Positions 1 to 64,000 of a DNA stretch of 64,000 nucleotides are shown here, piece by piece; the first letter of the stretch is position 1; each line of letters opens with the position of its first letter. Where the stretch lies: NCBI RefSeq assembly GCF_028641065.1, contig NC_073383.1:13764001-13828000 (forward strand). The letters are read 5' to 3'. Below the pieces are notes generated by a model. The model had not been told where the DNA came from. It did no database searches and worked only from the letters and a program-made list of their open reading frames with translations. The translations under genes were made by a program, and so were the position numbers. The DNA comes from Leucoraja erinacea. Taxonomy: Eukaryota.

Positions 1-157
1 CTTAGCTGAGGTCTCGAGTATGCGGGGACTACTCTCGAGCATGAAGGAGAGTTACAAAGACCTCCTAGGACCTCGTGTCGACCATGCTGCGAGTATGAGT
101 CGAGGGCAAACTCTTCTGTGGACTCGCGGATTAGGTCGCCGCAGTGGGACAGCCCCT
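1..157. mobile_element. Right end of a PIF/Harbinger-like MITE, truncated by the window start
   Basis: Ends ...gcagtgggacagcccct followed by TTA; same GTGGGACAG terminal core as the MITEs at 14585, 27312 and 61031. Confidence 0.65.
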
Positions 158-421
158 TTAAGCTATCTAGCTGAAGCTGAAGAGCCAAACACAACTTACT
201 TTTTCCACAATTATCCCATTTAAACATGGAAAATTGTCCTTATGCAAACTGGTCATGGATGAGGATTGTGGGATAGAATTTCCATAGTGGTTGACAGAAA
301 CTTGGGCCGAAATCAAATTGACCCCATTCCTCCATGCTTTCCACCAATTTTCCTAATTGGTAAAAGTCACATGGGAATAAAGTATGAAAATAACTATTTA
401 GAGCAAATTTAATGCACTCAC

Positions 422-517
422 TTGGTGGTAACAGTTCATCGATACGCTGATAGCGAGTAACATCTTGCCGCACTGAGGGTAGGGATCTCAAAGGCTGGTG
501 ACTGCTCGATGGAGAAT
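422..517 (-). CDS. HECW2: HECW2 exon, 96 bp, just before WW1 ([32 protein letters not shown])
   Basis: Acceptor ttggccag|AT, donor CAA|gtgagt, phase 1-1. Matches recalled human [26 protein letters not shown]. Confidence 0.95.
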
Positions 518-800
518 CTGGCCAACAATGTTTCAAAATCACAAAAGTGTTTAACACAATGTGTTGTTCAGATATGGCTCCTACGATATTAATCCAATAT
601 TTTAAATCCTATTAATCATCCATCCTACTGATGCAAAAAACCACGCAGCATACATTACACGTGCATTCAGATTAAGGATCCAGGTAGATGAGGGTTTTTT
701 TTTGGTTTAGCCCTTCACAAGACAGTGATTTCTCTAACACATAATTCAAAGATTGATCCCACACATGGAAAGGCTTTACATTAGTTATCCTTAAATTTAC

Positions 801-824
801 CTGGATCACTGCCCGCTTCGGTCC

Positions 825-869
<45 letters not shown>

Positions 870-2261
870 CACTTGCATCCTCTGGAGTTGTGCTAGTAGG
901 TATGGTGGCTTCTTCTTCTGGCAGGTCACTTGCGGCTGTGGCTGCCATCTGCAAACTCCTCCTCTGCCATATTTCCTCCGCCTCGGACACCGCGTCCCCT
1001 TCGACGGTCTCTTGTAGCAGCGGCGGCGGCGCATCGCAGTTGCCTTCCCCGTCTTCGGCAGCTGGAATGATTGTGGCCCCGTCAGAGTCTTGGCTTTCCA
1101 CAGGATCGTCGGCCACCGGGTCAGTTGGACAGGCAGCATCTTCCTCCTCCTGAGACGAGAACGCCGGGGTTTCTGAGAACCTCGCACTTTCAAAGGAGGA
1201 AACTCGCGTGGCGCTTCCGACGGACGAAGATACCCTGGTGGTGTAGCCACTTCCGTTGCACGAGCTATCAGCCCCTTCCTGATCGCTCTCTCCTTCAGGT
1301 CTAGTGCTGGCTTCACTGACACTCTCTGTGCGGGTCGCATCACTTTGCTCATTCTCCGAGGACATTTGGGATGGTTCTGAGGTTTGATCAACGGATTCTG
1401 TTTGCGTGAGCAGTCGCTCTGCATTGTCTCCACCGTCAACGGCCTGGCCAACTGTTGGCCGAGATGTCTCTGGAGGTTGCTGATCTTCCCCACAGGTACT
1501 TGTAACTAAGTCGCTACTGCCCTCAACCTCACAACTGTCTTGCTCTTCTTCACACCCGACCTGTGCTGCTGAAGAAAGGCTGCACACCAGCTCATGAAAG
1601 TTCTTGTACTGAGAGTCCGATAACTGCGCAACTGAGGAAGATGCCTCTTCTGTTATAGTTAGATTTATCTGAGAGGTAGAAAATCGTCTAAGAGCGAGCT
1701 GATCCCCGTTGGCATACAGCTGTGTGTCCAACTCCTTGTTACTTCCAGAAGCACATCTAAAGTGTATGCCATTTTCCTCACTCTCCTCGATGTGAAAACC
1801 ACAGGCCAATTCCTGATGAACGTCATGGTCTTCCTCATCCGAGTCAATGTGAAGCATTGCATTTAATCTCGTGTCCGTCGGGAAACTGCTCCTCAAGTTG
1901 GGAGAAACTCCAATCTGATGCAGGTGAGCCTCGGCCAAGCTTGATTTAAGGCTTCCACTGCCGTCGACTGTATCGAGGTAATCATTGAGCGATTCTTGGC
2001 GATAGGTTGAATGCCTTGTCAATGAGGATTCACCATGAGCTGCAAATGCACTGTCCAAAAGTCCACTTTCACTGACTGCACTCGAAAGGTCCACGACTCC
2101 ACTTTCTTTCTGGGCAGAACCATTTACAAAGATTGGCAGCTGGCTCGGATGCATTGTTGAGATGGATGGGTCAGGCATGTCCTCGTCGTCGGATGGACTG
2201 CCCAGATCGCCATTGACACCATTGGCTCCAAGGTAAGCGCCCAGCGTCTCGGGGGAAGCAT
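801..2261 (-). CDS. HECW2: HECW2 large exon, 1461 bp, acidic disordered linker (DASPETLGAYLGANGVNGDLGSPSDDEDM...AGSDP)
   Basis: Acceptor gtgactag|AT, donor CAG|gtaaa, phase 1-1, open frame (ORF 781..2178). HECW2-specific blocks RQESLNDYLD, LRSSFPTDTRLNAMLHIDSDEEDH, RTESVSEASTRPEGESD and ETPAFSSQEEED distinguish it from HECW1. Confidence 0.97.
826..867 (-). repeat. Coding (GCA)10-ACA-(GCA)3 trinucleotide repeat giving a poly-Ala tract
   Basis: tgc repeat on + from 826 to 867; translates to AAAAAAAAAATAAA in the HECW2 frame. Confidence 0.95.
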
Positions 2262-2495
2262 CTAGTCACATGTTACACAAGTTTAATTTGCAGGCACAAA
2301 AATAACTCAAATCACCATCAAAATAGACAAGCTCTTTTCCTGGACCGTTAATTAGCATTGTTAGTATACATTTACTATAAAAGGTCACCAATTGTAGCAA
2401 ATCTTACTCATAATGCTTCCAGCTAGCACAATAAACACAACATGGAATTCTCTGCCACAGTGTGGATGGTGGGAATGTCCATGGCTCTAGTTAGT

Positions 2496-2802
2496 GCGGC
2501 ACAGTTGCGCAGCTGGTAGATCTACCGCCTCACAGCATGCGAGACCATTGTTCGATCCTGACATCGGATGCTGTCTGTGTGGAGTTTGCAAGTTTTCCCT
2601 GGAACCACTTGAGTTTCCTCCGGGTACTCCGGTTTCCTCCCACCACCCATAGGCATGCAGGTTAGGAGGTTAATTGGCCTCTGTAAATTGCCCCTAGTGT
2701 ACAGGGAGTGGATGGGAAAGTGGCATAAAATAGAACTGGTTTGAATGGCTGGTCGGCGTGGACTCAATGAACAAATGTCCTGTTTCCATGTTGTATCTCT
2801 AA
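2496..2802 (+). mobile_element. tRNA-derived V-SINE (HE1-like)
   Basis: A/B-box-like head (gcgcagctggtaga...gttcgatcc), V-domain (gggtactccggtttcctcccac), CR1-like tail cctgtttccatgttgtatctctaa. Confidence 0.85.
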
Positions 2803-3049
2803 CCCCAAGTTTCATAGCCTGAACCACTGGGCTCACTGTTTCTTTCACAACTCCCTTAGAAGTCATTTGTTTACATTCTGGTAAGTCCCTCTTTTTGCTC
2901 ATTATTTAACCTTTTATTTGCATTCCTTTATGTGATTTTGAGACCATTTCCCAAGTTAAAAAGGAGTCTAAAAACTGAATTCTTTAAGTATAAGATCCCA
3001 ATTTTTAGAAATTGGTTTCACTAGGCAGAGAGCATTATAATGCATTCTC

Positions 3050-3313
3050 ACCTAGGCCACAGCTAATAATGGCCTGTTTTCTCTATCATCGTAACTTTTT
3101 TGCATATCTTTCATTCTGAATGAATATCTTTCAAAACGAATATCTTTCATTCATTTGTTCTACATCTCTCTACATCACCTTCCATATCACTCGGTTCCCT
3201 TTCCCCTGACTCTCAGTCTGAAGGAGGGTCTCGACCCAAAACGTCACCCATTCCTTTTCTCCAGAGATGCTGTCTGACCCGCTGAGTTACTCCAGCTTCT
3301 TGTGTCTAACTTC
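3050..3313 (+). mobile_element. Penelope-like element 3' terminal fragment with a degenerate hammerhead motif
   Basis: ctgaaggagggtctcgacccaaaacgtca followed by the shared PLE terminal block (gagatgctgtctgacccgctgagttactccagc); attataatg repeated on both flanks. Confidence 0.75.
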
Positions 3314-3767
3314 GTATTATAATGACAGTAGATCACAGATTATTTTACTCAATTCTGTGAAGGTTCGGTATTTTCTATTGGCCATTCCAAGTTCATCTGT
3401 CGAAAACACAGTGAATCCTATACATGTGCCCTGTCAAACACATTAGTTCAGGACTTACGGCATTGAGAAAGCTGAAGTAATTTACACGTAGCTGTGGACA
3501 GGTATAAAATAATCAAAGGGAAATTGATGGGAATGTAAGAGAGAATAAGTTACAGGGCTACAGGAAAGTAAGGAGTTAAGGCATGAGACTAATGGGCTTT
3601 CTCTGCTGGAAGCTGGCATGGATCTGATGGGTTGAATGGCCTTGTTACAAGAAAGTAATGAATTTACTGAAATTCCTCAGCATTGGTGCAGAATCTGCAG
3701 GGCCATTCATTTAAATGCTGAATGCCTAAGAAGAAGAAATATATTACATGTTCTTATTTGTATTCAG

Positions 3768-3805
<38 letters not shown>
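3768..3805. repeat. (ATT)n microsatellite
   Basis: About 12 perfect ATT units. Confidence 0.95.
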
Positions 3806-3806
<1 letters not shown>

Positions 3807-4857
3807 GGTTATTGCAAAATGTTAATCACCTTCATTTATTTATCTTCTTTTAAATTTTTCGTAGTTAAAAGTTTTTGAATAAGGCTGAATAAGCCATGAA
3901 TGTCAGCCTTATTCAAATCATTGATGACCGATAACATCTCTGGCAGACAGGTTTGCAGGTTGTCAAATACTTCCATCGGAGTCTTTATGGACAGGCTTGT
4001 TACGGCTGTTGCTACATCCCCCAGTTATTTCATTTGGGGCCCTCGCTGCGCAATGCTACAACCATCTCAATCAGATCATTTGATCAACTCAGGAAAGTTG
4101 ACACATTCAGGAAAGACGATACATTCAGAAAAATAGGGACCCAGCACACTGAGTGCTAGAAAAGGAGCCTGCTCATACATATTGTGGTTATTGCTTCAAG
4201 AATGCAATGAAATTCCAAGTCAAACAATGCCAAACATATAGATTCCAGCAAGTGAAAATTTAAAAAAAAATGCTAGATGTCAAAAGAAAAACAAAACATG
4301 CTGGAAACACTACATTCGAAATGTTAACCCTGTTTCTCTTCCCACAGTTGCAGCTTGAACTGCTGAATATCTCCAGCATTTTCTGTTTTTTATGTAGCCT
4401 CCAATTTGCTGCATTGGTTTATTCCTGCAGGGAAGAACTTCACCTTATACATATTTATTTTTAATAATTTAAGCCAACCAGCAAGCATCGGCAAGAATGC
4501 CTCAAGATCTCAGCTCTTCTGATTCAACACGAGCAAAACGTTGCAAATTGTATTGACGTGCAAACTTCTGTAATCAGCAATATTTTCATTAACCAGGTGA
4601 AAATTAAACATTTGAGGAATTTAGGAAATTTTGCGTTATCTCGGGAAATTGCATGGAAAAGTCAGATTGCAATTTTTATGACAAACTATGAATGGGAGGT
4701 AAAATCATCTGCAAATCTTCGCCTAAACATTAAAGAGGTAAAACGTGTTGTTGATATGTGTACTATGCTGATAAACCTTGGTCTGTGGCTCACTGGTCAA
4801 CTTCTGAGAAAACATTTCATGGTAAATGCATAACAAATATAATGTAAATAAGACATA

Positions 4858-5035
4858 TATGATGTATTCAAGAGAGAGTTAGATATAGCTCTTAGGGCTA
4901 ATGGTATCAAGGGACATGGGGAGACAGCAGGAACGGGGTACTGATTTTGGATGATCAGCCATGATCATTTTGAATGGTGGTACTGGCTCAAAGGGTCGAA
5001 TGGCCTACTCCTGCACCTATTTTCTATGTTTCTAT
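4858..5035 (+). mobile_element. CR1/HER1 LINE 3' end
   Basis: ttcaagagagagttagat...gatcagccatgatc...cctgcacctattttctatgtttctat tail, recurring at 5960-6170, 19405-19845, 34945-35070, 48750-49105 and 58333-58692. Confidence 0.8.
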
Positions 5036-5268
5036 CTCACACAGAATAAAAGGAACAGTCTAAAAATCAAAGATAGACACAAAAAGCTGGGATAACTCAG
5101 CGGGATGGACAGCATCTCTGGAGAAAAGGAATGGGTGATGGTTTCGGGTCAAGGCCCTTGTTCAAAACCAAGGTATAGTATAATAATCCATGAAATGTGG
5201 GATTAGTGTAGGTCATGAGAAGCACACCAATAACATCAGCATGAATTCAGCAGACCATTTAGGATTCA

Positions 5269-5417
5269 ATGTGTAGGAAGGAACTGCAGGTGCTTGTTTA
5301 AATCAAAGATAGACACAAACTGCTGGAGTAACTCAGCAGGATGGGCAGCATCTCGGAATGGGTGACGTTTTCGGGTCGAGATCCTTCTACAGACTGATGT
5401 CAGGGGAGTGGGCTTTG
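5269..5417 (-). mobile_element. Short PLE terminal insertion with 11-bp TSD
   Basis: tttaggattca at 5258-5268 and 5418-5428 flanks tgtgtaggaaggaactgcag...; lies about 70 nt from the HECW2 donor at 5498. Confidence 0.8.
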
Positions 5418-5498
5418 TTTAGGATTCAGGATTAAATGTTAGTTAGGTACAAAAGATGGCAGCAAACGACCATGTAATTAGATGCGAGTTTCCTTCAC

Positions 5499-5599
5499 CT
5501 TCGTGAGTCGACGACAAGAACTCCACTCGAAAATGAAGCTGACCACTGACGTGATCGGTCGGAAGTCTTCTTAACAGGTTGTAGTTCACAGTCTGGTCC
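5499..5599 (-). CDS. HECW2: HECW2 exon, 101 bp ([33 protein letters not shown])
   Basis: Acceptor ttgttacag|G, donor AAG|gtgaa, phase 2-1. Lies within ORF 5443..5628. Confidence 0.96.
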
Positions 5600-6817
5600 C
5601 TGTAACAAAGAACAACAACATGAGTCACCTTCTAAAGACAAGAAGTTTTAAAGATCTAATTTTTAATTCTACAAAACAATTTTATAGACAATAGACAATA
5701 GGTGCAGGATTAGACCATTCGGCCCTTTCGAGCCAGCACCACCATTCACTGTGATCATGGCTGATCATCCACACCATTCATCTGCTTTGCCAAGATGACT
5801 GCTGGTTTATTTCATCATTCTAATGCTTCCATATGAACAAGGACCATCTGGAGAGAATACAACGTCCACTTCTACACGTTGAGCCACGGTATAAAATACA
5901 TTTCATGTCCTCTACTATATAAAATGTAGAGCTAAATGCTAAAAAGAGCTAAAGACCCAGAGAGTTGGAAATCTGTGGAATTGTCTGTCTCAGAAGGCAG
6001 TGGAGGCAGATTCTCTGGATGCTTTCAAGAGAAAGTTAGATAGAGCTCTTAAAGATAGCGGTCAAGGGATATGGGGAGAAGGCAGAAATGGGGTAATGAT
6101 TGTGGATCATCAGCCATGATCACAGTGAATGGCGGTGCTGGTTCAAAGGGCCTGTTGCCTATTGTCTAAGATCCCAATGAATTTTCCCCATGCCTCAATA
6201 TTTAAAACATGTAAAAGATATTTGGACAGGAACAGGGAATGAACGGTTTAAATGGATATGGGACAATGTGGGAAAATGGGATTGGCTTAAATAGACATAA
6301 GATCTAAGAAATATGGACATAAATTGGTGATCTCTATCAATGATTTGGATGAGAATGAACAGGGCGAGATTAGCAAGTTTGCAGATGATACAAAAGATCC
6401 TGGTATTTTAGATAGTGAAGGTAGCTGTCAAAAATTGCAGGAGGATCTTGATTGGTTGGCCGAGTGGGCTGAAGAATCATCGCGACCTGAAATGCTGCAC
6501 ATTCTTTCTCTCCAAAGATATGGAGATGCTGCCTGTCCAGCTGAGTTACTCCAGCATTTTGTGTCTATCTCTGGTACATATAACATGGCTGGACCATTTA
6601 TAAAGGTAATTTATTTGTTTTTCCTTATTTCAATACATATTTATTTTTAATTAGTTTCATACAGGTTTACACCAATGTTCAATGTTGTATTTTTCAACTA
6701 TTTCCAAATATCCATGCTCATCAGGAGCATTTTGCAGCAGTATCAGGGAACTCTGAACTCTGTGGCCTGCAGCTGAGTGACCACCCACAGCCTGCTGCCT
6801 CTCGTGGAAAGGCCAAC

Positions 6818-6914
6818 AGTCTGAAGAAGGGTTTCGGCCGGAAACGTTGCCTATTTCCTTCGCTCCATAGATGCTGCTGCACCCGCTGAGTTTCTCCAGC
6901 ATTTTTGTGTACCT
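6818..6914 (+). mobile_element. Young PLE terminal-repeat fragment with a hammerhead-like motif
   Basis: cagtctgaagaagggtttcggccggaaacgttgcc...ttttgtgtacct, near-identical to 40279-40376. Confidence 0.8.
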
Positions 6915-7534
6915 AGGAATTTCAGAGCTGTTGGCCAGAAAAAACATCGTTCAGTCATCAGGCTTACTTGGCTCCGCATGATCTGACTCATTCTCTTTTT
7001 CTATCTTTCAAACTGGACTTTAGAGCGCTTCAATAAGCACTGATTTGAACAAAATAAACACGACTCAGCTTTCAACAGTATTATACTCTGAAACATTTGT
7101 ACCCGTCCACAAAAAAACAAAAATGTGGTTAAGTCCACAAGACACGTATATACATTTACGAACTGCCTTTTTATGGTAGAAACAAGGAACTGCAGATGTT
7201 GGTTTACACAAATGGACACAATGAGCTGGAGTAACTCAGTGGGTCAGGCAGCATCTCTAGAGAATATTAATCGGTAGCGATTTGGGTCAGGACCCTGTGT
7301 CACACCCCAGTCCATGCAACATAGTTTTGTGGCAGCTTGTCGTGTACAAACTACCTACAATAATAGCAACCATGTTTAAGTCAGCCAAGAAACCTGCACT
7401 TACAACAACTGGGGCTTGAAAATGGTGCCAAACTGGTGACTCTGTATACTGTCTCAGTTTACTACTGCTATACACTTGTACCGTACCGGAGATGCCAATC
7501 TAAGATATACTGCGCTGTGTACAAAAATGAACCA

Positions 7535-7743
7535 TCTATCTATCTATCTATAATATATTAAAACTGTGTGTGTGTGTTTCTGCCTGACTTGTGGATGCCA
7601 GCCTTTGATTCGTTGCTACGCCAACACCAGATGCAGAAACGCCGGGAACGACTTGAGTTGGAAGACCACGTCTCCCGTGGGGGGTACGGGTAGGGAACGG
7701 GTGCGTTGGGGGAGCAGACCCAACAGGTCTGCACTTGGTCTAG
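7535..7743 (+). mobile_element. Non-autonomous Helitron, about 209 bp
   Basis: 5' TC (tctatctatc...ataatatattaaaa), subterminal hairpin gcagacc-caaca-ggtctgc, 3' CTAG, inserted between A and T with no TSD. Confidence 0.85.
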
Positions 7744-8721
7744 TACCATACAAAATTCATGGCCAAGACCCTGACGATAACAATGTTCTTCATCACAGTA
7801 TTGACATGGGAACTGTTACATTCACATGCAGAAGCAGCCTGAGCTTTGATTTAACATCTTTTCCAAAAGGTGGCATCACCAATATTCAGGACCACATTGT
7901 TGTCTCTGTAGATTTTTATGCTTAGCGTATTTGGTGTGGCATTTGAAATTGTCCTACTGCATTTCAGCTTTACTTGTGCATCAGTTTTTTGCTTTCACTG
8001 AAGTATGGTAAGTATTGAATTTACAATTACCTCTCAAAGCTCTGCTGTTACTGATGGCAATAAGTGCCTTAATTATCTTTTCATTTACTTGTCGCTTCCC
8101 GACTTTTGGGAATGGAAAATTAATAACAGATGCTACCTCGATTTGCAAGAGCACACGTTTCCTTCAAAACATATCAAAAAGTCATGCAGCAACAGTAAAA
8201 GCAGCAGCATAATGACGGCAATTCAACAGCAGGAACACAGTTTTATTTGTACACCATCTCAGCCCAATGGTTTGAAAGTGCAACCGTATTGAAATAGACC
8301 AGCTTTTCAAGTTCCAAATACCAGTGTCACATCAGAACTTTCTACAAATAATAAATTGGAAAGAAAACTAAATAAGCAGGTTTAATAAAAACTTTCTATC
8401 CTTCATTTCCAAACAATTTATTCTCATTAATGAATAAGATATTCAATTGCATTGCATCCGATCGAGGTACGAATTGTTTCACAAGGTGAATTTATAAGCA
8501 TATTAACCAGATAATAAATGGTCAAGGAAGGATAAAGTTCAAAGTTCTCATGGGTGACGGGGTAAGAGACAGTTTTGGGATGCACTAAAATAAGCCGCTC
8601 AACTTGTGTTATGTGTGTTTGTTAGCAGTCGATCACAGGCGCAAATTAATGACCATAATACAAAAAATATTTGCAGAGCATTCCGTCCTGCAGCACCCTC
8701 TGTGTAAAAGACCTGTGTCAT

Positions 8722-9273
8722 GGGCAGCACGGTGGCGCAGTGGCAGAGTAGCTGCCACAGCCCCAGAAACGGGGGTTTGAACCTGACAACGGGTGTTTGG
8801 CTGGACGGAGTTTGGACATCACCCTCCCTGACCTGTGAGTGTTTTCTCCTGGATCTTTGGTTTCCTCCCACACACCAATGACAACGACAGGTTAATTGGC
8901 TTGGTATAATTGTAAATTGTCTCTACTGTGCGTAAGATAGTGCATTAGTGTATAGGGATCACTGGTCGGTGCGGATCCGGTGGGATGAAGGGCCTGTTTC
9001 TGCGCTCTATCTTTAAAACACACCCGGGATCGATCCCGACTACGGGTGCTGTCTGTACGGAGTTAGTGCGTTCTCCCTGTGACCTGCGTGGATCTTCGGT
9101 TTCCTCCCACACTCCAAAGACGTACAGGTTTGTATGTTAATTGCCTAGGTATCAATGTAAAATTGAACCTAGTGTGTGTAGGGTAGTGTTAATGTGCTTG
9201 GATTGCTGGTCAGTGTGGACTTGGTGGGCCAAAGGGCCTGTTCCCGCACTGCATCTCTAAACTAAACAAAACT
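8722..9273 (+). mobile_element. Two tandem HE1-like V-SINEs (8722-9018 and 5'-truncated 9022-9273)
   Basis: gggcagcacggtggcgcagtgg head, V-domain, gggcctgtttc...tctaaactaaac tail. Confidence 0.85.
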
Positions 9274-10260
9274 ACGCAGCAGGTCAGGCAGTTTTTGTGG
9301 AGAAAATACGAGCCACAACCTGCACAAAATGAAGATAATTCAAGAAAAATTCCTGAGTCGAACACAAACCAAATGAAAATCAAAAATCAACAGATGAGAT
9401 TTATTCCCAATTCCCAAGTTTCTCACAAATGCATTGACACCCACATGCTTTGTTCATATGCACCACTTCCACTCTTCAATTCAAAAGGCGATGTCTCTTT
9501 CAGCCTTTGCTCCAGTTATAGTATAAATGTAAGAACGCTCATTTTTTTAAAGTCTCCAGAACCTGTCTTAGCAAAATAGTTCTGGTGAAGAAAAGTAGAT
9601 TATGGGTTTTATTAATCATCACAGGATAACAGCACTTATTATTAAGTATAAGTAATCTCAGCAAATAATTCATTTTGGTTCAAATACCACTAAAGCAATT
9701 TGACATTTTAATTCAAATCTAATTACTCTGGAAATGAAAACTTGGTATCAGTAACAATTTCTGTAAAGTTCCAGTGAAAAAGATTACCTAAGTGTCTGAT
9801 GTAATTAAGCCTTTTACCCCTGATGGCAATCTAGTAAATCAGTGTATTTTGCATTAGTTTCAAAAACTCCCTCACGTGAAATTTTCAAATGTCTTTCCTC
9901 CAGTTTATGGTCTCACAAGTATGCTGATTTTCTCTTGATAGGTAAGAGTGCAATGAAATTGAACATGACTAAAGGAGCAGAAAACATAAAACAATAGAAA
10001 ATAAACCTGTAAAATAGAAAAACAAGACAATCAAAAGTAAAGTAAATTGACAAAATTATCCTGTTTGATGGACCTCTTGCATCGTGGACATTTCATTGAC
10101 AGCTGTCGAGGGAGCATAACTGAACACACATTATAAATGGCAAAATGCAAATTGCTGGAGTAACTCAGCATGTCAGGTGGCATCCCTGGAGAATATTATA
10201 GGTGATGGTTCAGGTTGGGGCCCTCCATCCGCATTTTGTGTCGGGGCTCTTTTTCCTACA

Positions 10261-12170
10261 CATTGCACACTCTCCATAATGTTTGGGACAAAGACCCATC
10301 ATTTATTTATTTGCCTCTGTATTCCACAATTTGAGATTTGTAATAGAAAATATCACATGTGGTTAAAGTGTAGATTGTCAGATTAGAAATTACAGCAATG
10401 TTTATACATAGTCCCCCACCCCCCATTTCAGGGCACTATAATGTTTGGGACACAGCAGTGTCATGTAAATTAAAGTAGTCATGTTTAGTATTTTGTTGCA
10501 TATCCTTTGCATGCAATGACTGCTTGAGGTCTGTGATTCATGGACATCATCAGTTGCTGGGTGTCTTCTCTGGTGATGCTCTGCCAGGCCTGTATTGCAG
10601 CCATTTTTAGCTTATGCTTGTTTTGGGGGCTAGTCCCCTTCAGTTTTCTCTTCAGCATATAAACGGCATGCTCAATTGGGTTCAGATCGGGTGATTGACT
10701 TGGCCACTCAAGAATTGACCATTTTTTCAGCTTTGAAAAACTCCTTTGATACTTTATGATCATTTGTTGCTTTGTTTGGGATCATTGTCTTGCTGTACAA
10801 ATGAGCCGGCCAATGAGTTTTGAGGGATGTGTTTGAACTTGAGCAGATAGGATGTGTCTATGCACTTCAGAATTCATTATGCTACTACCATCAGCAGTTG
10901 TATCATCAATGAAGATAAGTGAGCCAGTACCTTCAGCAGCCATACATGCCCAGGCCATAACACCCCCACCACCGTGTTTCACAGATGATGAGGTATGCTT
11001 TGGATCTTGGGCAGTTCCTTCTCTCCTCCATACTTTGCTCTTGCCATCACTCTGATATTAGTTAATCTTCGTCTCATCTGTCCACAAGGCCATTTTCCAG
11101 AACAGTGGTTGCTCTTGTATGTGCTTCTAGGCAAACTATAACCAGGCCATCCTATTTTTTTGCAGCTAACCAGTGGTTTGCATCTTGCAGTGTAGCCTCT
11201 GTATTTCTGTTCATGAAGTCTTCTGCGGACAGTGGTCATTGACAAATCCACACCTGACTCCTGAAGAGTGTTTCTGATCTGTCGGACAGGGATTTTTCTT
11301 TATTATAGGGAGAATTCTTCTGTCATCAGCTGTGGAGGTCTTCATTGGCCTGCCAGTCCCTTTGACATATCTATTCTCCATGGCCTTTGTAGACCAGTGA
11401 GGTGTTGAATTGTTTATTAACTTTATTTGCTTGGTTTTGCTGCGTTGTTCGTACTTGTGTTTTATGTTTTTTAATTTATTGTTTGGATTTTTGTATGTAA
11501 TTTATGCGCCTCGTGTTAGTTGTATGTTCTGTTGTTCTGCCTGTTTTATGATGTCTTGCTTGTTTTCTTTTTTCTGTACAGCACTTTGGTCAGCTTTGGT
11601 TGTTTTTAAGGTGCTTAACAAATAAAGTTATTATTATTATTATTTACGATTAGTAAGCTCACCAGTGCTCTTTTTCTTTTTAATGATGTTCCAAACAGTT
11701 AATTTTCGTAAGCCTAAGGTTTGACTGATATCTCTAACAGTTTTATTCTAGTTTCTCAGTCTCATAATGGCTTATTTGACTTTCATTGGTACAACTTTGG
11801 TCCTCATGTTGATAAACAGCAATAAAAGATTCAAAGGTGATGGAAAGACTGTGGGAAAGGCGAGGAAATGTGCTGCGAGCTCTCTTATACCTGCATTAAG
11901 GAGGCATTTAAACACACCCGAGCAATTACAAACACCAGTGAAGCCATGTGTCCCAAACATTATGGTGCCCTGAAATGGGGGGACTATGTATAAACACAGC
12001 TGTAAGTTCTACATGGTGAAACCAAAATGTATAAAAATGGCCTTTAATAAAATTTGACAATGTGCACTTTAACCACATGTGATGTTTTCTATTACAAATC
12101 TCAAATTGTAGAGTACAGAGGCAAATAAATAAATGATGGGTCTTTGTCACAAACATTATGAAGGGCAATG
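10261..12170 (-). mobile_element. Tc1/mariner (DD34E, IR/DR-type) DNA transposon, defective
   Basis: About 200-bp TIRs with inner and outer direct repeats (cataatgtttgggaca), TA at the right end (12171-12172). Frameshifted transposase across ORFs 10979..11251, 10782..10982 (KHGGGGVMAWACM) and 10485..10763 (WPSQSPDLNPIEH). Confidence 0.93.
11365..11642 (+). mobile_element. LINE 3' end (L2-like) nested in the Tc1 transposase gene
   Basis: tgtacagcactttgg...aaggtgcttaacaaataaag(tta)n tail; the Tc1 sequence cagtccctttg|cgattagtaagc resumes after it. Confidence 0.7.
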
Positions 12171-12275
12171 TACATAATGTTTCACAGTTACAACGATCAC
12201 GAACACACCGTCAAAAAAGAAGTAGGAGCATTGGACTGACAGTAAAGATGTTCTTCAAGTCTAATAATACATTAC

Positions 12276-12418
12276 CCCAAGGCCTGTCTCCCCATCAGAC
12301 GTTGTACTGGGATGGTTAGTTTACCCAGGAAACGTTTTATAATCGGCCGACTCTTTGCAAATTTGTCTTTAACATCAATTTCCAGTACATCTGTGAGAAG
12401 TGCCACAAAAAAGTATGT
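12276..12418 (-). CDS. HECW2: HECW2 C2-domain exon, 143 bp ([48 protein letters not shown])
   Basis: Acceptor ttttacag|ACA, donor GG|gtaat, phase 0-2, after a 116-bp intron. [18 protein letters not shown] is diagnostic. Confidence 0.97.
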
Positions 12419-12534
12419 CTGTAAAACAAAAAATATATCATCGTAAACATATTTAGCATTTCAAGCATTAATTTATTCAGTCATTGCGTAGTCGAGAAGT
12501 ATATGTTCAATTTCCATACGACAGCAGGTTTTAC

Positions 12535-12704
12535 CTCTCCTTGCCAAATAGGGTTTGTTGTGTTTGCCACTATTGACGACCGCTTCTCTTGTCCGTGATG
12601 AGCAAAAGTGGGGAAAGTGCTCTTTTTCCCACGCTGAATGGCCATTTTTAGATATGGATCTGGGTTGAAAAACATTCCTTTCTTGAGTCCTACGGCTCGG
12701 ATAT
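12535..12704 (-). CDS. HECW2: HECW2 C2-domain exon, 170 bp ([57 protein letters not shown])
   Basis: Acceptor ccaaacag|AT, donor GAG|gtaaa, phase 1-0. Overlaps ORF 12481..12675. [15 protein letters not shown] is diagnostic. Confidence 0.97.
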
Positions 12705-12797
12705 CTGTTTGGAAAATTGAGAGTCAGTGTCAGATCACAGTAATAACATTTGACCCAGCAGTAGTCGCAGGGCATTGGGGCCTGTAACACTTCTTTA

Positions 12798-13095
12798 GAG
12801 GGATACACCATGGAAACAGGCCCTTCAGCCCACTGAATCCTCGCTGACCATCGATGACCCGTATGCTAGTTCTATACTATCCACTTTCACACCCTGCACA
12901 CTCGGAGCAACTTACAGAAGCCAATTAACACACAAACCCGCATGTCTTTGGAATGTGGGAGGAAACCGGTGCGCCTGGAGTAAACCCACGCAGTCATAGA
13001 GAGAACGTACAAACTCCGCACAGACAACATCCATAGTCATAATTAAACCCAGGTCTCTGGCGCTGTGACGCAGCAACTCTACCGCTGTGCTGCCC
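12798..13095 (-). mobile_element. HE1-like V-SINE
   Basis: Reverse complement of the SINE family at 2496 and 8722; about 95 nt from the acceptor at 12705. Confidence 0.85.
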
Positions 13096-13855
13096 TCTGG
13101 GAAGGATAAAGTCTGCAATAGTACTTGATAAGAAAAATAAATCTTTATTTATGTAACTTATAAACCAATGCTAGATGTATACTGGACCAATAGGTTGCTG
13201 TGAATGAAAAAGCAGAATGAATTGTTACATCTTTTGTTTGGTCGGCGGACAAAGTGTAGGGCCGAGATGGCTGCTGTTTCCGTGCTCCTCGGTAATTGTT
13301 CAGCGCCGGATGTTGGAAGATCTAGCATATATCTTCAAACATTCATAGTCATATAGAAAGTCTCTACATTACGCTTTTACTTTTCCATGTTTCTCGCAAA
13401 GTGACATTAAGAAAAATAAATCTCCAGTAACTTATAAACCAATGCTAGATGTATACTGGACCAATAGGTTGCTGTGAATGAAAAAGCAGAATGAATTGTT
13501 ACATCTTCAATTCATTTACATATAGAAAGACTACATTACTTTTATTTTCCATTTTCTCGCAGGTGACATTTTTCCAACTCCAGAAGGCCGATGTATTAAT
13601 TCATCACCATGGGCTTGTCAACATGCAGCTCCCAGTCAATTTGTTTGCTAATTTATGTTCACATTTTAAAAGCTTGATCGTGAACGCAGATCGAAAAAAG
13701 TAAGTAAAGTCTTCACTGCAGATTCATGTATGGATTGCAAGGAGCAACACTTGTCAATGCAAGGTTCACCAAGGTTAGCGATTAAAAATGTTACAATTGT
13801 ATTTCTGGGGCCAACTGGTGTGCAGCACAACACTCGTCACACTTGCAAATGTGGG

Positions 13856-13988
13856 NNNNNNNNNNNNNNNNNNNNNNNNNNNNNNNNNNNNNNNNNNNNN
13901 NNNNNNNNNNNNNNNNNNNNNNNNNNNNNNNNNNNNNNNNNNNNNNNNNNNNNNNNNNNNNNNNNNNNNNNNNNNNNNNNNNNNNNNN
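13856..13988. other. Assembly gap (N run)
   Basis: Run of n. Confidence 0.99.
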
Positions 13989-14034
13989 ATTCAACACCCA
14001 AGACCTTTGATAGTTGTGTTTCCATATTAAAGAG

Positions 14035-14352
14035 TTCATGAGTTCAAGAGAGTTTATTGCCATGTGTCCAAGATAGGACAATGACATTCTTGCTTTGCTT
14101 CAGCACACCAGAACATAGTAGGCACGAATACGAAACAGATCAGTGTGTCCATATACCATTGTATAAATATATACTCACATGAATAAATAAACTGATAAAG
14201 TGAAAATAAACAGATAATGGGCTATTAATGTTCAGTGTTTTGTCCGAGCCAGGTTTAATAGCCTGATGGCTGTGGGGAAGTAGATATTCCTGAACCTGGT
14301 TGTTGCAGTCTTCAGGCTCCTGTACCTTCTACCTGAAGGTAGCAGGGAGATT
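14035..14352 (-). mobile_element. Rex1/Babar LINE 3' end
   Basis: Reverse complement of the 3' end of the 28.6-30.2 kb element (ccttcaggtagaaggtacaggagcctgaagactgcaacaaccaggttcagg...gacacatggcaataaactc). Confidence 0.85.
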
Positions 14353-14584
14353 TAAATTTCTGGTCTGTTGTTGCTACGTACCATTTTCAGTGCTTGTTCC
14401 GATATCTCTTTTTTGATCATTTGACCACATGGCCTTTTAGACTTTATCTTTCGTGCATTACATTGTTGCCTTCGTACACGTTTGACATGGTAATTCATTT
14501 TCCACTTAATCCCTTCAGCAAACTCTTGGTTTCAACTGTTTTTACACTTGCTGCATTTAAAACAGACAGTTTGTGTGATCCTTA

Positions 14585-14810
14585 TGACCCTGTCCCACTT
14601 AGGAAACCTGAACGGAAACCTCTGGAGACTTTGCGCCCCACCCAAGGTTTCCATGCGATTCCCGGAGGTTATTGTCAGTCTCCCTACCTGCTTCCACTAC
14701 CTGCAACCTCCGGCAACCACCTGCAACCTCCGGGAACCGCACGGAAACCTTGGGTGGGGCACAAAGTCTCCAGAGGTTTCCGTTCAGGTTTCCTAAGTGG
14801 GACAGGAGCA
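14585..14810. mobile_element. 226-bp palindromic MITE, PIF/Harbinger-like
   Basis: About 85-bp near-perfect TIRs (tgaccctgtcccacttaggaaacc.../...ggtttcctaagtgggacaggagca), flanked by TTA/TGA. Second copy at 61031-61256. Confidence 0.9.
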
Positions 14811-15044
14811 TGAGTCAGGATCACAAAACTGCTTATAACTGTTAGGTACATCTGAATAGAGTCACCATTGTAATGCACCAAAGATAGAAATGAGAATAGA
14901 GATCACACAAGGTTATTTATCACTCAACCATTGAGGAATCATGTACTGGTTCGGAGACAAGTATAGATCCATCCCTTCTCCTGGGTTTGCATTTACATAC
15001 CCACGTCACTCTCCAGGACAGTAGGGAGAAATCTCTCCCCAATG

Positions 15045-15290
15045 ATAGGCACCAAAGAGTAAGTCAGTGGGTCAGAGAGCATCTCTAGAGAATAGGAACA
15101 GGTGACGTTTCAAGTCGAAACCCTTCTTCAGACTGAGAATCAGAGGAAAGAGAGCCCCTGACTCCCCGTCTGAAGCAGGGTCTCGACCTGAAATGTCACC
15201 CATTCCTTTTCTCCAGAGATGCTGTCTGGCCCGCTGAGTTACCCCTACTTATTGTGCCTATCTTCGGTTTAAACCAGCTTCCTATGCAAT
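15045..15290. mobile_element. Fold-back PLE derivative with two opposed hammerhead-like motifs
   Basis: Minus-strand motif at 15104-15131 and plus-strand degenerate motif at 15170-15197 inside inverted terminal blocks. Confidence 0.75.
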
Positions 15291-17014
15291 CTCTCTCCAT
15301 TCCTGCTTTGTAAGAGAGGCTGTTTTAATGCCTCTGAGCCAGTGATCAACCCATCTAATTACGCAAATGTCTCATGTCATAGAAACATTTCTGCAACCAG
15401 AAGCTGCCAAGCCTCTATCAATAGCCTATCCTGGTCAGCCAGGAGCAATCCAAACATGCACCTTAAATGAAGGCTTTACTGACAATGTGGAGGCACATTC
15501 ATGACTTTCCTGCTGGATGAACGGTTGCAGATCTTAACTGTGTACATAATGTCCAGTAGAACAATCCCTTTGCCCAACAGGCTTGTGCTCAATCTCTGTC
15601 AAGTCACTGGTCCCCTCATCTCAACTAACCTTAAACTACACGCTCACTAACTCCACCTTTAACATGGTGCAGACGTGCTGGAATCTGTAAAGTGAAGCAC
15701 AGGATTTTGGTTCTTCCTTCTTAAGCCCACTTACCGTTAATCTACTGCTCTCCCATTCCTACTCCAACGGAACAAATATTAGAAAGGAAGAACTTAATAT
15801 GCCCTTAAACAGCGTATGCACGGGATGATAGACACAAAATGCTGGAATAACTCAGCGGGACAGGCAGCATCTTTGGAGAGAAGGAATGGGTGAAGTTTCG
15901 AGGTTGAGATCTTTCCTCAGACTGGGGATGGGTGGCGTTTCGGGTTGAGACCCTTCTTTAGACTGAGCAGTTTCATGTATCTCCTTATGCTGAATTGGAA
16001 GAGGGACAAACAATCACAGCTAGTCTGCAAGGCTGCTGTTTCAGCTTGCCCTGTTCTTCCCTTCTCTGGCAAGGAAAACCAGTGAGGATTTTCCTAAATG
16101 CTTCTGGGCTCTAATCTGTGCAGATATATCCAACTGTTTCCTTGAGTTTTGCTGCAAGCAGAAAAGTCGCCTTGAGTGTAAGTTAAAAGACACCTTGCAC
16201 AGTGCCCAGCAAATGCCAGCTTCTCTCTCAGTAAATGACCATGCATCATTCAGTTAGCTTATGCTATAATGTTTCCACATGCTCATACAGGGAATATGCC
16301 AGCTCAGCAGGATTTGTAGTCAATGGCCATCCCCAGGTAAGGAATGGGTTTCCTCTTGGCGGGTACCCAGAAGTCACTTTTGATCAAAGGTTGGGGGAAG
16401 GAAAAGTAGTGCTGGAGAGATTCAGATTCAGATTCAATTTTAATTGTCATTGTTTGTACAGTACAGAGACAACGAAATGCATTTAGCATCTCCCTTGCAG
16501 AGCGACATAGCAAACGATTTGAATTAAAAAAATAATAAGTGTCCGGAGGGGGGGGGTGGTGATTGGCAGTCACCGAGGTACGTTGTTGAGTAGAGTGACA
16601 GCCGCCGGAAAGAAGCTGTTCCTCGACCTGGGTGCAATTAAGAGGGCAAGCAGGATGTTGAACTTCTATTTAAATGCATCAGCACTGCATTGCGATGCGA
16701 TATCCCAATGTCCACGGAATTCCCAACAGCAGTGGAGGTCTCGACCCTGCAATCTACATTAACAGTTAGCTTGTGTTATACTTATAGGTCATACTTGTCG
16801 CAACCATCTAGTGTGCAACCATTGTGCCTGGAAACATGATCACAGGGGCAACCTGCAAGTATTGTCTTTCTGCTGACTGGATCACAGGCAACAAAGGCGT
16901 TTCACTGCACCTCGATGTACGTGACAATAAACTAAACTGAAAATGACTGAACTAAGAATAAAGCACCAGAGACTACGACAGCCCCCCACACCTCTACTTC
17001 TTCCGACCAACCTA

Positions 17015-17980
17015 TTAGCCAATGATGAATCAGAATACAAGAGGGAGATTGTAAATCAGGTTGAATAGTTCCATGAGAATCTTGCTCTCAACGTTAGTAA
17101 GATCAAGGCGCTGTAGGTGACGTCATGAAGTGAAAAGCTAATGATCCATGAACCCACTTTGATCGGTGATGGAGAGAGACAACTGCTTCAAGCTCCTGGC
17201 TGTACTTATCTCTAAAGATCTTCCTGGTGCCAGCACATTGATGCAATCGCAAAGAAAGCTTGTCAACACTTCTACTTCCTTCGACGATTGTGGAGATTCG
17301 GTTTGAGAATGAGTACTCTATTGAAGTTGTACAGATGTAAGGTGGCGAGCAAACTGACTGGTTGCATCACAGCCTGGTTCACCAATTTAAACACTCAGGA
17401 ACAGAGGAGACTACAGAGTGGTTAGTCATTGCCCAGTCCAGCATGCGTACTGACCGCTCTACCATCAAAGGGATCGATCTACAGGATACACCACCTCAAA
17501 AAGGCAGTCCATATCATCAGAAACAGTATGTCAGCAGATATGGGGAGAAGGCATGAGAATGGGGTTAGGAGGGAGAGATAGATCAGCCATGATTGAATGG
17601 CGTAGACGAGGGGCCAAATGACTTAATTCTGCTCCTATCACTTAAGAACTACACTATCTCACTACTACCATCGGGAAGATAATACAGCAACCTGAAAACC
17701 ATGACCACAAGGTTAAAGAAAAGCTTCTTCCCAGCAACAATCTGATTTTTGACCACTACACAACAGTAACCTCAGCAAATATGATCTTCTATGGATTGTG
17801 TTGTTGGTTCCACAACAAACTTTGGTTCTACACTATTATGGTTACCTTGTATTACAGTTAGTAATTTATTGTATCATGTATTTATCTATCTGTTATTGTA
17901 TTTAGAGGCCTGTTATGCTGCAGCAAATACGAATTTGATAGTTTTTGTTGCCGATATACGTATGACACTTGAACACTCTT
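17015..17980 (+). mobile_element. Old Rex1/Babar LINE 3' portion with a nested CR1 tail (about 17535-17645)
   Basis: Decayed similarity to 29360-30190 (gaatacaagagggagatt, cttcaagctcctgg, aaagcttgtcaacacttctacttcct). Confidence 0.75.
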
Positions 17981-18851
17981 GTCTCTGGAAACAAAAAAAG
18001 CACTTGATATGCTTACCAATGTTTACCAAAATTGTCATAAATGGCATCAAATGCAGACATGAATGTTAAGAATAAACAATCACTAAAAATAACGAGAGCG
18101 AGGATAAGTTTTGTCGTTCAGAGGAACAAAAATATGTACGTACATATGTTGGACTTTTGAACTTAATAATGTTATAAGAGCTCATTGGTTAGTACGGGTG
18201 ACAATAAGTCAGGCCAACATAACCTGTAGGCAACCATTTCAAATTCAACGCAGTATTTGTGTACACAAAATGCATCACTAGAACCATAAAGGCTGCTTAA
18301 GAATTTCAGAGATAAGAAGAGGAGGTGGAGACAAAGGGAAAAGAAAAGGAGATTAAATCATTGGACATTTTGTGACATGGATTCTGGACAATTCCACATG
18401 TTCCGCAAATAGTTCAGAACATGTTCAAGTCCAAACAGCACCCAATCCATCAAGCATGTTATTTTGCTGTTCTTAAGAGTAGATATCCTAGAGTTCCAAA
18501 TCAAATGGCAGGATATCTGCTTCTTCAACCATGAGATACATCATTGTAGTTCCAACAGATAGTCCTTTAAGGATGCCTCCAGGGCCAAAGGAAATGCACC
18601 ACTTCTGGAGAAGGTGTGTGTTTAAATGATTTTCAAGATTTGGGCTTCAAATGCAGCTTTGCTGTGTTGTACAGCAGTCCACACGAGGCAGTGCCAAAAA
18701 CTATCATGCCAGGATCGTAAAACTGGCTTCATATTTCATCCAACTGCAACTTTGTTCCAGAAATGTTATGACACATCGCGGGCCATGTTTTTAGTAAAAT
18801 ATTCTTTGGGTGAAGCAATGTTGAAACATTTTAGGCCACTAAATCTTTTGT

Positions 18852-19128
18852 ATAGTTTGGAGATACAGTGTGGAAACAGGCCCTACGGCCCACCAAGTCC
18901 GTGGCGACCAGCGATCCTCATACACTAACACTATCCTACACACGAGGGACAATTTACAATTTTTACCGATGCCAATCAACCTACAAACCTGTACGTCTTT
19001 GGAATGTGGGAGGAAACTGAAGCACCCGGTGAAAACCTAACGGGGAGAACATACAACCTCCGTACATGGTCAGGATCGAACCCGGGTTCCTGGCGCTGTA
19101 AGGGAGCAGCTCTACTGCTGCGCCACCG
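18852..19128 (-). mobile_element. HE1-like V-SINE
   Basis: Reverse complement of the SINE consensus. Confidence 0.85.
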
Positions 19129-19404
19129 TCCATGGGTGGGATGTGGATGAAGGACTGAACACTGGGATGCTAACTCCTAATTCCTTGCTTGTTATGTTTC
19201 ACGAGGACAGGAAATGGTCAAAATGAAGTACGGGCTGTTCCCCGGGAGGCTTGCTGACAAAAATATCCAGTGCTGCTGGAAGATCATCAACTCAATGAAA
19301 GCTGCATGTTGGTCTGCCCAAGGTTTGTTGATCTTCCAGTGCCATGAATTGTCTGGAAGGGAACACTTGCAATGGTGTATTCCTGGCTGCAGGATTACAC
19401 ACTG

Positions 19405-19845
19405 AGCGTTTGACGGCACTAGGCCTGTACTCGCTGGAGTTTAGAAGAACGAGGGGGGACCTCATTGAAACATACCGAATAGTGAAAGGCTTGGATAGAG
19501 AGGATGTGGAGAGGATGTTTCCAGTAGTGGGACAATCCCGTACTAGAAGTATAGCCTCAGAACTAAAGGACGTTTTTTTAGGAAGGAGATGAGGAGGAAT
19601 TTCTTTAGTCAGTGGATGGTGAATCTGTGGAATTCTTTGCCACAGAAGGTTGTGGAGGCCAAGTTAGTGGATATATTTAAGGCAGAGATAGATATATTTG
19701 TGAGTCATACCAGGTGTCAGAGGTTATGGGGAGAAGGCAGGAGAATGGGGTTAGGAGGGAGAGATAGACCAGCCATGAGTTAATGGCTGTAGACTTGATG
19801 GGCTGAATGGCCTTATTCTGCTCCTATCACTTATGATCTTATGAT
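19405..19845 (+). mobile_element. CR1/HER1 LINE 3' fragment
   Basis: Encodes LGLYSLEFRRTRGDLIETYRIVKGLD and RRNFFSQWMVNLWNSLP, the CR1 ORF2 C-terminus. Confidence 0.9.
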
Positions 19846-20091
19846 GCACTGAACTTTGGTGCAGCAACTATACAAGTTTGGTGGAGAACGACCACTCTAA
19901 GACCCTGCTGCCACTGAACACTGAGGGCCTGAGTCCTTTGAAATGGCCTCTCAAGCATTCGAGTGGCATTGGTGTTTGTAAGAGAACGTTCTGGTTTAAT
20001 GACACTATAAATGTATTGATTTGGTCGATTTGTGCTGTATTCCCTGCTTATATTTTTATGAATTAATTTATTTTTGAAATTAAGAAAACAA

Positions 20092-21023
20092 TGCAGAGTA
20101 GCAGTAGAGTTGTTGCCTTACAGTGCTTACAGCGCCAGAGACCCGGGTTCGATCCCGACTACAGGTGCTGTCTGTACCGAGTTTGTACATTCTCCCCGTG
20201 ACCGTGTGGATTTTCGAGATCAGTTTCCTCGCACACTCCTAAGACGTGCAGGTTTGTAGGTTAATTGGCTTGGTAAGAATGCAAATTGGCCCTAGTGTGT
20301 GTAGATATATATATATTTTTTTTAATAATATTTTTATTAGAAGTAGACATATTATAAAGTATAGTTACATATTATAGTAAAAACCTTTCATACACATCAG
20401 TCATACATTATTAAAATTTTCAATTGTCGATTACTTCTGCTTCTAGTGATTTTTTTTAATATAGAAATAGAGAGAGAGAGAGAATAAAGAGTTACAAATA
20501 TCAAAAAAACAAAAAAGGTGGAATGGATTACTTATAATACGTCATTGGAGATAGGTTCGTAGATTATAAAGTATGACTTTTCATCTAATCCTGAGTTCAA
20601 GTTTCAGTTGGGTTTTTGTGCCGGTCCAATCTGTCCCATCAGATAATTAATGAATGGAGCCCATATTTTATCAAAAAGTTCTTGTTTGTCCATTAAGACA
20701 AGTCTAATTCTTTCTAGATATAGGGTCTCCGACATTTCCACAATCCACATTTTAATTGTGGGGGTCGTAGGGCCTTTCCAAAATTTTAATATTCATTTTT
20801 TCCCGGTTATTATACTGTAGTCGAGGACATTTCTTTGGCTTGTTGTGAGTGTTAAACTTTGCTCTGATATTCCAAGTATTATTAATTTTGAGTTTGGATC
20901 CAGTTTTGTATTAATAACTTCTGAAATTAGTGTGTAGATAGTTTTAATGTGCGGGAATGTAATTGTAATTCGTTGGTGGGCCGAAGGGCCTGTTTCTGCG
21001 CTGCATCTCTAGACTAAACTAAA
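20092..21023 (+). mobile_element. HE1-like V-SINE split by an L1 insertion
   Basis: SINE 20092-20307 resumes at 20929; gtgtgtagata is duplicated on either side of the insert. Confidence 0.85.
20308..20928 (-). mobile_element. L1-clade LINE 3' end (ORF2 C-terminus, 3' UTR and A-rich tail)
   Basis: Hand translation gives ...GKK*ILKFWKGPTTPTIKMWIVEMSETLYLERIRLVLMDKQELFDKIWAPFINYL, typical of fish-type L1; 11-bp TSD. Confidence 0.85.
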
Positions 21024-21466
21024 GTAACTCAAGAAGGGTCTCGACCCGAAATGTCATCCATTCCTTCTCTCCAGAGATACTGCCTGACCCGCTGAGTTAC
21101 TCAGGCATTTTGTGTCTACCTTAACCTAACTCAATGGTTGTTGCAACTGCTGCATCTTCTGCAACAGCTACAGTGTCAGGGAAAAGGTGACAAAAAATGA
21201 TTTGATTAAGAATTTGATATATCCATCCAGGGCTTCTTTTTCCACAACAGTGGAAACGTATATATTATATTTAAACCGCTAATACTGTATTCAGTGCATG
21301 TGCGTGTGCATTTACTTTGCACGTGCGAAAAGGGAAAAGCTGACTAGTGTAAAAAAATGATAGTTGCTGTGCAATGCATGTAAATATTTCTAGTCTATAC
21401 TATTACCAGTTAAATGATCTTAATTAACAAATAGCAATTGTGCCTTACAAAAGGGCTGCATCTTAC

Positions 21467-21542
21467 CTGATAATGTGAATCTGACAAGTTTTCGATTGTT
21501 CTCACCATTCAATCCACCTTCCCCCAATTCATCTGCTCCGGC
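21467..21542 (-). CDS. HECW2: HECW2 internal coding exon, 76 bp (AGADELGEGGLNGENNRKLVRFTLS)
   Basis: Acceptor ttttttacag|GCC, donor CAG|gtaag, phase 0-1. RKLVxFTLS marks the start of the C2 domain. Confidence 0.93.
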
Positions 21543-21758
21543 CTGTAAAAAAATAATCCAGCAATATAATTTAACCTATGTTAAAAACAACTATTAACAG
21601 ATCCACTAGTTGGCATTCAGTGCATGGTTTCACCTGCATTGGCAATAGAAAGTATATATTCAATTAAATACAACTCTATCATGTAACTCTCATTAGATTT
21701 ACTCAAATCATGTTGGCTGATTTTGTGAGCAACAGAATGGAGACCTTTGCAATTTCAA

Positions 21759-21771
21759 CCACTAGATGGCA
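21759..21771 (+). promoter_or_regulatory. CTCF-like core motif CCACTAGATGGCA
   Basis: Matches the CCASYAGRKGGC consensus; a weaker copy CCACTAGTTGGCA lies at 21603-21615. Motif only. Confidence 0.5.
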
Positions 21772-21907
21772 CAAGGAGAGGCCATTAATTTGAAAGGCGT
21801 TTTGTTTTCATTTTGATGTTACAAACTTATGCCTAATTACTCTATTAACAGCCACCAATAATCTAAATAAAGCTTTGCAAATGATTCATAGTCAGATTCA
21901 TGTGATC

Positions 21908-22732
21908 TGTGGTAGTCTGGCGCGCTGACCTCGACCGGGCTGTGGCCAGGCGATAACTCTCAGACACCTCGTCCTACTTATCCTTAGACCATGACCCCAC
22001 AGACGAGCACCAGACCTTAATATGACACGCAATTTCTGATTTTATTACTTTCGGCTCTCTGCCCTCTAAAGCCTCCAAACTTATCGTTCCCCAGCCCCGC
22101 ACGGCCCGATTTTATCTTCTCCCCAAAATCCACAAACAGAACTGTCCTGGCAGACCCATTGTTTCTGCTTGTTCATGTCCCACTGAATTAATTTCCACAT
22201 ACCTCGACTCCATCTTATGCCCCCCTGGTCCAATCCCTCCCTACCTATGTCCAAGACACCTCACACACTCTTCGTTCTTCAATGACTTCCATTTTCCAGG
22301 CCCCCACTCCCTCATCTTTACCATGGACGTGCAGTCACTCTATAACTCCACCCCCCACCAGGAAGGTATTAAAGCCCTCCGTTTCTTCCTCGACCGCAGA
22401 ATCAGCCAATTTCCATCTACGAATACTCTTCTCCACCGAGCAGAGCTGTTCCTTACCCTCGACAACTTCTCCTTTGACTCCTCCCACTTCCTCCAAATCC
22501 ACGGCAGAGCTATGGGCACTCGCATGGGCCCCAGCTATCCCTGCCTCTTTGTAGGGTACGTCGAACAATCACTGTTCCAGGTGTACACTGGCCCTATCCC
22601 CAAACTCTACCTCCGCTACATTGACAACTGCATCGGTGCTGCCTCTTGCACCCATGCAGAACTCACTGACGTCATCAACTTCATGACTAATTTCCATCCG
22701 GCACTTAAATTCACATGGATCATCTCCGATAT
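21908..22732 (+). mobile_element. Penelope-like element, internal reverse transcriptase fragment
   Basis: FYLLPKIHKQNCPGRPIVS, then MDVQSLYNS, GRAMGTRMGPSY and YLRYIDN (ORF 22323..22874): PLE RT motifs with YIDD decayed to YIDN. Confidence 0.92.
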
Positions 22733-23214
22733 CGTGCCGTGTCGCCCTGCAGCTTGTCAGTCCAGGCTTATCAACTTGGTCTCAATGCCTGCAAGCACGA
22801 ACTGCTTAATTCGCCAAGGATTCAACAATGGAATTGTATATGGTGCAAATATCAGTGAATATCACTGTTTCTAACCTTACGACAGAACAAAGATCCTTAA
22901 AGAATTAGCTGAAATGTGGCAGGTAAGAGGGTCCTTTACCTTGGTGCCCTGAGTCATAGATATTCTCATGTTTATCTGGATGTGTTATTTGTAAGTCCTT
23001 TGTCGAATCAATGCAGTTATAATGATAACTGGTTCATTTCTGCCAGATGTAAGCTCTCCCAGAGTTGTTGAACGAGCTGTAGGTTGTACAAGCTGGAAAT
23101 CACAGGGACACACACGGAGCAAATGATGGTGAAAGCGGGTGGCCTCACCCAGGTCAGCAGCTAGAGAGTGATGCCAGGGGAGGTGGGTGGAGAAGGAAAG
23201 CAAGAGGGGAAGTG

Positions 23215-23785
23215 GCGTAGAGTCATAGAATGATACAGTGTGGAAACAGGCCCTTCAGCCCAATGCCCACACCGGCCAACAGGTCCCAGCTACACTAGTC
23301 CCACTGGCCTGTGCTTGGTCCATATCCCTCCAAACTTGTCCTATCCATGTACCTGTCTAACTGTTTATTAAATGTTGGGATAGTCCCAACCTCCTGCACC
23401 TATTTTCTATGTTTCTATATTGGGGACGATCAGCCATGATCACAACGAATGGCGGTGCTGGCTCGAAGGGCCGAATGGCCTCCTCCTGCACCTATTTTCT
23501 ATGTTTCTATATTGGGGACGATCAGCCATGATCACAACGAATGGCGGTGCTGGCTCGAAGGGCCGAATGGCCTCCTCCTGCACCTATTTTCTATGTTTCT
23601 ATGTTTCAACTACCTCCTCTGGCAGCTTGTTCCATACACCCACCACCCTTTGTGTGAAAAAGTTACCCCTCAGATTCCTATTAAATCTTTTCCCCTCCAC
23701 CTTGAACCTATGTCCTCTGGTCCTCGATTCCCCTACGCTGGGCATGAGACTCTGTGCATCTACCTATCTATTCCTCTGATGATTT
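23215..23785 (-). mobile_element. CR1 LINE 3' fragment interrupted by an oppositely oriented tandem CR1 tail
   Basis: Host ...gtcccaacctc|aactacctcctctggcagc... is split by 23390-23607. Confidence 0.8.
23390..23607 (+). repeat. 92-bp tandem repeat (about 2.3 identical copies) of the CR1/HER1 3' end
   Basis: ttggggacgatcagccatg at 23420 and 23512; the copies appear identical. Confidence 0.9.
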
Positions 23786-23934
23786 TGGCAGAGATTAGAG
23801 GGAAAGTGAAAAGAGGGAAGAATGACTGATAGACGGCCGGGAAACAAAGGTAGGGCCGTCAGAGGCAGGGCTTAGGGCTTGGAAGTGAGCAGTGGAACTC
23901 TGTAGTTCATTGGAAATCAAATGATTGGGCATTA

Positions 23935-23999
23935 TGTGTAGGAAGGAACTGCAGATGATGGTTTACACCAAAGATAGACGCAAAATGCTGGAGTAACTC
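23935..23999 (-). mobile_element. 65-bp PLE terminal insertion with 11-bp TSD
   Basis: attgggcatta at 23924-23934 and 24000-24010. Confidence 0.8.
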
Positions 24000-26514
24000 A
24001 TTGGGCATTAACTGGATCTGATGTGTTGTGCCTTTCTGAAAAGGAAATGGCTGGACAAGTGTAAATATTATTCGCTTTGGTTAAAATAACATAAAAATAG
24101 AATATATTTTCAATGGAGAACTACTGTTAAATGGTGATATGGGTTCCGATTTGCATGTGCAAATAAGTGGGAAGTAACTTCTTGAAGGCCTTTAATGCAA
24201 AGAGATTGAAGTCCAGATTAAGAAAGTCTGGCTACAATTGAACCGGGCTTTCGAGAAGCCATAACTGGAATTCCATGTATGTTCTCATCCACTTACAACA
24301 GGGAAGATATCCTTGCCCTAAATGCAATGCAACAAAGGCATGGAAGGAATCAAGTGAAGAGTGAGTTCTGTGAGAAGATCAAACTTGTAATCTCTTACGA
24401 TTTTAAGAATGAGCGGCAATCGTATTGAAACTATACAGATTCTGAATAAACTTGAAACGGTAGACATGACAGTCTCAAGGCGAAAAGTCAAATATTGTTA
24501 GCCCAGTGTCGGAGGTTTTATTTCTTAAAGAAGTGTGAATCTTCAGGATTGTCTACTTCTTAGAACTGTGGATCCTCAATCATTAAGCATAGTTAAGGGG
24601 TGCGATCAACAGATTTTCAAGTTGCGGAAACCAGGAATGTGGAGATGAAGATGAGAATAATGGTGGAGGCGGAGTGAACCAAAGGCCATGTGAACCAAGG
24701 CCATTATCTACATCGATCAGTTAGTGGTACATATCAATTAATTCAAAATTGATTATTTTAATCATGCAATATTGATCATAAGCCCATAAAATATGACCTT
24801 AAAAGTTGGACGAGGTTTTAGCCTTGCAAAGCAACAAAATTGTCTTTCCACAGTATCAGAAAACTAACAGAAATGCAGTAGCAAAGGAAATATTAAATCT
24901 TACTAGTATTAGTTTGCAGTGTAAATGTAGAATGGAAAGGGTGAAAGAATATAATTTCTGCATATTTTCTTGTTTAAACCCCAGGGAACGTTTAAAGCCA
25001 TCTAAACAAGTATAAGAAAGCCAGGATAAAGGAAATTGCATATTTAATATTTCAAAGCATGCTTCCTGTGTTATTAGGATGCAATAAAATCACACCCAGT
25101 AACTTCACTGCCAATTTTACTGAGTACTAAATGGTTATGTTCTATTTTCCTGTTTATAACATTACTTAATAGGCACTTTTTCCCCCCACAAAGTGAATCA
25201 GATTTTTTTTCCAGTTTGCCTTCAGTCCAAAAGAATTAAATGCAGTGGGCAGGTCTTTAGACCTTGGTGAAACAACAGAATAAACAGTAGGTAGTGCGAG
25301 TGTGCAGAGGAATGGGAGTGGAAGGACAAGGTTTAGTCACTAGTCTTATTGATGGCGAGGAATAAATTATAAAGAGGATTGCTTTCAGGCCTTGCAGGCT
25401 TCAAGTACAAAGGGAAAACCTTTTACAGTCCATGCACATTGTCTTTACTCAGGACATTGTTCATTATGCACTGGTCACCATACTCAAGATTCCCACCTAC
25501 CATTGCCATGCTAAACGGTAATAGCTGTTCCCTCTTACATGGGGTTATGGGGAGAAGGCAGGAGAATGCGGTGAGGAGGGAGAGATGAACGAGCCATGAG
25601 TGAATGGCAGAGTAGACTTGATGGGCAGAATGGCCTCATTCTACCTCTATTCCTTTTGACTTTATGACGTCGAATATCTGTGTGGCCAAAACGGGGAGCA
25701 AAATCTTTTTGTGGGTCTCAAGCCTCCATTTATTTTCCAATCAAATGTCACATCTCCTTCAGCTCAAGAGCAGCCAGCCAAACACGGGCAGGTATATTTC
25801 AATTACAACAAATGGCTTAGTGCTTCCACACGTTCCATTTAGTGTTACAACTGCCGCTACCATGCCAAGTGCAACTGTTGTCTGCAAATCATCTTGTGTC
25901 TTGTCTTGGGAGTTGCAGGGAAAAGCAGATGCAAACTTAAAATGACAGTATTTGCTGCATTAAAAAGGTGTTTTACAATGTTCATTTGTGAACTGTTCTA
26001 CCTTTTAAAAAAAAGTACTATACTGGCCTCTACATTTCCACTCCCAAAAGTCTAATGGAGATTTTTTTACTTGTTGAGAAAGAGGAGGCACAGCTTGAGC
26101 TTAAGGATCGCAGTATTATGCTAAGCACCATTAATTCCCCAGAGTGTACACAGACCACGTACCTTCCGCCTGAGCGTGACATTGCGTTTTGTTTATTGTC
26201 ACGTGTACCGAGGTACAGTGAAAATCTTATGTTACGTGCAAACCAGTCCACGAAAGACAATACATGATTATAATTAAACCATCCACGATGTACAGATATG
26301 TGATAAAGGAAATAACATGAATAACATTCAGAGCAAGATAAAATGAGTAAAGTCCGATCAAAGATAGTCCGAGGGTCTCCGTTGAGGTTGGTCGTAGTTC
26401 AGGACTGCTCTCGAGTTGTTGGTAGGATGGCTCAGTTGCCTGATCACAGCTGGGAAGAAACTATCTGTGATATAGAGCCAAAGCCCACTCAAAGAACAAC
26501 CAAGCGTTAACTGT

Positions 26515-26718
26515 TTAAGAAGGAACTGCAGATGCTGGAAAATCGAAGGTACACAAAAATGCTGGAGAAACTCAGCGGGTGCAGCAGCATCTATGGAGCG
26601 AAGGAAATAGGCAACGTTTCGGGCCAAAACCCTTGGGTTTCGGCCCAAAACGTTGCCTATTTCCTTCGCTCCATAGATGCTGCTGCACCCGCTGAGATTC
26701 TCCAGCATTCTTGTGTAC
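26515..26718. mobile_element. Fold-back (hairpin) PLE derivative with 15-bp TSD
   Basis: About 84-bp inverted arms (26548-26631 and 26636-26719) plus a one-sided tail; ccaag(c/a)gttaactgt at 26500-26514 and 26719-26733. Confidence 0.9.
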
Positions 26719-27311
26719 CCAAGAGTTAACTGTGCAAGTTGTAACTTCAATTAAAGACTGGCTTCAGCACAGAGACTGATACAGTTGGTGCCTGCAAACA
26801 ATCACGGCCACTTGGTTCAAGAGCAGTGAATATCAACCTCAATCACCAATTGGCAGTACAAAATACAATCAAGTGTGTCACAGTTTGCCCCAGTGAGTCA
26901 TGGCCAACAAAAAACATGTCAGGACAACACAAATTTAACAAAAGATAGACACAAAATGCTGGACTAGCTCAGCGGGACAGGTGGCATCTCTCGTGAGAAG
27001 GAATGGGTGACATTACGGGGGACCCTTCTTCAGACTGCCAAATTACAATTAATGCGCTCAATGGGGATTTGATTAAGGCATTTTTTAAAAGAAATTGAGA
27101 TTATCCGGTTAAAATGAGAATTGGTTCAGAATATACTGAAATAACTGGAGATTATAAGGGGGCATGATTGTTTCCTCGCCACTGGGATACTGCCTGTCCC
27201 GCTGAGTTACTCCAGCTTTTTGTGTCCTTCTTCGGTTTAAACCCATCTGCAGTTCCTTCCTACACAATGTTAACAAATGCAGGGTGTGCGTCAGTAAACA
27301 CGGCAATCTTA

Positions 27312-27507
27312 AGGGCCTGTCCCACACGCAATTTTTCGGCGACTTGCCGGCACCCATCATAGGTGCAGCAGGTGGCCGAAAAAAGGTAGGATTCTTTGGG
27401 CGGCTGCTCACGACCATACAGGCGACATGTCGAGGGGGGACGCCTGTACGGTCGTGAGTAGACGCTCAGAGAGTCGCCGAATAAATCGCGTAAGTGGAAC
27501 AGGACCA
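27312..27507. mobile_element. PIF/Harbinger-like MITE, second subfamily
   Basis: TTA|agggcctgtcccac...gtggaacaggacca|TTA, with an internal inverted repeat ctcacgaccatacaggcg/cgcctgtacggtcgtgag. Confidence 0.8.
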
Positions 27508-27759
27508 TTATGACCGTTCAACAATCAACGTTCACTGATCTCGTCACTTCCGTTAAAAGAACTAGATTTCTGAAACATGTAACTAATTTGTAACCAAGGT
27601 TTCAGAGAGTGCAAGAGAAGCGTGTTTTACAGAAGCTGTCATAGTACCTTCATTTTATAACAGGCCGTTTACTTTAAATGGAACGAGGATAAGTGACTAA
27701 AGGCACACTTTGTCCCCATCCTGATCGCATGTTTTTACAAAGACACCACCTGTGTTCAG

Positions 27760-28186
27760 CAGGGGTCGGAAACCTTGTTTTGCATCGGGGCCAGGACGCA
27801 TGTCTGAGCGGATGGCGGGCCACATCTATCACGTGTACACATGGATCCCGCCGCGGATGGCAGGCACCAAATCACGTGTTCACAGAAGGTAGACAAAAAT
27901 GCTGGAGAAACTCAGTGGGCGAGGCAGCCTCATGCAATCCTTGCATGCCTCACCCACTGAGTTTCTCCAGCATTTTGTCTACCTTTGATTTTTCCAGCAT
28001 CTGCAGTTCTTTCTTAAACGTGTTCGCAGAAGGTGCATTTCCGTGCCGGCGGCTTTGCGCAGGATGCGGTACAGCCAGAGCTCGGGCGCGCTGGGGGCGC
28101 TCGACGGGCCGGATGACTACGGAAAAAACAAATCCGCATGCGGGCCGGATGATATCGGGTTACAGGCCGTAAGTTGCCGACCTCTG
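27760..28186. mobile_element. hAT (Charlie-like) MITE
   Basis: TIRs caggggtcggaaacct / aagttgccgacctctg; decayed 8-bp flanks gtgttcag / ttgtacaa. Confidence 0.8.
27891..28017. mobile_element. Fold-back PLE derivative nested in the hAT MITE, 17-bp direct repeat
   Basis: acgtgttc(a/g)cagaaggt at 27874-27890 and 28018-28034; inverted arms around an atgcaatccttgcat loop. Confidence 0.85.
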
Positions 28187-28221
28187 TTGTACAAGGTACT
28201 GCATATTCTACCATGTTTATA

Positions 28222-28592
28222 GAGTCATAGATAGTGTCATACAGCGTGGAAAGAGGCCCTTCAGCCCAACTTTCCCACTCCGATCAACATGCCCCATCTA
28301 CACTAGTCCCACCTGCCTGCATTTAGCCCATATCCCTCTAAACCTATCCTATCCATGTATTTGTAAACATTTAAACATTGCAATATTACCTGCCTCAACG
28401 ACTTCCTCCGCCATTAAATGTTCCCCTCCACACCTAAAACCCATGTCCTCTGGTTCTCGATTCCCCGATTCTGGGTAAAATACTTTGTGCTGTTACCCTT
28501 TCTATTCCTCTCATGATCTTATACACCACTATAAGATCCTAGCCTGCTCTACCACTCCCTATAGCTCAGGTGCTGGCAACATCCTCGTAAAA
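28222..28592 (-). mobile_element. CR1 LINE 3' fragment
   Basis: Similar to 23215-23785. Confidence 0.75.
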
Positions 28593-28599
28593 ATGACTG

Positions 28600-30208
28600 C
28601 GGAATTTTAGAAACTCATGTCAGTCTCAGTCACAGAGGCCGACGTCAGGAAATCCTTCAGAGGGGTGAATCCTCGAAAAGCACCTGGTCCTGATGGTATA
28701 CCCAGTCGTGTTCTAAAAACCTGAGCGGACCAACTGGCGGGAGTTTTTACGGACATTTTCAACCTCTCACATCTGAGGACTGAGGTCCCCACCTGCTTTA
28801 AAAGGGCATCAATTATACCGGTGCCCAAGAAGAGTAAGGTGACGTGCCTCAATGACTATCGGCCAGTGGCACTAACGCCGGTGGTGATGAAGTGCTTTGA
28901 GAGGCTGATCATGGAGCAAATCAACTCCTACCTCGCCAAAAACCTGGACCCACTGCAGTTCGCTTACCGCCACAACAGATCAATGGTGGATGCGATCTCG
29001 CTGGCCCTCCACTCCACACTGGACCACTTGGACAACAAAACTCATATGTCAGGCTGTTATTCATCAATTACAGCTCGGCATTCAACACAATCATCCCCTC
29101 CAAACAGGTTACCAAACTCGCAGAACTGGGTCTCTGCGCATCTGCAGCTGGATCCTCGACTTCCTCATCCACAGACCACAGTCTGTTCGTATTGGTGGAA
29201 ATGTGTCAGCCTCGATAACAATCAGCACGGGAGCACCTCAAGGCTGCGTGCTCAGCCCCCTGCTGTACTCACTCTATACCCATGACTGCGTAGCCAACCA
29301 CAGTGCGAACTCCATCATCAAGTTCGCTGACGACAACACTGTTGTGGAACGTATCACTGATGGGGATGAGTCAGAATATAGAAGGGAGATCGAGCAACTG
29401 TCCATATGGGCAATAACCTGGCCTTCAACACCAGCAAAACCAAGGAACTGATTGTGGACTTTGGAAGGAGTAGGAGGGGGACCCACAGCCCCATTTATAT
29501 CAACGGGTCGATGGTTGAAAGGGTCAAGAACTTCAAATTCCTGGGCGTGCACATCTCTGAAAATCTTTCCTGGTCCGAGAACACTGATGCAATTATTAAG
29601 AAAGCTCATCAGCCCCTCTACTTCCCGAGAAGATTACGGAGAGTTGGTTTGTCAAGGAAGACTCTCTCTAACTTCTACAGGTGCACAGTGGAGAGCATGC
29701 TGACCTGTTGCATCATGGCTTGGTTCGGCAATTTGAGCACCCTGGAGAGGAATATACTACAAAAAGTAGTAAACACTGCCCAGTCCATCATCGGCTCTGA
29801 CCTTCCTTCCATCGAGGGGATTTATCGCAGTCGCTGCCTCAAAAAGGCTGGCAGTATCATCAAAGACCCACACCATCCTGGCCACACACTCATCTCCCTA
29901 CTACCTTCAGGTAGAAGGTACAGGAGCCTGAAGACTGCAACAACCAGGTTCAGGAATAGCTACTTCCCCACAGCCATCAGGTTATTAAACCTGACTCGGA
30001 CAAAACTGATTATTAATAACCACTTTCTGTTATTTGCACTTTACCAGTTTATTTATTCATGTGTGTATATCTTTATATCATGGTATATGGACACATTTAT
30101 GTGTTTTGTAGTAAATGCCTACTATTTTCTATGTGCTTAAGCAAAGCAAGAATTTCATTGTCCTATACAGGGACACATGACAATAAACTCACTTGAACAC
30201 TTGAACTT
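28600..30208 (+). mobile_element. Rex1/Babar LINE, 5'-truncated, frameshifted RT
   Basis: [61 protein letters not shown] and SGRRYRS across ORFs 28821, 28990 and 29406; tail aataaactc(acttga)n. Confidence 0.93.
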
Positions 30209-30635
30209 GGGTGCCAGGAACAGTCTGGGGTGCAAGTGGATGGGGAATGGGTGGGTGGGGGTGACATTGTAAAGCAGCGTCTCACGATCAATGGTGATAA
30301 CTGCGTATTACAGGGAGAGCTCTTTTGCAAGGGCAGCAGAACATCAGCAGGCAGCAACATAAAATGGTGGCACAAACCAATAAACATTCAATGAATCTCA
30401 TGCATGAAGCTTGTACTCGTTTCTGACCATTACACTAACTAGTTCCCCAGGTGCACATCTACCTTCATCATAGGCTCAGGTTCTGCTCGAGTTCACATCT
30501 TAAAGCATTTACAAATGAATCTCACTTTTTAACACTTTTTGCCCAGAGAATTTTGAAAACATAAGCTGATAACAACATAACAACAGAGATGGGAGCACAG
30601 CTATTGCTGCCACAGGAGAACAACAGAGTGGACTC

Positions 30636-30856
30636 TGTATAGGAAGGAACTGCAGATGCTAGTTTATACCAAAGATAGCCACAAAATGCTGGAGCAGCTC
30701 AACGGGTCAGGCTGCATCTCTGGAGAAAAGGAATTGTGTCTGAAGAAGGGTTCCAACTAGAACATCGCCTATTCCTTTTCTCCGGAGATGCTGTCTCACC
30801 CGAAACGTCACCTATTCCATCGCTCCATAGATGCTGCCTGACCCACTGAGTTACTT
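30636..30856. mobile_element. Fold-back PLE derivative
   Basis: tgtataggaaggaactgcag start and inverted terminal blocks. Confidence 0.7.
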
Positions 30857-31779
30857 GGTTCATTAGCAGAATGAACAATGTCTCTCAATTCAATAAACAT
30901 CAAGGAATGGGAAATAAAAATGAAAGTACTATGAGGGTGAATGCAGCAGAGCGTTTGTATTTGGTGAAAAAGCAGATATAAATAAAGAGAGAGTTAGAAA
31001 GAAAGATCATGATGGATTCGACTGAGCAAGGGAAATCAAAGCAATTGACCTTTTTAATAATCTATAACCATTATGAGCACGAAGGAACAAAAAACACACC
31101 TTTAATTTCTGAAAGAAAATCAATTAATAATCAACAATAATTACATTTTTAAATAAATACCCATGTAGTTCTTTGCTTGATGAAGTTTCCTGGCAAGTTC
31201 AATAAATAATTAATACACAAACATGAAAATCATTGCAAAGTTAAGATGTCATTCTTACAAAGTTTACATAAGAGTGCATCAAGTCGGAAGTTACAATTAT
31301 CGACCATTACATATCAATAGTGCTCTATCTTATCCTCCCTCACAACCATATGTGTTCCACTTAAATGTCCATTTTTTCTTGGCCACTTCATCAATGATGT
31401 TGTTTGTGGCTGCCAATGTTGACATATTGGCTTTAGCAATCTTAGATGGCAGACATTCAGATTTTATGAAAAACCAAGCAATAAATCCATCGCTTTCTTA
31501 AATTCAGCCTTTTAAAAATCATAAACACTCCCAGATTACATAGCTTACTCACGGCGAAGAGCTAGCACTTATCAGCAACTGGTTTCGAGCTCTGACGGTC
31601 TTATTTTTGGCCCAGTTTAATCCAACTGCAACCTGACCATGTAGAGGAGTGCTTCCAATTGGCCAACCTGTTGGGTCACTGCCGTTTGACAGGGAATAGA
31701 TCAAACAACATTTTCTGCAATCACTGTCCAAAGCATTGAATCAAACCAACCAAAAAATTATAGTAAGTGTCCTACTCAC

Positions 31780-31874
31780 CATAGTAGCGGAGTTTTTTAC
31801 TGTAATACATGGGGTGGTGGCTCGCAGTGCTCCGCTTACACCATGGTAGTATTTAAAACTGATTTTAGTTTCAG
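31780..31874 (-). CDS. HECW2: HECW2 internal coding exon, 95 bp ([32 protein letters not shown])
   Basis: Not in the ORF track; translated by hand. Acceptor ctcctcag|CT, donor ATG|gtgag, phase 1-0. Contains the [16 protein letters not shown] motif of HECW1/2. Confidence 0.96.
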
Positions 31875-33249
31875 CTGAGGAGCAAAGAGAGAGAGATAAC
31901 TGGTTAAATTCTCAACGATTTCAGAAGAATCACTTTAGTTTAAAAAAAAAGTTTTTGTTCTGATTTACATATTTCGCCAAATATTCACTAGAAATTGCCA
32001 TTGCTTAAAAAGAAACAAATAGCAGGAGCTGCTTGGCACGACTGCTAAAACTTGACAAGATCCTGTTTCCCTCCGAGAGAGTTGACCCATTAGATTCCTT
32101 TGATCAACTCTTACATCCAACATTGTGCTTAGTGATGGTCATTGCTGGCATCTATTTTACACCTTGCAGATGGGGCCAAGCTCAGCCACGGGCAGCTTGT
32201 GACGGTGGTCAGGTGCGTGGAGTGTGTCGATGATGACAAAAAAAGAGAGCTTTCACCGATACATGATGCAGAAATTGGCCCGCATTTTTGCAAATGTGAC
32301 TTCATGAGGTAAATGGCCATGGGAGTTTAATGTAAAGTATTAAAAGTTTATTTGATGCAACATATACAGTAGACAATTATAATATAACTACAACAGGACT
32401 TAGACAGGTATTTTCCATTTGTAGCTGGTGGAACTGAGTGGGCCACACCACTTTTGTAGAGGGAATAGACAATAGGTGTAGGAGTAGACCATACGGCCCT
32501 TCGAGCTTAGCACCGCCATTCACTGTGATCATGGCTGATCATCCACAATCAGTACCCCGGATTTTCTTTTGTTCTTCTTCAATCGATCTTTTCACTTTCT
32601 ACTTCCTTTCTTTCTTGTTTTCTTTTTCTCCTCTTTTTTCATTTTCATAATTTGTGTTATAAGATTAAATATGTAGCTGTACAATAATTGTATAATTTTA
32701 AGATGCCAAATGTTTTATCTCTGTACAATTGCTTCTAATTCAAAAAATAAAAAATAAATAATAAAATAAAATATTTGAACCATTCTTCACACCGATTGAA
32801 ATGGGGGAAGAAAGCTGGAAAAGAAAGATGGGAGTAGGATAACGTCTGGCAAGTGATAAATGGATATAAGTGATACAAGTGATAAATGGATACAAGTGAG
32901 GGGTGGGGGGTTGGGGGCAAGGGATTTGATTGCAGATGGATGGAGTGACAAAAGCTAAGGGTGAACAGGAGACAAAAGGGTGTCAGATAATGATAGAAGA
33001 CAAGTGAAATGTTAAACTGGAGAGGATATTCCAGGTGAGAAAGGCATTCATGTGTACTTCTTCAAACCTTGTCCACAGTATATGGTCAATCGGACTGTCC
33101 ATTCCCTCTACAAATGCTCTTGATGTGACCTTGACAATTGTAAGACCGAGCATAGACTAGACAACCATTTCACCAAACACTTGCTCTCTGTCTGCCATGG
33201 CATGCTGGATCTCCCAGTTGTTAACCATTTTAACTCCTCTTCCCATTCC

Positions 33250-33562
33250 CAGAATGGGAGTGCCTGGAGCGTGGCCTTGCATCACCCGGCGCGGGTTTAA
33301 TGGCTGCGGGACACTTACCATCGCCCGCCAGGGGCTTTGACTCTGACATCGGGAGGAGAATGGGGAGAGCAGGGGAGAGATAAGACTTTGCCTTCCATGA
33401 CAGTGAGGAGGAGATTCACTGTGGTGGATGTTTGTAAAAATTATGTTGTGTCTTGGTTCTTTTTTTCTTGTGTGTATGACTGCAGAAACCAAATTTTGTT
33501 TGAACCTCAATGAGATTCAAATGACAACAAATAAATTGTATTGAACTGTATTGTATTGTATT
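33250..33562 (+). mobile_element. Non-autonomous retroelement with a Rex1-like tail, nested in an old minus-strand PLE (about 32775-33610)
   Basis: GC-rich head; tail gaaaccaaattttgttt...aatgacaacaaataaa(ttgta)n. PLE GIY-YIG remnants on both sides. Confidence 0.55.
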
Positions 33563-35160
33563 GGTAGCTTACAACCCAGTGGTATGAACATTTAATTCTC
33601 CAATTTGAAGTAATGCTATCCTTTGACTACCCTTGTCTCCTTTCATTTGTGGCCTTCTGTCACTTACTCCACTCATCTGCCAATTAGCCAACTATTGTAG
33701 CTCATTGCTCAAAGTAGCTAGTCCAGTTCAAGTCTTCCTCAGTCAAATCAATTTTTTGCAATTTAATGCTTGTACTGAAATATACCCTTGAATGGTCATA
33801 GGATGACTTAAACAGCAACTGTTTCTGGCACTGTTACTGATCATAATTGCCAATTCCTTCTCCTGCTTCCACACAACAGCATGTCTAGGAATGTATTGCA
33901 TCTTTCATGCTTTCTGCACTATTGTCCGTTGTGCAATGCAAAGAGGAGGCCTTTCCTTCCTTCCCATCGCCATGGTCGTTGTTCTTCTGAACTATCGAGC
34001 ACATCTTATTAACTTTGCTCCAGTCTTCAAACACACAAATCTGTACCAATACTAGGTCATAACCAATCCAATACCCCCTTCCAAAGGACAATGACAACCC
34101 CATGGGCTGAGTGGACAGCGGTCCTGCTAGATAGCTATTGACACTATGCAGAAGAGCCCCACTGACCAGACTCAAGACAAGCTCAAGCTAGTTCAGTTCC
34201 TCCATGGGTCGCTATGAGACCCTGCAAATTAGAACATCATTTTGAGACCAGAAGACCTTTCATTACGACACATTCACATCCGCTGTCTGAAACCACGCCG
34301 TTAAAACAACTAGGTTGAAAGGGCAGACGGTTTTCTGGTTGGGAAATTGACATACATCGTATATCAAAAGAAGATGGTCTTTAAATGTACATATTTAAAT
34401 TTACCAGTTAAGAGACTGGTCTTTAAGTTTACTATGAGCAACATCACGGCCATTTTCAAGGTTTATTAATATTTAGATATTTCATTTAAATTTTATGTAA
34501 GCCCTAATTTTACAAAAAAAAAAAAAAAATTCTGTGCAAGGCACTGTCATAGAAAATATTATACATTTAAAAAAAAAAGTTTATTTTGGCATAAGATCTC
34601 AACAAATCAGTTACAAACAATAAGAAAAGACACCAAGTGGTATGTTGGAGATGTGTTGACATTGTTTTGCTAACATAGTTCATCTCAAATGGAATTAGAT
34701 GAAGGCTGATCTACCAAACTTTGTCACGGGAAATAAAAATCATGTAAATGGGAGAACACTGATAACTGTCCCTCCTGAGAGTACACTTCACTGTTTTGAG
34801 AATGTCCTGAAGTTTAAACATTATTTTGGTCATTTTCCTTCGAGGAGCAAACGTTATGAGACTCTAAACATGTGGCAATTTGTATTTGAACTCACAGTTA
34901 CACCAAAGCAGAAAACTGCTTTTGCCTCAGGGGATAGATAGATAGATTCTTGATTAGTACAGGTGTCAGAGGTTTAGGGGAGAAGGCAGGAGAATGGGGT
35001 TAGGAGGGAGAGATAGATCAGCCATGATTGTATGGTGGAGTAGACATGAAGGGCCAAATGGCCTGCACCTATTCCTCGACCTTCAGACCTTAACCTTGAA
35101 AGAAGGATTTAATGGGTTCTGCCCCTCACACTAACACTGGCCAGGGTTCCATGAAAAGGC

Positions 35161-35331
35161 GTTTAAGAAGGAACTGCAGATGCTGGAAAATCGAAGGTAC
35201 ACAAAAATCCTGGAGAAACTCAGTGGGTGCAGTTCAGGCCGAAACCCTTCTTCGGCCCTAAACGTTGCCTATTTCCTTCGCCCCATAGATGCTGTGGCAC
35301 CCGCTGAGTTTCTCCAGCATTTTTGTGTACC
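35161..35331. mobile_element. Fold-back PLE derivative with a perfect 14-bp TSD
   Basis: ttccatgaaaaggc at 35147-35160 and 35332-35345. Confidence 0.9.
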
Positions 35332-35463
35332 TTCCATGAAAAGGCCATGTGAGGACTTTACTATTATTTACACAAGAGACACAAGAATCTGCAGATACTG
35401 GAATCTTGAGCAAAAACCAGGCTGTTAAAGGAACTCAGCAGATGAGGCAGCATCTAAGAAGGG

Positions 35464-35579
35464 GTGGGAGATTGCAACCTTCACGAATGCAATCAAACTG
35501 GCGTGCACAATCAAATAAGATCAAATAGAACAAGTTGTTGTGCAACTTTAGGCTGTGTACGCCCTACGCAAGAAGAAGA
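35464..35579 (+). mobile_element. Short non-LTR retroelement 3' end with a (GAA)n tail, inserted in an old PLE terminus
   Basis: 15-bp TSD agcatctaagaaggg at 35449-35463 and 35580-35594; ends acgcaagaagaagaa. Confidence 0.75.
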
Positions 35580-36801
35580 AGCATCTAAGAAGGGAAATGG
35601 ACAGAAAACATTTTGGATCGGCACCCTAACTCAGGCTGCTGGAAGGGAGATACCTGGTAGATAGAAGCGAGTGGAAGGGATGAAGTAAGAGCAAGTGTTT
35701 ACAGCAGGCCTATTCATGTAATGCCATGTAATATTCAGTAATGCCAAGATGTTTGCACAACGCAGGCCTGCGTCTCGTAGTTTTTTGTAATTTAGTTAGT
35801 AATAATTAGTTTTTCTTGCAGAATTCTGTATTTTTTTATTATTCTGACAATTTTTTATGCAGCAACTACTACAGCTGCGCAAAACTGCATTTCGTTGTAC
35901 TCATACTTGTATTTGTGCGATGACATTAAAGTTGAATTGAATAACTGGTAGTAATTAGTTCTTGCAGAAGCTGGAGGACAGATTTTACAGCCTATCAGCT
36001 GCAAGAAATTTGTCATTCGTGAATATAATCAAGAAGGCTCCATTACCACTTCCCTCATTTGAAGAAAAGCTAGAATTTTTTAAAGCAATTCCAAATCGTC
36101 TCATTTATATTTGCAGCGAGAACACAGAAAATTAAAGGTATATAGTTTCTATATTCAGACTCCTAATGCCTGTTCATATGTCATTTTGCATATCTTTTTA
36201 AAACTAGAACACTCACTTTAGTAATTATCAAGTTATCAAATTGGAAACATTTGTCTCTTGAGGCTTATGTTGTAATAAATATAATATAATCATGTACAAC
36301 ACCAACTCCATAATTTGTTTAAATGTGTTGTACCTTCAACTTATGAAAAACACATTTTATGCATAGGCAGGTTTACCTACAGTATGTTCTAACACTAATC
36401 AAAACGTGCACCTTTTAGCCACACAATTGTTAATTCTGGTCAAATTGGAGAGGCCAGCACACTAAAATTGAGTAACGGCTTCTGGGCTGCTAGGCCATTT
36501 GGTCAATTTAAATGTGCGTTCTGCAGAAATAGAACAAGCTGCAGAATGGTGCCAGTTTGGCTCGATCCCAGATAAGAGCTGCAGGAAGAGAATGGAACAT
36601 CTGCAGATCCTGACAATTAGGTGCAAATTGCATGGAACGGATTGGATGAATGCAAACCAGACTTATACATTGTAAATATTGTTGCAAAGCTTTACTTTTA
36701 GATGTTGATTGGATTAAGTATTGAGCCTTGTCTGGGTTTCTTGAAAATCAAGGCACATGTTGCGATGTTTGCTTCCTTTCAGAAGCTTCGTTTGAATACA
36801 T

Positions 36802-37187
36802 TGTATTAGTCACTGTATTATTGGGTTAGGGAAATGTCTATCACATACTGGGTTAATCCATATCGGTTATTGAACTGTAAAGAGACCACCCCCATGTGGT
36901 TCGGCCCCTCAAGGTTCGGGCACCTATAAAAGGCCGCTCCCACACGGTCCTGTGTCGATCTTCTGGGAGAAAATTAGGACTGAGTGACCTTCTGGAGTGT
37001 CTCTGCTTGAACGAGGCTAAAGACGGCTTGGCCAGGCAGATACGAGGATTGAACCCGCGATGGTTAGGTATAGTAGTGGGAACTGTTATTGTGTTTTTCC
37101 AAAATAAAGTTTAGATACGCAAGTGCTTGACAGTATTTTATTGACTGAAACTAGACTGAGGGGAAGCTTAGAATGAGCTATTTACAC
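36802..37187 (+). mobile_element. Putative solo LTR
   Basis: TGTA...TACA(CA) ends, TATAAAA at 36925, AATAAA at 37103, CpG-richer than the flanks; no clean TSD found. Confidence 0.5.
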
Positions 37188-38075
37188 AATGACACTAGTG
37201 AATACAGGCAACATTGCATAAATAGTCCCTATTTTCTCTGCAGCTTGAGCTACAAGTGACCCCGTTGAGTGACAAACCCTCTCAGAGCTGAAATGAAATG
37301 CAACTCTTTCAGGAAATATCAAATGCACAAGTGCTTTTTATTTCCCAGAGAACCCACCCTGGCCTTTATTTTTAGAAGCACCCCTGCTTTAAAATCTCTT
37401 GCGTGCCACAACAAAAATGTTATAACACAAGGAAGAGATACCCTATCATCACAGAGGAATGCTACACACAGTCTGGCCTGTGTCCGGTTAGTCGTCTGTA
37501 AACACCTGATCCTCAGCTTCTCGGAGTAGTTACATCTGCAGTCACTGGAGTTGACATTTCCTGTTCCCACAAGCGTCATTCATATTACCGTCAGCCTGCA
37601 CGAACACTGACACTGGGCTCCTGCACTTCATTCAAGGGTTTCAAAAGCTTAAAGGCACAATGATTTAATAATAAAGGCCTCTGTATAATGCAATGCCAAT
37701 GTCAATGTCATGATGATGCACTTAGTTAAGACAATTTGATTTTATAACTTGGAACTGTGCGTTTATTAAGATTTTACTGTCGTTCAACGCCTACTTTTCT
37801 CAGGAAATGAAATTATCAGACATGGCCTCCCTCTCTTACATCATCCTCGAATAAAATCATTGATATTAGTGTTAATAAAATCTGTGTTCCGACCCAGCAG
37901 CCCACTTCCAAATCTTTCCCTCCATAGTCCTTGAAGTTGTTGACGCTTCACAAAGCAATCCTTATCTCTTCAGCAAATCCGTACATGAACCCAAACACAT
38001 TCCATTGATAAAGCCTTGCTCAAGTTATAAATAACATCTTGCATTGTTACGGACCGTGGTTCTTGTATGTTAATG

Positions 38076-38368
38076 CAGAGACAGAGAAGGACACAAAGAG
38101 GGACAGAGGGACAGAGAGACACAGAGAGAGAGAGAGACACACACACACACATACACAGACACAGAGAGAGAGACAGAGAGATAGACGGAGACAGAGAGAG
38201 AGACGGAGACGGACAGAGAGAGAGAGGGAGAGAGACAGAGACGGACAGAGAGACAGACAGAGACAGAGATGGAAAGAGTGAGACGGACAGACAGAGAGGG
38301 AGACACACAGAGACGGAGAAAGACAGAGAGAGAGAGACCCAGAGAGAGAGACCCAGAGAGAGAGAGAT
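38076..38368. repeat. Compound (GA)n/(GACA)n/(CA)n low-complexity repeat
   Basis: Seen directly; it is the source of the SLSL/ERER ORFs. Confidence 0.95.
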
Positions 38369-39064
38369 ATACTCTTTGTATATATTTTAAAAAACTGGAA
38401 ATTCATGGTAAATGTTTACAAAGAAACAAAGCATAAAATGTGCATACACTGTAACCAATCTGATATAAATATCAGAACAGCCTACATCAGGTACATTAGT
38501 TTCATACTGAAGGAACCATGCACACCCGAGGATTATTACTTTATGACCAGATTCCAGGCAATATTAGTTGAGGATAAAAGCTTTGAACCAAACCATTTCC
38601 TCTATTAATATAACAAGACACCTAAATCAAAACAAAGTGTGACTTAGTTATTTTTAGCAGCTAACCAGGAGGCATGGCTACCATGACATATAATATGTTC
38701 GTTAGTTATAAAAAAATTGCTGGGCATCCGATCAAAAATGGAAAATGTTGGGAGGTGCACAGTGGGCCTGGCAACAGAATTGGGGAGAGAAACAGTCCAC
38801 CAGTTGGGTTAAAGGTACTTCATTGGAATTGGTTTTGGCAGGATGTGTGCTTTTGGATAAAGCTGAGGGAAGGAATGGAGATAACTGAGGAAATGTCTGT
38901 GATAGAGTGCAGGCCAGGTTGTCAAGCAAATCATTACTTTAAAAAAAGGCAGCTAGAGAAAGAAAAAGAGAAATGAAACACATGATACCTAAGCTATGGC
39001 CACATCTGTAGGGAGAGAGAAGGTTAAGTGTGCGGGGGTTAAATGGGGCTTAGCTGTTAATTGT

Positions 39065-39770
39065 TAAAATATCATTAAGTTTAAACAGCTGCAACATAGA
39101 AAGATGAAGTTGGGTTGCTGTTCCTCGAGGTTACATTGGAAATCGTTGGAGCAGAGTTGGTCAATGTAGGGAGAGCGATCATAGTGAGAATGTAATGTAG
39201 AAATTAAATAACAGGAGACTAGAAGTTCAGGGTTGCCCTTGTAGACTGACTGGAGATGGTCTGCAAAGTGGTCACACAATGCTCCTTTGGTTTCTCCATT
39301 CAAATTAAGTTGACATTGTGAGCACTATTTGCAATACTCTACATTGGAGGAGAACCAAGTGAATTAATGCTTCACCTCAAAAGACTGTTTGGATTCCAGA
39401 ATGATGGGCAGTGGAGAATTAAAAGAGAGGTTGTTGCACCTTCCACGGTGGAATGGGAAGTTGTCATTAAAAGGGAAATGGCTGATGGAGATGAAAGAGT
39501 GGACCAGAAGGTCATGGAGTGGATGTCTCTTTGGAATACACAAAGGGAAGGGGAAGATATGTCCAGTCAACAAAATCTTATTGAAGGTGGCGGAAGTTAT
39601 GGAAGCCAACCCATTAAATACAGAGCAGGAAGTGTGAAAGGTGAGGACCAGGGGACTCGGATTGTTGTTTGAGCTGGAAGGATGTGAGAGAAGTGAAGAA
39701 AACAGAGGAGATACAGCTGAGAGCCCTGTCAACATGGAAGAAGGTAACAACAAAGCAAACAGAGATAAAA
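39065..39770 (-). mobile_element. Old Penelope-like element (RT C-terminus and GIY-YIG)
   Basis: PLVLTFH, KQSFEVK, GETKGALCDHFADHL and NLEEQ remnants. Confidence 0.8.
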
Positions 39771-39876
39771 TGTGGTTGGAGACAGTAGGAATGGTTGGAG
39801 AACTGAGAAAGGGGAGCGGATGGAGAGAGAGGGGTAAAGGAAGGGCTACTTGAAGTTAGAGAAGTCAATGTTCACA

Positions 39877-40376
39877 TCTATTGCGTCCGCTGCTCTAGAT
39901 GTCAGCAGATCTATATCGGTGAGACCAAGCGGAGGTTGGGCGATCGTTTCGCCGAACACCTCCGCTCGGTCCGCAATAACCAAGCTGACCTCCCGGTGGC
40001 TCAGCACTTCAACTCCCCCTCCCACTCCGTCTCCGACCTCTCTGTCCTGGGTCTCCTCCATGGCCACAGCGAGCAGCACCGGAAATTGGAGGAACAGCAC
40101 CTCATATTCCGTTTGGGGAGTCTGCATCCTGGGGGCATGAACATCGAATTCTCCCAATTTTGTTAGTCCTTGCTGTCTCCTCCCCTTCCTCAGTCCCCCT
40201 GCTGTCTCCTCCCATCCCCCAGCCTTCGGGCTCCTCCTCCTTTTTCCTTTCTTGTCCCCGCCCACCCCCGCCCCCGATCAGTCTGAAGAAGGGTTTCGGC
40301 CGGAAACGTTGCCTATTTCCTTTGCTCCATAGATGCTGCTGCACCCGCTGAGTTTCTCCAGCTTTTTTGTGTACCT
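39877..40376 (+). mobile_element. Young Penelope-like element 3' fragment (GIY-YIG and terminal repeat) nested in an older antisense PLE
   Basis: IYIGETKRRLGDRFAEHLRS...VAQHFN...RKLEEQHLIFRLGSLHPGGMN; 12-bp TSD tcaatgttcaca at 39865-39876 and 40377-40388. Confidence 0.92.
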
Positions 40377-40554
40377 TCAATGTTCACACCGCTGGGGTAT
40401 AAGCTGCCCAAGTGAAATACAAATTTAATTATATTCTGAGAAACGCCATGGGATATTTTACAGCATTAAACATTTTTGTAACAAAGCGAGTTATGTTGTT
40501 GCCTTTCACCAATTTGTTTCAATATCACAAAGTAAAACAATAATTTATCCTTAC

Positions 40555-40662
40555 CCTCCATAAAGTACGGGCCAGGGTCAATTCGCCACACAATCTGCCC
40601 GTTCTGGGTTCCATTTACACCCCGATTTTTGGAGTCCCAGACATTTCCTGGAGAGATCTCAT
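40555..40662 (-). CDS. HECW2: HECW2 internal coding exon, 108 bp, HECW-N domain ([36 protein letters not shown])
   Basis: Acceptor ttttaaag|AT, donor G|gtaag, phase 1-1. Peptide closely matches recalled human HECW2 [36 protein letters not shown]. Confidence 0.96.
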
Positions 40663-41387
40663 CTTTAAAAGAGAAAATAAAGAGCATATATATATATATA
40701 TGGTAACATAGAATCCATTTATTTCTATCCAGTGCCAAGAAAACGGGCAGAAAACTGAAATACGATTTAAAAGGAGCCATCTAAATATCAGGAACATTTT
40801 AACCATTAAGACAGCTTTTGTGATTGAATTTTTTTTAAACCTTCAACCAAATGAGATTTTGACAAATGTACAGTATGCACTTCAGTACAGTTTGTAAGTA
40901 ATAATAATTAATGCACTGAATATTCATGAGGCAAGATAATGCATTTTTGTTAAAGCAAAATTATTAAATATACATGCTGGTTATAATTTGAAAAATGTTG
41001 ACAATGAGAAAGCTGCGATATATTGTGTTACAAGTCCATGCATAATCTTTTGAATATCAACAGTGCACAGTGTTGAAAGCACAGTAGTAGAATCGGAATG
41101 TCATCAATATAAGTAAGTAAAACCAAGGAATAAGCTAGAAAATCATCGTAGATTTTACAGCACAACCAAGACATTGGGCAGGATTATGCTGTTAACAACC
41201 CTCTCTCAGTCGAATATCCCCAGCACGGAGACTAATCACAAGATTAGAAACACAAGACTTCCCAACCAAGCACGATACACTCACCTCCATCACAGCAACA
41301 TTTTACTGAGGGAGAGAGCAAACACCAAGGATGTTCCCAAAGGCACCTTAAAAAGGTAACACCACAACCAACTTGATGGAACTTTTG

Positions 41388-41768
41388 ACAGACAAAGAAA
41401 GGTGGAATAACTCAGTGGGTCAGACAGCATCTTTGGAGAAAATTAATAGGTGACGTTTCGGGTCGAGACCCTTCTTCAGAGTCAGGGGAAACGGTAATGA
41501 GAGATATAAACGGTGATGTAGAGAGATATCGAACAAATGAATGATGTGCAGAAAAATAATGATGATGATAAAGGAAACAGGCCATTGTTAGCTGTGTGCT
41601 ATGTGAAAACGGGCACAGACAATAAAACTCAACAGGACAACTTTGAAGCTGGTACCACTTGGGTGGGGGAGGGATGGAGAGAGAGGGGATGCAAGGGTTA
41701 CTTGAAGTTAGAGAAGTCAATGTTCATCCGCTGGGTTGTAAGCTGCTCAAGCAAAATATGAGGTGCCA
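41388..41768 (-). mobile_element. PLE 3' fragment
   Basis: GIY-YIG C-terminal remnant plus terminal repeat. Confidence 0.85.
41452..41479 (-). ncRNA. Minimal hammerhead ribozyme motif (PLE type), sense to the HECW2 pre-mRNA
   Basis: CUGAAGA-A-GGGUC(UC)GACCC-GAAAC-GUC: intact core and stem II, palindromic ACGU in place of stem III, GUC cleavage triplet. Stem I is weak. Confidence 0.6.
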
Positions 41769-42134
41769 GGAACCTTTGCCTGGTGACCAACCACAATGTA
41801 GAAGGAGCATCTGGGGACTGGACTGAGAACCTTGTTCCTTCATCAAAACCTCAACTAATATCTCCTCCTAAACTACCCATGACCACCTGTCAAGCACCTC
41901 CTGCAGTACCAGTAGATAGCACATTGGTCCCATCCTCCACCTTGAATGGCACAAATTGGAGTAGATGCAACTTATCCATGGCCCAACCAAGAGGAATAGC
42001 AGAACTAGATTGAGTTGCAATTCTCATCTTAAACTCTTATGTGAAAGCATGAAGATTGCTTTTAATTACATTATTTCTTTAACTGGTTTGGAGAAAGAGT
42101 AACCAGGACTGATGTACCAATCTCTCTCCATCCA

Positions 42135-43400
42135 CTTGAGTTGAGTTTAGTATATTATCACATGAACCGAGGTACAGTGAAAAGCTTTTGTTGCATGCCA
42201 ACCAGTCAATAGAAGGACAATACATAATTACAATCAAGCTGTCCATTGTACATAGATACATGATAAACAGAATATCGTGAATAACATTTAGTGCAAGATA
42301 AAGCCAGTAAAGTTCAAGCAAAGATAGTCCAAGGGTCTCCAATGAGGTAGATAGTTGTTCAGGGCTCACTAGTTGGTGGTAGGATAGTTCAGTTGCCTGA
42401 TAACAGCTGAGAAGAAACTGTCCCTGAATATGGAGGCGTGCGTTATGCCACTTCTATTCCTTTAGCCTGATGGGGAAGGGGAGAATTGAGAGTGGCCAGG
42501 GTACGATTATGTTGGGGACTGTTCCCAGAGACTGGTGTTGCGCACTTTCAAGCTTCTGTATCTTCAGTCCTACGGGTGTGGGAGAAGGCAAAATGACCAG
42601 GATGAGACAAGCCTTTGATTTTGTTGGCTTTACTGAGGGAGCATGAAGTAAAGATGGAGTCAATGGCAGGAAAATCTAGTCTGTTTGATGGACCGGGTTA
42701 CACCCACAGTCTTGGGCAGACCTGTTCTCAAACCAAGCTGTGATGCAACACAACAAGGTGCTTTCTATGATGCATCTGTAGAAGTTTGTACACATGCGCC
42801 ACAAATTATGCAGACATGCTGAATTTCTTCAGTCTCCTGAGGAAGATGAGGTGTCCCTTCTAGGCTGTCACTTCATTGGGGCTGGTCCACTACAGATCGG
42901 TGGTAATATTGACTCCAAGGAACTTGAAGCTCGCAACCATTTTGTCACTGTTAATGCAGATTGGTTTTATGTACTCCTGAAGTTGACAACAAGCTCCTTT
43001 GTCTTAATGACGTTGAGAGAGAGGTTGTTGCCCTGACAACATGTTACTAAGTTCTTTGCTTCCTTCCTGTACTCCATCTCGTCATTGTTCCTAATCCAAG
43101 CCCACTGTGGTGGTGTCATCTGCAAACTTGTAGATGAAATTGGAGCAGAAGTTGGCCATACTGTACATTCCTGTAAAGGGAGTATAATAAGGGACTGAGA
43201 ATGCATCCCTGTGGTACACCAGTATTGAGAGTTATTGTGGAGGATTTGTTGCCACCCATCCTCACTGATTGTAGTCTATGGATCAGTGAGTCAAGGATCC
43301 TGTGAGTTTGGAGATAGGTTTGGATGAAATGTGTTGAAAGGCGGAGCTACAATCAATAAATAGGAATCTAATGTAGGTGTCCTTGTTGTCTAAGTGCCCC
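42135..43400 (-). mobile_element. Rex1/Babar LINE fragments (two adjacent pieces)
   Basis: 3' tail at 42135-42490; RT remnant NNDEMEYRKEAKNLVTCCQGNNLSLNVIKTKELVVNFR in ORF 42967..43206. Confidence 0.85.
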
Positions 43401-43671
43401 AGAGGGATTCATGGTTGCTGTTGATATTGCCCGGTTTGACTTTGTAGCCCGTTATAACATGCAGGCCTTGCCATAATCTATGGGCAAGCACTATGGGTAT
43501 TTCCTAACTTCTTCAATTCAAGTGCGATATTTAAACACAATTGCAACCCTATCAAACTCCACCAAGACCAGCAGTCAAATAAGCTGCATAAGTGCATAAG
43601 TGCATAAGTGCATAAATAAAATGCATAAGTGAGTCATGTTATCCCAGGACAAGGAGCAATGGAATAAAGGA

Positions 43672-44098
43672 AGATAGAGGCAAAAAGCTGGAGTAACTCA
43701 GCGTGTCAGACAGCATCTCCAGAGAAAAGGAATAGGTGATGTAGATTAGTGGCTCATGCTATGAGTCATGCATTTGTAGTTGCGCCCACGAGCTTGTTAG
43801 CATCGCGGTCTGCTGCATTCCGTTAGTCTTAAAGTGAACTCTTAAGTGAGAAGTTGTATTGCTTGTAACCATTAAACTCTATATAACCTGGTGTGAGGCC
43901 ACTGTTATTATAAGGACCACAAATCAACAGGTGATGTTTCAGGTCGAGACCTTTCCCCTGACTCTCAGTCTGAAGAAGGGTCTCGACCCGAAATTTCATC
44001 TACTCTTTTTCTTCAGAGATGCTGTCTGTCCTGCTGAGTTATTCCTGCTTTTTGTGTCTATCTTCAGTTTAGACCAGTATGTGCAGTTCCTTCCTACA
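43672..44098. mobile_element. Fold-back PLE derivative with a perfect 15-bp TSD
   Basis: caatggaataaagga at 43657-43671 and 44099-44113; hammerhead-like motif at 43970-43997. Confidence 0.88.
43740..43929 (+). mobile_element. 190-bp solo LTR nested in the PLE derivative
   Basis: TGTAG...CAACA termini, 5-bp TSD GGTGA, internal ATTAAA. Removing it restores aataggtgatgtttcaggtcgagacc. Confidence 0.75.
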
Positions 44099-44187
44099 CA
44101 ATGGAATAAAGGAGTTTGGAACTAGTTCCTCTCCTGTCCATTCCAGGCACGTTTACAAGTCATGTATTGGTCAATACATTAGGTATT

Positions 44188-44422
44188 AGATCATAAGATA
44201 TAGGAGTAGAATTATGCCATTCGACCCATCGAGTCTGTTCCACCATTCGATCATGGCTGATCTATTTTTCCATCTCAATCTCATTCACATGCCTTAACCC
44301 CGTAAACTTTGACACCCTTACTAATCAAGAATCTTTCAATCTCATCTTTAAAAATACCCAATGGCTTGGCCCCTACAGCCGTCTGTGGCAATGAATTCGC
44401 CAGATTCAACACCCTCTGGCTA
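44188..44422 (-). mobile_element. CR1/HER1 LINE 3' end
   Basis: Reverse complement of the FSQRVLNLANSLP coding sequence and tail. Confidence 0.85.
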
Positions 44423-46333
44423 AAGGTATTAAACAGCATAAGTGTTTGGGCTCCCAACAGGCAGAGCCAACAAGGTTGGAAACAGTTCAATAAAATGACA
44501 ATGAAGTATTCTTCGGGGAAATTCCCCCCCCCAAAATCCTGCTGGACCTTAATAGGCTGGGAACCTGACATTGGTCAGGTTTCAAAGGAAAAGTAAGAAA
44601 TTCAACTTTTTTTTTTAAAGATCGCTTACTGTATCCTAATGAATAGAGAAATCTAACACAATATTCCTGACCCTAGGCCATATCTTCTCTCCTAAGATAT
44701 ATTGTTGATATCCTTATCGGGCAAACATCATTTCTCTGCATCCACATTTTTTGGTGTGAAGATTGCCTCAGTGTTGATTTCAGCACTAACTTTACGAGGT
44801 GTATGAATAAAACCATTTTCAAAATCTACAATTTTAACAACGTGCTTTCAATTTCAAGAAATCTCCAATTGCCGCTATGGGGGCCCAGTGCCACCAAGTT
44901 AAAACCCTACCCAACCCAGGAGGAAACAATTAATTTATAAATAGGAAGAGAGCTGCCAAATCTGCTCTGCTTAGTAAAAATCCAGCTTTTAATAGTTAAT
45001 CCAATTGTATCACTCATTTACATTTTAAAAAAAAATAATATTCCTTTTATGGTCTATTTGTCTAAATGATGATGATTTACAAAATGCGGAAATATTGTTA
45101 TGGGAGCAGTAATTAAATATATTGACATTCAGAAATAAACGATCCTCAATAATTGTAGCTTTGCGGTTTGAAAATGTTTATGTCTCGGAGACAGTCTGTG
45201 ACTGCAATGTTAATGTGCCTGAAACCTAGGCAGGGACAATCAACACTAAATATTTTTGAATTCCAAATTAAAAATTAAGTACTGAAATGTAACTGTGCTG
45301 TTTTTAAGAATAAATTGGTGCCTGTTGCTCAAGCCTCGAAAATGTTAATTCATTCAAGAAAATGGTGCTCACCAAGATGCCAGTTCTTTAGCAGTACTGT
45401 GTACGCATGATGTTCTATTATTCATTGAGCAACACAGCAGTTCAGCCTTCATAAAGTCACCAGGCAATCTGACAGCATCTAGATTTGATTCGTCATCCAA
45501 GCAAAAGGAATTAATTGAAGTTCGCCCATTTCTTTTCATGATCATTAAGCAAATATCGCAAATGTCAGACGATGATTTCTATTGAACTAAGCTCACAAAC
45601 TTTCTCATGTTCACCCAGTTTCATAGTTTGTAGACTTTTCTTGTCGATGTTTTCCCTGCCATCTCAGGTTTCTGCCTGCCTGGACAAGCAATGGCAAACC
45701 TTGGCAATGCTGCAAAATGCTGTCCCCAGTCTCTTATGTTTTCATAATTACTGTTGCACCATATGTTCTGCCACTTAACTATGCAGTGAGAGAACAGGGA
45801 GAAAAATTGTCAAAAAATATATTTTCACCCACTCGTGCAGCTGCTTCATTGCTATCTGCCTCTCGAAGAGGCAAGTGTCACCCCAACATAGAAACAGCAA
45901 CGATGATCGGTAGAGGCAAATTACTGAAATAGTTTCCGTCAAATTTGGCATCTAGAAATGCAGGTTTTAACGGTTTGGATCTCACAGGCAGTTCTGAAGG
46001 TCAGTGCGTCGGCTCCAGAAGGATCAGGTATTCTTCAATAGCTGAAGTAACACTCAAACAGTTCCACGGCAAGCTCGGAGGTCAGACAATGGCAGATCTA
46101 ACTTCCCTCGTTACCAAAGAACTCACCATCGTGTCCAGTGGCAGACCACTGGCATGTTGGAGAGGCTGATTTCACTTTAAGTGCGGCCTTCAGCTCTAGA
46201 CAGAACCAGTTAGCACAGTAACAATCTTCTCAGATAATAATCCAATTGCAACATATTTAAATATTACCTACAAATGGGAACAAATTATGATTAACATTTA
46301 TTTCTGTGAGCTCTCAAATTGCCTCTCCAAAGA

Positions 46334-46523
46334 ATTGTGTAGGAAGGAACTGCAGATGCTGGTTTAAACCAAAGATGGACACACAGAAAGCTGGGGTAAC
46401 TCAGCGGGACGGACAGCATCGCTGGAGAAAAAGAATAGGTGACGTTTCGGGTCGCAACCCAAATGTCACCTATTCCTTTTCTCCAGAGATGCTGTCTGAC
46501 CTGCTGAGTACTCCAAATGTTAG
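46334..46523. mobile_element. Fold-back PLE derivative with a 14-bp TSD
   Basis: tgcctctccaaaga at 46320-46333 and 46524-46537; pivot at ggtgacgtttcgggtcg|caacccaaatgtcacc. Confidence 0.88.
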
Positions 46524-46624
46524 TGCCTCTCCAAAGAGTGCTGCTTTGCCTGTTATTTATGCTTCCTTAAAGCACTCCCTAATAAGAGTCCTTAAGTGAC
46601 CTATCCAAATTAAGTAATTTGTAT

Positions 46625-47195
46625 CGGAATGGAATACTTTATTGTCATGTGTGACAAGGCACAGTGACAAGGCACAGTGACAAGGCACAGTGACAAGGCA
46701 CAGTGACAAGGCACAGTGACAAGGCTTGCATACCCAGATTCTTGCTTGCATACCCAAAGTATACAAATAGTGGCCACCTATGGCACTGACAAATTTACAA
46801 AGTACGCCAGCTCCCCCTTTGTTATTCCCTTCCCCTCCCCCACAGCGGTTCCCCCACAACGAGTCCACATTGTCCATTGCTCTTCTCCCCCCCCCACTCC
46901 CCATTGTCCATTGTTCTCCCCCTCACTCCCCATTGTCCAATGTTCTCCCCCTCACTCCCCATTGTCCAATGTTCTTCCCTCCCTACAACGGTCTCCCCAC
47001 GCCAAGTCCTCCATTGTTCTTTCCCTCCCCCTCCTCACAGTGGCTCCTCCACGCACTCATCGACCACTGGTCAACCCGCGAGGCTCCACCACCACCTCCG
47101 AGGCTCCACCACCACTGCCGAGGCTCCACCGCTGCCGCCGAGACCCAGTCGCCGCGAGGCTTCACCGCCGCTGCCAAGACTCCACCACCGCACCA
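46625..47195 (-). mobile_element. Non-autonomous retroelement with a Rex1-like tail and internal minisatellites
   Basis: Tail tttattgtcatgtg; (gtgacaaggcaca)x5 at 46651-46725; cccattgtcca repeats at 46868-46970; gaggctccacc repeats at 47080-47190. Confidence 0.6.
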
Positions 47196-47902
47196 TTAAT
47201 TTGATAATGTTGTTGGGAAGTGTCCTTTGAGTCTTTGATACATTATAGGCTCCATATAAATGGGAAGATGTTGTTCACACACATAACCAGATTCAGATCT
47301 ACATTTGAAAATAAATTAGCCTGAGTAATCTTGCTCCTGTTCGACATCTATTTCAGAAACTAATATAGAAATAACAAGAGATTCATTTCTACAATGAGTA
47401 TTGTACCCTGTAGTAACGCTAAATGTTTGCCAAATCAACGTCTTAAATTCACAGCCAGAAGATGTAAAAGTGGAAATCTAATTACTTTGCAATTACAGCA
47501 GACTATTCTTACCACAAACGTTCACACACCCACTTCATGCTCAGTAATGCCAGGCAAAGACATGCCAGGCCAGGTATCCTATTAAACCTCAGCATTTGAT
47601 CACCGAGCCAAATAAACTAATTCCCGAAAGAAAACAACCAGAAAAAAGTAACTTGATGTAAACACATCCTGTTCACATGAATCAATGTGACCTCATGCAG
47701 CTCTGAGAAATGTGCAGATCAATCCAAAGCATCAATTCATACATCAGACAAAAATCCTGACATCATCACACAAAACACAATTATAAAGTATGTCTCAATA
47801 ATTGGTCAAATTATTGCTGCAACGCTGATTTTCTTTGAGTTTCTGCTTGAATTAATCCACTTTGTGACATCAACTGAGTCAGCCCAACACATACATTGAA
47901 AT

Positions 47903-48357
47903 GTGTAAGAAGGAACTGCAGATGCTGGTTTATACTGAAGATAGACCCAAAATGCTGGAGTAACTCAGCGGGTCAGGCAGCATCTCCGGAGGAAAGGAAT
48001 AGATGCTGTTTCAATTCGGAGCCCTTCTTCAGACTAAAAGATAGCAGTGTGTAAGGGGGGGGGGGGGGGGGACTGGAGGCAAGACAAGGCCAGAACAAAA
48101 CAGGGCCAGCAACAAATGACCTCAGGAAAGATGGAGTCCATAATGGCCCATTGTTGGCTGGGAAAGATGTGCTAACAACAGGGATAAAAGGATGAGAACA
48201 GTGGAACTACAAGGACAACTAGGGTGGAGAGGGAGGAAGAGAAGGGGTGGGGGGGGGGGGGGAGAAATGCAGGAGTTACTTGAAATTAGAGAAATCAACG
48301 TTTATACTGCTGGGTTGTAATCTGACCATGCAAAATATGAGAAATATGAATTTAATT
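47903..48357 (-). mobile_element. PLE 3' fragment with a 15-bp TSD
   Basis: cacat(a/g)cattgaaat at 47888-47902 and 48358-48372. Confidence 0.82.
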
Positions 48358-48749
48358 CACATGCATTGAAATACTCAAAAGAAGCAACAGCTACGTAAGG
48401 CCCATGTTGTAGAATGAAGACTATTCGCCCATGAAGTCTACTCCACTATTCAATCATGGCTGATCCATCTTTCCCTCTCAACCCCATTCTCCTGCCTTCT
48501 CCCCATAACCCCTGACACCCGCACTAATGAAGAATCTATCAATCTACAACTTAAAAACATCCTAGTCAATTTATTTTCTTGTAAGCAGAAGATAAATTCT
48601 TTGCAGTTTGGACAAGGTTTACTTCAATGTTAAGGTGACCACCAGTAATGAAAAGACAATGCTTATGCACTGAGAGCTGGCATAGACCTAATGGGTCAAA
48701 GTGCCTCCTTCAATGTGATAAGGAAGATCTGTTGCTGAGGTAATGTGAG

Positions 48750-49105
48750 GCTTGGATAGAGTGGATGTGGAGAGGATGTTTCCACTAGTGGGAGAGTCTA
48801 GGACTAGAGGTCATAGCCTCAGAATTAAAGGATGTTCCTTTAGAAAGGAGATGAGGACTTTCTTTAGTCAGTGGGCAGTGAACCTGTGGAATTCTTTGAA
48901 ACAGAAGGCTGTGGAGGCCAAGTCAATGGATATTTTTAAGGCAGAGATAATACATTCTTAATTAGTACTGGTGTCATTAGGCTATGGGGGGGAAGGCAGG
49001 AGAATGGGGTTCGGAGAGAGAGATAGCTCAACCATGATTGAATGGTGGAGTAGACTTGATGGGCCAAACAGCCTAATTCTGCTCCTATCACATAATCTCT
49101 TATGA
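48750..49105 (+). mobile_element. CR1/HER1 LINE 3' end
   Basis: MFPLVGESRTRGHSLRIKG...FFSQWAVNLWNSL; an inverted partner tail lies at 48410-48560. Confidence 0.88.
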
Positions 49106-50107
49106 AATATGAAAAATGCAAGAGAAATATTTAGGTCCTGATGAGGCAGATGTAATAATGTTGCAGCCTTTCATTTGAAAAATTCTTGAGACCTGTCATG
49201 TGCGCACAGCTTTTTAAAGTGATTTCAATCCTTTTTGAGATAAAATTATGATGGTTCACACTAAAATGCATAAGGTTGTGTATCCATAGCTAAAGCAATT
49301 TTGGATTCAATACAGATTAATATGCCATTCTCATCACTTCCAATTATCTAAAATAAATTAGTTGCAATACTGCCAATCATTGAAGACCTTTGTAAAAAGC
49401 ACAGGCATGGTCTGCAAACCCAGTTAAAGAAATAAAGTATTTTTACAGCAGGACGGACTGCATATGTAAAAAGTGAAAGACTTAACATTTCAGGTCAAGG
49501 ACCCTGCAACAGAACTGGGAAAGTGAATAACTCTTATGGGACGAGCCCAGGGTGGTTGAGATGTATGCAAGCTTTTCAAATTTCCAGCATCTGCAGTATT
49601 TTGATTGGAAAATTATTCTTACCCATTTTATTGGGCATGTAGAAGTGTTTTTTTGGTATGGAATGAATACAAATACTCCCAGTCAATACCTTATCACCAA
49701 GTGATATCGACTCTGTGGTATATTTTATTTCCTGGCTTTTTTAAATTACACAGGCAACACATATTACTAAAATAAGACTGGCCGAGTTACTCCAGCACTT
49801 TGTGTCATTTATTTTGGAAGAAAATACATAGTGCATATTATATCTGTTATCTATGTACTGTTACAAATCCAGTGGTCATGGCTCATACTCACGGTCATAT
49901 CCCACCCCCAACCCTGAGATTCTGTTCATTTCCACACAGTGATTAAATTAAAATGAGTGATAGCCAGCCAAACAAAACATGTAGTCATTCTTCCTGCAGC
50001 TACTGCTAAGAGAGAACCCAGTACTTTTAAGAGACACGTTAGCATGGCTTCAGATTTATTTCCATATTGGTGTAAGATCCGTATTAAATGATATTCTTCA
50101 GTTCCTA

Positions 50108-50570
50108 TGTTCAGTTTAGTTTATTGTCACGTGAACAGATATACAGTGAAAAGATTTTTGTTGTGTGCTATCCAGCCAGAAGAAAGACAATACATGATTA
50201 CAATCGAGCCGTTTACAGTGTATAGATATATGATAAGGAAATAACATTTAGTGCAAGGTAAAGCCAGTAAAGTCCGATGGTCACCAAAGAGGTAGAGATA
50301 GTAGTTCAGGACTGCCCTCTAGTTGTGGTGGGATGATTCAGTTGCCTGATAACAGCTGGGTAGAAACTATCCCTGAATCTGGAGGTGTGCGTTTTCACAC
50401 TTCTGTACTTCTTGCCTGATGGGAGAGGGGAGAAGAGGGAGTGACTGGGGTGCAACACGTGAACTTGCCGAGGCAGCGTGAGGTGTAAATGGAGTCAATG
50501 GAAGGGACGTTGGTTTGTGTGATGGTCTGGGCTGCATCCACAACTCGCTGCAATTTCTTGTGGACCTTGG
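50108..50570 (-). mobile_element. Rex1/Babar LINE 3' fragment
   Basis: Same tail as 26180-26468 and 42135-42490. Confidence 0.85.
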
Positions 50571-50689
50571 AACAATGGTTTCTTGGAACAATGGATAAGC
50601 AGTCCTGTGCGTTCTAGTTTTCCAGACAAGGGAGTATCAGCAACTAAATGCTATACTGTTGCTATGTGTACCGTAACATGGACAATCAC

Positions 50690-51830
50690 AAAAACATACA
50701 GCACAGAACGAAGGACCTCATGTCCCGAGTCGCCTATGCTTTCTCTACCTTAATCCCAGCATTAGGTGCTCGCCATAAACTCCTATCCATGTAGCAGGCC
50801 AAATGCCTCTTAAACTATGTAATAGTATCTGTCTCCACCACCTCCTCCAGCAATCATTCCAAATATTCACTACTCTCCATGTGAAAAACTTACCCTAAGA
50901 TTTTTAAATTTCTCCTCTTTCATCTTAAACACATGGCTCTACACTCCACTGTCCCGAGAAAAAGAACCTGACTAATTATCCAATCTATCTTCCTCATAAT
51001 GTTGTAAGCCTCTATAAAGGGAGAAGTATTGTAGATAGCAAAGAAGGTTGCATCCTCAAACATTGCTGCAGGATCTTGACCGTTTGGGCCAGTGGGCTGA
51101 GGAATGGTTACCTAATGGAGTTTAATACAGGTAAGTGCGAGTTGGTGCATTTTGGAACGTCTAACGAGGACAAGGCCTCCACGGTGAATGGCAGGGAACT
51201 GGGAAAGGGTGTAAAGGAGAGGGATTTAGGAATGCAGGTACATGGTTGCTTGAAAGTGGTGTCACACGTTGATAGGGTTGTCAAGAAGGCTTTCACCACA
51301 TTGGCCTTTATCAGTTAGAGTATAGAGTGTAGAAGTTGGTAGGTTAGGTTACAATTGTCCGAATGTCAGTGAGGCACAATGCTCAGTTTTGGTCACCCTG
51401 TTATAGGAAAAGATGTTGTTAAGCTGGAAAAGGTGCCGAGAAGGTTTACGAGGATGTTATGAGGATGGTTGAGCAGGCTAGGACTTTATTTCTTGGAGCG
51501 CAGGAGGATGAGGAATGATCTTATAGAGGTGTATAAGATCATGAGAAGAACAGATAGGGTAAATGCACAGAGTCTTTTATGCAGAGTCAGAAAATTAAGA
51601 ACTAGACGACAAAGGTTTACGGTGAGGGGGTAAAGATTTAATAGGAACCTGAGGGACAACTTTTTTTTTACATAAAGAGTGGTGGGTGTCTGGAACAAGC
51701 TGCAAGGGGAGGTAGTTGAGGCTGGTACAATCACGTCACTTAAAAAACATTTGGACAGTTAATTGGACAGGGTATTAGCCAGGAGAGGTTGGCCAAACAA
51801 TGATTGTTTTCTCTGGAGCATAGGAAGATG
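50690..51830. mobile_element. CR1 LINE fragments (50690-51018 minus; 51020-51830 plus)
   Basis: MEFNTGKCELVHFG, ERDLGMQVH and VVKKAFTTLAFIS (ORF 51076..51318). Confidence 0.85.
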
Positions 51831-52694
51831 AAGGGAGTCCTGGTAGAAGCATATACAATTCTGAGAGGCATATACAAGGTACGCACATAGATATGCAGTG
51901 AAAGAAGTGATATTGATGACATGGAGTCAAAGATGATCAGTTTAACATGACATCATGTTCGACACAGACATTATGGGCTGAATGGCCTATTTCTGTTCTA
52001 TATGAGGTTAACAAACCGTACTTTGTACCTTATCTTTACTAATCCCGGTTCATTTAAAACTTCGGAAAGTTACTGATTAAAGTACTCCCTTAGACCCTGG
52101 ATTTTATCGCGACTCCAGCAGTTAAATATCTATGTTTGTGTTCCCCAAAGAGCTGGTGCACACAAAAAATATCATTCACAAATTTACATCCAAAAAATGC
52201 ATCATCAATGATCTACTTCTTCTCAAGCTGGTCTTCCTTGCTTAGAGATGAATAAAGTGGACACACATTCAGTGCCAAAAGGGGAAATTCCTGAAATACT
52301 GACGAACTGAACATTTATTTATTGCCTACGTACACAGTTTTTCTGTAATCTCCATCTTGAAACCACACTGATCCGTGCAAAGAGAAATCAGAACCCAGGC
52401 TTCCAGTTAAATGTTACAGTGTTTCCTTTTCTCTCTGACCCACCTGCGGCTTTAGTGATTCACAACCGTGATTCGTGCTGGACATTTAAGAGGTTGTCAA
52501 CATGCCAAACTTCTCATCGGAAAGTCAGTCATCCTATCTTTAGACTTCAAACAAACAGCCACTTCACGAAAATCAAAATCCTTCAAAATCCTGATAACAG
52601 CTAGAATGCCAAGGCACAATCTATAGGCTGCAGCCACTGTTTGAATATCTAAAGGGGCTGCTCCTTGCCTTCTGGCTGCATTTTTCACCCACCA

Positions 52695-53125
52695 TCCTCA
52701 TCTTTGGACACCCTGTGCGTAGGGGAGAGGGTAGGGCTGAAGATGTCCTGGTTGGGTTGCTCCTGGGCCTGGCCAAGCTGGCCATCCGCGAGTCACGGCG
52801 CCAGACGGCGGAGGGCTCTACCCGAGCCAGCTGCCTGCCCCTTTTCCGGGGTTACGTCCGTGCCCGGGTGGGATTAGAAAGGGAATACGCCCTGTCTGTG
52901 GGCACCCTGAGCGAGTTCCGGGACCGCTGGGCTCCGCAGGGTGTTGAATGTATCCTCAATAAGGATTGTATCATAATTGTATAATAGTTTATTATGGATA
53001 TATGTTTGTATTGTATTTATGGTGGTGGGTTCTGGCTTGTTTTATTGTAGTGTAAATATTATTTTTTAATAATTGAATAAATATTTTGTAATTAAAAAAA
53101 AAAATAATAAATAAAAAATAAAAAA
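52695..53125 (+). mobile_element. Tx1-clade LINE 3' end with poly(A)
   Basis: LLLGLAKLAIRESRR...LEREYA...FRDRW C-terminus (ORF 52715..52984), AATAAA and an A-rich tail. Confidence 0.8.
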
Positions 53126-54049
53126 AGGCACAATCTATTTCAACCTGTAGACGTCCTTCTTTAAAATCAATTGGGCTATCCACCAAACATAAACAGGGAA
53201 GAACATTCCTGTTGTCTGCTCGATTTTATTGAATGTTGGTAACTCTACCAGAACTCTGGAATCATCATTTTGAATCAGGAGAGGAAGAGCACTGCAGAAA
53301 AAATCTAGAAATGAATACTGACAGAATTTAATTCAAAATTCTAATATTCAGAAGTATAAATATTCTGTGAGTTTCAGCATTTGGATATTATAAAAAAAAA
53401 CATTCTACTTTTCCAATTATAACTCCAAATAATGCCTACTTTCCTAAATTAAACCCTCCCTCACTCCATGCATCTCCTTATTGATCATGTTACTTTAAAA
53501 ATATTTATCATTTTATTTCATGAAGTTCCACTCCAAAACTCTCACATAGAATGCTCACTTACCATAAGTCATTATTTGCTGATTGCAGCTTCTGTAGTGA
53601 ATTACTTTAACAGGGTCTCTAATACACAAGAAAGTATGAGATATTAGATGAACATCATCGGGTAATGTCCGAGCAACAAGAATAGTGTTTATCCTTCCTG
53701 CAATCCACTCCAGCAATATTTAATTTTACATCTGTTTCCAACATGCGGGTGTTACATTACATCCAACTTGGAAATTTCAGTGCCCAGGAAAATTCTTATC
53801 TTTGTGAACAATCATTTCTCAAGGATGCCCCGTGTTTCCTCTTTCAACCCACTCACAAAGGTCTGGAAGGATACCCAAGGAACTGAGAAGTAAACAAATC
53901 AAACACAAATCCAGCTATTTTAATCAAGACCAAACTGCTTCATTGGCTCTTAAGAGAAAGGTACGTGAACTATATTTCAATACCAGAGGCTTTGAAAATT
54001 CTCACAAAGCCTCACAGGATGTAGCAGCTCAGTTCTATTCAGCTTCCTT

Positions 54050-55178
54050 CCTCTAGATTTACAATATATGCATCGTCCACGTATAATAAGAACCCGCATC
54101 CGTGGGAGGTTTACCCTCCACTGCAGCCTTCCCACAGCTCTGTAGATTCCCTTCATCAGAAGGATGAGCAAGGTGTATGGAATTGGGAGGGCAAGTTGGG
54201 GAACATCAGGATCCAGGGCATCGGAAATGTCCTCATTCTTCAGGGAACGGGGGTTCCCCTCCCCTACTATAGATGAGGTTCTCACCAGGGTCTCTTCAAT
54301 ACCCCGTAACACTGCTCTCTCTCCCCATCCCCCCCACTCGTAACAAGGGCAGAGTCCCCTTAGTCCTCACCTTTCACCCCACTGGCCGTCACATACAACA
54401 AATAGTCCTCCGTCATTTTCGCCACCAACAACGTGACCCCACCACTCGCCACATCTTCCCATCTCCCCCGCTGTCTGCTTTCCGCAAATACCGCTCCCTC
54501 CGTAACTCCCTGGTCAATTCTTCCCTTCCCTCCCGCACCACCCCCTCCCCGGGCACTTTCCCTTGCAACCGCAAGAGATGCTACACTTGTCGCTTTACCT
54601 CCCCCCTCGACTCCATTCAAGGACCCAAGCAGTCGTTCCAGGTGCGACAGAGGTTCACCTGCATCTCTTCCAACCTCATCTATTGCATCCGCTGCTCTAG
54701 ATGTTAGCTGATCTACATCGGTGAGAGATCTTTTCGCCGAACACATCAGCTCGGTCCACATTAACCAACCTGATCTCCCGGTGGCTCAGCACTTCAACTC
54801 CCCCTCCCATTCCAAATCCGGCCTTTCTGTCCTGGGCCTCCTCCATGGCCAGAGTGAGCACCACCGGAAATTGGAGGAGCAGCACCTCATATTCCGCTTG
54901 GGCAGTCTGCACCCTAGCGGCATAAACATTGAATTCTCCAATTTCCGGTGGCCCATGCTGTCTCAACCCCTTCTCAGCTCTCCCTCAGCCCTTGGGCTCC
55001 TTCTCTTCCTTTCTCTTTTCTTCTCCCCCCCCCCCCACCTTACATCAGTCTGAAGAAGGGTTTTGGCCCGAAACGTTGCCCATTTCCTTCGCTCCACAGA
55101 TGCTGCTGCACCCGCTGAGTTTCTCCAGCATTTTTGTCTACCTTCGATTTTCCAGCATCTGCAGTTCCTTCTTAAACA
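54050..55178 (+). mobile_element. Penelope-like element, 5'-truncated (RT C-terminus, GIY-YIG endonuclease, terminal repeat and tail)
   Basis: RVPLVLTFHP, PGTFPCNRKRCYTC, FTCISSNLIYCIRCSRC, VAQHFN and KLEEQHLIFRLG; ends gttccttcttaaaca. The 5' boundary is approximate. Confidence 0.93.
55050..55077 (+). ncRNA. Minimal hammerhead ribozyme motif (PLE type)
   Basis: CUGAAGA-A-GGGU(UUUG)GCCC-GAAAC-GUU with palindromic AACGUU. Confidence 0.55.
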
Positions 55179-55192
55179 TGGAGAGAGAATCA

Positions 55193-55550
55193 TAGAAACA
55201 TAGAAAATAGGTGCAGGAGTAGGCCATTCGGCCCTTCGAGCCTGCACCGCCATTCAATATGATCATGGCTGATCATTCAACTCAGTATCCCGTACCTGCC
55301 TTCTCTCCATACCCCCTGATCCCCTTAGCCACAAGGGCCACATCTAACTCCCTCTTAAATATAACCAATGAACTGGCCTCAACTACCCTCTGTGGCAGCG
55401 AGTTCCAGAGATTCCCCACTCTCTGTGTGAAAAAAGTTCTTCTCATCTCGGTTTTTAAAGGATTTCCCCCTTATCCTTAAGCTGTGACCCCTTGTCCTGG
55501 ACTTCCCCAACATCGGGAACAATCTTCCTGCATCTAGCCTGTCCAACCCC
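55193..55550 (-). mobile_element. Young CR1/HER1 LINE 3' end
   Basis: (catagaaa)2 tail and the reverse complement of ORF2 C-terminal codons. Confidence 0.9.
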
Positions 55551-55889
55551 TACAAAATCAACTCAAACACTTTGGTGATCCATTTAAAAAAAAAAGACAA
55601 TTACCAGAAACCAAGTTATTTTGACAAGAAGTTATCTATAGATTTATGAATCTGACCCTCTCAATGCCCCTCCTAAATTCTAGAGAGTATAAACCAAGTC
55701 CATATCCAGTCAGTTCTTGCATAAGAAATCCATGGAGAGAGAATCAGAATGTATGAGCTATGCGTTCTGTTGACAAGTTGGCAATTCCATAGAATTGCTT
55801 GCTAGTTGCATTACATGCCAGGGCATTTCACACTTCCATCCCCGTGCACTGCATCATTGAAACATGTTGGAGGGCAAATACTGGTACAC

Positions 55890-56585
55890 TAAAGATAGAT
55901 ACAAAAAGCTGGAGTAACTCAGCGGGACAGGCAGCATCTCTGGAGAGAATAAGGGTCTCGACCCAAAATGTCACACATTCCTTCTCTCCAGAGATGCTGC
56001 CTGTCCCGCTGCTGTTCCGGGAGGCAGAGAGAGCCAATGCGATGACGCTGATGTCAAAAGCCTTGAACTGCCTGCTTACTACTCCCATATGTCTCCTCCA
56101 TTGTCAGAGTGAGGCTAAACACAAATTAGAGGAATAGCACCTCATATTTTGCTTGGGCAGCTTACAGCCCAGTGGTACAAATATTGATTTCTCTAACATC
56201 AAGCAACCCCGGCATTCCCTCTCTCTCTATCCCTCCCCCACCCAAGTTACACTAGCTTCTCGTTTTCACCCAACAAACAGCTAGCAATGGCCTGTTTCCT
56301 TTATCATCGCTCCATTTTTGCATATCTTTCATTCATTGTTCTTTATCTCTCTACCTCATTGTTTATATCTCTCATTTCCCTTATCCCCAAGCAGTCTGAA
56401 GAAGGGCCTCAACCTGAAACACCACCCATTCCTTCTCTCCAGAGATGCTGCCTGTCCCGCTGAGTTACTCCAGCTTTTTGTGTCTAACTTCAGCATGATC
56501 AAGGTCTGAAGAAAGATCCAGAGACAAAATGTGATCTGCCCACACCCTCACAGATGCTGGCGGTCCCGCTGAGTACTTCCAGCAT
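55890..56585 (+). mobile_element. PLE cluster: 5'-inverted segment, GIY-YIG remnant and terminal repeats
   Basis: LLHCQSEAKHKLEE; degenerate hammerhead at 56396. Confidence 0.8.
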
Positions 56586-56631
56586 CATGTTTTTTTTTTT
56601 ACTTTTGCTACCATGGTGTTTTCAGTGTTCA

Positions 56632-57828
56632 TCTAAATCTTATATATTACTAAAAGTCTGATCTTGACCACTTCCTGTTGTTCTGTATATTGATTTTAGA
56701 AAAAATGCTGCCACTTACGGCTGTGATTTTTGGCCATCTTTCTCAGAGTCCCCTTCGGCTGCGCAGGACAAGAGGATTTTTCCCATCGATTGAAAATAAA
56801 AGAGTTATTAGTGTTTAAAAAATGTTGAGATTTGCTCTCCTGAAGGCCACGCCCCTTCCGGAGCGGCTATAAAACCTGGAAGTGTGGAGGTGCCTCAGTT
56901 CTCTGCAAGATGGGGGAGCGAGAGGTTGCAATTCTCAGTCTGAGCTGTGAATAACACCGAACACATGTCTACTAAACTGTGAATGATTTTACTGACCTGT
57001 CAGTGCCCTTAATGTGGTTTGAAAATGTAGTTTGAAAATGCAAAAGTGTGTTTTGGTTTGAAAGTGCTAAAGCTGTGTTGCCTTTGGTTTTGAAAGTGCT
57101 AAATGAGCTGTCTTGCCTTTGGTTTTGAAAGTGCTAAAGAAAGCAGCCTTGCCTTTGGTTTGGAAAGTGCTAAAGTGAGCTGCGTTGCCTTTAGTTTTGA
57201 AAGTGCGAAAAAAGCAAGCTGCCCTGCCTTGGGGGGGGGGGGGGGGAGACTATAAAACCCTGATTTGTGGGCGTGGCTTTGTCTTTGCAAGATGGGGGAG
57301 GGAGAGGTCACGGCTCACTGTCTTTAGTGGCCTTGCACCCTGCTTGAAATGGTATGAAACTATAATTGAATTTGGTTCCCTTGCACCCTGCTTGAAATGG
57401 AATAGCCGTGAGTCAACTGCGAGCCCACCAGCCAGCTACGGCGGCAGGCGCGGGCACACCGCGACGCCCTGTGTCTCCCTTTCAAGGGAGATGCTAAAAA
57501 TGCATTTCGTTGTCTCTGTACTGTACACTGACAATGACAATAAATTGAATCATTTCATCATTTTCATTTCATGAGTGTGAGCTGCCAGTAAAACAGGCTT
57601 GAGTGACTGAGCCGCCAGCCCAAGAATCCATTTGTCCCACAATGTCCATACTAGCCCTCTTGAAACCAGTCCCTTCAGCGCACAACACCCATACTTGCAC
57701 ACCAGAAATCCCCCCCCCCCGCTCCCCACAGGCCACCAATATTGGAATTGGTGAAGAGGTGGAATATTTAGTTGGGGGACCAGCCTTTCCGTGTGAACAT
57801 GGGACCCAACGGGTCCCACTTAGTCAAG
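56632..57828 (+). mobile_element. Non-autonomous Helitron, about 1.2 kb, with an internal minisatellite
   Basis: A|TC...tatatattactaaaa start; subterminal hairpin tgggaccc-aac-gggtccca then cttagtCAAG|T (CTAG variant); same architecture as 7535-7743. Repeats of ttgcctttggttttgaaagtgctaaa at 57050-57230. Confidence 0.8.
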
Positions 57829-57839
57829 TATTTCCTAAA

Positions 57840-60720
57840 TTTTAAGCACCTCTCACCACTAACTCCTTAGGCAGTGTGATCCAGATTTCATCCACACTCT
57901 GGGTGAAAAAATGTTTCCACCAACCCTCTCTAAATCTCCCTACCCTTAACAAATGCTCTCTGGTTATAGGCATCTCTGCCACTGGAAAAAGTTTTGCAAT
58001 TTACCCTCTCCATGCCCTTTCAAATTTTATACACCACATTTAGGTCCCCTTCAACTTACCCCATTCATAAATGAAACAACCCCAACCTATCCAGCATCTC
58101 CCCATAACCGTAATATTATATTCCAGGGTAAATCCTGATTAATCTCCTCTGTCTAATCATCCATCCTATTGTTGGGCAACCAGAACTGTACATGTTACTT
58201 CTGTTGTCGTTTAACTAATATTTTATACACGTGCACTATAACCTCACTCCTCTTACATTAGCTGTATCCCATGTACTTCCTTATCTACCTTATCTAGCCG
58301 TGCTGCTGCCTTCAGGGATCTTTACACAAAGACTTGAAGTTGTAGAAATGTATAAAATTATAAAAGGACTGGACAAGCAAGATGCAGGAAAATGTTCCCA
58401 ATGATGGGGGAGTCCAGAACCAGGGGCCACAGTCGAAGAATAAAGGGGAGGCCATTTAAAACTGAGATGTGAAAAAATCTTTTTCACCCAGAGAGTTGTG
58501 AATTTGTGGAATTCTCTGCCACAGGCCAAGTCACTGGATGAATTTAGAAGAGGGTTAAATCGAGCGCTAGCGGAATCAAAGGATATGGGGAGAAGGCAGG
58601 CACAGGTTACTGATTGTGGATGATCAGCCATGAATGGCGGTGTAGGCTCAAAGTGCCAAATGGCCTCCTCCTGCACTTATTTTTTGTTTCTATAACCCTC
58701 TGTTCCTCAGTAGTCCTGCGATCCTACCAATCTGTACGTACATCCTAGCCTTATTAGTTCTTTCAAACTCTTACATTCATCACAATTAAATTCCATCGTT
58801 TCTCTACGTATCTTACCAACTAATCTACTCTCCTCACGATCACCGACATTAAATGCCATTTTCAAGTTTTATTCATTTGCTTCTTGCCTGCCACATGCTG
58901 TTATCATTATGATATACGATGAACAGCAAGGATTCCAACACCAAACACTGTGGTACACCAGTCACAGACTTAAAAATCGCAAATACAGACCACAAACATC
59001 ACCCTTTGCCTCCATCGCCAAGCCAGTTTCCGATCGAATTTGCCAAATTCCCTTGATTCCAAGGACTCTTACCTTTTGAACCAGTTTCCCATAGGACCTA
59101 CCAAAGTCCATATGTCCATATCACGGACACTACTCTCCACAGCATTCACAGACATTTCCTCAAAAAATTCAAAATAGTCACACAGAATCTCAATGCTGAC
59201 TACACATGATCAATCCCTGCCCTCCAAATGCAAACTAACCTGAGGGTTTAAAAAAATAATTTATCTACCTATGGTTGGATTTATTGGCCTGTAACTAACC
59301 GGATTATCCCTGTTGCCTTTCTTGAATGAAAGAACCACGTTTACTGTCCAGTCATCTGACACCTCTTCCATAGCAAAGAATATATGAATATATCCCAGCA
59401 CCTCCTTCCCTGTTTCTAAAACAGTAGCCCTGGATACATCTTATCAGGCCCTGGGAATTAACTCAGCAGGACAGGCAACATTTCTGGAGAGAAGGAATGG
59501 GTAACATTTCGGGCCGAGACCCTTCTTCTCTCCAGAGATGCTGCCTGTCCCACCGAGTTACTCCAGCTTTTTGTGCCTATCCAAGCCGACTAAGATATCT
59601 AATACCTCCTTTTAAATAGAAATTTGCTCCGGAACTCCACTGTTTCCTTCCATGAATTCCCCAATGATCAAGCCTTTCCAACATAAATACAAATGGGGAT
59701 TATTTAAACCTCCTTCTGCTCGATGCACAGAAACCCCCTTTATTTCTAATGGGCCATATTCTCATTCGGGTTACCCCCTTGCCCTTTATATAGTTGTTGC
59801 CAAGGTCGCCAGGACTCAACACAGTACTTACCTTTCATCATGATGGGAACACATTGAACATGGACTTTCACGGTTTAATTGTTGAATGACTCCCACTAGT
59901 CGTACAGTAGATATTCCCAGTCCACTTTTGTTAAATCCTGCCCTACCACATTACAATTAGCTCTCCCCCAACCCAGTACTTTAATTTCCAGTCTATTCTT
60001 ATGCAACAACCTTAAAACTTAAGATGGACACAGATTGTTGGAGTAACTCAGCGGGTCAGGCAGCATCTCCGGAGAAAAAGGATAGGCCTGAAAACTTTAT
60101 TTTATCTCTGTCTGCTTCGTTGTCATCTTTTCCTAGCTAACAATGATCTATTCTACATTTTCATTTATACAAATCTCCTTTTAAGTCTCATTTTCACACT
60201 TTACCCTTCCTTATCTCTGTGTCTATCTCTCCCGACTCTCAGTCTGAAGAATACCCAAAACAATACCCGCTCCTTCTATCCAGAGATGCTGCCTGTCCTG
60301 CTGAGTTACTCTAGGATTTTGTGTCTATCTATGGCCTTAAAACTTAGTTGTGGTCAGTCCAAAATGCTCTTCCACTGACTGATTAGATCACATACCGTCC
60401 ATTCTCAAATGGGACATAACGCCTCAAAAAGCGCTCTCTGGATGGTCTTTCAAAATGGTGCACACCTCTAAGGCTACACACACAAATTAATCATTGGGGT
60501 GGCTGAAATTTCCTTTGTCTATTATTTTTAACCGTTCTTTGTGATTTGTCTACACATCTGACCCTCAATCCCCCTCTGAATGTTTGGAGGTCTCTCGTAC
60601 AACCCCTGCAAAGTGACCATTCCAGTTCTCTTTCTGGGTTGGACCCATATGGCCTCACTTAATTTTAAGTTTCTATTCACCCATTCCCTCGCAAAGGCTT
60701 CTGCGCACCCAGCTGGAGAC
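57840..60720 (-). mobile_element. Long, highly decayed CR1 LINE with younger nested CR1 (58333-58692, plus) and PLE hairpins (59458-59582, 60020-60332)
   Basis: CR1 RT and endonuclease remnants (EAIWV...TLQGLYERPPN in ORF 60528..60731; tcaggccctggg, the reverse complement of PGPD). Confidence 0.7.
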
Positions 60721-60890
60721 CAACGCTTCACCAGCAGGGTGCAGTGACTCTGAAAATCTAAACCCGCATCTGATCTGCAACTCGGCTACTAATGGGGAAG
60801 GAAACAAACCTGGATAATTCAGGCACAGTCATGCACTGTGTTGAACTGCAAGAATTTTCATCAGAGCCCGAGAAGAAAAACAATAATTAA

Positions 60891-61440
60891 CATAGAAACA
60901 TAAAAAATAGGTGCAGGAGGAGGCCATTCGGCCCTTCAAGTCGGCCATGGCTGATCATCTAAAATCTGTACCCCGTTCCTGCTTTTTCCCCATATCCCTT
61001 GATTCCTTTAGCACTAAGATCTAAATCTAATGCCCCTGTCCCACTTAGGAAACCTGAACAAAAACCTCTGGAGACTTTGCGCCCCACCCAAGGTTTCTGT
61101 GCGGTTCCTAGAGGTTGCAGGTGGTTGCCGGAGGTTGCAGGTAGTGGAAGCAGGTAAGGAGACTGACAAAAACATCCGGGAACCGCACGGAAACCTTGGG
61201 TGGGGCGCAAAGTCTCCAGAGGTTTCCGTTCAGGTTTCCTAAGTGGGACAGGGGCATAACTCTCTCTTGAAAACATCCAGTGAATTGGCCTCCACTGCCT
61301 TCTGTGGCAGAAAATTCCACAGATTCACAACTCTCTGGGCGAAAAAGTTTTACCTCATCTCAGTTCTAAATGGCCTACCCCTTATTCTTAAACTGTGACC
61401 CCTGGTTCTGGACTCCCCCAACATCGGGAACATTTTCCCT
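60891..61440 (-). mobile_element. CR1/HER1 LINE 3' end split by a MITE
   Basis: ctaaatcTAA|MITE|TAActctctcttgaaaac restores the CR1 consensus. Confidence 0.88.
61031..61256. mobile_element. 226-bp palindromic MITE, PIF/Harbinger-like, TAA TSD
   Basis: TIRs tgcccctgtcccacttagg / cctaagtgggacaggggca; perfect 3-bp TAA duplication in a known host; inverted relative to the 14585 copy. Confidence 0.92.
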
Positions 61441-61958
61441 TCAATTTAACAATTTTAAGGGGGTGCTGCCAGCCTTGTGATTGTGCACTTCAGTGGAAAA
61501 GTTATGAATAAACTAGGCCATTCGAACATCAAATAAGAAAGAATCTACAGCAAAAAGTCCTGAAATAGAATCCTTGCTATTTAATGCCGCAAAATCATAA
61601 TAATGCAGGGCAGTCTTAAGGAAGCTGATGGAATGGATTTAAAAAACTCTGCGTTCATATCCATTCCTTGCTGATGACGTTAGTTAGTTGTTTCATTTTA
61701 CCTGTTTCTGAGAAATGAATTACAGTGGTTTGAGCCCAGATTTAAGAGATGACAGGTTCACAACATCCATAAAAAAAAAAATATTGCACTTATGACAACT
61801 ATGTGGGAAATATATAGTGATCTTCTGAGCTTGGGGATTAGAACGTCATTGAATAATAAGAGCAGGAGTAAGCCATTTGGTCCTTCAGGCTTGCTCCCCT
61901 GTTCATCAAGACCACCACTAGTCTTCCACTTTAATTTCCTCCGCCTCCTCTTCCCACA

Positions 61959-62265
61959 TTAGTTTAGTACAGAGATACAGCGCGGCAACAGGCTCTTCGG
62001 CCCACCGTGTTCGCACCAACCAATCCCCGCACACTAACACCATCCTACACACACACACACTAGTGACAATTTACATTTATACCAAGCCAATTAACCTACA
62101 AACCTGTACATCTTTGGAGTGTGGGAGGAAACCGGGGCACCTGGAGAAAACCGATACAGATCACGAGGGGAACATATAAACTCTGTACAGACAGCAACCG
62201 CAGATGGGATTGAACCCGGGTCTAGCGCTGTAAGGCAGCAACCTTACCGCTCCACCACCATGCCG
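61959..62265 (-). mobile_element. HE1-like V-SINE
   Basis: Reverse complement of the SINE consensus; another older copy at about 63620-63925. Confidence 0.85.
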
Positions 62266-63110
62266 CTGTGTTTCTATAATATCCAATACAATATCCTATA
62301 ATATCTATCTCTTTTTAAATGGATGCAGTGGCTGAGCCACCCAAGGATTCCAGGCCAGTGAATTCTAAAAATTCACCTCCCTCTGTGTGAAGTAGTTTCT
62401 CCTCATCTGGGTTTTAAATGGCCCACACCTTATTCTGAGATTACGACTGCCGTTTCTCGACTCGTCAGCTAGTGGAAACAACTCCTTTTATTATTCAGAC
62501 CTCTATGTTAATCAATGTGATTTGTACAACATTTAAAAAAATGTCCTAATGGGGATCTCTCTCTTATCCTTCACTCATCCGTAGAGCATAGAAACCACTG
62601 ATTTAAAAAGTGATTCTCAAAAATGTCCATATTGATATGTTTGGGTGCTAATTAGAATCTCTACACGAACAGTCAGACACTCGTGTATCGTAAGCAGCTA
62701 ATCCCCAACACGGCACAAAAACAATGCAACTGACTGCAATGCCAGTAGTGGCATCAGAAGCCAATTGAAATGCAGGAAAGGGTTGAGCTGAAACATGACA
62801 TACTTTCAAAGAATTACAAGTTTTAATCAGAACAACTGGAGACAGTCCAGTGCAATAAATCAGTCTTTTTGTGCCTTCCTTCCCCAAAGGAATATATTTC
62901 TATCATTGGCACAAATATATATTACTTTCACATTCTAAAGAAACATCCTTTGTTCTAAATATTTAAGCATTTTGATTAAATTAACCAAAGTTCCCACGTG
63001 ATATTTAACTTGCACTTCCTGTTAGCAGAAAAAATGACCATTATTTTACAACACGAGAGCGACAAATCTGTCTCATTCCACCACAAAGTAATGGCCAGAT
63101 TGAATTGTTT

Positions 63111-63570
63111 NNNNNNNNNNNNNNNNNNNNNNNNNNNNNNNNNNNNNNNNNNNNNNNNNNNNNNNNNNNNNNNNNNNNNNNNNNNNNNNNNNNNNNNNNN
63201 NNNNNNNNNNNNNNNNNNNNNNNNNNNNNNNNNNNNNNNNNNNNNNNNNNNNNNNNNNNNNNNNNNNNNNNNNNNNNNNNNNNNNNNNNNNNNNNNNNNN
63301 NNNNNNNNNNNNNNNNNNNNNNNNNNNNNNNNNNNNNNNNNNNNNNNNNNNNNNNNNNNNNNNNNNNNNNNNNNNNNNNNNNNNNNNNNNNNNNNNNNNN
63401 NNNNNNNNNNNNNNNNNNNNNNNNNNNNNNNNNNNNNNNNNNNNNNNNNNNNNNNNNNNNNNNNNNNNNNNNNNNNNNNNNNNNNNNNNNNNNNNNNNNN
63501 NNNNNNNNNNNNNNNNNNNNNNNNNNNNNNNNNNNNNNNNNNNNNNNNNNNNNNNNNNNNNNNNNNNNNN
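63111..63570. other. Assembly gap (N run)
   Basis: Run of n. Confidence 0.99.
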
Positions 63571-63943
63571 ATCTATCTATTCATTGATTCCATGCTGTCT
63601 TACAATAGAGGATGCTATTTCAGCCTATTGAGACCATGTTAGTTCACAGACCAATCCCTTTCTTCCATTAATTTTCCCTGCAACCTATTTTCCTCAGATA
63701 ACCATCATTTTTACACAATCCACCACTCACCGACAGAGTCAGGCCAATTTACAATGGCCAAATGAACCAAACAACTCACACATCCATGGGATTCGGTAGA
63801 ATGCCAGAGCACGAGATGAAATCCCCAGGGTCACAGGGAGAAATTCCATACAGACAACACCCACGATCAGGATTAAACCCTGGTCGCTGAAACTGCAAGA
63901 CAACTGATCTACCGACTGTGTCACTGTGTACATCATTGATGTA

Positions 63944-64000
63944 CAGTGCATTCAGAAAGTATTCAGACCCCTTCATTTTTTCCACATTTTGTTACATTAC
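63944..64000. mobile_element. TIR of a second Tc1/mariner family, running off the window
   Basis: TA|cagtgcattcagaaagtattcagacccc, a typical fish Tc1 terminus. Confidence 0.8.

Follow-up and report, generated by a model that had tools for sequence, protein, structure and literature searches.

Short head-to-head insertions of a PLE terminal repeat in the skate Leucoraja erinacea, in which hammerhead stem II is an exceptional pivot

We describe here a group of short insertions in Leucoraja erinacea DNA, each of which consists of the terminus of a PLE followed by an inverted copy of itself, within a stretch of 64,000 nucleotides (contig NC_073383.1, positions 13,764,001 to 13,828,000; the window). 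These stubs are real and well formed and their layout is known for PLEs, and a pivot on stem II of the hammerhead carried by the terminus is the exception. We propose that the hairpins are very short pLTR insertions of an endonuclease-bearing (EN+) PLE, in which two separately target-primed cDNAs were joined head to head, a reading to which we give an even chance. The stubs are without a gene and are likely inert.

Results

One arm of the element at 26515 (E1) returned 40 BLAST rows in the 64-kb window, of which the divergent hits at 4382, 35383, 49597 and 56585 were dropped before counting, together with that at 10148; here, at 10148-10265, fragments of what may be a decayed inverted arm come after a PLE arm, and the locus is omitted from all counts. 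There are eleven head-to-head elements (Table 1): the six listed in the initial annotation, all of which are present, and five new ones (E7, E8, E9, X30, and X55). Positions within the repeat are given on an h scale, on which C3 of CUGAAGA is 1, stem II occupies 9-20, and cleavage falls after h28; inner ends were read from alignments and hand-corrected, and are accurate to a few bases. The arms of the elements differ by 5-20%, those of E1 being 95% alike. The eleven junctions, in three subfamily variants, are all different and none recurs within the window, which supports the earlier suggestion that the elements arose separately.

Table 1. Head-to-head elements and two reference copies of the PLE terminus, in window coordinates
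Feature	Coordinates	Strand	Description
E1	26515-26718	.	15-nt TSD, 1 mismatch; blunt join h7/h9
E1 left TSD copy	26500..26514	+	15 nt, 1 mismatch against 26719-26733
E1 tailed arm	26515..26634	-	subfamily A PLE 3' end, tail terminus to h7, full stem II
E1 tail-less inverted arm	26635..26719	+	h9 to h93, second full stem II
E1 right TSD copy	26719..26733	+	
E2	27885-28019; with TSD 27874..28034	.	17-nt TSD, 1 mismatch; tail on right arm only, left arm tail-less; small self-complementary filler at junction of about h50/h55
E3	35161-35334; with TSD 35147..35345	.	14-nt TSD; junction h3/h13, 3-nt overlap; tailed left arm without h56-24
E4	43672-44098; with TSD 43657..44113	.	15-nt TSD; junction h10/h-19, 2-4 nt overlap; left arm split by 190-nt secondary insert
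E5	46334-46523; with TSD 46320..46537	.	14-nt TSD; junction h15/h15
E6	59459-59581	.	no TSD; left arm without outer end; junction h3/h37, 4-nt overlap using own subfamily letter; h37 is 3' of the cleavage site
E7 (new)	26927..27277	.	16-nt TSD, 2 mismatches; filler of about 130 nt between tail-less arm (ending h-3) and tailed arm (starting about h35-49)
E8 (new)	15030..15299	.	12-nt TSD, 1 mismatch; junction about h-25/h-15
E9 (new)	60010..60346	.	perfect 12-nt TSD; no tail on either arm; short arm to h30, long arm includes about 170 nt of upstream PLE UTR
X30 (new)	30636..30855	.	no TSD; tailed arm to h33, inverted arm from h-1, filler; partial tandem
X55 (new)	55862..56493	.	no TSD; arm to h38, inverted arm from h7, 3-nt overlap beside a mismatch; followed by long copy that extends to endonuclease ORF end
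Non-inverted subfamily A copy	39875..40379	+	GIY-YIG/CCHH ORF end, hammerhead, tail-less terminus, 12-nt TSD
Long tailed subfamily A copy	54500..55177	+	CX4CxxC linker motif 5' of endonuclease

TSDs of 12-17 nt flank eight of the eleven elements (each p<=0.006 against 3000 random flank pairs), and for E1-E5 the score is reached by at most 0.13% of the 3000 pairs, confirming the 14-17 bp repeats that had been described around five of the first six elements, with none for E6. Six of the 12 non-inverted copies tested also have a TSD (null p<=0.013), the copy at 55175 lying outside the TSD search. By eye, the TSDs often overlap terminal letters of the element by 2-6 nt (outer ends of E1-E4 and E7, and 40377-40379, with 6 nt in E2), which suggests target-RNA pairing at priming. 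The density of the repeat favors reading the elements as assembly artefacts or as chance neighbors, but we consider this highly improbable: TSDs surround both arms in 8/11 elements, which counts against it, as do the divergence between arms and a contig of run X1 that spans the right arm-flank junction of E1 (34 letters in the arm, 1 difference in 282). The artefact reading may apply to X30, X55, and E6, which have no TSD.

Contigs of four public runs were compared with the window, E3-E9 lying outside this comparison. One X7 contig begins exactly at the E1 right TSD, preceded by 59 unplaced letters, which fits an empty E1 site, the join to the left flank not being seen in that contig; X3 and X19 contigs enter the E1 arm by only 26-27 letters, under the 31-letter threshold. 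For contigs that leave E1 at its axis, the usual continuation leads through the core (602-904 records per run in the loose-end consensus, with an agreement of 0.46-0.49). The summed contig depth of the arms exceeds that of the flanks by a factor of about a million, a figure that is not a copy number. Pattern scans for more copies found none in viral contigs and none in metagenome contigs; four single matches in bacterial records among genome contigs were taken as chance, and none of 600 pattern matches in a protein scan of metagenomes was confirmed.

The contigs also bear on whether the hairpins are copied as a unit, as a self-propagating, MITE- or retrozyme-like non-autonomous family. X1 contigs that are 11-13% divergent from the window span the E2 flank junctions, and one X7 contig, with 11 differences and 2 gaps, spans an axis like that of E1, such that similar junctions exist elsewhere. 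Nonetheless, we regard such a family as very unlikely, given that no two junctions agree among eleven elements of three subfamily variants, that no stem II turn is found among the 15 best-supported contig joints, most of which represent subfamily differences (with at least 2471 further joints), and that the recurrence of E2 is better read as cargo of a host element with terminal inverted repeats. E2 lies inside a multi-copy element (27760-28186), which we take to be hAT-like, with 14-nt terminal inverted repeats and no clear 8-bp TSD; two X1 contigs, with 12 differences each, pass from E2 over its right junction into the host sequence, and the left junction is spanned by two X19 contigs. E2 may have been amplified as cargo of the host, or the site may be a repeated target. 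MITEs have symmetric terminal inverted repeats, a short fixed TSD, and homogeneous copies with one interior. The MITE-like character proposed at the outset holds for the shape of the skate hairpins, but within the window their ends are asymmetric in 7/8 elements, their TSDs are 12-17 nt long, and no junction is common to any of the eleven.

The terminal repeat (pLTR) is represented, in majority sequences, by a young subfamily A and an older subfamily B, and copies have two fixed 3' termini about 33 nt apart, at h128-131 (tailed) and h93-98 (tail-less). Both majorities match the minimal hammerhead, with the core CUGANGA..GAAA..UH, the extra base, G10.1-C11.1, and a palindromic 15.2-16.2. The core, extra base, a stem II of 4-5 bp, GAAA, and a two-base helix III are all on the sense strand, and helix I is about 2 bp by eye, compared with the 4-5 bp tested for the minimal hammerhead. 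Minimum-energy folds of the repeat do not give the hammerhead fold, and the hammerhead family is absent among the 10 Rfam matches at E<=1; eight of these ten weak matches are to microRNA models, all under the gathering score. By its sequence the terminal repeat reads as a minimal hammerhead, a putative ribozyme. We also note that 5 nt of the tail-less terminus (h92-96) are complementary to the core (h3-10) in a shifted register in both subfamilies, and that in the subfamily A fold the tailed end is paired with the hammerhead core; the start sites might be linked to the ribozyme through RNA structure.

The non-inverted copy at 39875..40379 holds both the ORF end and the repeat, and thus ties the repeat to its parent PLE. 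Its endonuclease fragment (39876-40166) has two Cys within the core and His residues downstream (CCHH), matches Pfam GIY-YIG with E=6e-4 (20.5 bits, under the 22.6 cut-off), and has 26 homologues, the best at 86% in Leucoraja erinacea, with one (P0021) carrying RVT_1 as well as GIY-YIG. A CX4CxxC motif is read in 54501-54704, and a CX2-5CxxC linker before the endonuclease marks Neptune/Nematis (PMC8557442). On these motifs and homologies, the hairpins are termini of an EN+ PLE, probably of the Neptune type, and the PLE origin and retrotransposition with TSDs that had been claimed for them are supported. The window is without a full PLE copy; a separate remnant at 22026-22721 (+), which from its motifs we take to be a PLE-type RT, has no Pfam match.

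The initial annotation placed the inversion point of four of its six elements in or beside stem II, and supposed that RT stalls, or the RNA ends, at the ribozyme. The null for the inner ends is a uniform distribution over h-30..70, with 21 arms scored (the long arm of E9 being outside this range, and E8 scored as -21/-14 instead of about -25/-15 as read, with the counts unchanged). The breakpoints are not uniform in the window, in agreement with the annotation: core and stem II together hold 11/21 arm ends where 5.0 are expected (p=0.004; by element 8/11, p=0.04), and the core edge, h-3..8, holds six of the 21 (p=0.03). The enrichment foreseen at stem II or at the cleavage site did not appear, with 5/21 arm ends in stem II alone (p=0.10) and 1/21 at the cleavage site (h28-30; 0.6 expected). 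Five of the 21 arm ends lie at h30-38 (p=0.03, in a bin picked post hoc), and E6, E7, X30, and X55 each have one arm ending near the core and the other at h33-38.

Non-inverted copies stop similarly. Eight of 13 stop within h-30..70, the other five being long and outside the range, and six of these eight stop at h-3..8 (p=6e-5), with no difference between inverted arms and non-inverted copies (Fisher p=0.41). Stem II ends are seen in 0/8 non-inverted copies and 5/21 arms, a difference in the direction of the annotation that is not significant (p=0.28). Because non-inverted copies share the core-edge stop, the stop is independent of inversion, and we attribute it to cDNA synthesis rather than to folding; of the proposed stop at the ribozyme, the excess of breakpoints near the core is supported, and this excess is not peculiar to the inverted arms. 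Self-cleavage as the cDNA stop is rejected, with a single arm end at the cleavage site: on a cleaved RNA template the cDNA would reach no further than h29, short of stem II, such that cleavage cannot explain the core-edge stop, and the same count indicates that the RNA is copied uncut.

An alternative to two cDNAs is snap-back, in which a single cDNA folds on a self-complementary word, stem II or another, and is copied back, the endonuclease then cutting at a fixed point, the tail-less terminus, to generate the second end. The longest self-complementary word is stem II in subfamily A (7 nt), whereas in B stem II is one of three 5-nt words, and GAAG/CTTC words linking h37-43 with h3-10 are among the next longest. 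E5, the sole case of a single axial stem II, favors snap-back, as do E6, which fits a fold-back on a 4-nt word, the full nesting of the arms in 4/11 elements (E1, E4, E5, and E9), and the subfamily letters common to both arms. Palindromes at inverted junctions have already been read as self-priming (PMC3846280; Arkhipova 2013), and PMC8557442 attributes the tail to endonuclease resolution. We nevertheless find snap-back unlikely. Stem II alone is not enriched, and as a general snap-back primer it is not supported, the single axial stem II being seen in 1/11 elements. E1 does turn beside stem II as had been described, but not on the stem, and it keeps two complete stems with a blunt join and no overlap; E2 turns far away. 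Even in E5, two letters past the axis differ from the majority of the tailed strand, which costs two changes under snap-back and one CpG-type change for a mid-stem join, albeit in one old copy. What stands of the proposed pivot is the axis of E5 and the excess in the core region.

The outer ends are also informative. An arm ends at the tail-less terminus h93-98 in 9/11 elements, the same terminus that ends 8/13 non-inverted copies, and tailed and tail-less ends are paired in seven of the eight elements in which both outer ends are at a terminus (p=0.025 relative to independent choice). For the tail-less end, the null is that copying stops anywhere; a fixed endonuclease cut, which PMC8557442 favors for the tail, lies outside it. 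In five of the nine elements with a tailed arm, the tail-less arm extends further in, by hand counts of about 5 nt in E2, about 10 in E8, 31 in X55, 34 in X30, and at least 38 in E7, and simple copying of the tailed arm could therefore not have produced it. A tail-less cDNA, for its part, could not have been the template for the tail.

Comparison of the two arms of an element shows discordance at 8/31 subfamily letters, compared with 51% between elements (p=0.003) and a background of 58/359 (16%), above which the arms do not rise. The shared letters point to one source RNA, although this fits snap-back equally well and does not separate the models. An A/T difference at h60 in 3/7 arm pairs, against 7/190 in the background and at a site picked post hoc, hints that some arms had different templates.

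Long palindromes are unstable, and it is conceivable, although quite unlikely in our view, that the hairpins began as longer and more perfect palindromes, formed by either route, with junctions later reset by deletions between short direct repeats. The junctions of E6 and X55 lie on CTTC/GAAG-type words, which are direct repeats in a hairpin, E3 has an internal gap, and overlaps and non-nested arms alike would be expected from such trimming. However, E1, although young, already has a blunt join at the core edge, the stop is the same in non-inverted copies, and the fillers in E2 and E7 are unexplained by deletion.

Discussion

The arm ends, the non-nesting, and the fixed termini are better fitted by twin or dual priming with end-joining than by snap-back, and we propose a mechanism that borrows both from work on Anolis Poseidon (PMC11167929) and from L1 twin/dual priming (PMC2837659). 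The GIY-YIG endonuclease would nick both strands 12-17 nt apart, giving rise to the TSD, and each 3' end would prime RT, as a rule at the tailed terminus for one strand and, about 33 nt inward, at the tail-less terminus for the other. Uncut RNA would be copied through the hammerhead, and many cDNAs would stop on reaching the core's 5' edge (h-3 to h8), which is probably either the RNA 5' end or a strong pause. The same-sense cDNA ends could pair only via inverted microhomology, and end-joining would use a nearby self-complementary word: stem II once, CTTC/GAAG-type words more often, and otherwise blunt or filler joins. Stem II would thus be one such word and not the driver. A more specific reading, which we hold tentatively and at somewhat less than an even chance, is that the inverted repeat and one-sided tail were left by a dimeric enzyme that primed both nicked strands at two fixed RNA start sites about 33 nt apart, with run-off cDNAs ending at the RNA start just before the hammerhead core.

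Several points weigh against twin or dual priming. The elements are eleven from one window, two of the three strongly non-nested cases (X30 and X55) have no TSD, and later deletions in the center of a palindrome would give the same non-nested arms and CTTC/GAAG overlaps. Moreover, in vitro support for such priming comes from another PLE clade (Anolis Poseidon, of Penelope/Poseidon).

A head-to-head layout is given as general for PLEs (PMC8557442, PMC8969392), and the EN+ PLE insertion unit comprises an inverted 5'-truncated pLTR, a one-sided tail of 30-40 bp, and a TSD (PMC3846280; scheme in PMC8557442, Fig. 2). The skate insertions have the optional one-sided tail, and 8/11 have the adjacent inverted 5'-truncated copy within the TSD. 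In Adineta, Pen2a has an inverted pLTR with a 31-bp tail, a 9-bp TSD, and a 15-bp overlap (PMC3846280), and the skate elements resemble Pen2a, Pen2, and Pen3a in their head-to-head copies, tail at one end, unit-wide TSD, and palindrome or overlap at some junctions; they differ in being stubs of 120-450 nt without an ORF, in TSDs of 12-17 nt rather than 8-10 nt, and in their very high density. The formation of tandem and inverted PLE ends is still called undefined (PMC8557442).

As in L1 twin/dual priming (PMC2837659), there would be two target-primed cDNAs, an inversion within the TSD, and an internal join with or without microhomology, but in L1 twin priming the two pieces come from separate parts of the RNA, with internal sequence deleted, whereas the skate arms are the same stretch with two fixed starts. 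In Anolis Poseidon, the protein is a predicted dimer that cleaves both strands and extends each of them; its template is uncleaved RNA, on which synthesis begins at a pair of adjacent sites with the tail between them (PMC11167929). The skate element would share the two start sites on either side of the tail, the cutting and extension of both strands, and the use of uncleaved RNA, although Anolis Poseidon belongs to the Penelope/Poseidon clade and the skate element has the Neptune/Nematis linker motif; the accessible text of PMC11167929 gives no explanation of inverted copies.

Minimal hammerheads occur in metazoan pLTRs, with opposite-strand pairs 100-700 bp apart in Schistosoma (PMC4209133). 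The putative skate hammerhead shares the core, the extra base before stem II, the G-C closing pair, and the palindromic two-base helix III, but its helix I seems shorter, at only about 2 bp. The stubs are also like non-LTR retrozymes (10.64898/2026.07.22.740005) in being gene-less, hammerhead-bearing, and PLE-derived. However, retrozymes are tandem repeats by definition, whereas the skate copies are inverted pairs or singles, with no tandem units containing a full hammerhead in the window and only short partial tandems (15886-15965 and 30761-30844). The retrozyme preprint, in its accessible text, covers tandem derivatives and does not mention skates. Our literature search found no paper on a skate stub family or on twin priming in PLEs, and older subscription papers (Arkhipova 2006; Evgen'ev and Arkhipova 2005) and supplements may hold the model.

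The stubs could be mis-annotated as MITEs or microRNA hairpins. As minimal, abundant, TSD-flanked copies, they offer a good natural data set for PLE end formation and integration, and if dimeric two-site priming is true, breakpoint statistics from many skate copies could settle the PLE integration step.

Other features of the window

The insert in E4 (43740-43929, 190 nt) is solo-LTR-like, with TG...CA ends and a 5-bp TSD, and is single copy in the window. At 39811-40388, a subfamily A PLE copy with a 12-nt TSD lies inside an older PLE fragment of opposite orientation. A 494-aa open frame rich in S/E/A at 781-2265 (-) is likely a large host exon, and the region 28725-30140 (+) presumably encodes a broken LINE-type RT in three frames. 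There is an assembly gap at about 63100-63570, with 593 N in the window overall. A different hairpin family, at 14581-14814 and 61030-61257, has arms of 87-90 nt that are 93% complementary and a 54-nt spacer; it is unrelated to the PLE end and is probably a true MITE family.

Follow-up and report, generated by a model that had tools for sequence, protein, structure and literature searches.

The window analysed here, a stretch of 64,000 nucleotides from Leucoraja erinacea, is enclosed whole by the HECW2 gene, which spans C7:13,656,389-13,876,141 on the minus strand. Eight HECW2 exon stretches were mapped in the window, all on the minus strand: a large exon at 781-2262, which is 96% identical to a skate HECW2 and, over 802-2262, covers amino acids 329-810 of the homologue; an exon at 40529-40666, directly downstream of the hammerhead copy at 41452; and other exons at 31780-31875, 21468-21542, 12535-12708, 12275-12421, 5500-5598 and 420-521. 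Minus-strand copies of the hammerhead repeat described below thus lie within the HECW2 pre-mRNA, as the preliminary description had proposed. The poly-alanine run of the large exon (781-900, minus strand) exceeds that of the closest homologue by about six residues. A broken reverse transcriptase of LINE type at 28725-30140 (plus strand) has no relation to the Penelope copies; its pair of Pfam domains, RVT_1 and PF09004, suggests a Rex/Babar-like element.

By profile search, the window holds 45 copies of the repeat, which take up 6.9% of its length; 22 lie on the plus strand, 23 on the minus strand, and 23 of the 45 belong to head-to-head inverted pairs. When each site was re-read, the motif or a decayed form of it was present at all 14 positions previously named, a list that is nevertheless incomplete against the 45 profile copies. 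Among 16 window copies scored, the core is unchanged only at 41452 and 55050, and of seven scored copies on the minus strand only the former has the whole core. This copy (41452..41479, minus) is a minimal hammerhead with a full core, a 4-bp stem II and a palindrome, with a predicted cut between 41452 and 41451; its helix I is 1 bp, shortened by local loss immediately upstream. It is borne by a Penelope 3' fragment (41370..41766, minus) that consists of the end of the endonuclease region, a pyrimidine-rich spacer, the hammerhead and a tail. The hammerhead at 55050..55077 (plus) is intact, of young type and antisense to HECW2, and belongs to a Penelope 3' end (54212..55179, plus) with a broken linker and GIY-YIG region, the spacer, the hammerhead and a long tail. 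A third copy, at 15104..15131 (minus), had been grouped with these two as near-intact. That label is too generous for 15104, where C11.1 is changed to U, so that the conserved G10.1-C11.1 pair becomes a wobble. The 15104 copy is sense to HECW2 and lies within a predicted long duplex with its inverted, antisense partner at 15170 (plus), which precedes it on the HECW2 pre-mRNA; the head-to-head pair (15034..15289) has a predicted fold of -168.6 kcal/mol, with a stem II probability of 0.00.

Other copies range from young to decayed. On the plus strand, a young Penelope 3' end (39876..40389; 97% to the intact protein) has its hammerhead at 40283 with G at 11.1, and a young stub at 6821..6848, also with G at 11.1, begins just before the core. 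Decayed copies lie at 3218..3245 (A9 and G12 changed), at 21028..21055 (a stub beginning at C3, with G5 and 15.2 changed), at 30740..30767 (within a nested inverted cluster, 30635-30855) and at 56396..56423 (closing a longer 3' fragment that begins at about 56087), and the copy at 43970..43997 has kept the core and lost the palindrome. The three minus-strand copies located approximately before have their C3 positions at 5392, 15961 and 59530: a decayed sense copy at 5365..5392, with A6 changed and an extra base after GAAA; another at 15934..15961, with G5 and U16.1 changed, followed by a second decayed tandem copy with C3 at 15920; and a fold-back copy at 59503..59530 without C3 and U4. A decayed sense copy at 48005..48032 (minus) was absent from the earlier list. 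Two fold-back pairs are joined inside the motif itself, a young one at 26511..26735, joined inside the hammerhead with C3-A6 absent from both arms, and one at 46335..46539, joined inside stem II. A CUGACGA...GAAA string at 62453-62468 (minus) has no pairing stem II and was treated as chance.

For comparison, copies were collected in six genes totalling 1.224 Mb (HECW2, HECW1, two neurexin-like and two CSMD-like genes). In this set the profile gave 551 matches against 0 on the reversed sequence, and a structure-only descriptor gave 44 matches against 0 in each of five shuffles, which excludes chance for the motif. No hammerhead was among the Rfam matches at E<=1, where only microRNA and sRNA models of hairpin type appeared, each short of its cut-off. 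In one of the CSMD-like genes (C4:74,153,444-74,249,968), Sushi-domain exon matches occur in pairs of equal score about 71-76 kb apart, reflecting either a local duplication or an assembly artefact.

The preliminary description had assigned the motif to the minimal hammerheads that carry an additional base behind A9 and in which a palindrome replaces stem III, and comparison with the published class, including its fish examples, supports this assignment. The core (CUGANGA / GAAA / UH) is invariant in the consensuses of seven subfamilies, which were grouped by their spacers alone; an apparent 'CAGA' subfamily was discarded as likely fold-back junctions. The core also varies less than the sequence downstream: none of 11 core positions differs across subfamilies versus 18 of 60 downstream (p=0.055). 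Mean identity at non-CpG core positions in 137 older copies is 93% versus 87% downstream (p=0.04), a gap that arises partly because subfamily differences sit in the downstream columns. Stem II has 4 bp and is opened by G10.1-C11.1, and the extra A after A9 is found in 96% of the 137 older copies. The palindrome CG at 15.2/16.2 is present in six of the seven subfamily consensuses and decays in the copies at the CpG rate. Compensation in stem II was seen in one distant copy only (L104, C3 at 2229, plus strand). This single copy is a short insertion in another repeat, with the same core, a compensated stem II and an unrelated tail, and it probably represents a second, distant Penelope family.

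Helix I is the weakest part of the structure. Across 68 strict matches it has 2 bp in 41, 0-1 bp in 20 and 3-4 bp in 7, its first pair is a weak U-A or U-G, and its length is at the lower end of the published examples; the earlier caveat that stem I is only 1-2 bp in these copies is supported, with 1 bp at 41452. Two-base-pair helices are listed for fly, mosquito and Oikopleura elements in a supplementary alignment of PMC4209133. Published minimal hammerhead monomers did not cleave and dimers cleaved weakly, even designed ones, and the motif of an anole element is described as cleaving only once the element's protein was added (PMC11167929). In the skate repeat, a pyrimidine run 7-13 nt past the cut site (L109:1034-1075) is predicted to pair with the purines that open stem II, at a median probability of 0.46 in an RNA starting at -3; this predicted pairing is a possible off-state of the monomer.

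The proposal that the copies are the terminal repeat of a Penelope-like element was supported by the position of the motif, downstream of RT/GIY-YIG frames and on the same strand. Starting from a Penelope reverse-transcriptase fragment in the window (21906..22730, plus; 68% to the intact protein), we reached long frames elsewhere in the genome, and in four of four examined the motif lies about 120 nt past the frame end. The element frame is 1127 aa long, with a reverse transcriptase followed by a C-terminal GIY-YIG (RVT_1, E=3e-4, and GIY-YIG, E=0.012, both under the Pfam cut-offs); a C-X4-C-X2-C linker was read in all four long frames, and upstream of two of the four elements lies a truncated copy of the element's own 3' end, in inverted orientation. 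A PDB sequence search gave only two matches, at chance level. Young tandem units are ~99% identical and run in the order stop, spacer, hammerhead, tail, next start. The motif of intact tandem elements lies about 120 nt after the RT/GIY-YIG stop and about 165 nt before the next start, within the pLTR. As read from its sequence, this is the layout described for EN+ Penelope-like elements, and it is Neptune-like. Copies number 757 in 1.624 Mb, or about one million genome-wide by extrapolation from this non-random sample, and inverted pairs contain 218 of the 551 profile copies in the six genes.

Both the motif class and the type of element are already known. The minimal type I hammerheads (min-HHR) in the pLTRs of metazoan PLEs (Cervera and De la Pena 2014, PMC4209133) have in common with the skate motif the CUGANGA core, GAAA and UH, the extra base before stem II, G10.1-C11.1 and the two-base palindrome, as well as thousands of dispersed single copies and opposite-strand pairs, and fish examples in that work carry the same CUGAAGAA...CGUC as the skate. 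The two differ in helix I, which in the skate (where stem II is 4 bp) has 2 bp with a weak first pair versus 3-5 in most examples of that study, and in the number of strict matches, ~90,000 by extrapolation in the skate versus 4,000-9,000 in coelacanth and frog, counted with a different descriptor. In one supplementary file of that paper no cartilaginous fish name was found. By eye, the core of many metazoan PLE hammerheads in its supplement is also preceded, at a distance of a few bases, by a U-rich stretch and a YAG, resembling the Drosophila intron end. The EN+ PLEs of Neptune/Nematis type (Craig et al. 2021, PMC8557442) share with the skate element the RT, a CX2-5CxxC linker, the C-terminal GIY-YIG, partial tandems, an inverted 5'-truncated copy and a 30-40 bp tail.

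In the anole Poseidon element PAc (Frangieh et al. 2024, PMC11167929) the hammerhead lies near the ORF start, as in the skate, two internal initiation sites give the tail, much like the two 3' end clusters of the skate repeat, uncut RNA is the template and, again as in the skate, no RNA-seq ends were found at the cut site. Unlike PAc, the skate element has a Neptune-type cysteine linker, a start codon about 165 nt after C3 and a pile of 5' ends at the front edge of the motif, a feature not described for PAc in the portions of that paper available to us. Non-LTR retrozymes (Li et al. 2026, bioRxiv 10.64898/2026.07.22.740005) are likewise non-coding and PLE-derived with a type I hammerhead; they form head-to-tail arrays of units, each with an intact motif, whereas the skate copies are mostly solo or head-to-head stubs, a same-strand neighbour within 500 nt being found for 42 of 293 motif-covering copies, 9 of these 42 intact. 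That study sampled one cartilaginous fish and compared introns with intergenic regions; the word 'orientation' is absent from its main text. The Drosophila virilis Penelope (Schostak et al. 2008, PMC2377424) has an internal promoter and a transcription start that precede the hammerhead in the pLTR; from this start it is 46 nt to a 75-nt intron ending at helix I, compared with a putative start 2-3 nt before C3 in the skate. The role of the hammerhead in Penelope-like elements is described as unclear in the literature we consulted. A literature search that placed most subscription journals outside its scope found no report of Penelope hammerhead stubs in skates, of a front-edge pile, of strong-stop template switching in Penelope-like elements or of sense-depleted intronic hammerheads.

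Most copies of the skate repeat have their 5' end immediately before the core; target duplications are frequent among them, as are fold-backs. The 5' ends of 695 of the 757 copies could be scored, and of 347 copies reaching C3, 179 start at -8..0, with a peak at -3, the A of TCAGT, a sequence just before C3 that is as invariant as the core in the subfamily consensuses. The start rate at -8..0 is 0.079 per nt versus 0.0043 upstream and 0.0046 downstream (~17x background), and the pile is present in both sequence types (112/211 and 20/44). At the cut site there is no excess of 5' ends (14 observed versus 13.9 expected at +27..29 in the larger sample); a candidate cleavage fossil at +28, suggested by 9 ends versus ~4 in a first sample, was abandoned when the larger sample gave 8 versus 4.6 (p=0.10). 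The 3' ends cluster at two tail points past the cut site, at about +62 to +70 and at +101 to +103. The upstream flank of solo copies contains duplications of at least 7 nt in 19 of 57 cases versus 3.8% in shuffles, and open frames are not in excess (31/55 vs 37/57); together these indicate that this flank is target DNA. In a later duplication survey only the solo class was used, the 'sense' class mixing upstream sequence with fold-backs, and of the 26 duplications in that survey some are tail-internal matches. At the junction, an extra G is the first base that no longer matches in 18 of 40 non-inverted copies ending at -3/-2 versus 33 of 128 internal truncations (p=0.03), a modest excess that was tested after being noticed. 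Such a G at the junction would fit a base copied from the RNA cap, for which there is precedent, as the edge sequence would fit the initiator consensus.

Long copies behave differently at the edge. Among 70 loci taken at the ORF N-terminus, 26 reach the motif: 5 of them have their start at the edge, one (L122) has it exactly at the cut site, and the other 20 continue into a tandem unit; edge starts are rarer in long than in short copies (p about 0.003, computed with 344 in place of 347). That 20 of 26 long copies pass the edge suggests that long copies mostly use another template or jump. Three ORF-bearing copies (L130, L104 and L108) start at +132, +134 and +87 from C3, near the two tail ends, as if exactly one template turn had been copied.

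The front edge could be read in ways other than as the start of the element's RNA. Reverse transcription might stop or fold back at a near-palindrome straddling C3, a reading that we hold to be a minority possibility, albeit the most serious of the alternatives: the sequence flanking C3 is complementary to itself and, in some dimer folds, forms pairs across the two strands, antisense sequence of the element adjoins 62 of 135 edge copies, and truncation is also elevated across +1..+26 (0.014-0.026 per nt). However, solo copies with target duplications end there too, the G enrichment is confined to the edge and most long copies read past the same sequence. It is very unlikely that the edge is instead a 3' splice site, with pyrimidine tract and CAG, and the stubs copies of spliced transcripts. 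The skate spacer is indeed rich in pyrimidines and closes with a CAG that one base separates from C3, poly(A) RNA shows an accumulation of loose read ends at -3 and -2, and the Drosophila Penelope intron is reported to end at helix I. We nonetheless rejected a splice-acceptor origin on the target duplications in the upstream flanks and the open-frame counts given above; in addition, 4 of the 18 cases open to this check have flanks that carry on an interrupted repeat, and among 15 joints listed of 60 no GT..AG joint crosses the spacer.

A further alternative concerns the motif rather than the edge, namely that it is no longer a working ribozyme in the skate lineage and is conserved as a promoter or protein-binding signal. 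The 2-bp helix I in 41 of 68 strict matches with its U-A or U-G first pair, the rarity of stem II in predicted folds, the invariance of TCAGT, equal to that of the core, and the internal promoter of Drosophila Penelope, with a downstream element that is described as having the same ACGT core, would all fit. We nevertheless consider it doubtful: all 11 core positions are invariant across subfamilies, the distant L104 copy keeps the core despite a compensated stem II and unrelated flanks, and the published 2-bp helices of fly, mosquito and Oikopleura elements and the protein-assisted cleavage of the anole motif (PMC11167929) speak against it.

If the A of TCAGT is set as +1, the second half of the hammerhead falls at +18 to +33 (L109:1028-1075 and subfamily consensuses). 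This is the zone of downstream core-promoter elements, whose consensuses the hammerhead half partially matches. The ribozyme may double as an internal promoter.

The preliminary description had further suggested that the minus-strand copies pair through the palindrome and cleave HECW2 introns, and that intact motifs might be depleted on sense strands. No such depletion was found: in the six genes, where the strands of the four neurexin-like and CSMD-like genes were deduced from Pfam exon matches, intact motifs number 28 sense versus 23 antisense (95% interval of the sense fraction 0.40-0.69, compatible with a small bias), all copies 284 versus 267, and intact copies with a helix I of at least 2 bp 16 versus 17, while the core mismatch rate is 0.071 sense versus 0.065 antisense (p=0.91). 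Host-domesticated intronic hammerheads of the HH9/HH10 type show a sense-strand bias, complete stems and conservation at the orthologous site. The skate copies show no strand bias and neutral decay in the six genes.

That sense copies should pair via the palindrome and cleave introns of HECW2 at a rate of any consequence is, on these data, the least probable of the readings and highly improbable in itself. In its favour, the core at 41452 is intact, and RNA bearing the young motif is abundant (read depth 1,400-2,350), so that partners in trans exist. In HECW2 alone, moreover, a 2-bp helix I is kept in 0 of 4 strict sense versus 4 of 5 antisense copies (p=0.048, post hoc), and tandem retrozymes have been reported to be depleted from Xenopus introns. 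Against it, and besides the absence of sense depletion, helix I is kept in 16 of 19 sense versus 13 of 16 antisense copies in the other five genes, and the four strict sense copies in the whole of HECW2 are at least 28 kb apart, with a helix I of 0-1 bp. For the duplex formed through the palindrome, the predicted energy at 37 C is only -3 to -6 kcal/mol, and competing hairpins are predicted: that at 41452 would capture C3, U4 and the 5' strand of stem II, leaving a stem II probability of 0.01. A dimer-ready state reaches 10% in none of 60 intact copies in a 60-nt context (predicted median 5e-6, and 2e-5 for the 41452 copy), these being equilibrium predictions that ignore co-transcriptional folding and proteins. 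In RNA reads of the young family, neither starts nor ends accumulate at the cut site, a weak test since such libraries detect those ends poorly, and at 40400-42400 no reads fall on the unique intron flanks, the depth over the motif coming from other copies. The inactivity of published monomers and the weakness of dimers point the same way. We infer that the copies in HECW2 are inactive; judging from sequence and folding models, the stubs likely decay as passengers on both strands without cutting host RNA.

Altogether, we consider it probable that the stubs are retro-copies, equally frequent on both strands and likely non-cutting passengers in host genes, derived from an RNA that would start just before the core and be read through uncut. 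On this account, transcription of the element likely begins within the conserved TCAGT that directly precedes C3, at its A or G, a position that we draw from DNA junctions only. Reverse transcriptase likely starts internally at the tail, as in the anole element, and would read through the uncut hammerhead to the RNA end; the sharp edge, the lack of a cut-site pile and the extra G together suggest that this end is a capped RNA start. The resulting product of 95-135 nt would be inserted by itself, in folded-back form, or lengthened following a template jump. As for the ribozyme, it probably persists to serve the cycle of the element itself, and its folding and cutting would depend on the element's protein or on a tandem partner. 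A bolder extension, which we put forward tentatively and think unlikely as it stands, is that Penelope RNA begins at an initiator 2-3 nt before the core and ends at the cut of the next hammerhead. The resulting 31-nt core redundancy would then allow a strong-stop cDNA to transfer from the 5' end to the 3' end in the manner of LTR elements, and the stubs, roughly one million, would be jumps that failed.

Self-cutting of host pre-mRNA by dispersed transposon ribozymes would, if true, constitute a new layer of gene control; the present tests argue against it. The skate stubs nevertheless form a very large natural record of Penelope insertion ends. Their sharp edge, together with the extra G and the absence of a cut-site pile, amounts to a precise prediction on the start of the element's RNA and on strand transfer. 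If true, the strand-transfer reading would account for a helix I of two bases and assign the hammerhead a definite function in the construction of pseudo-LTRs.
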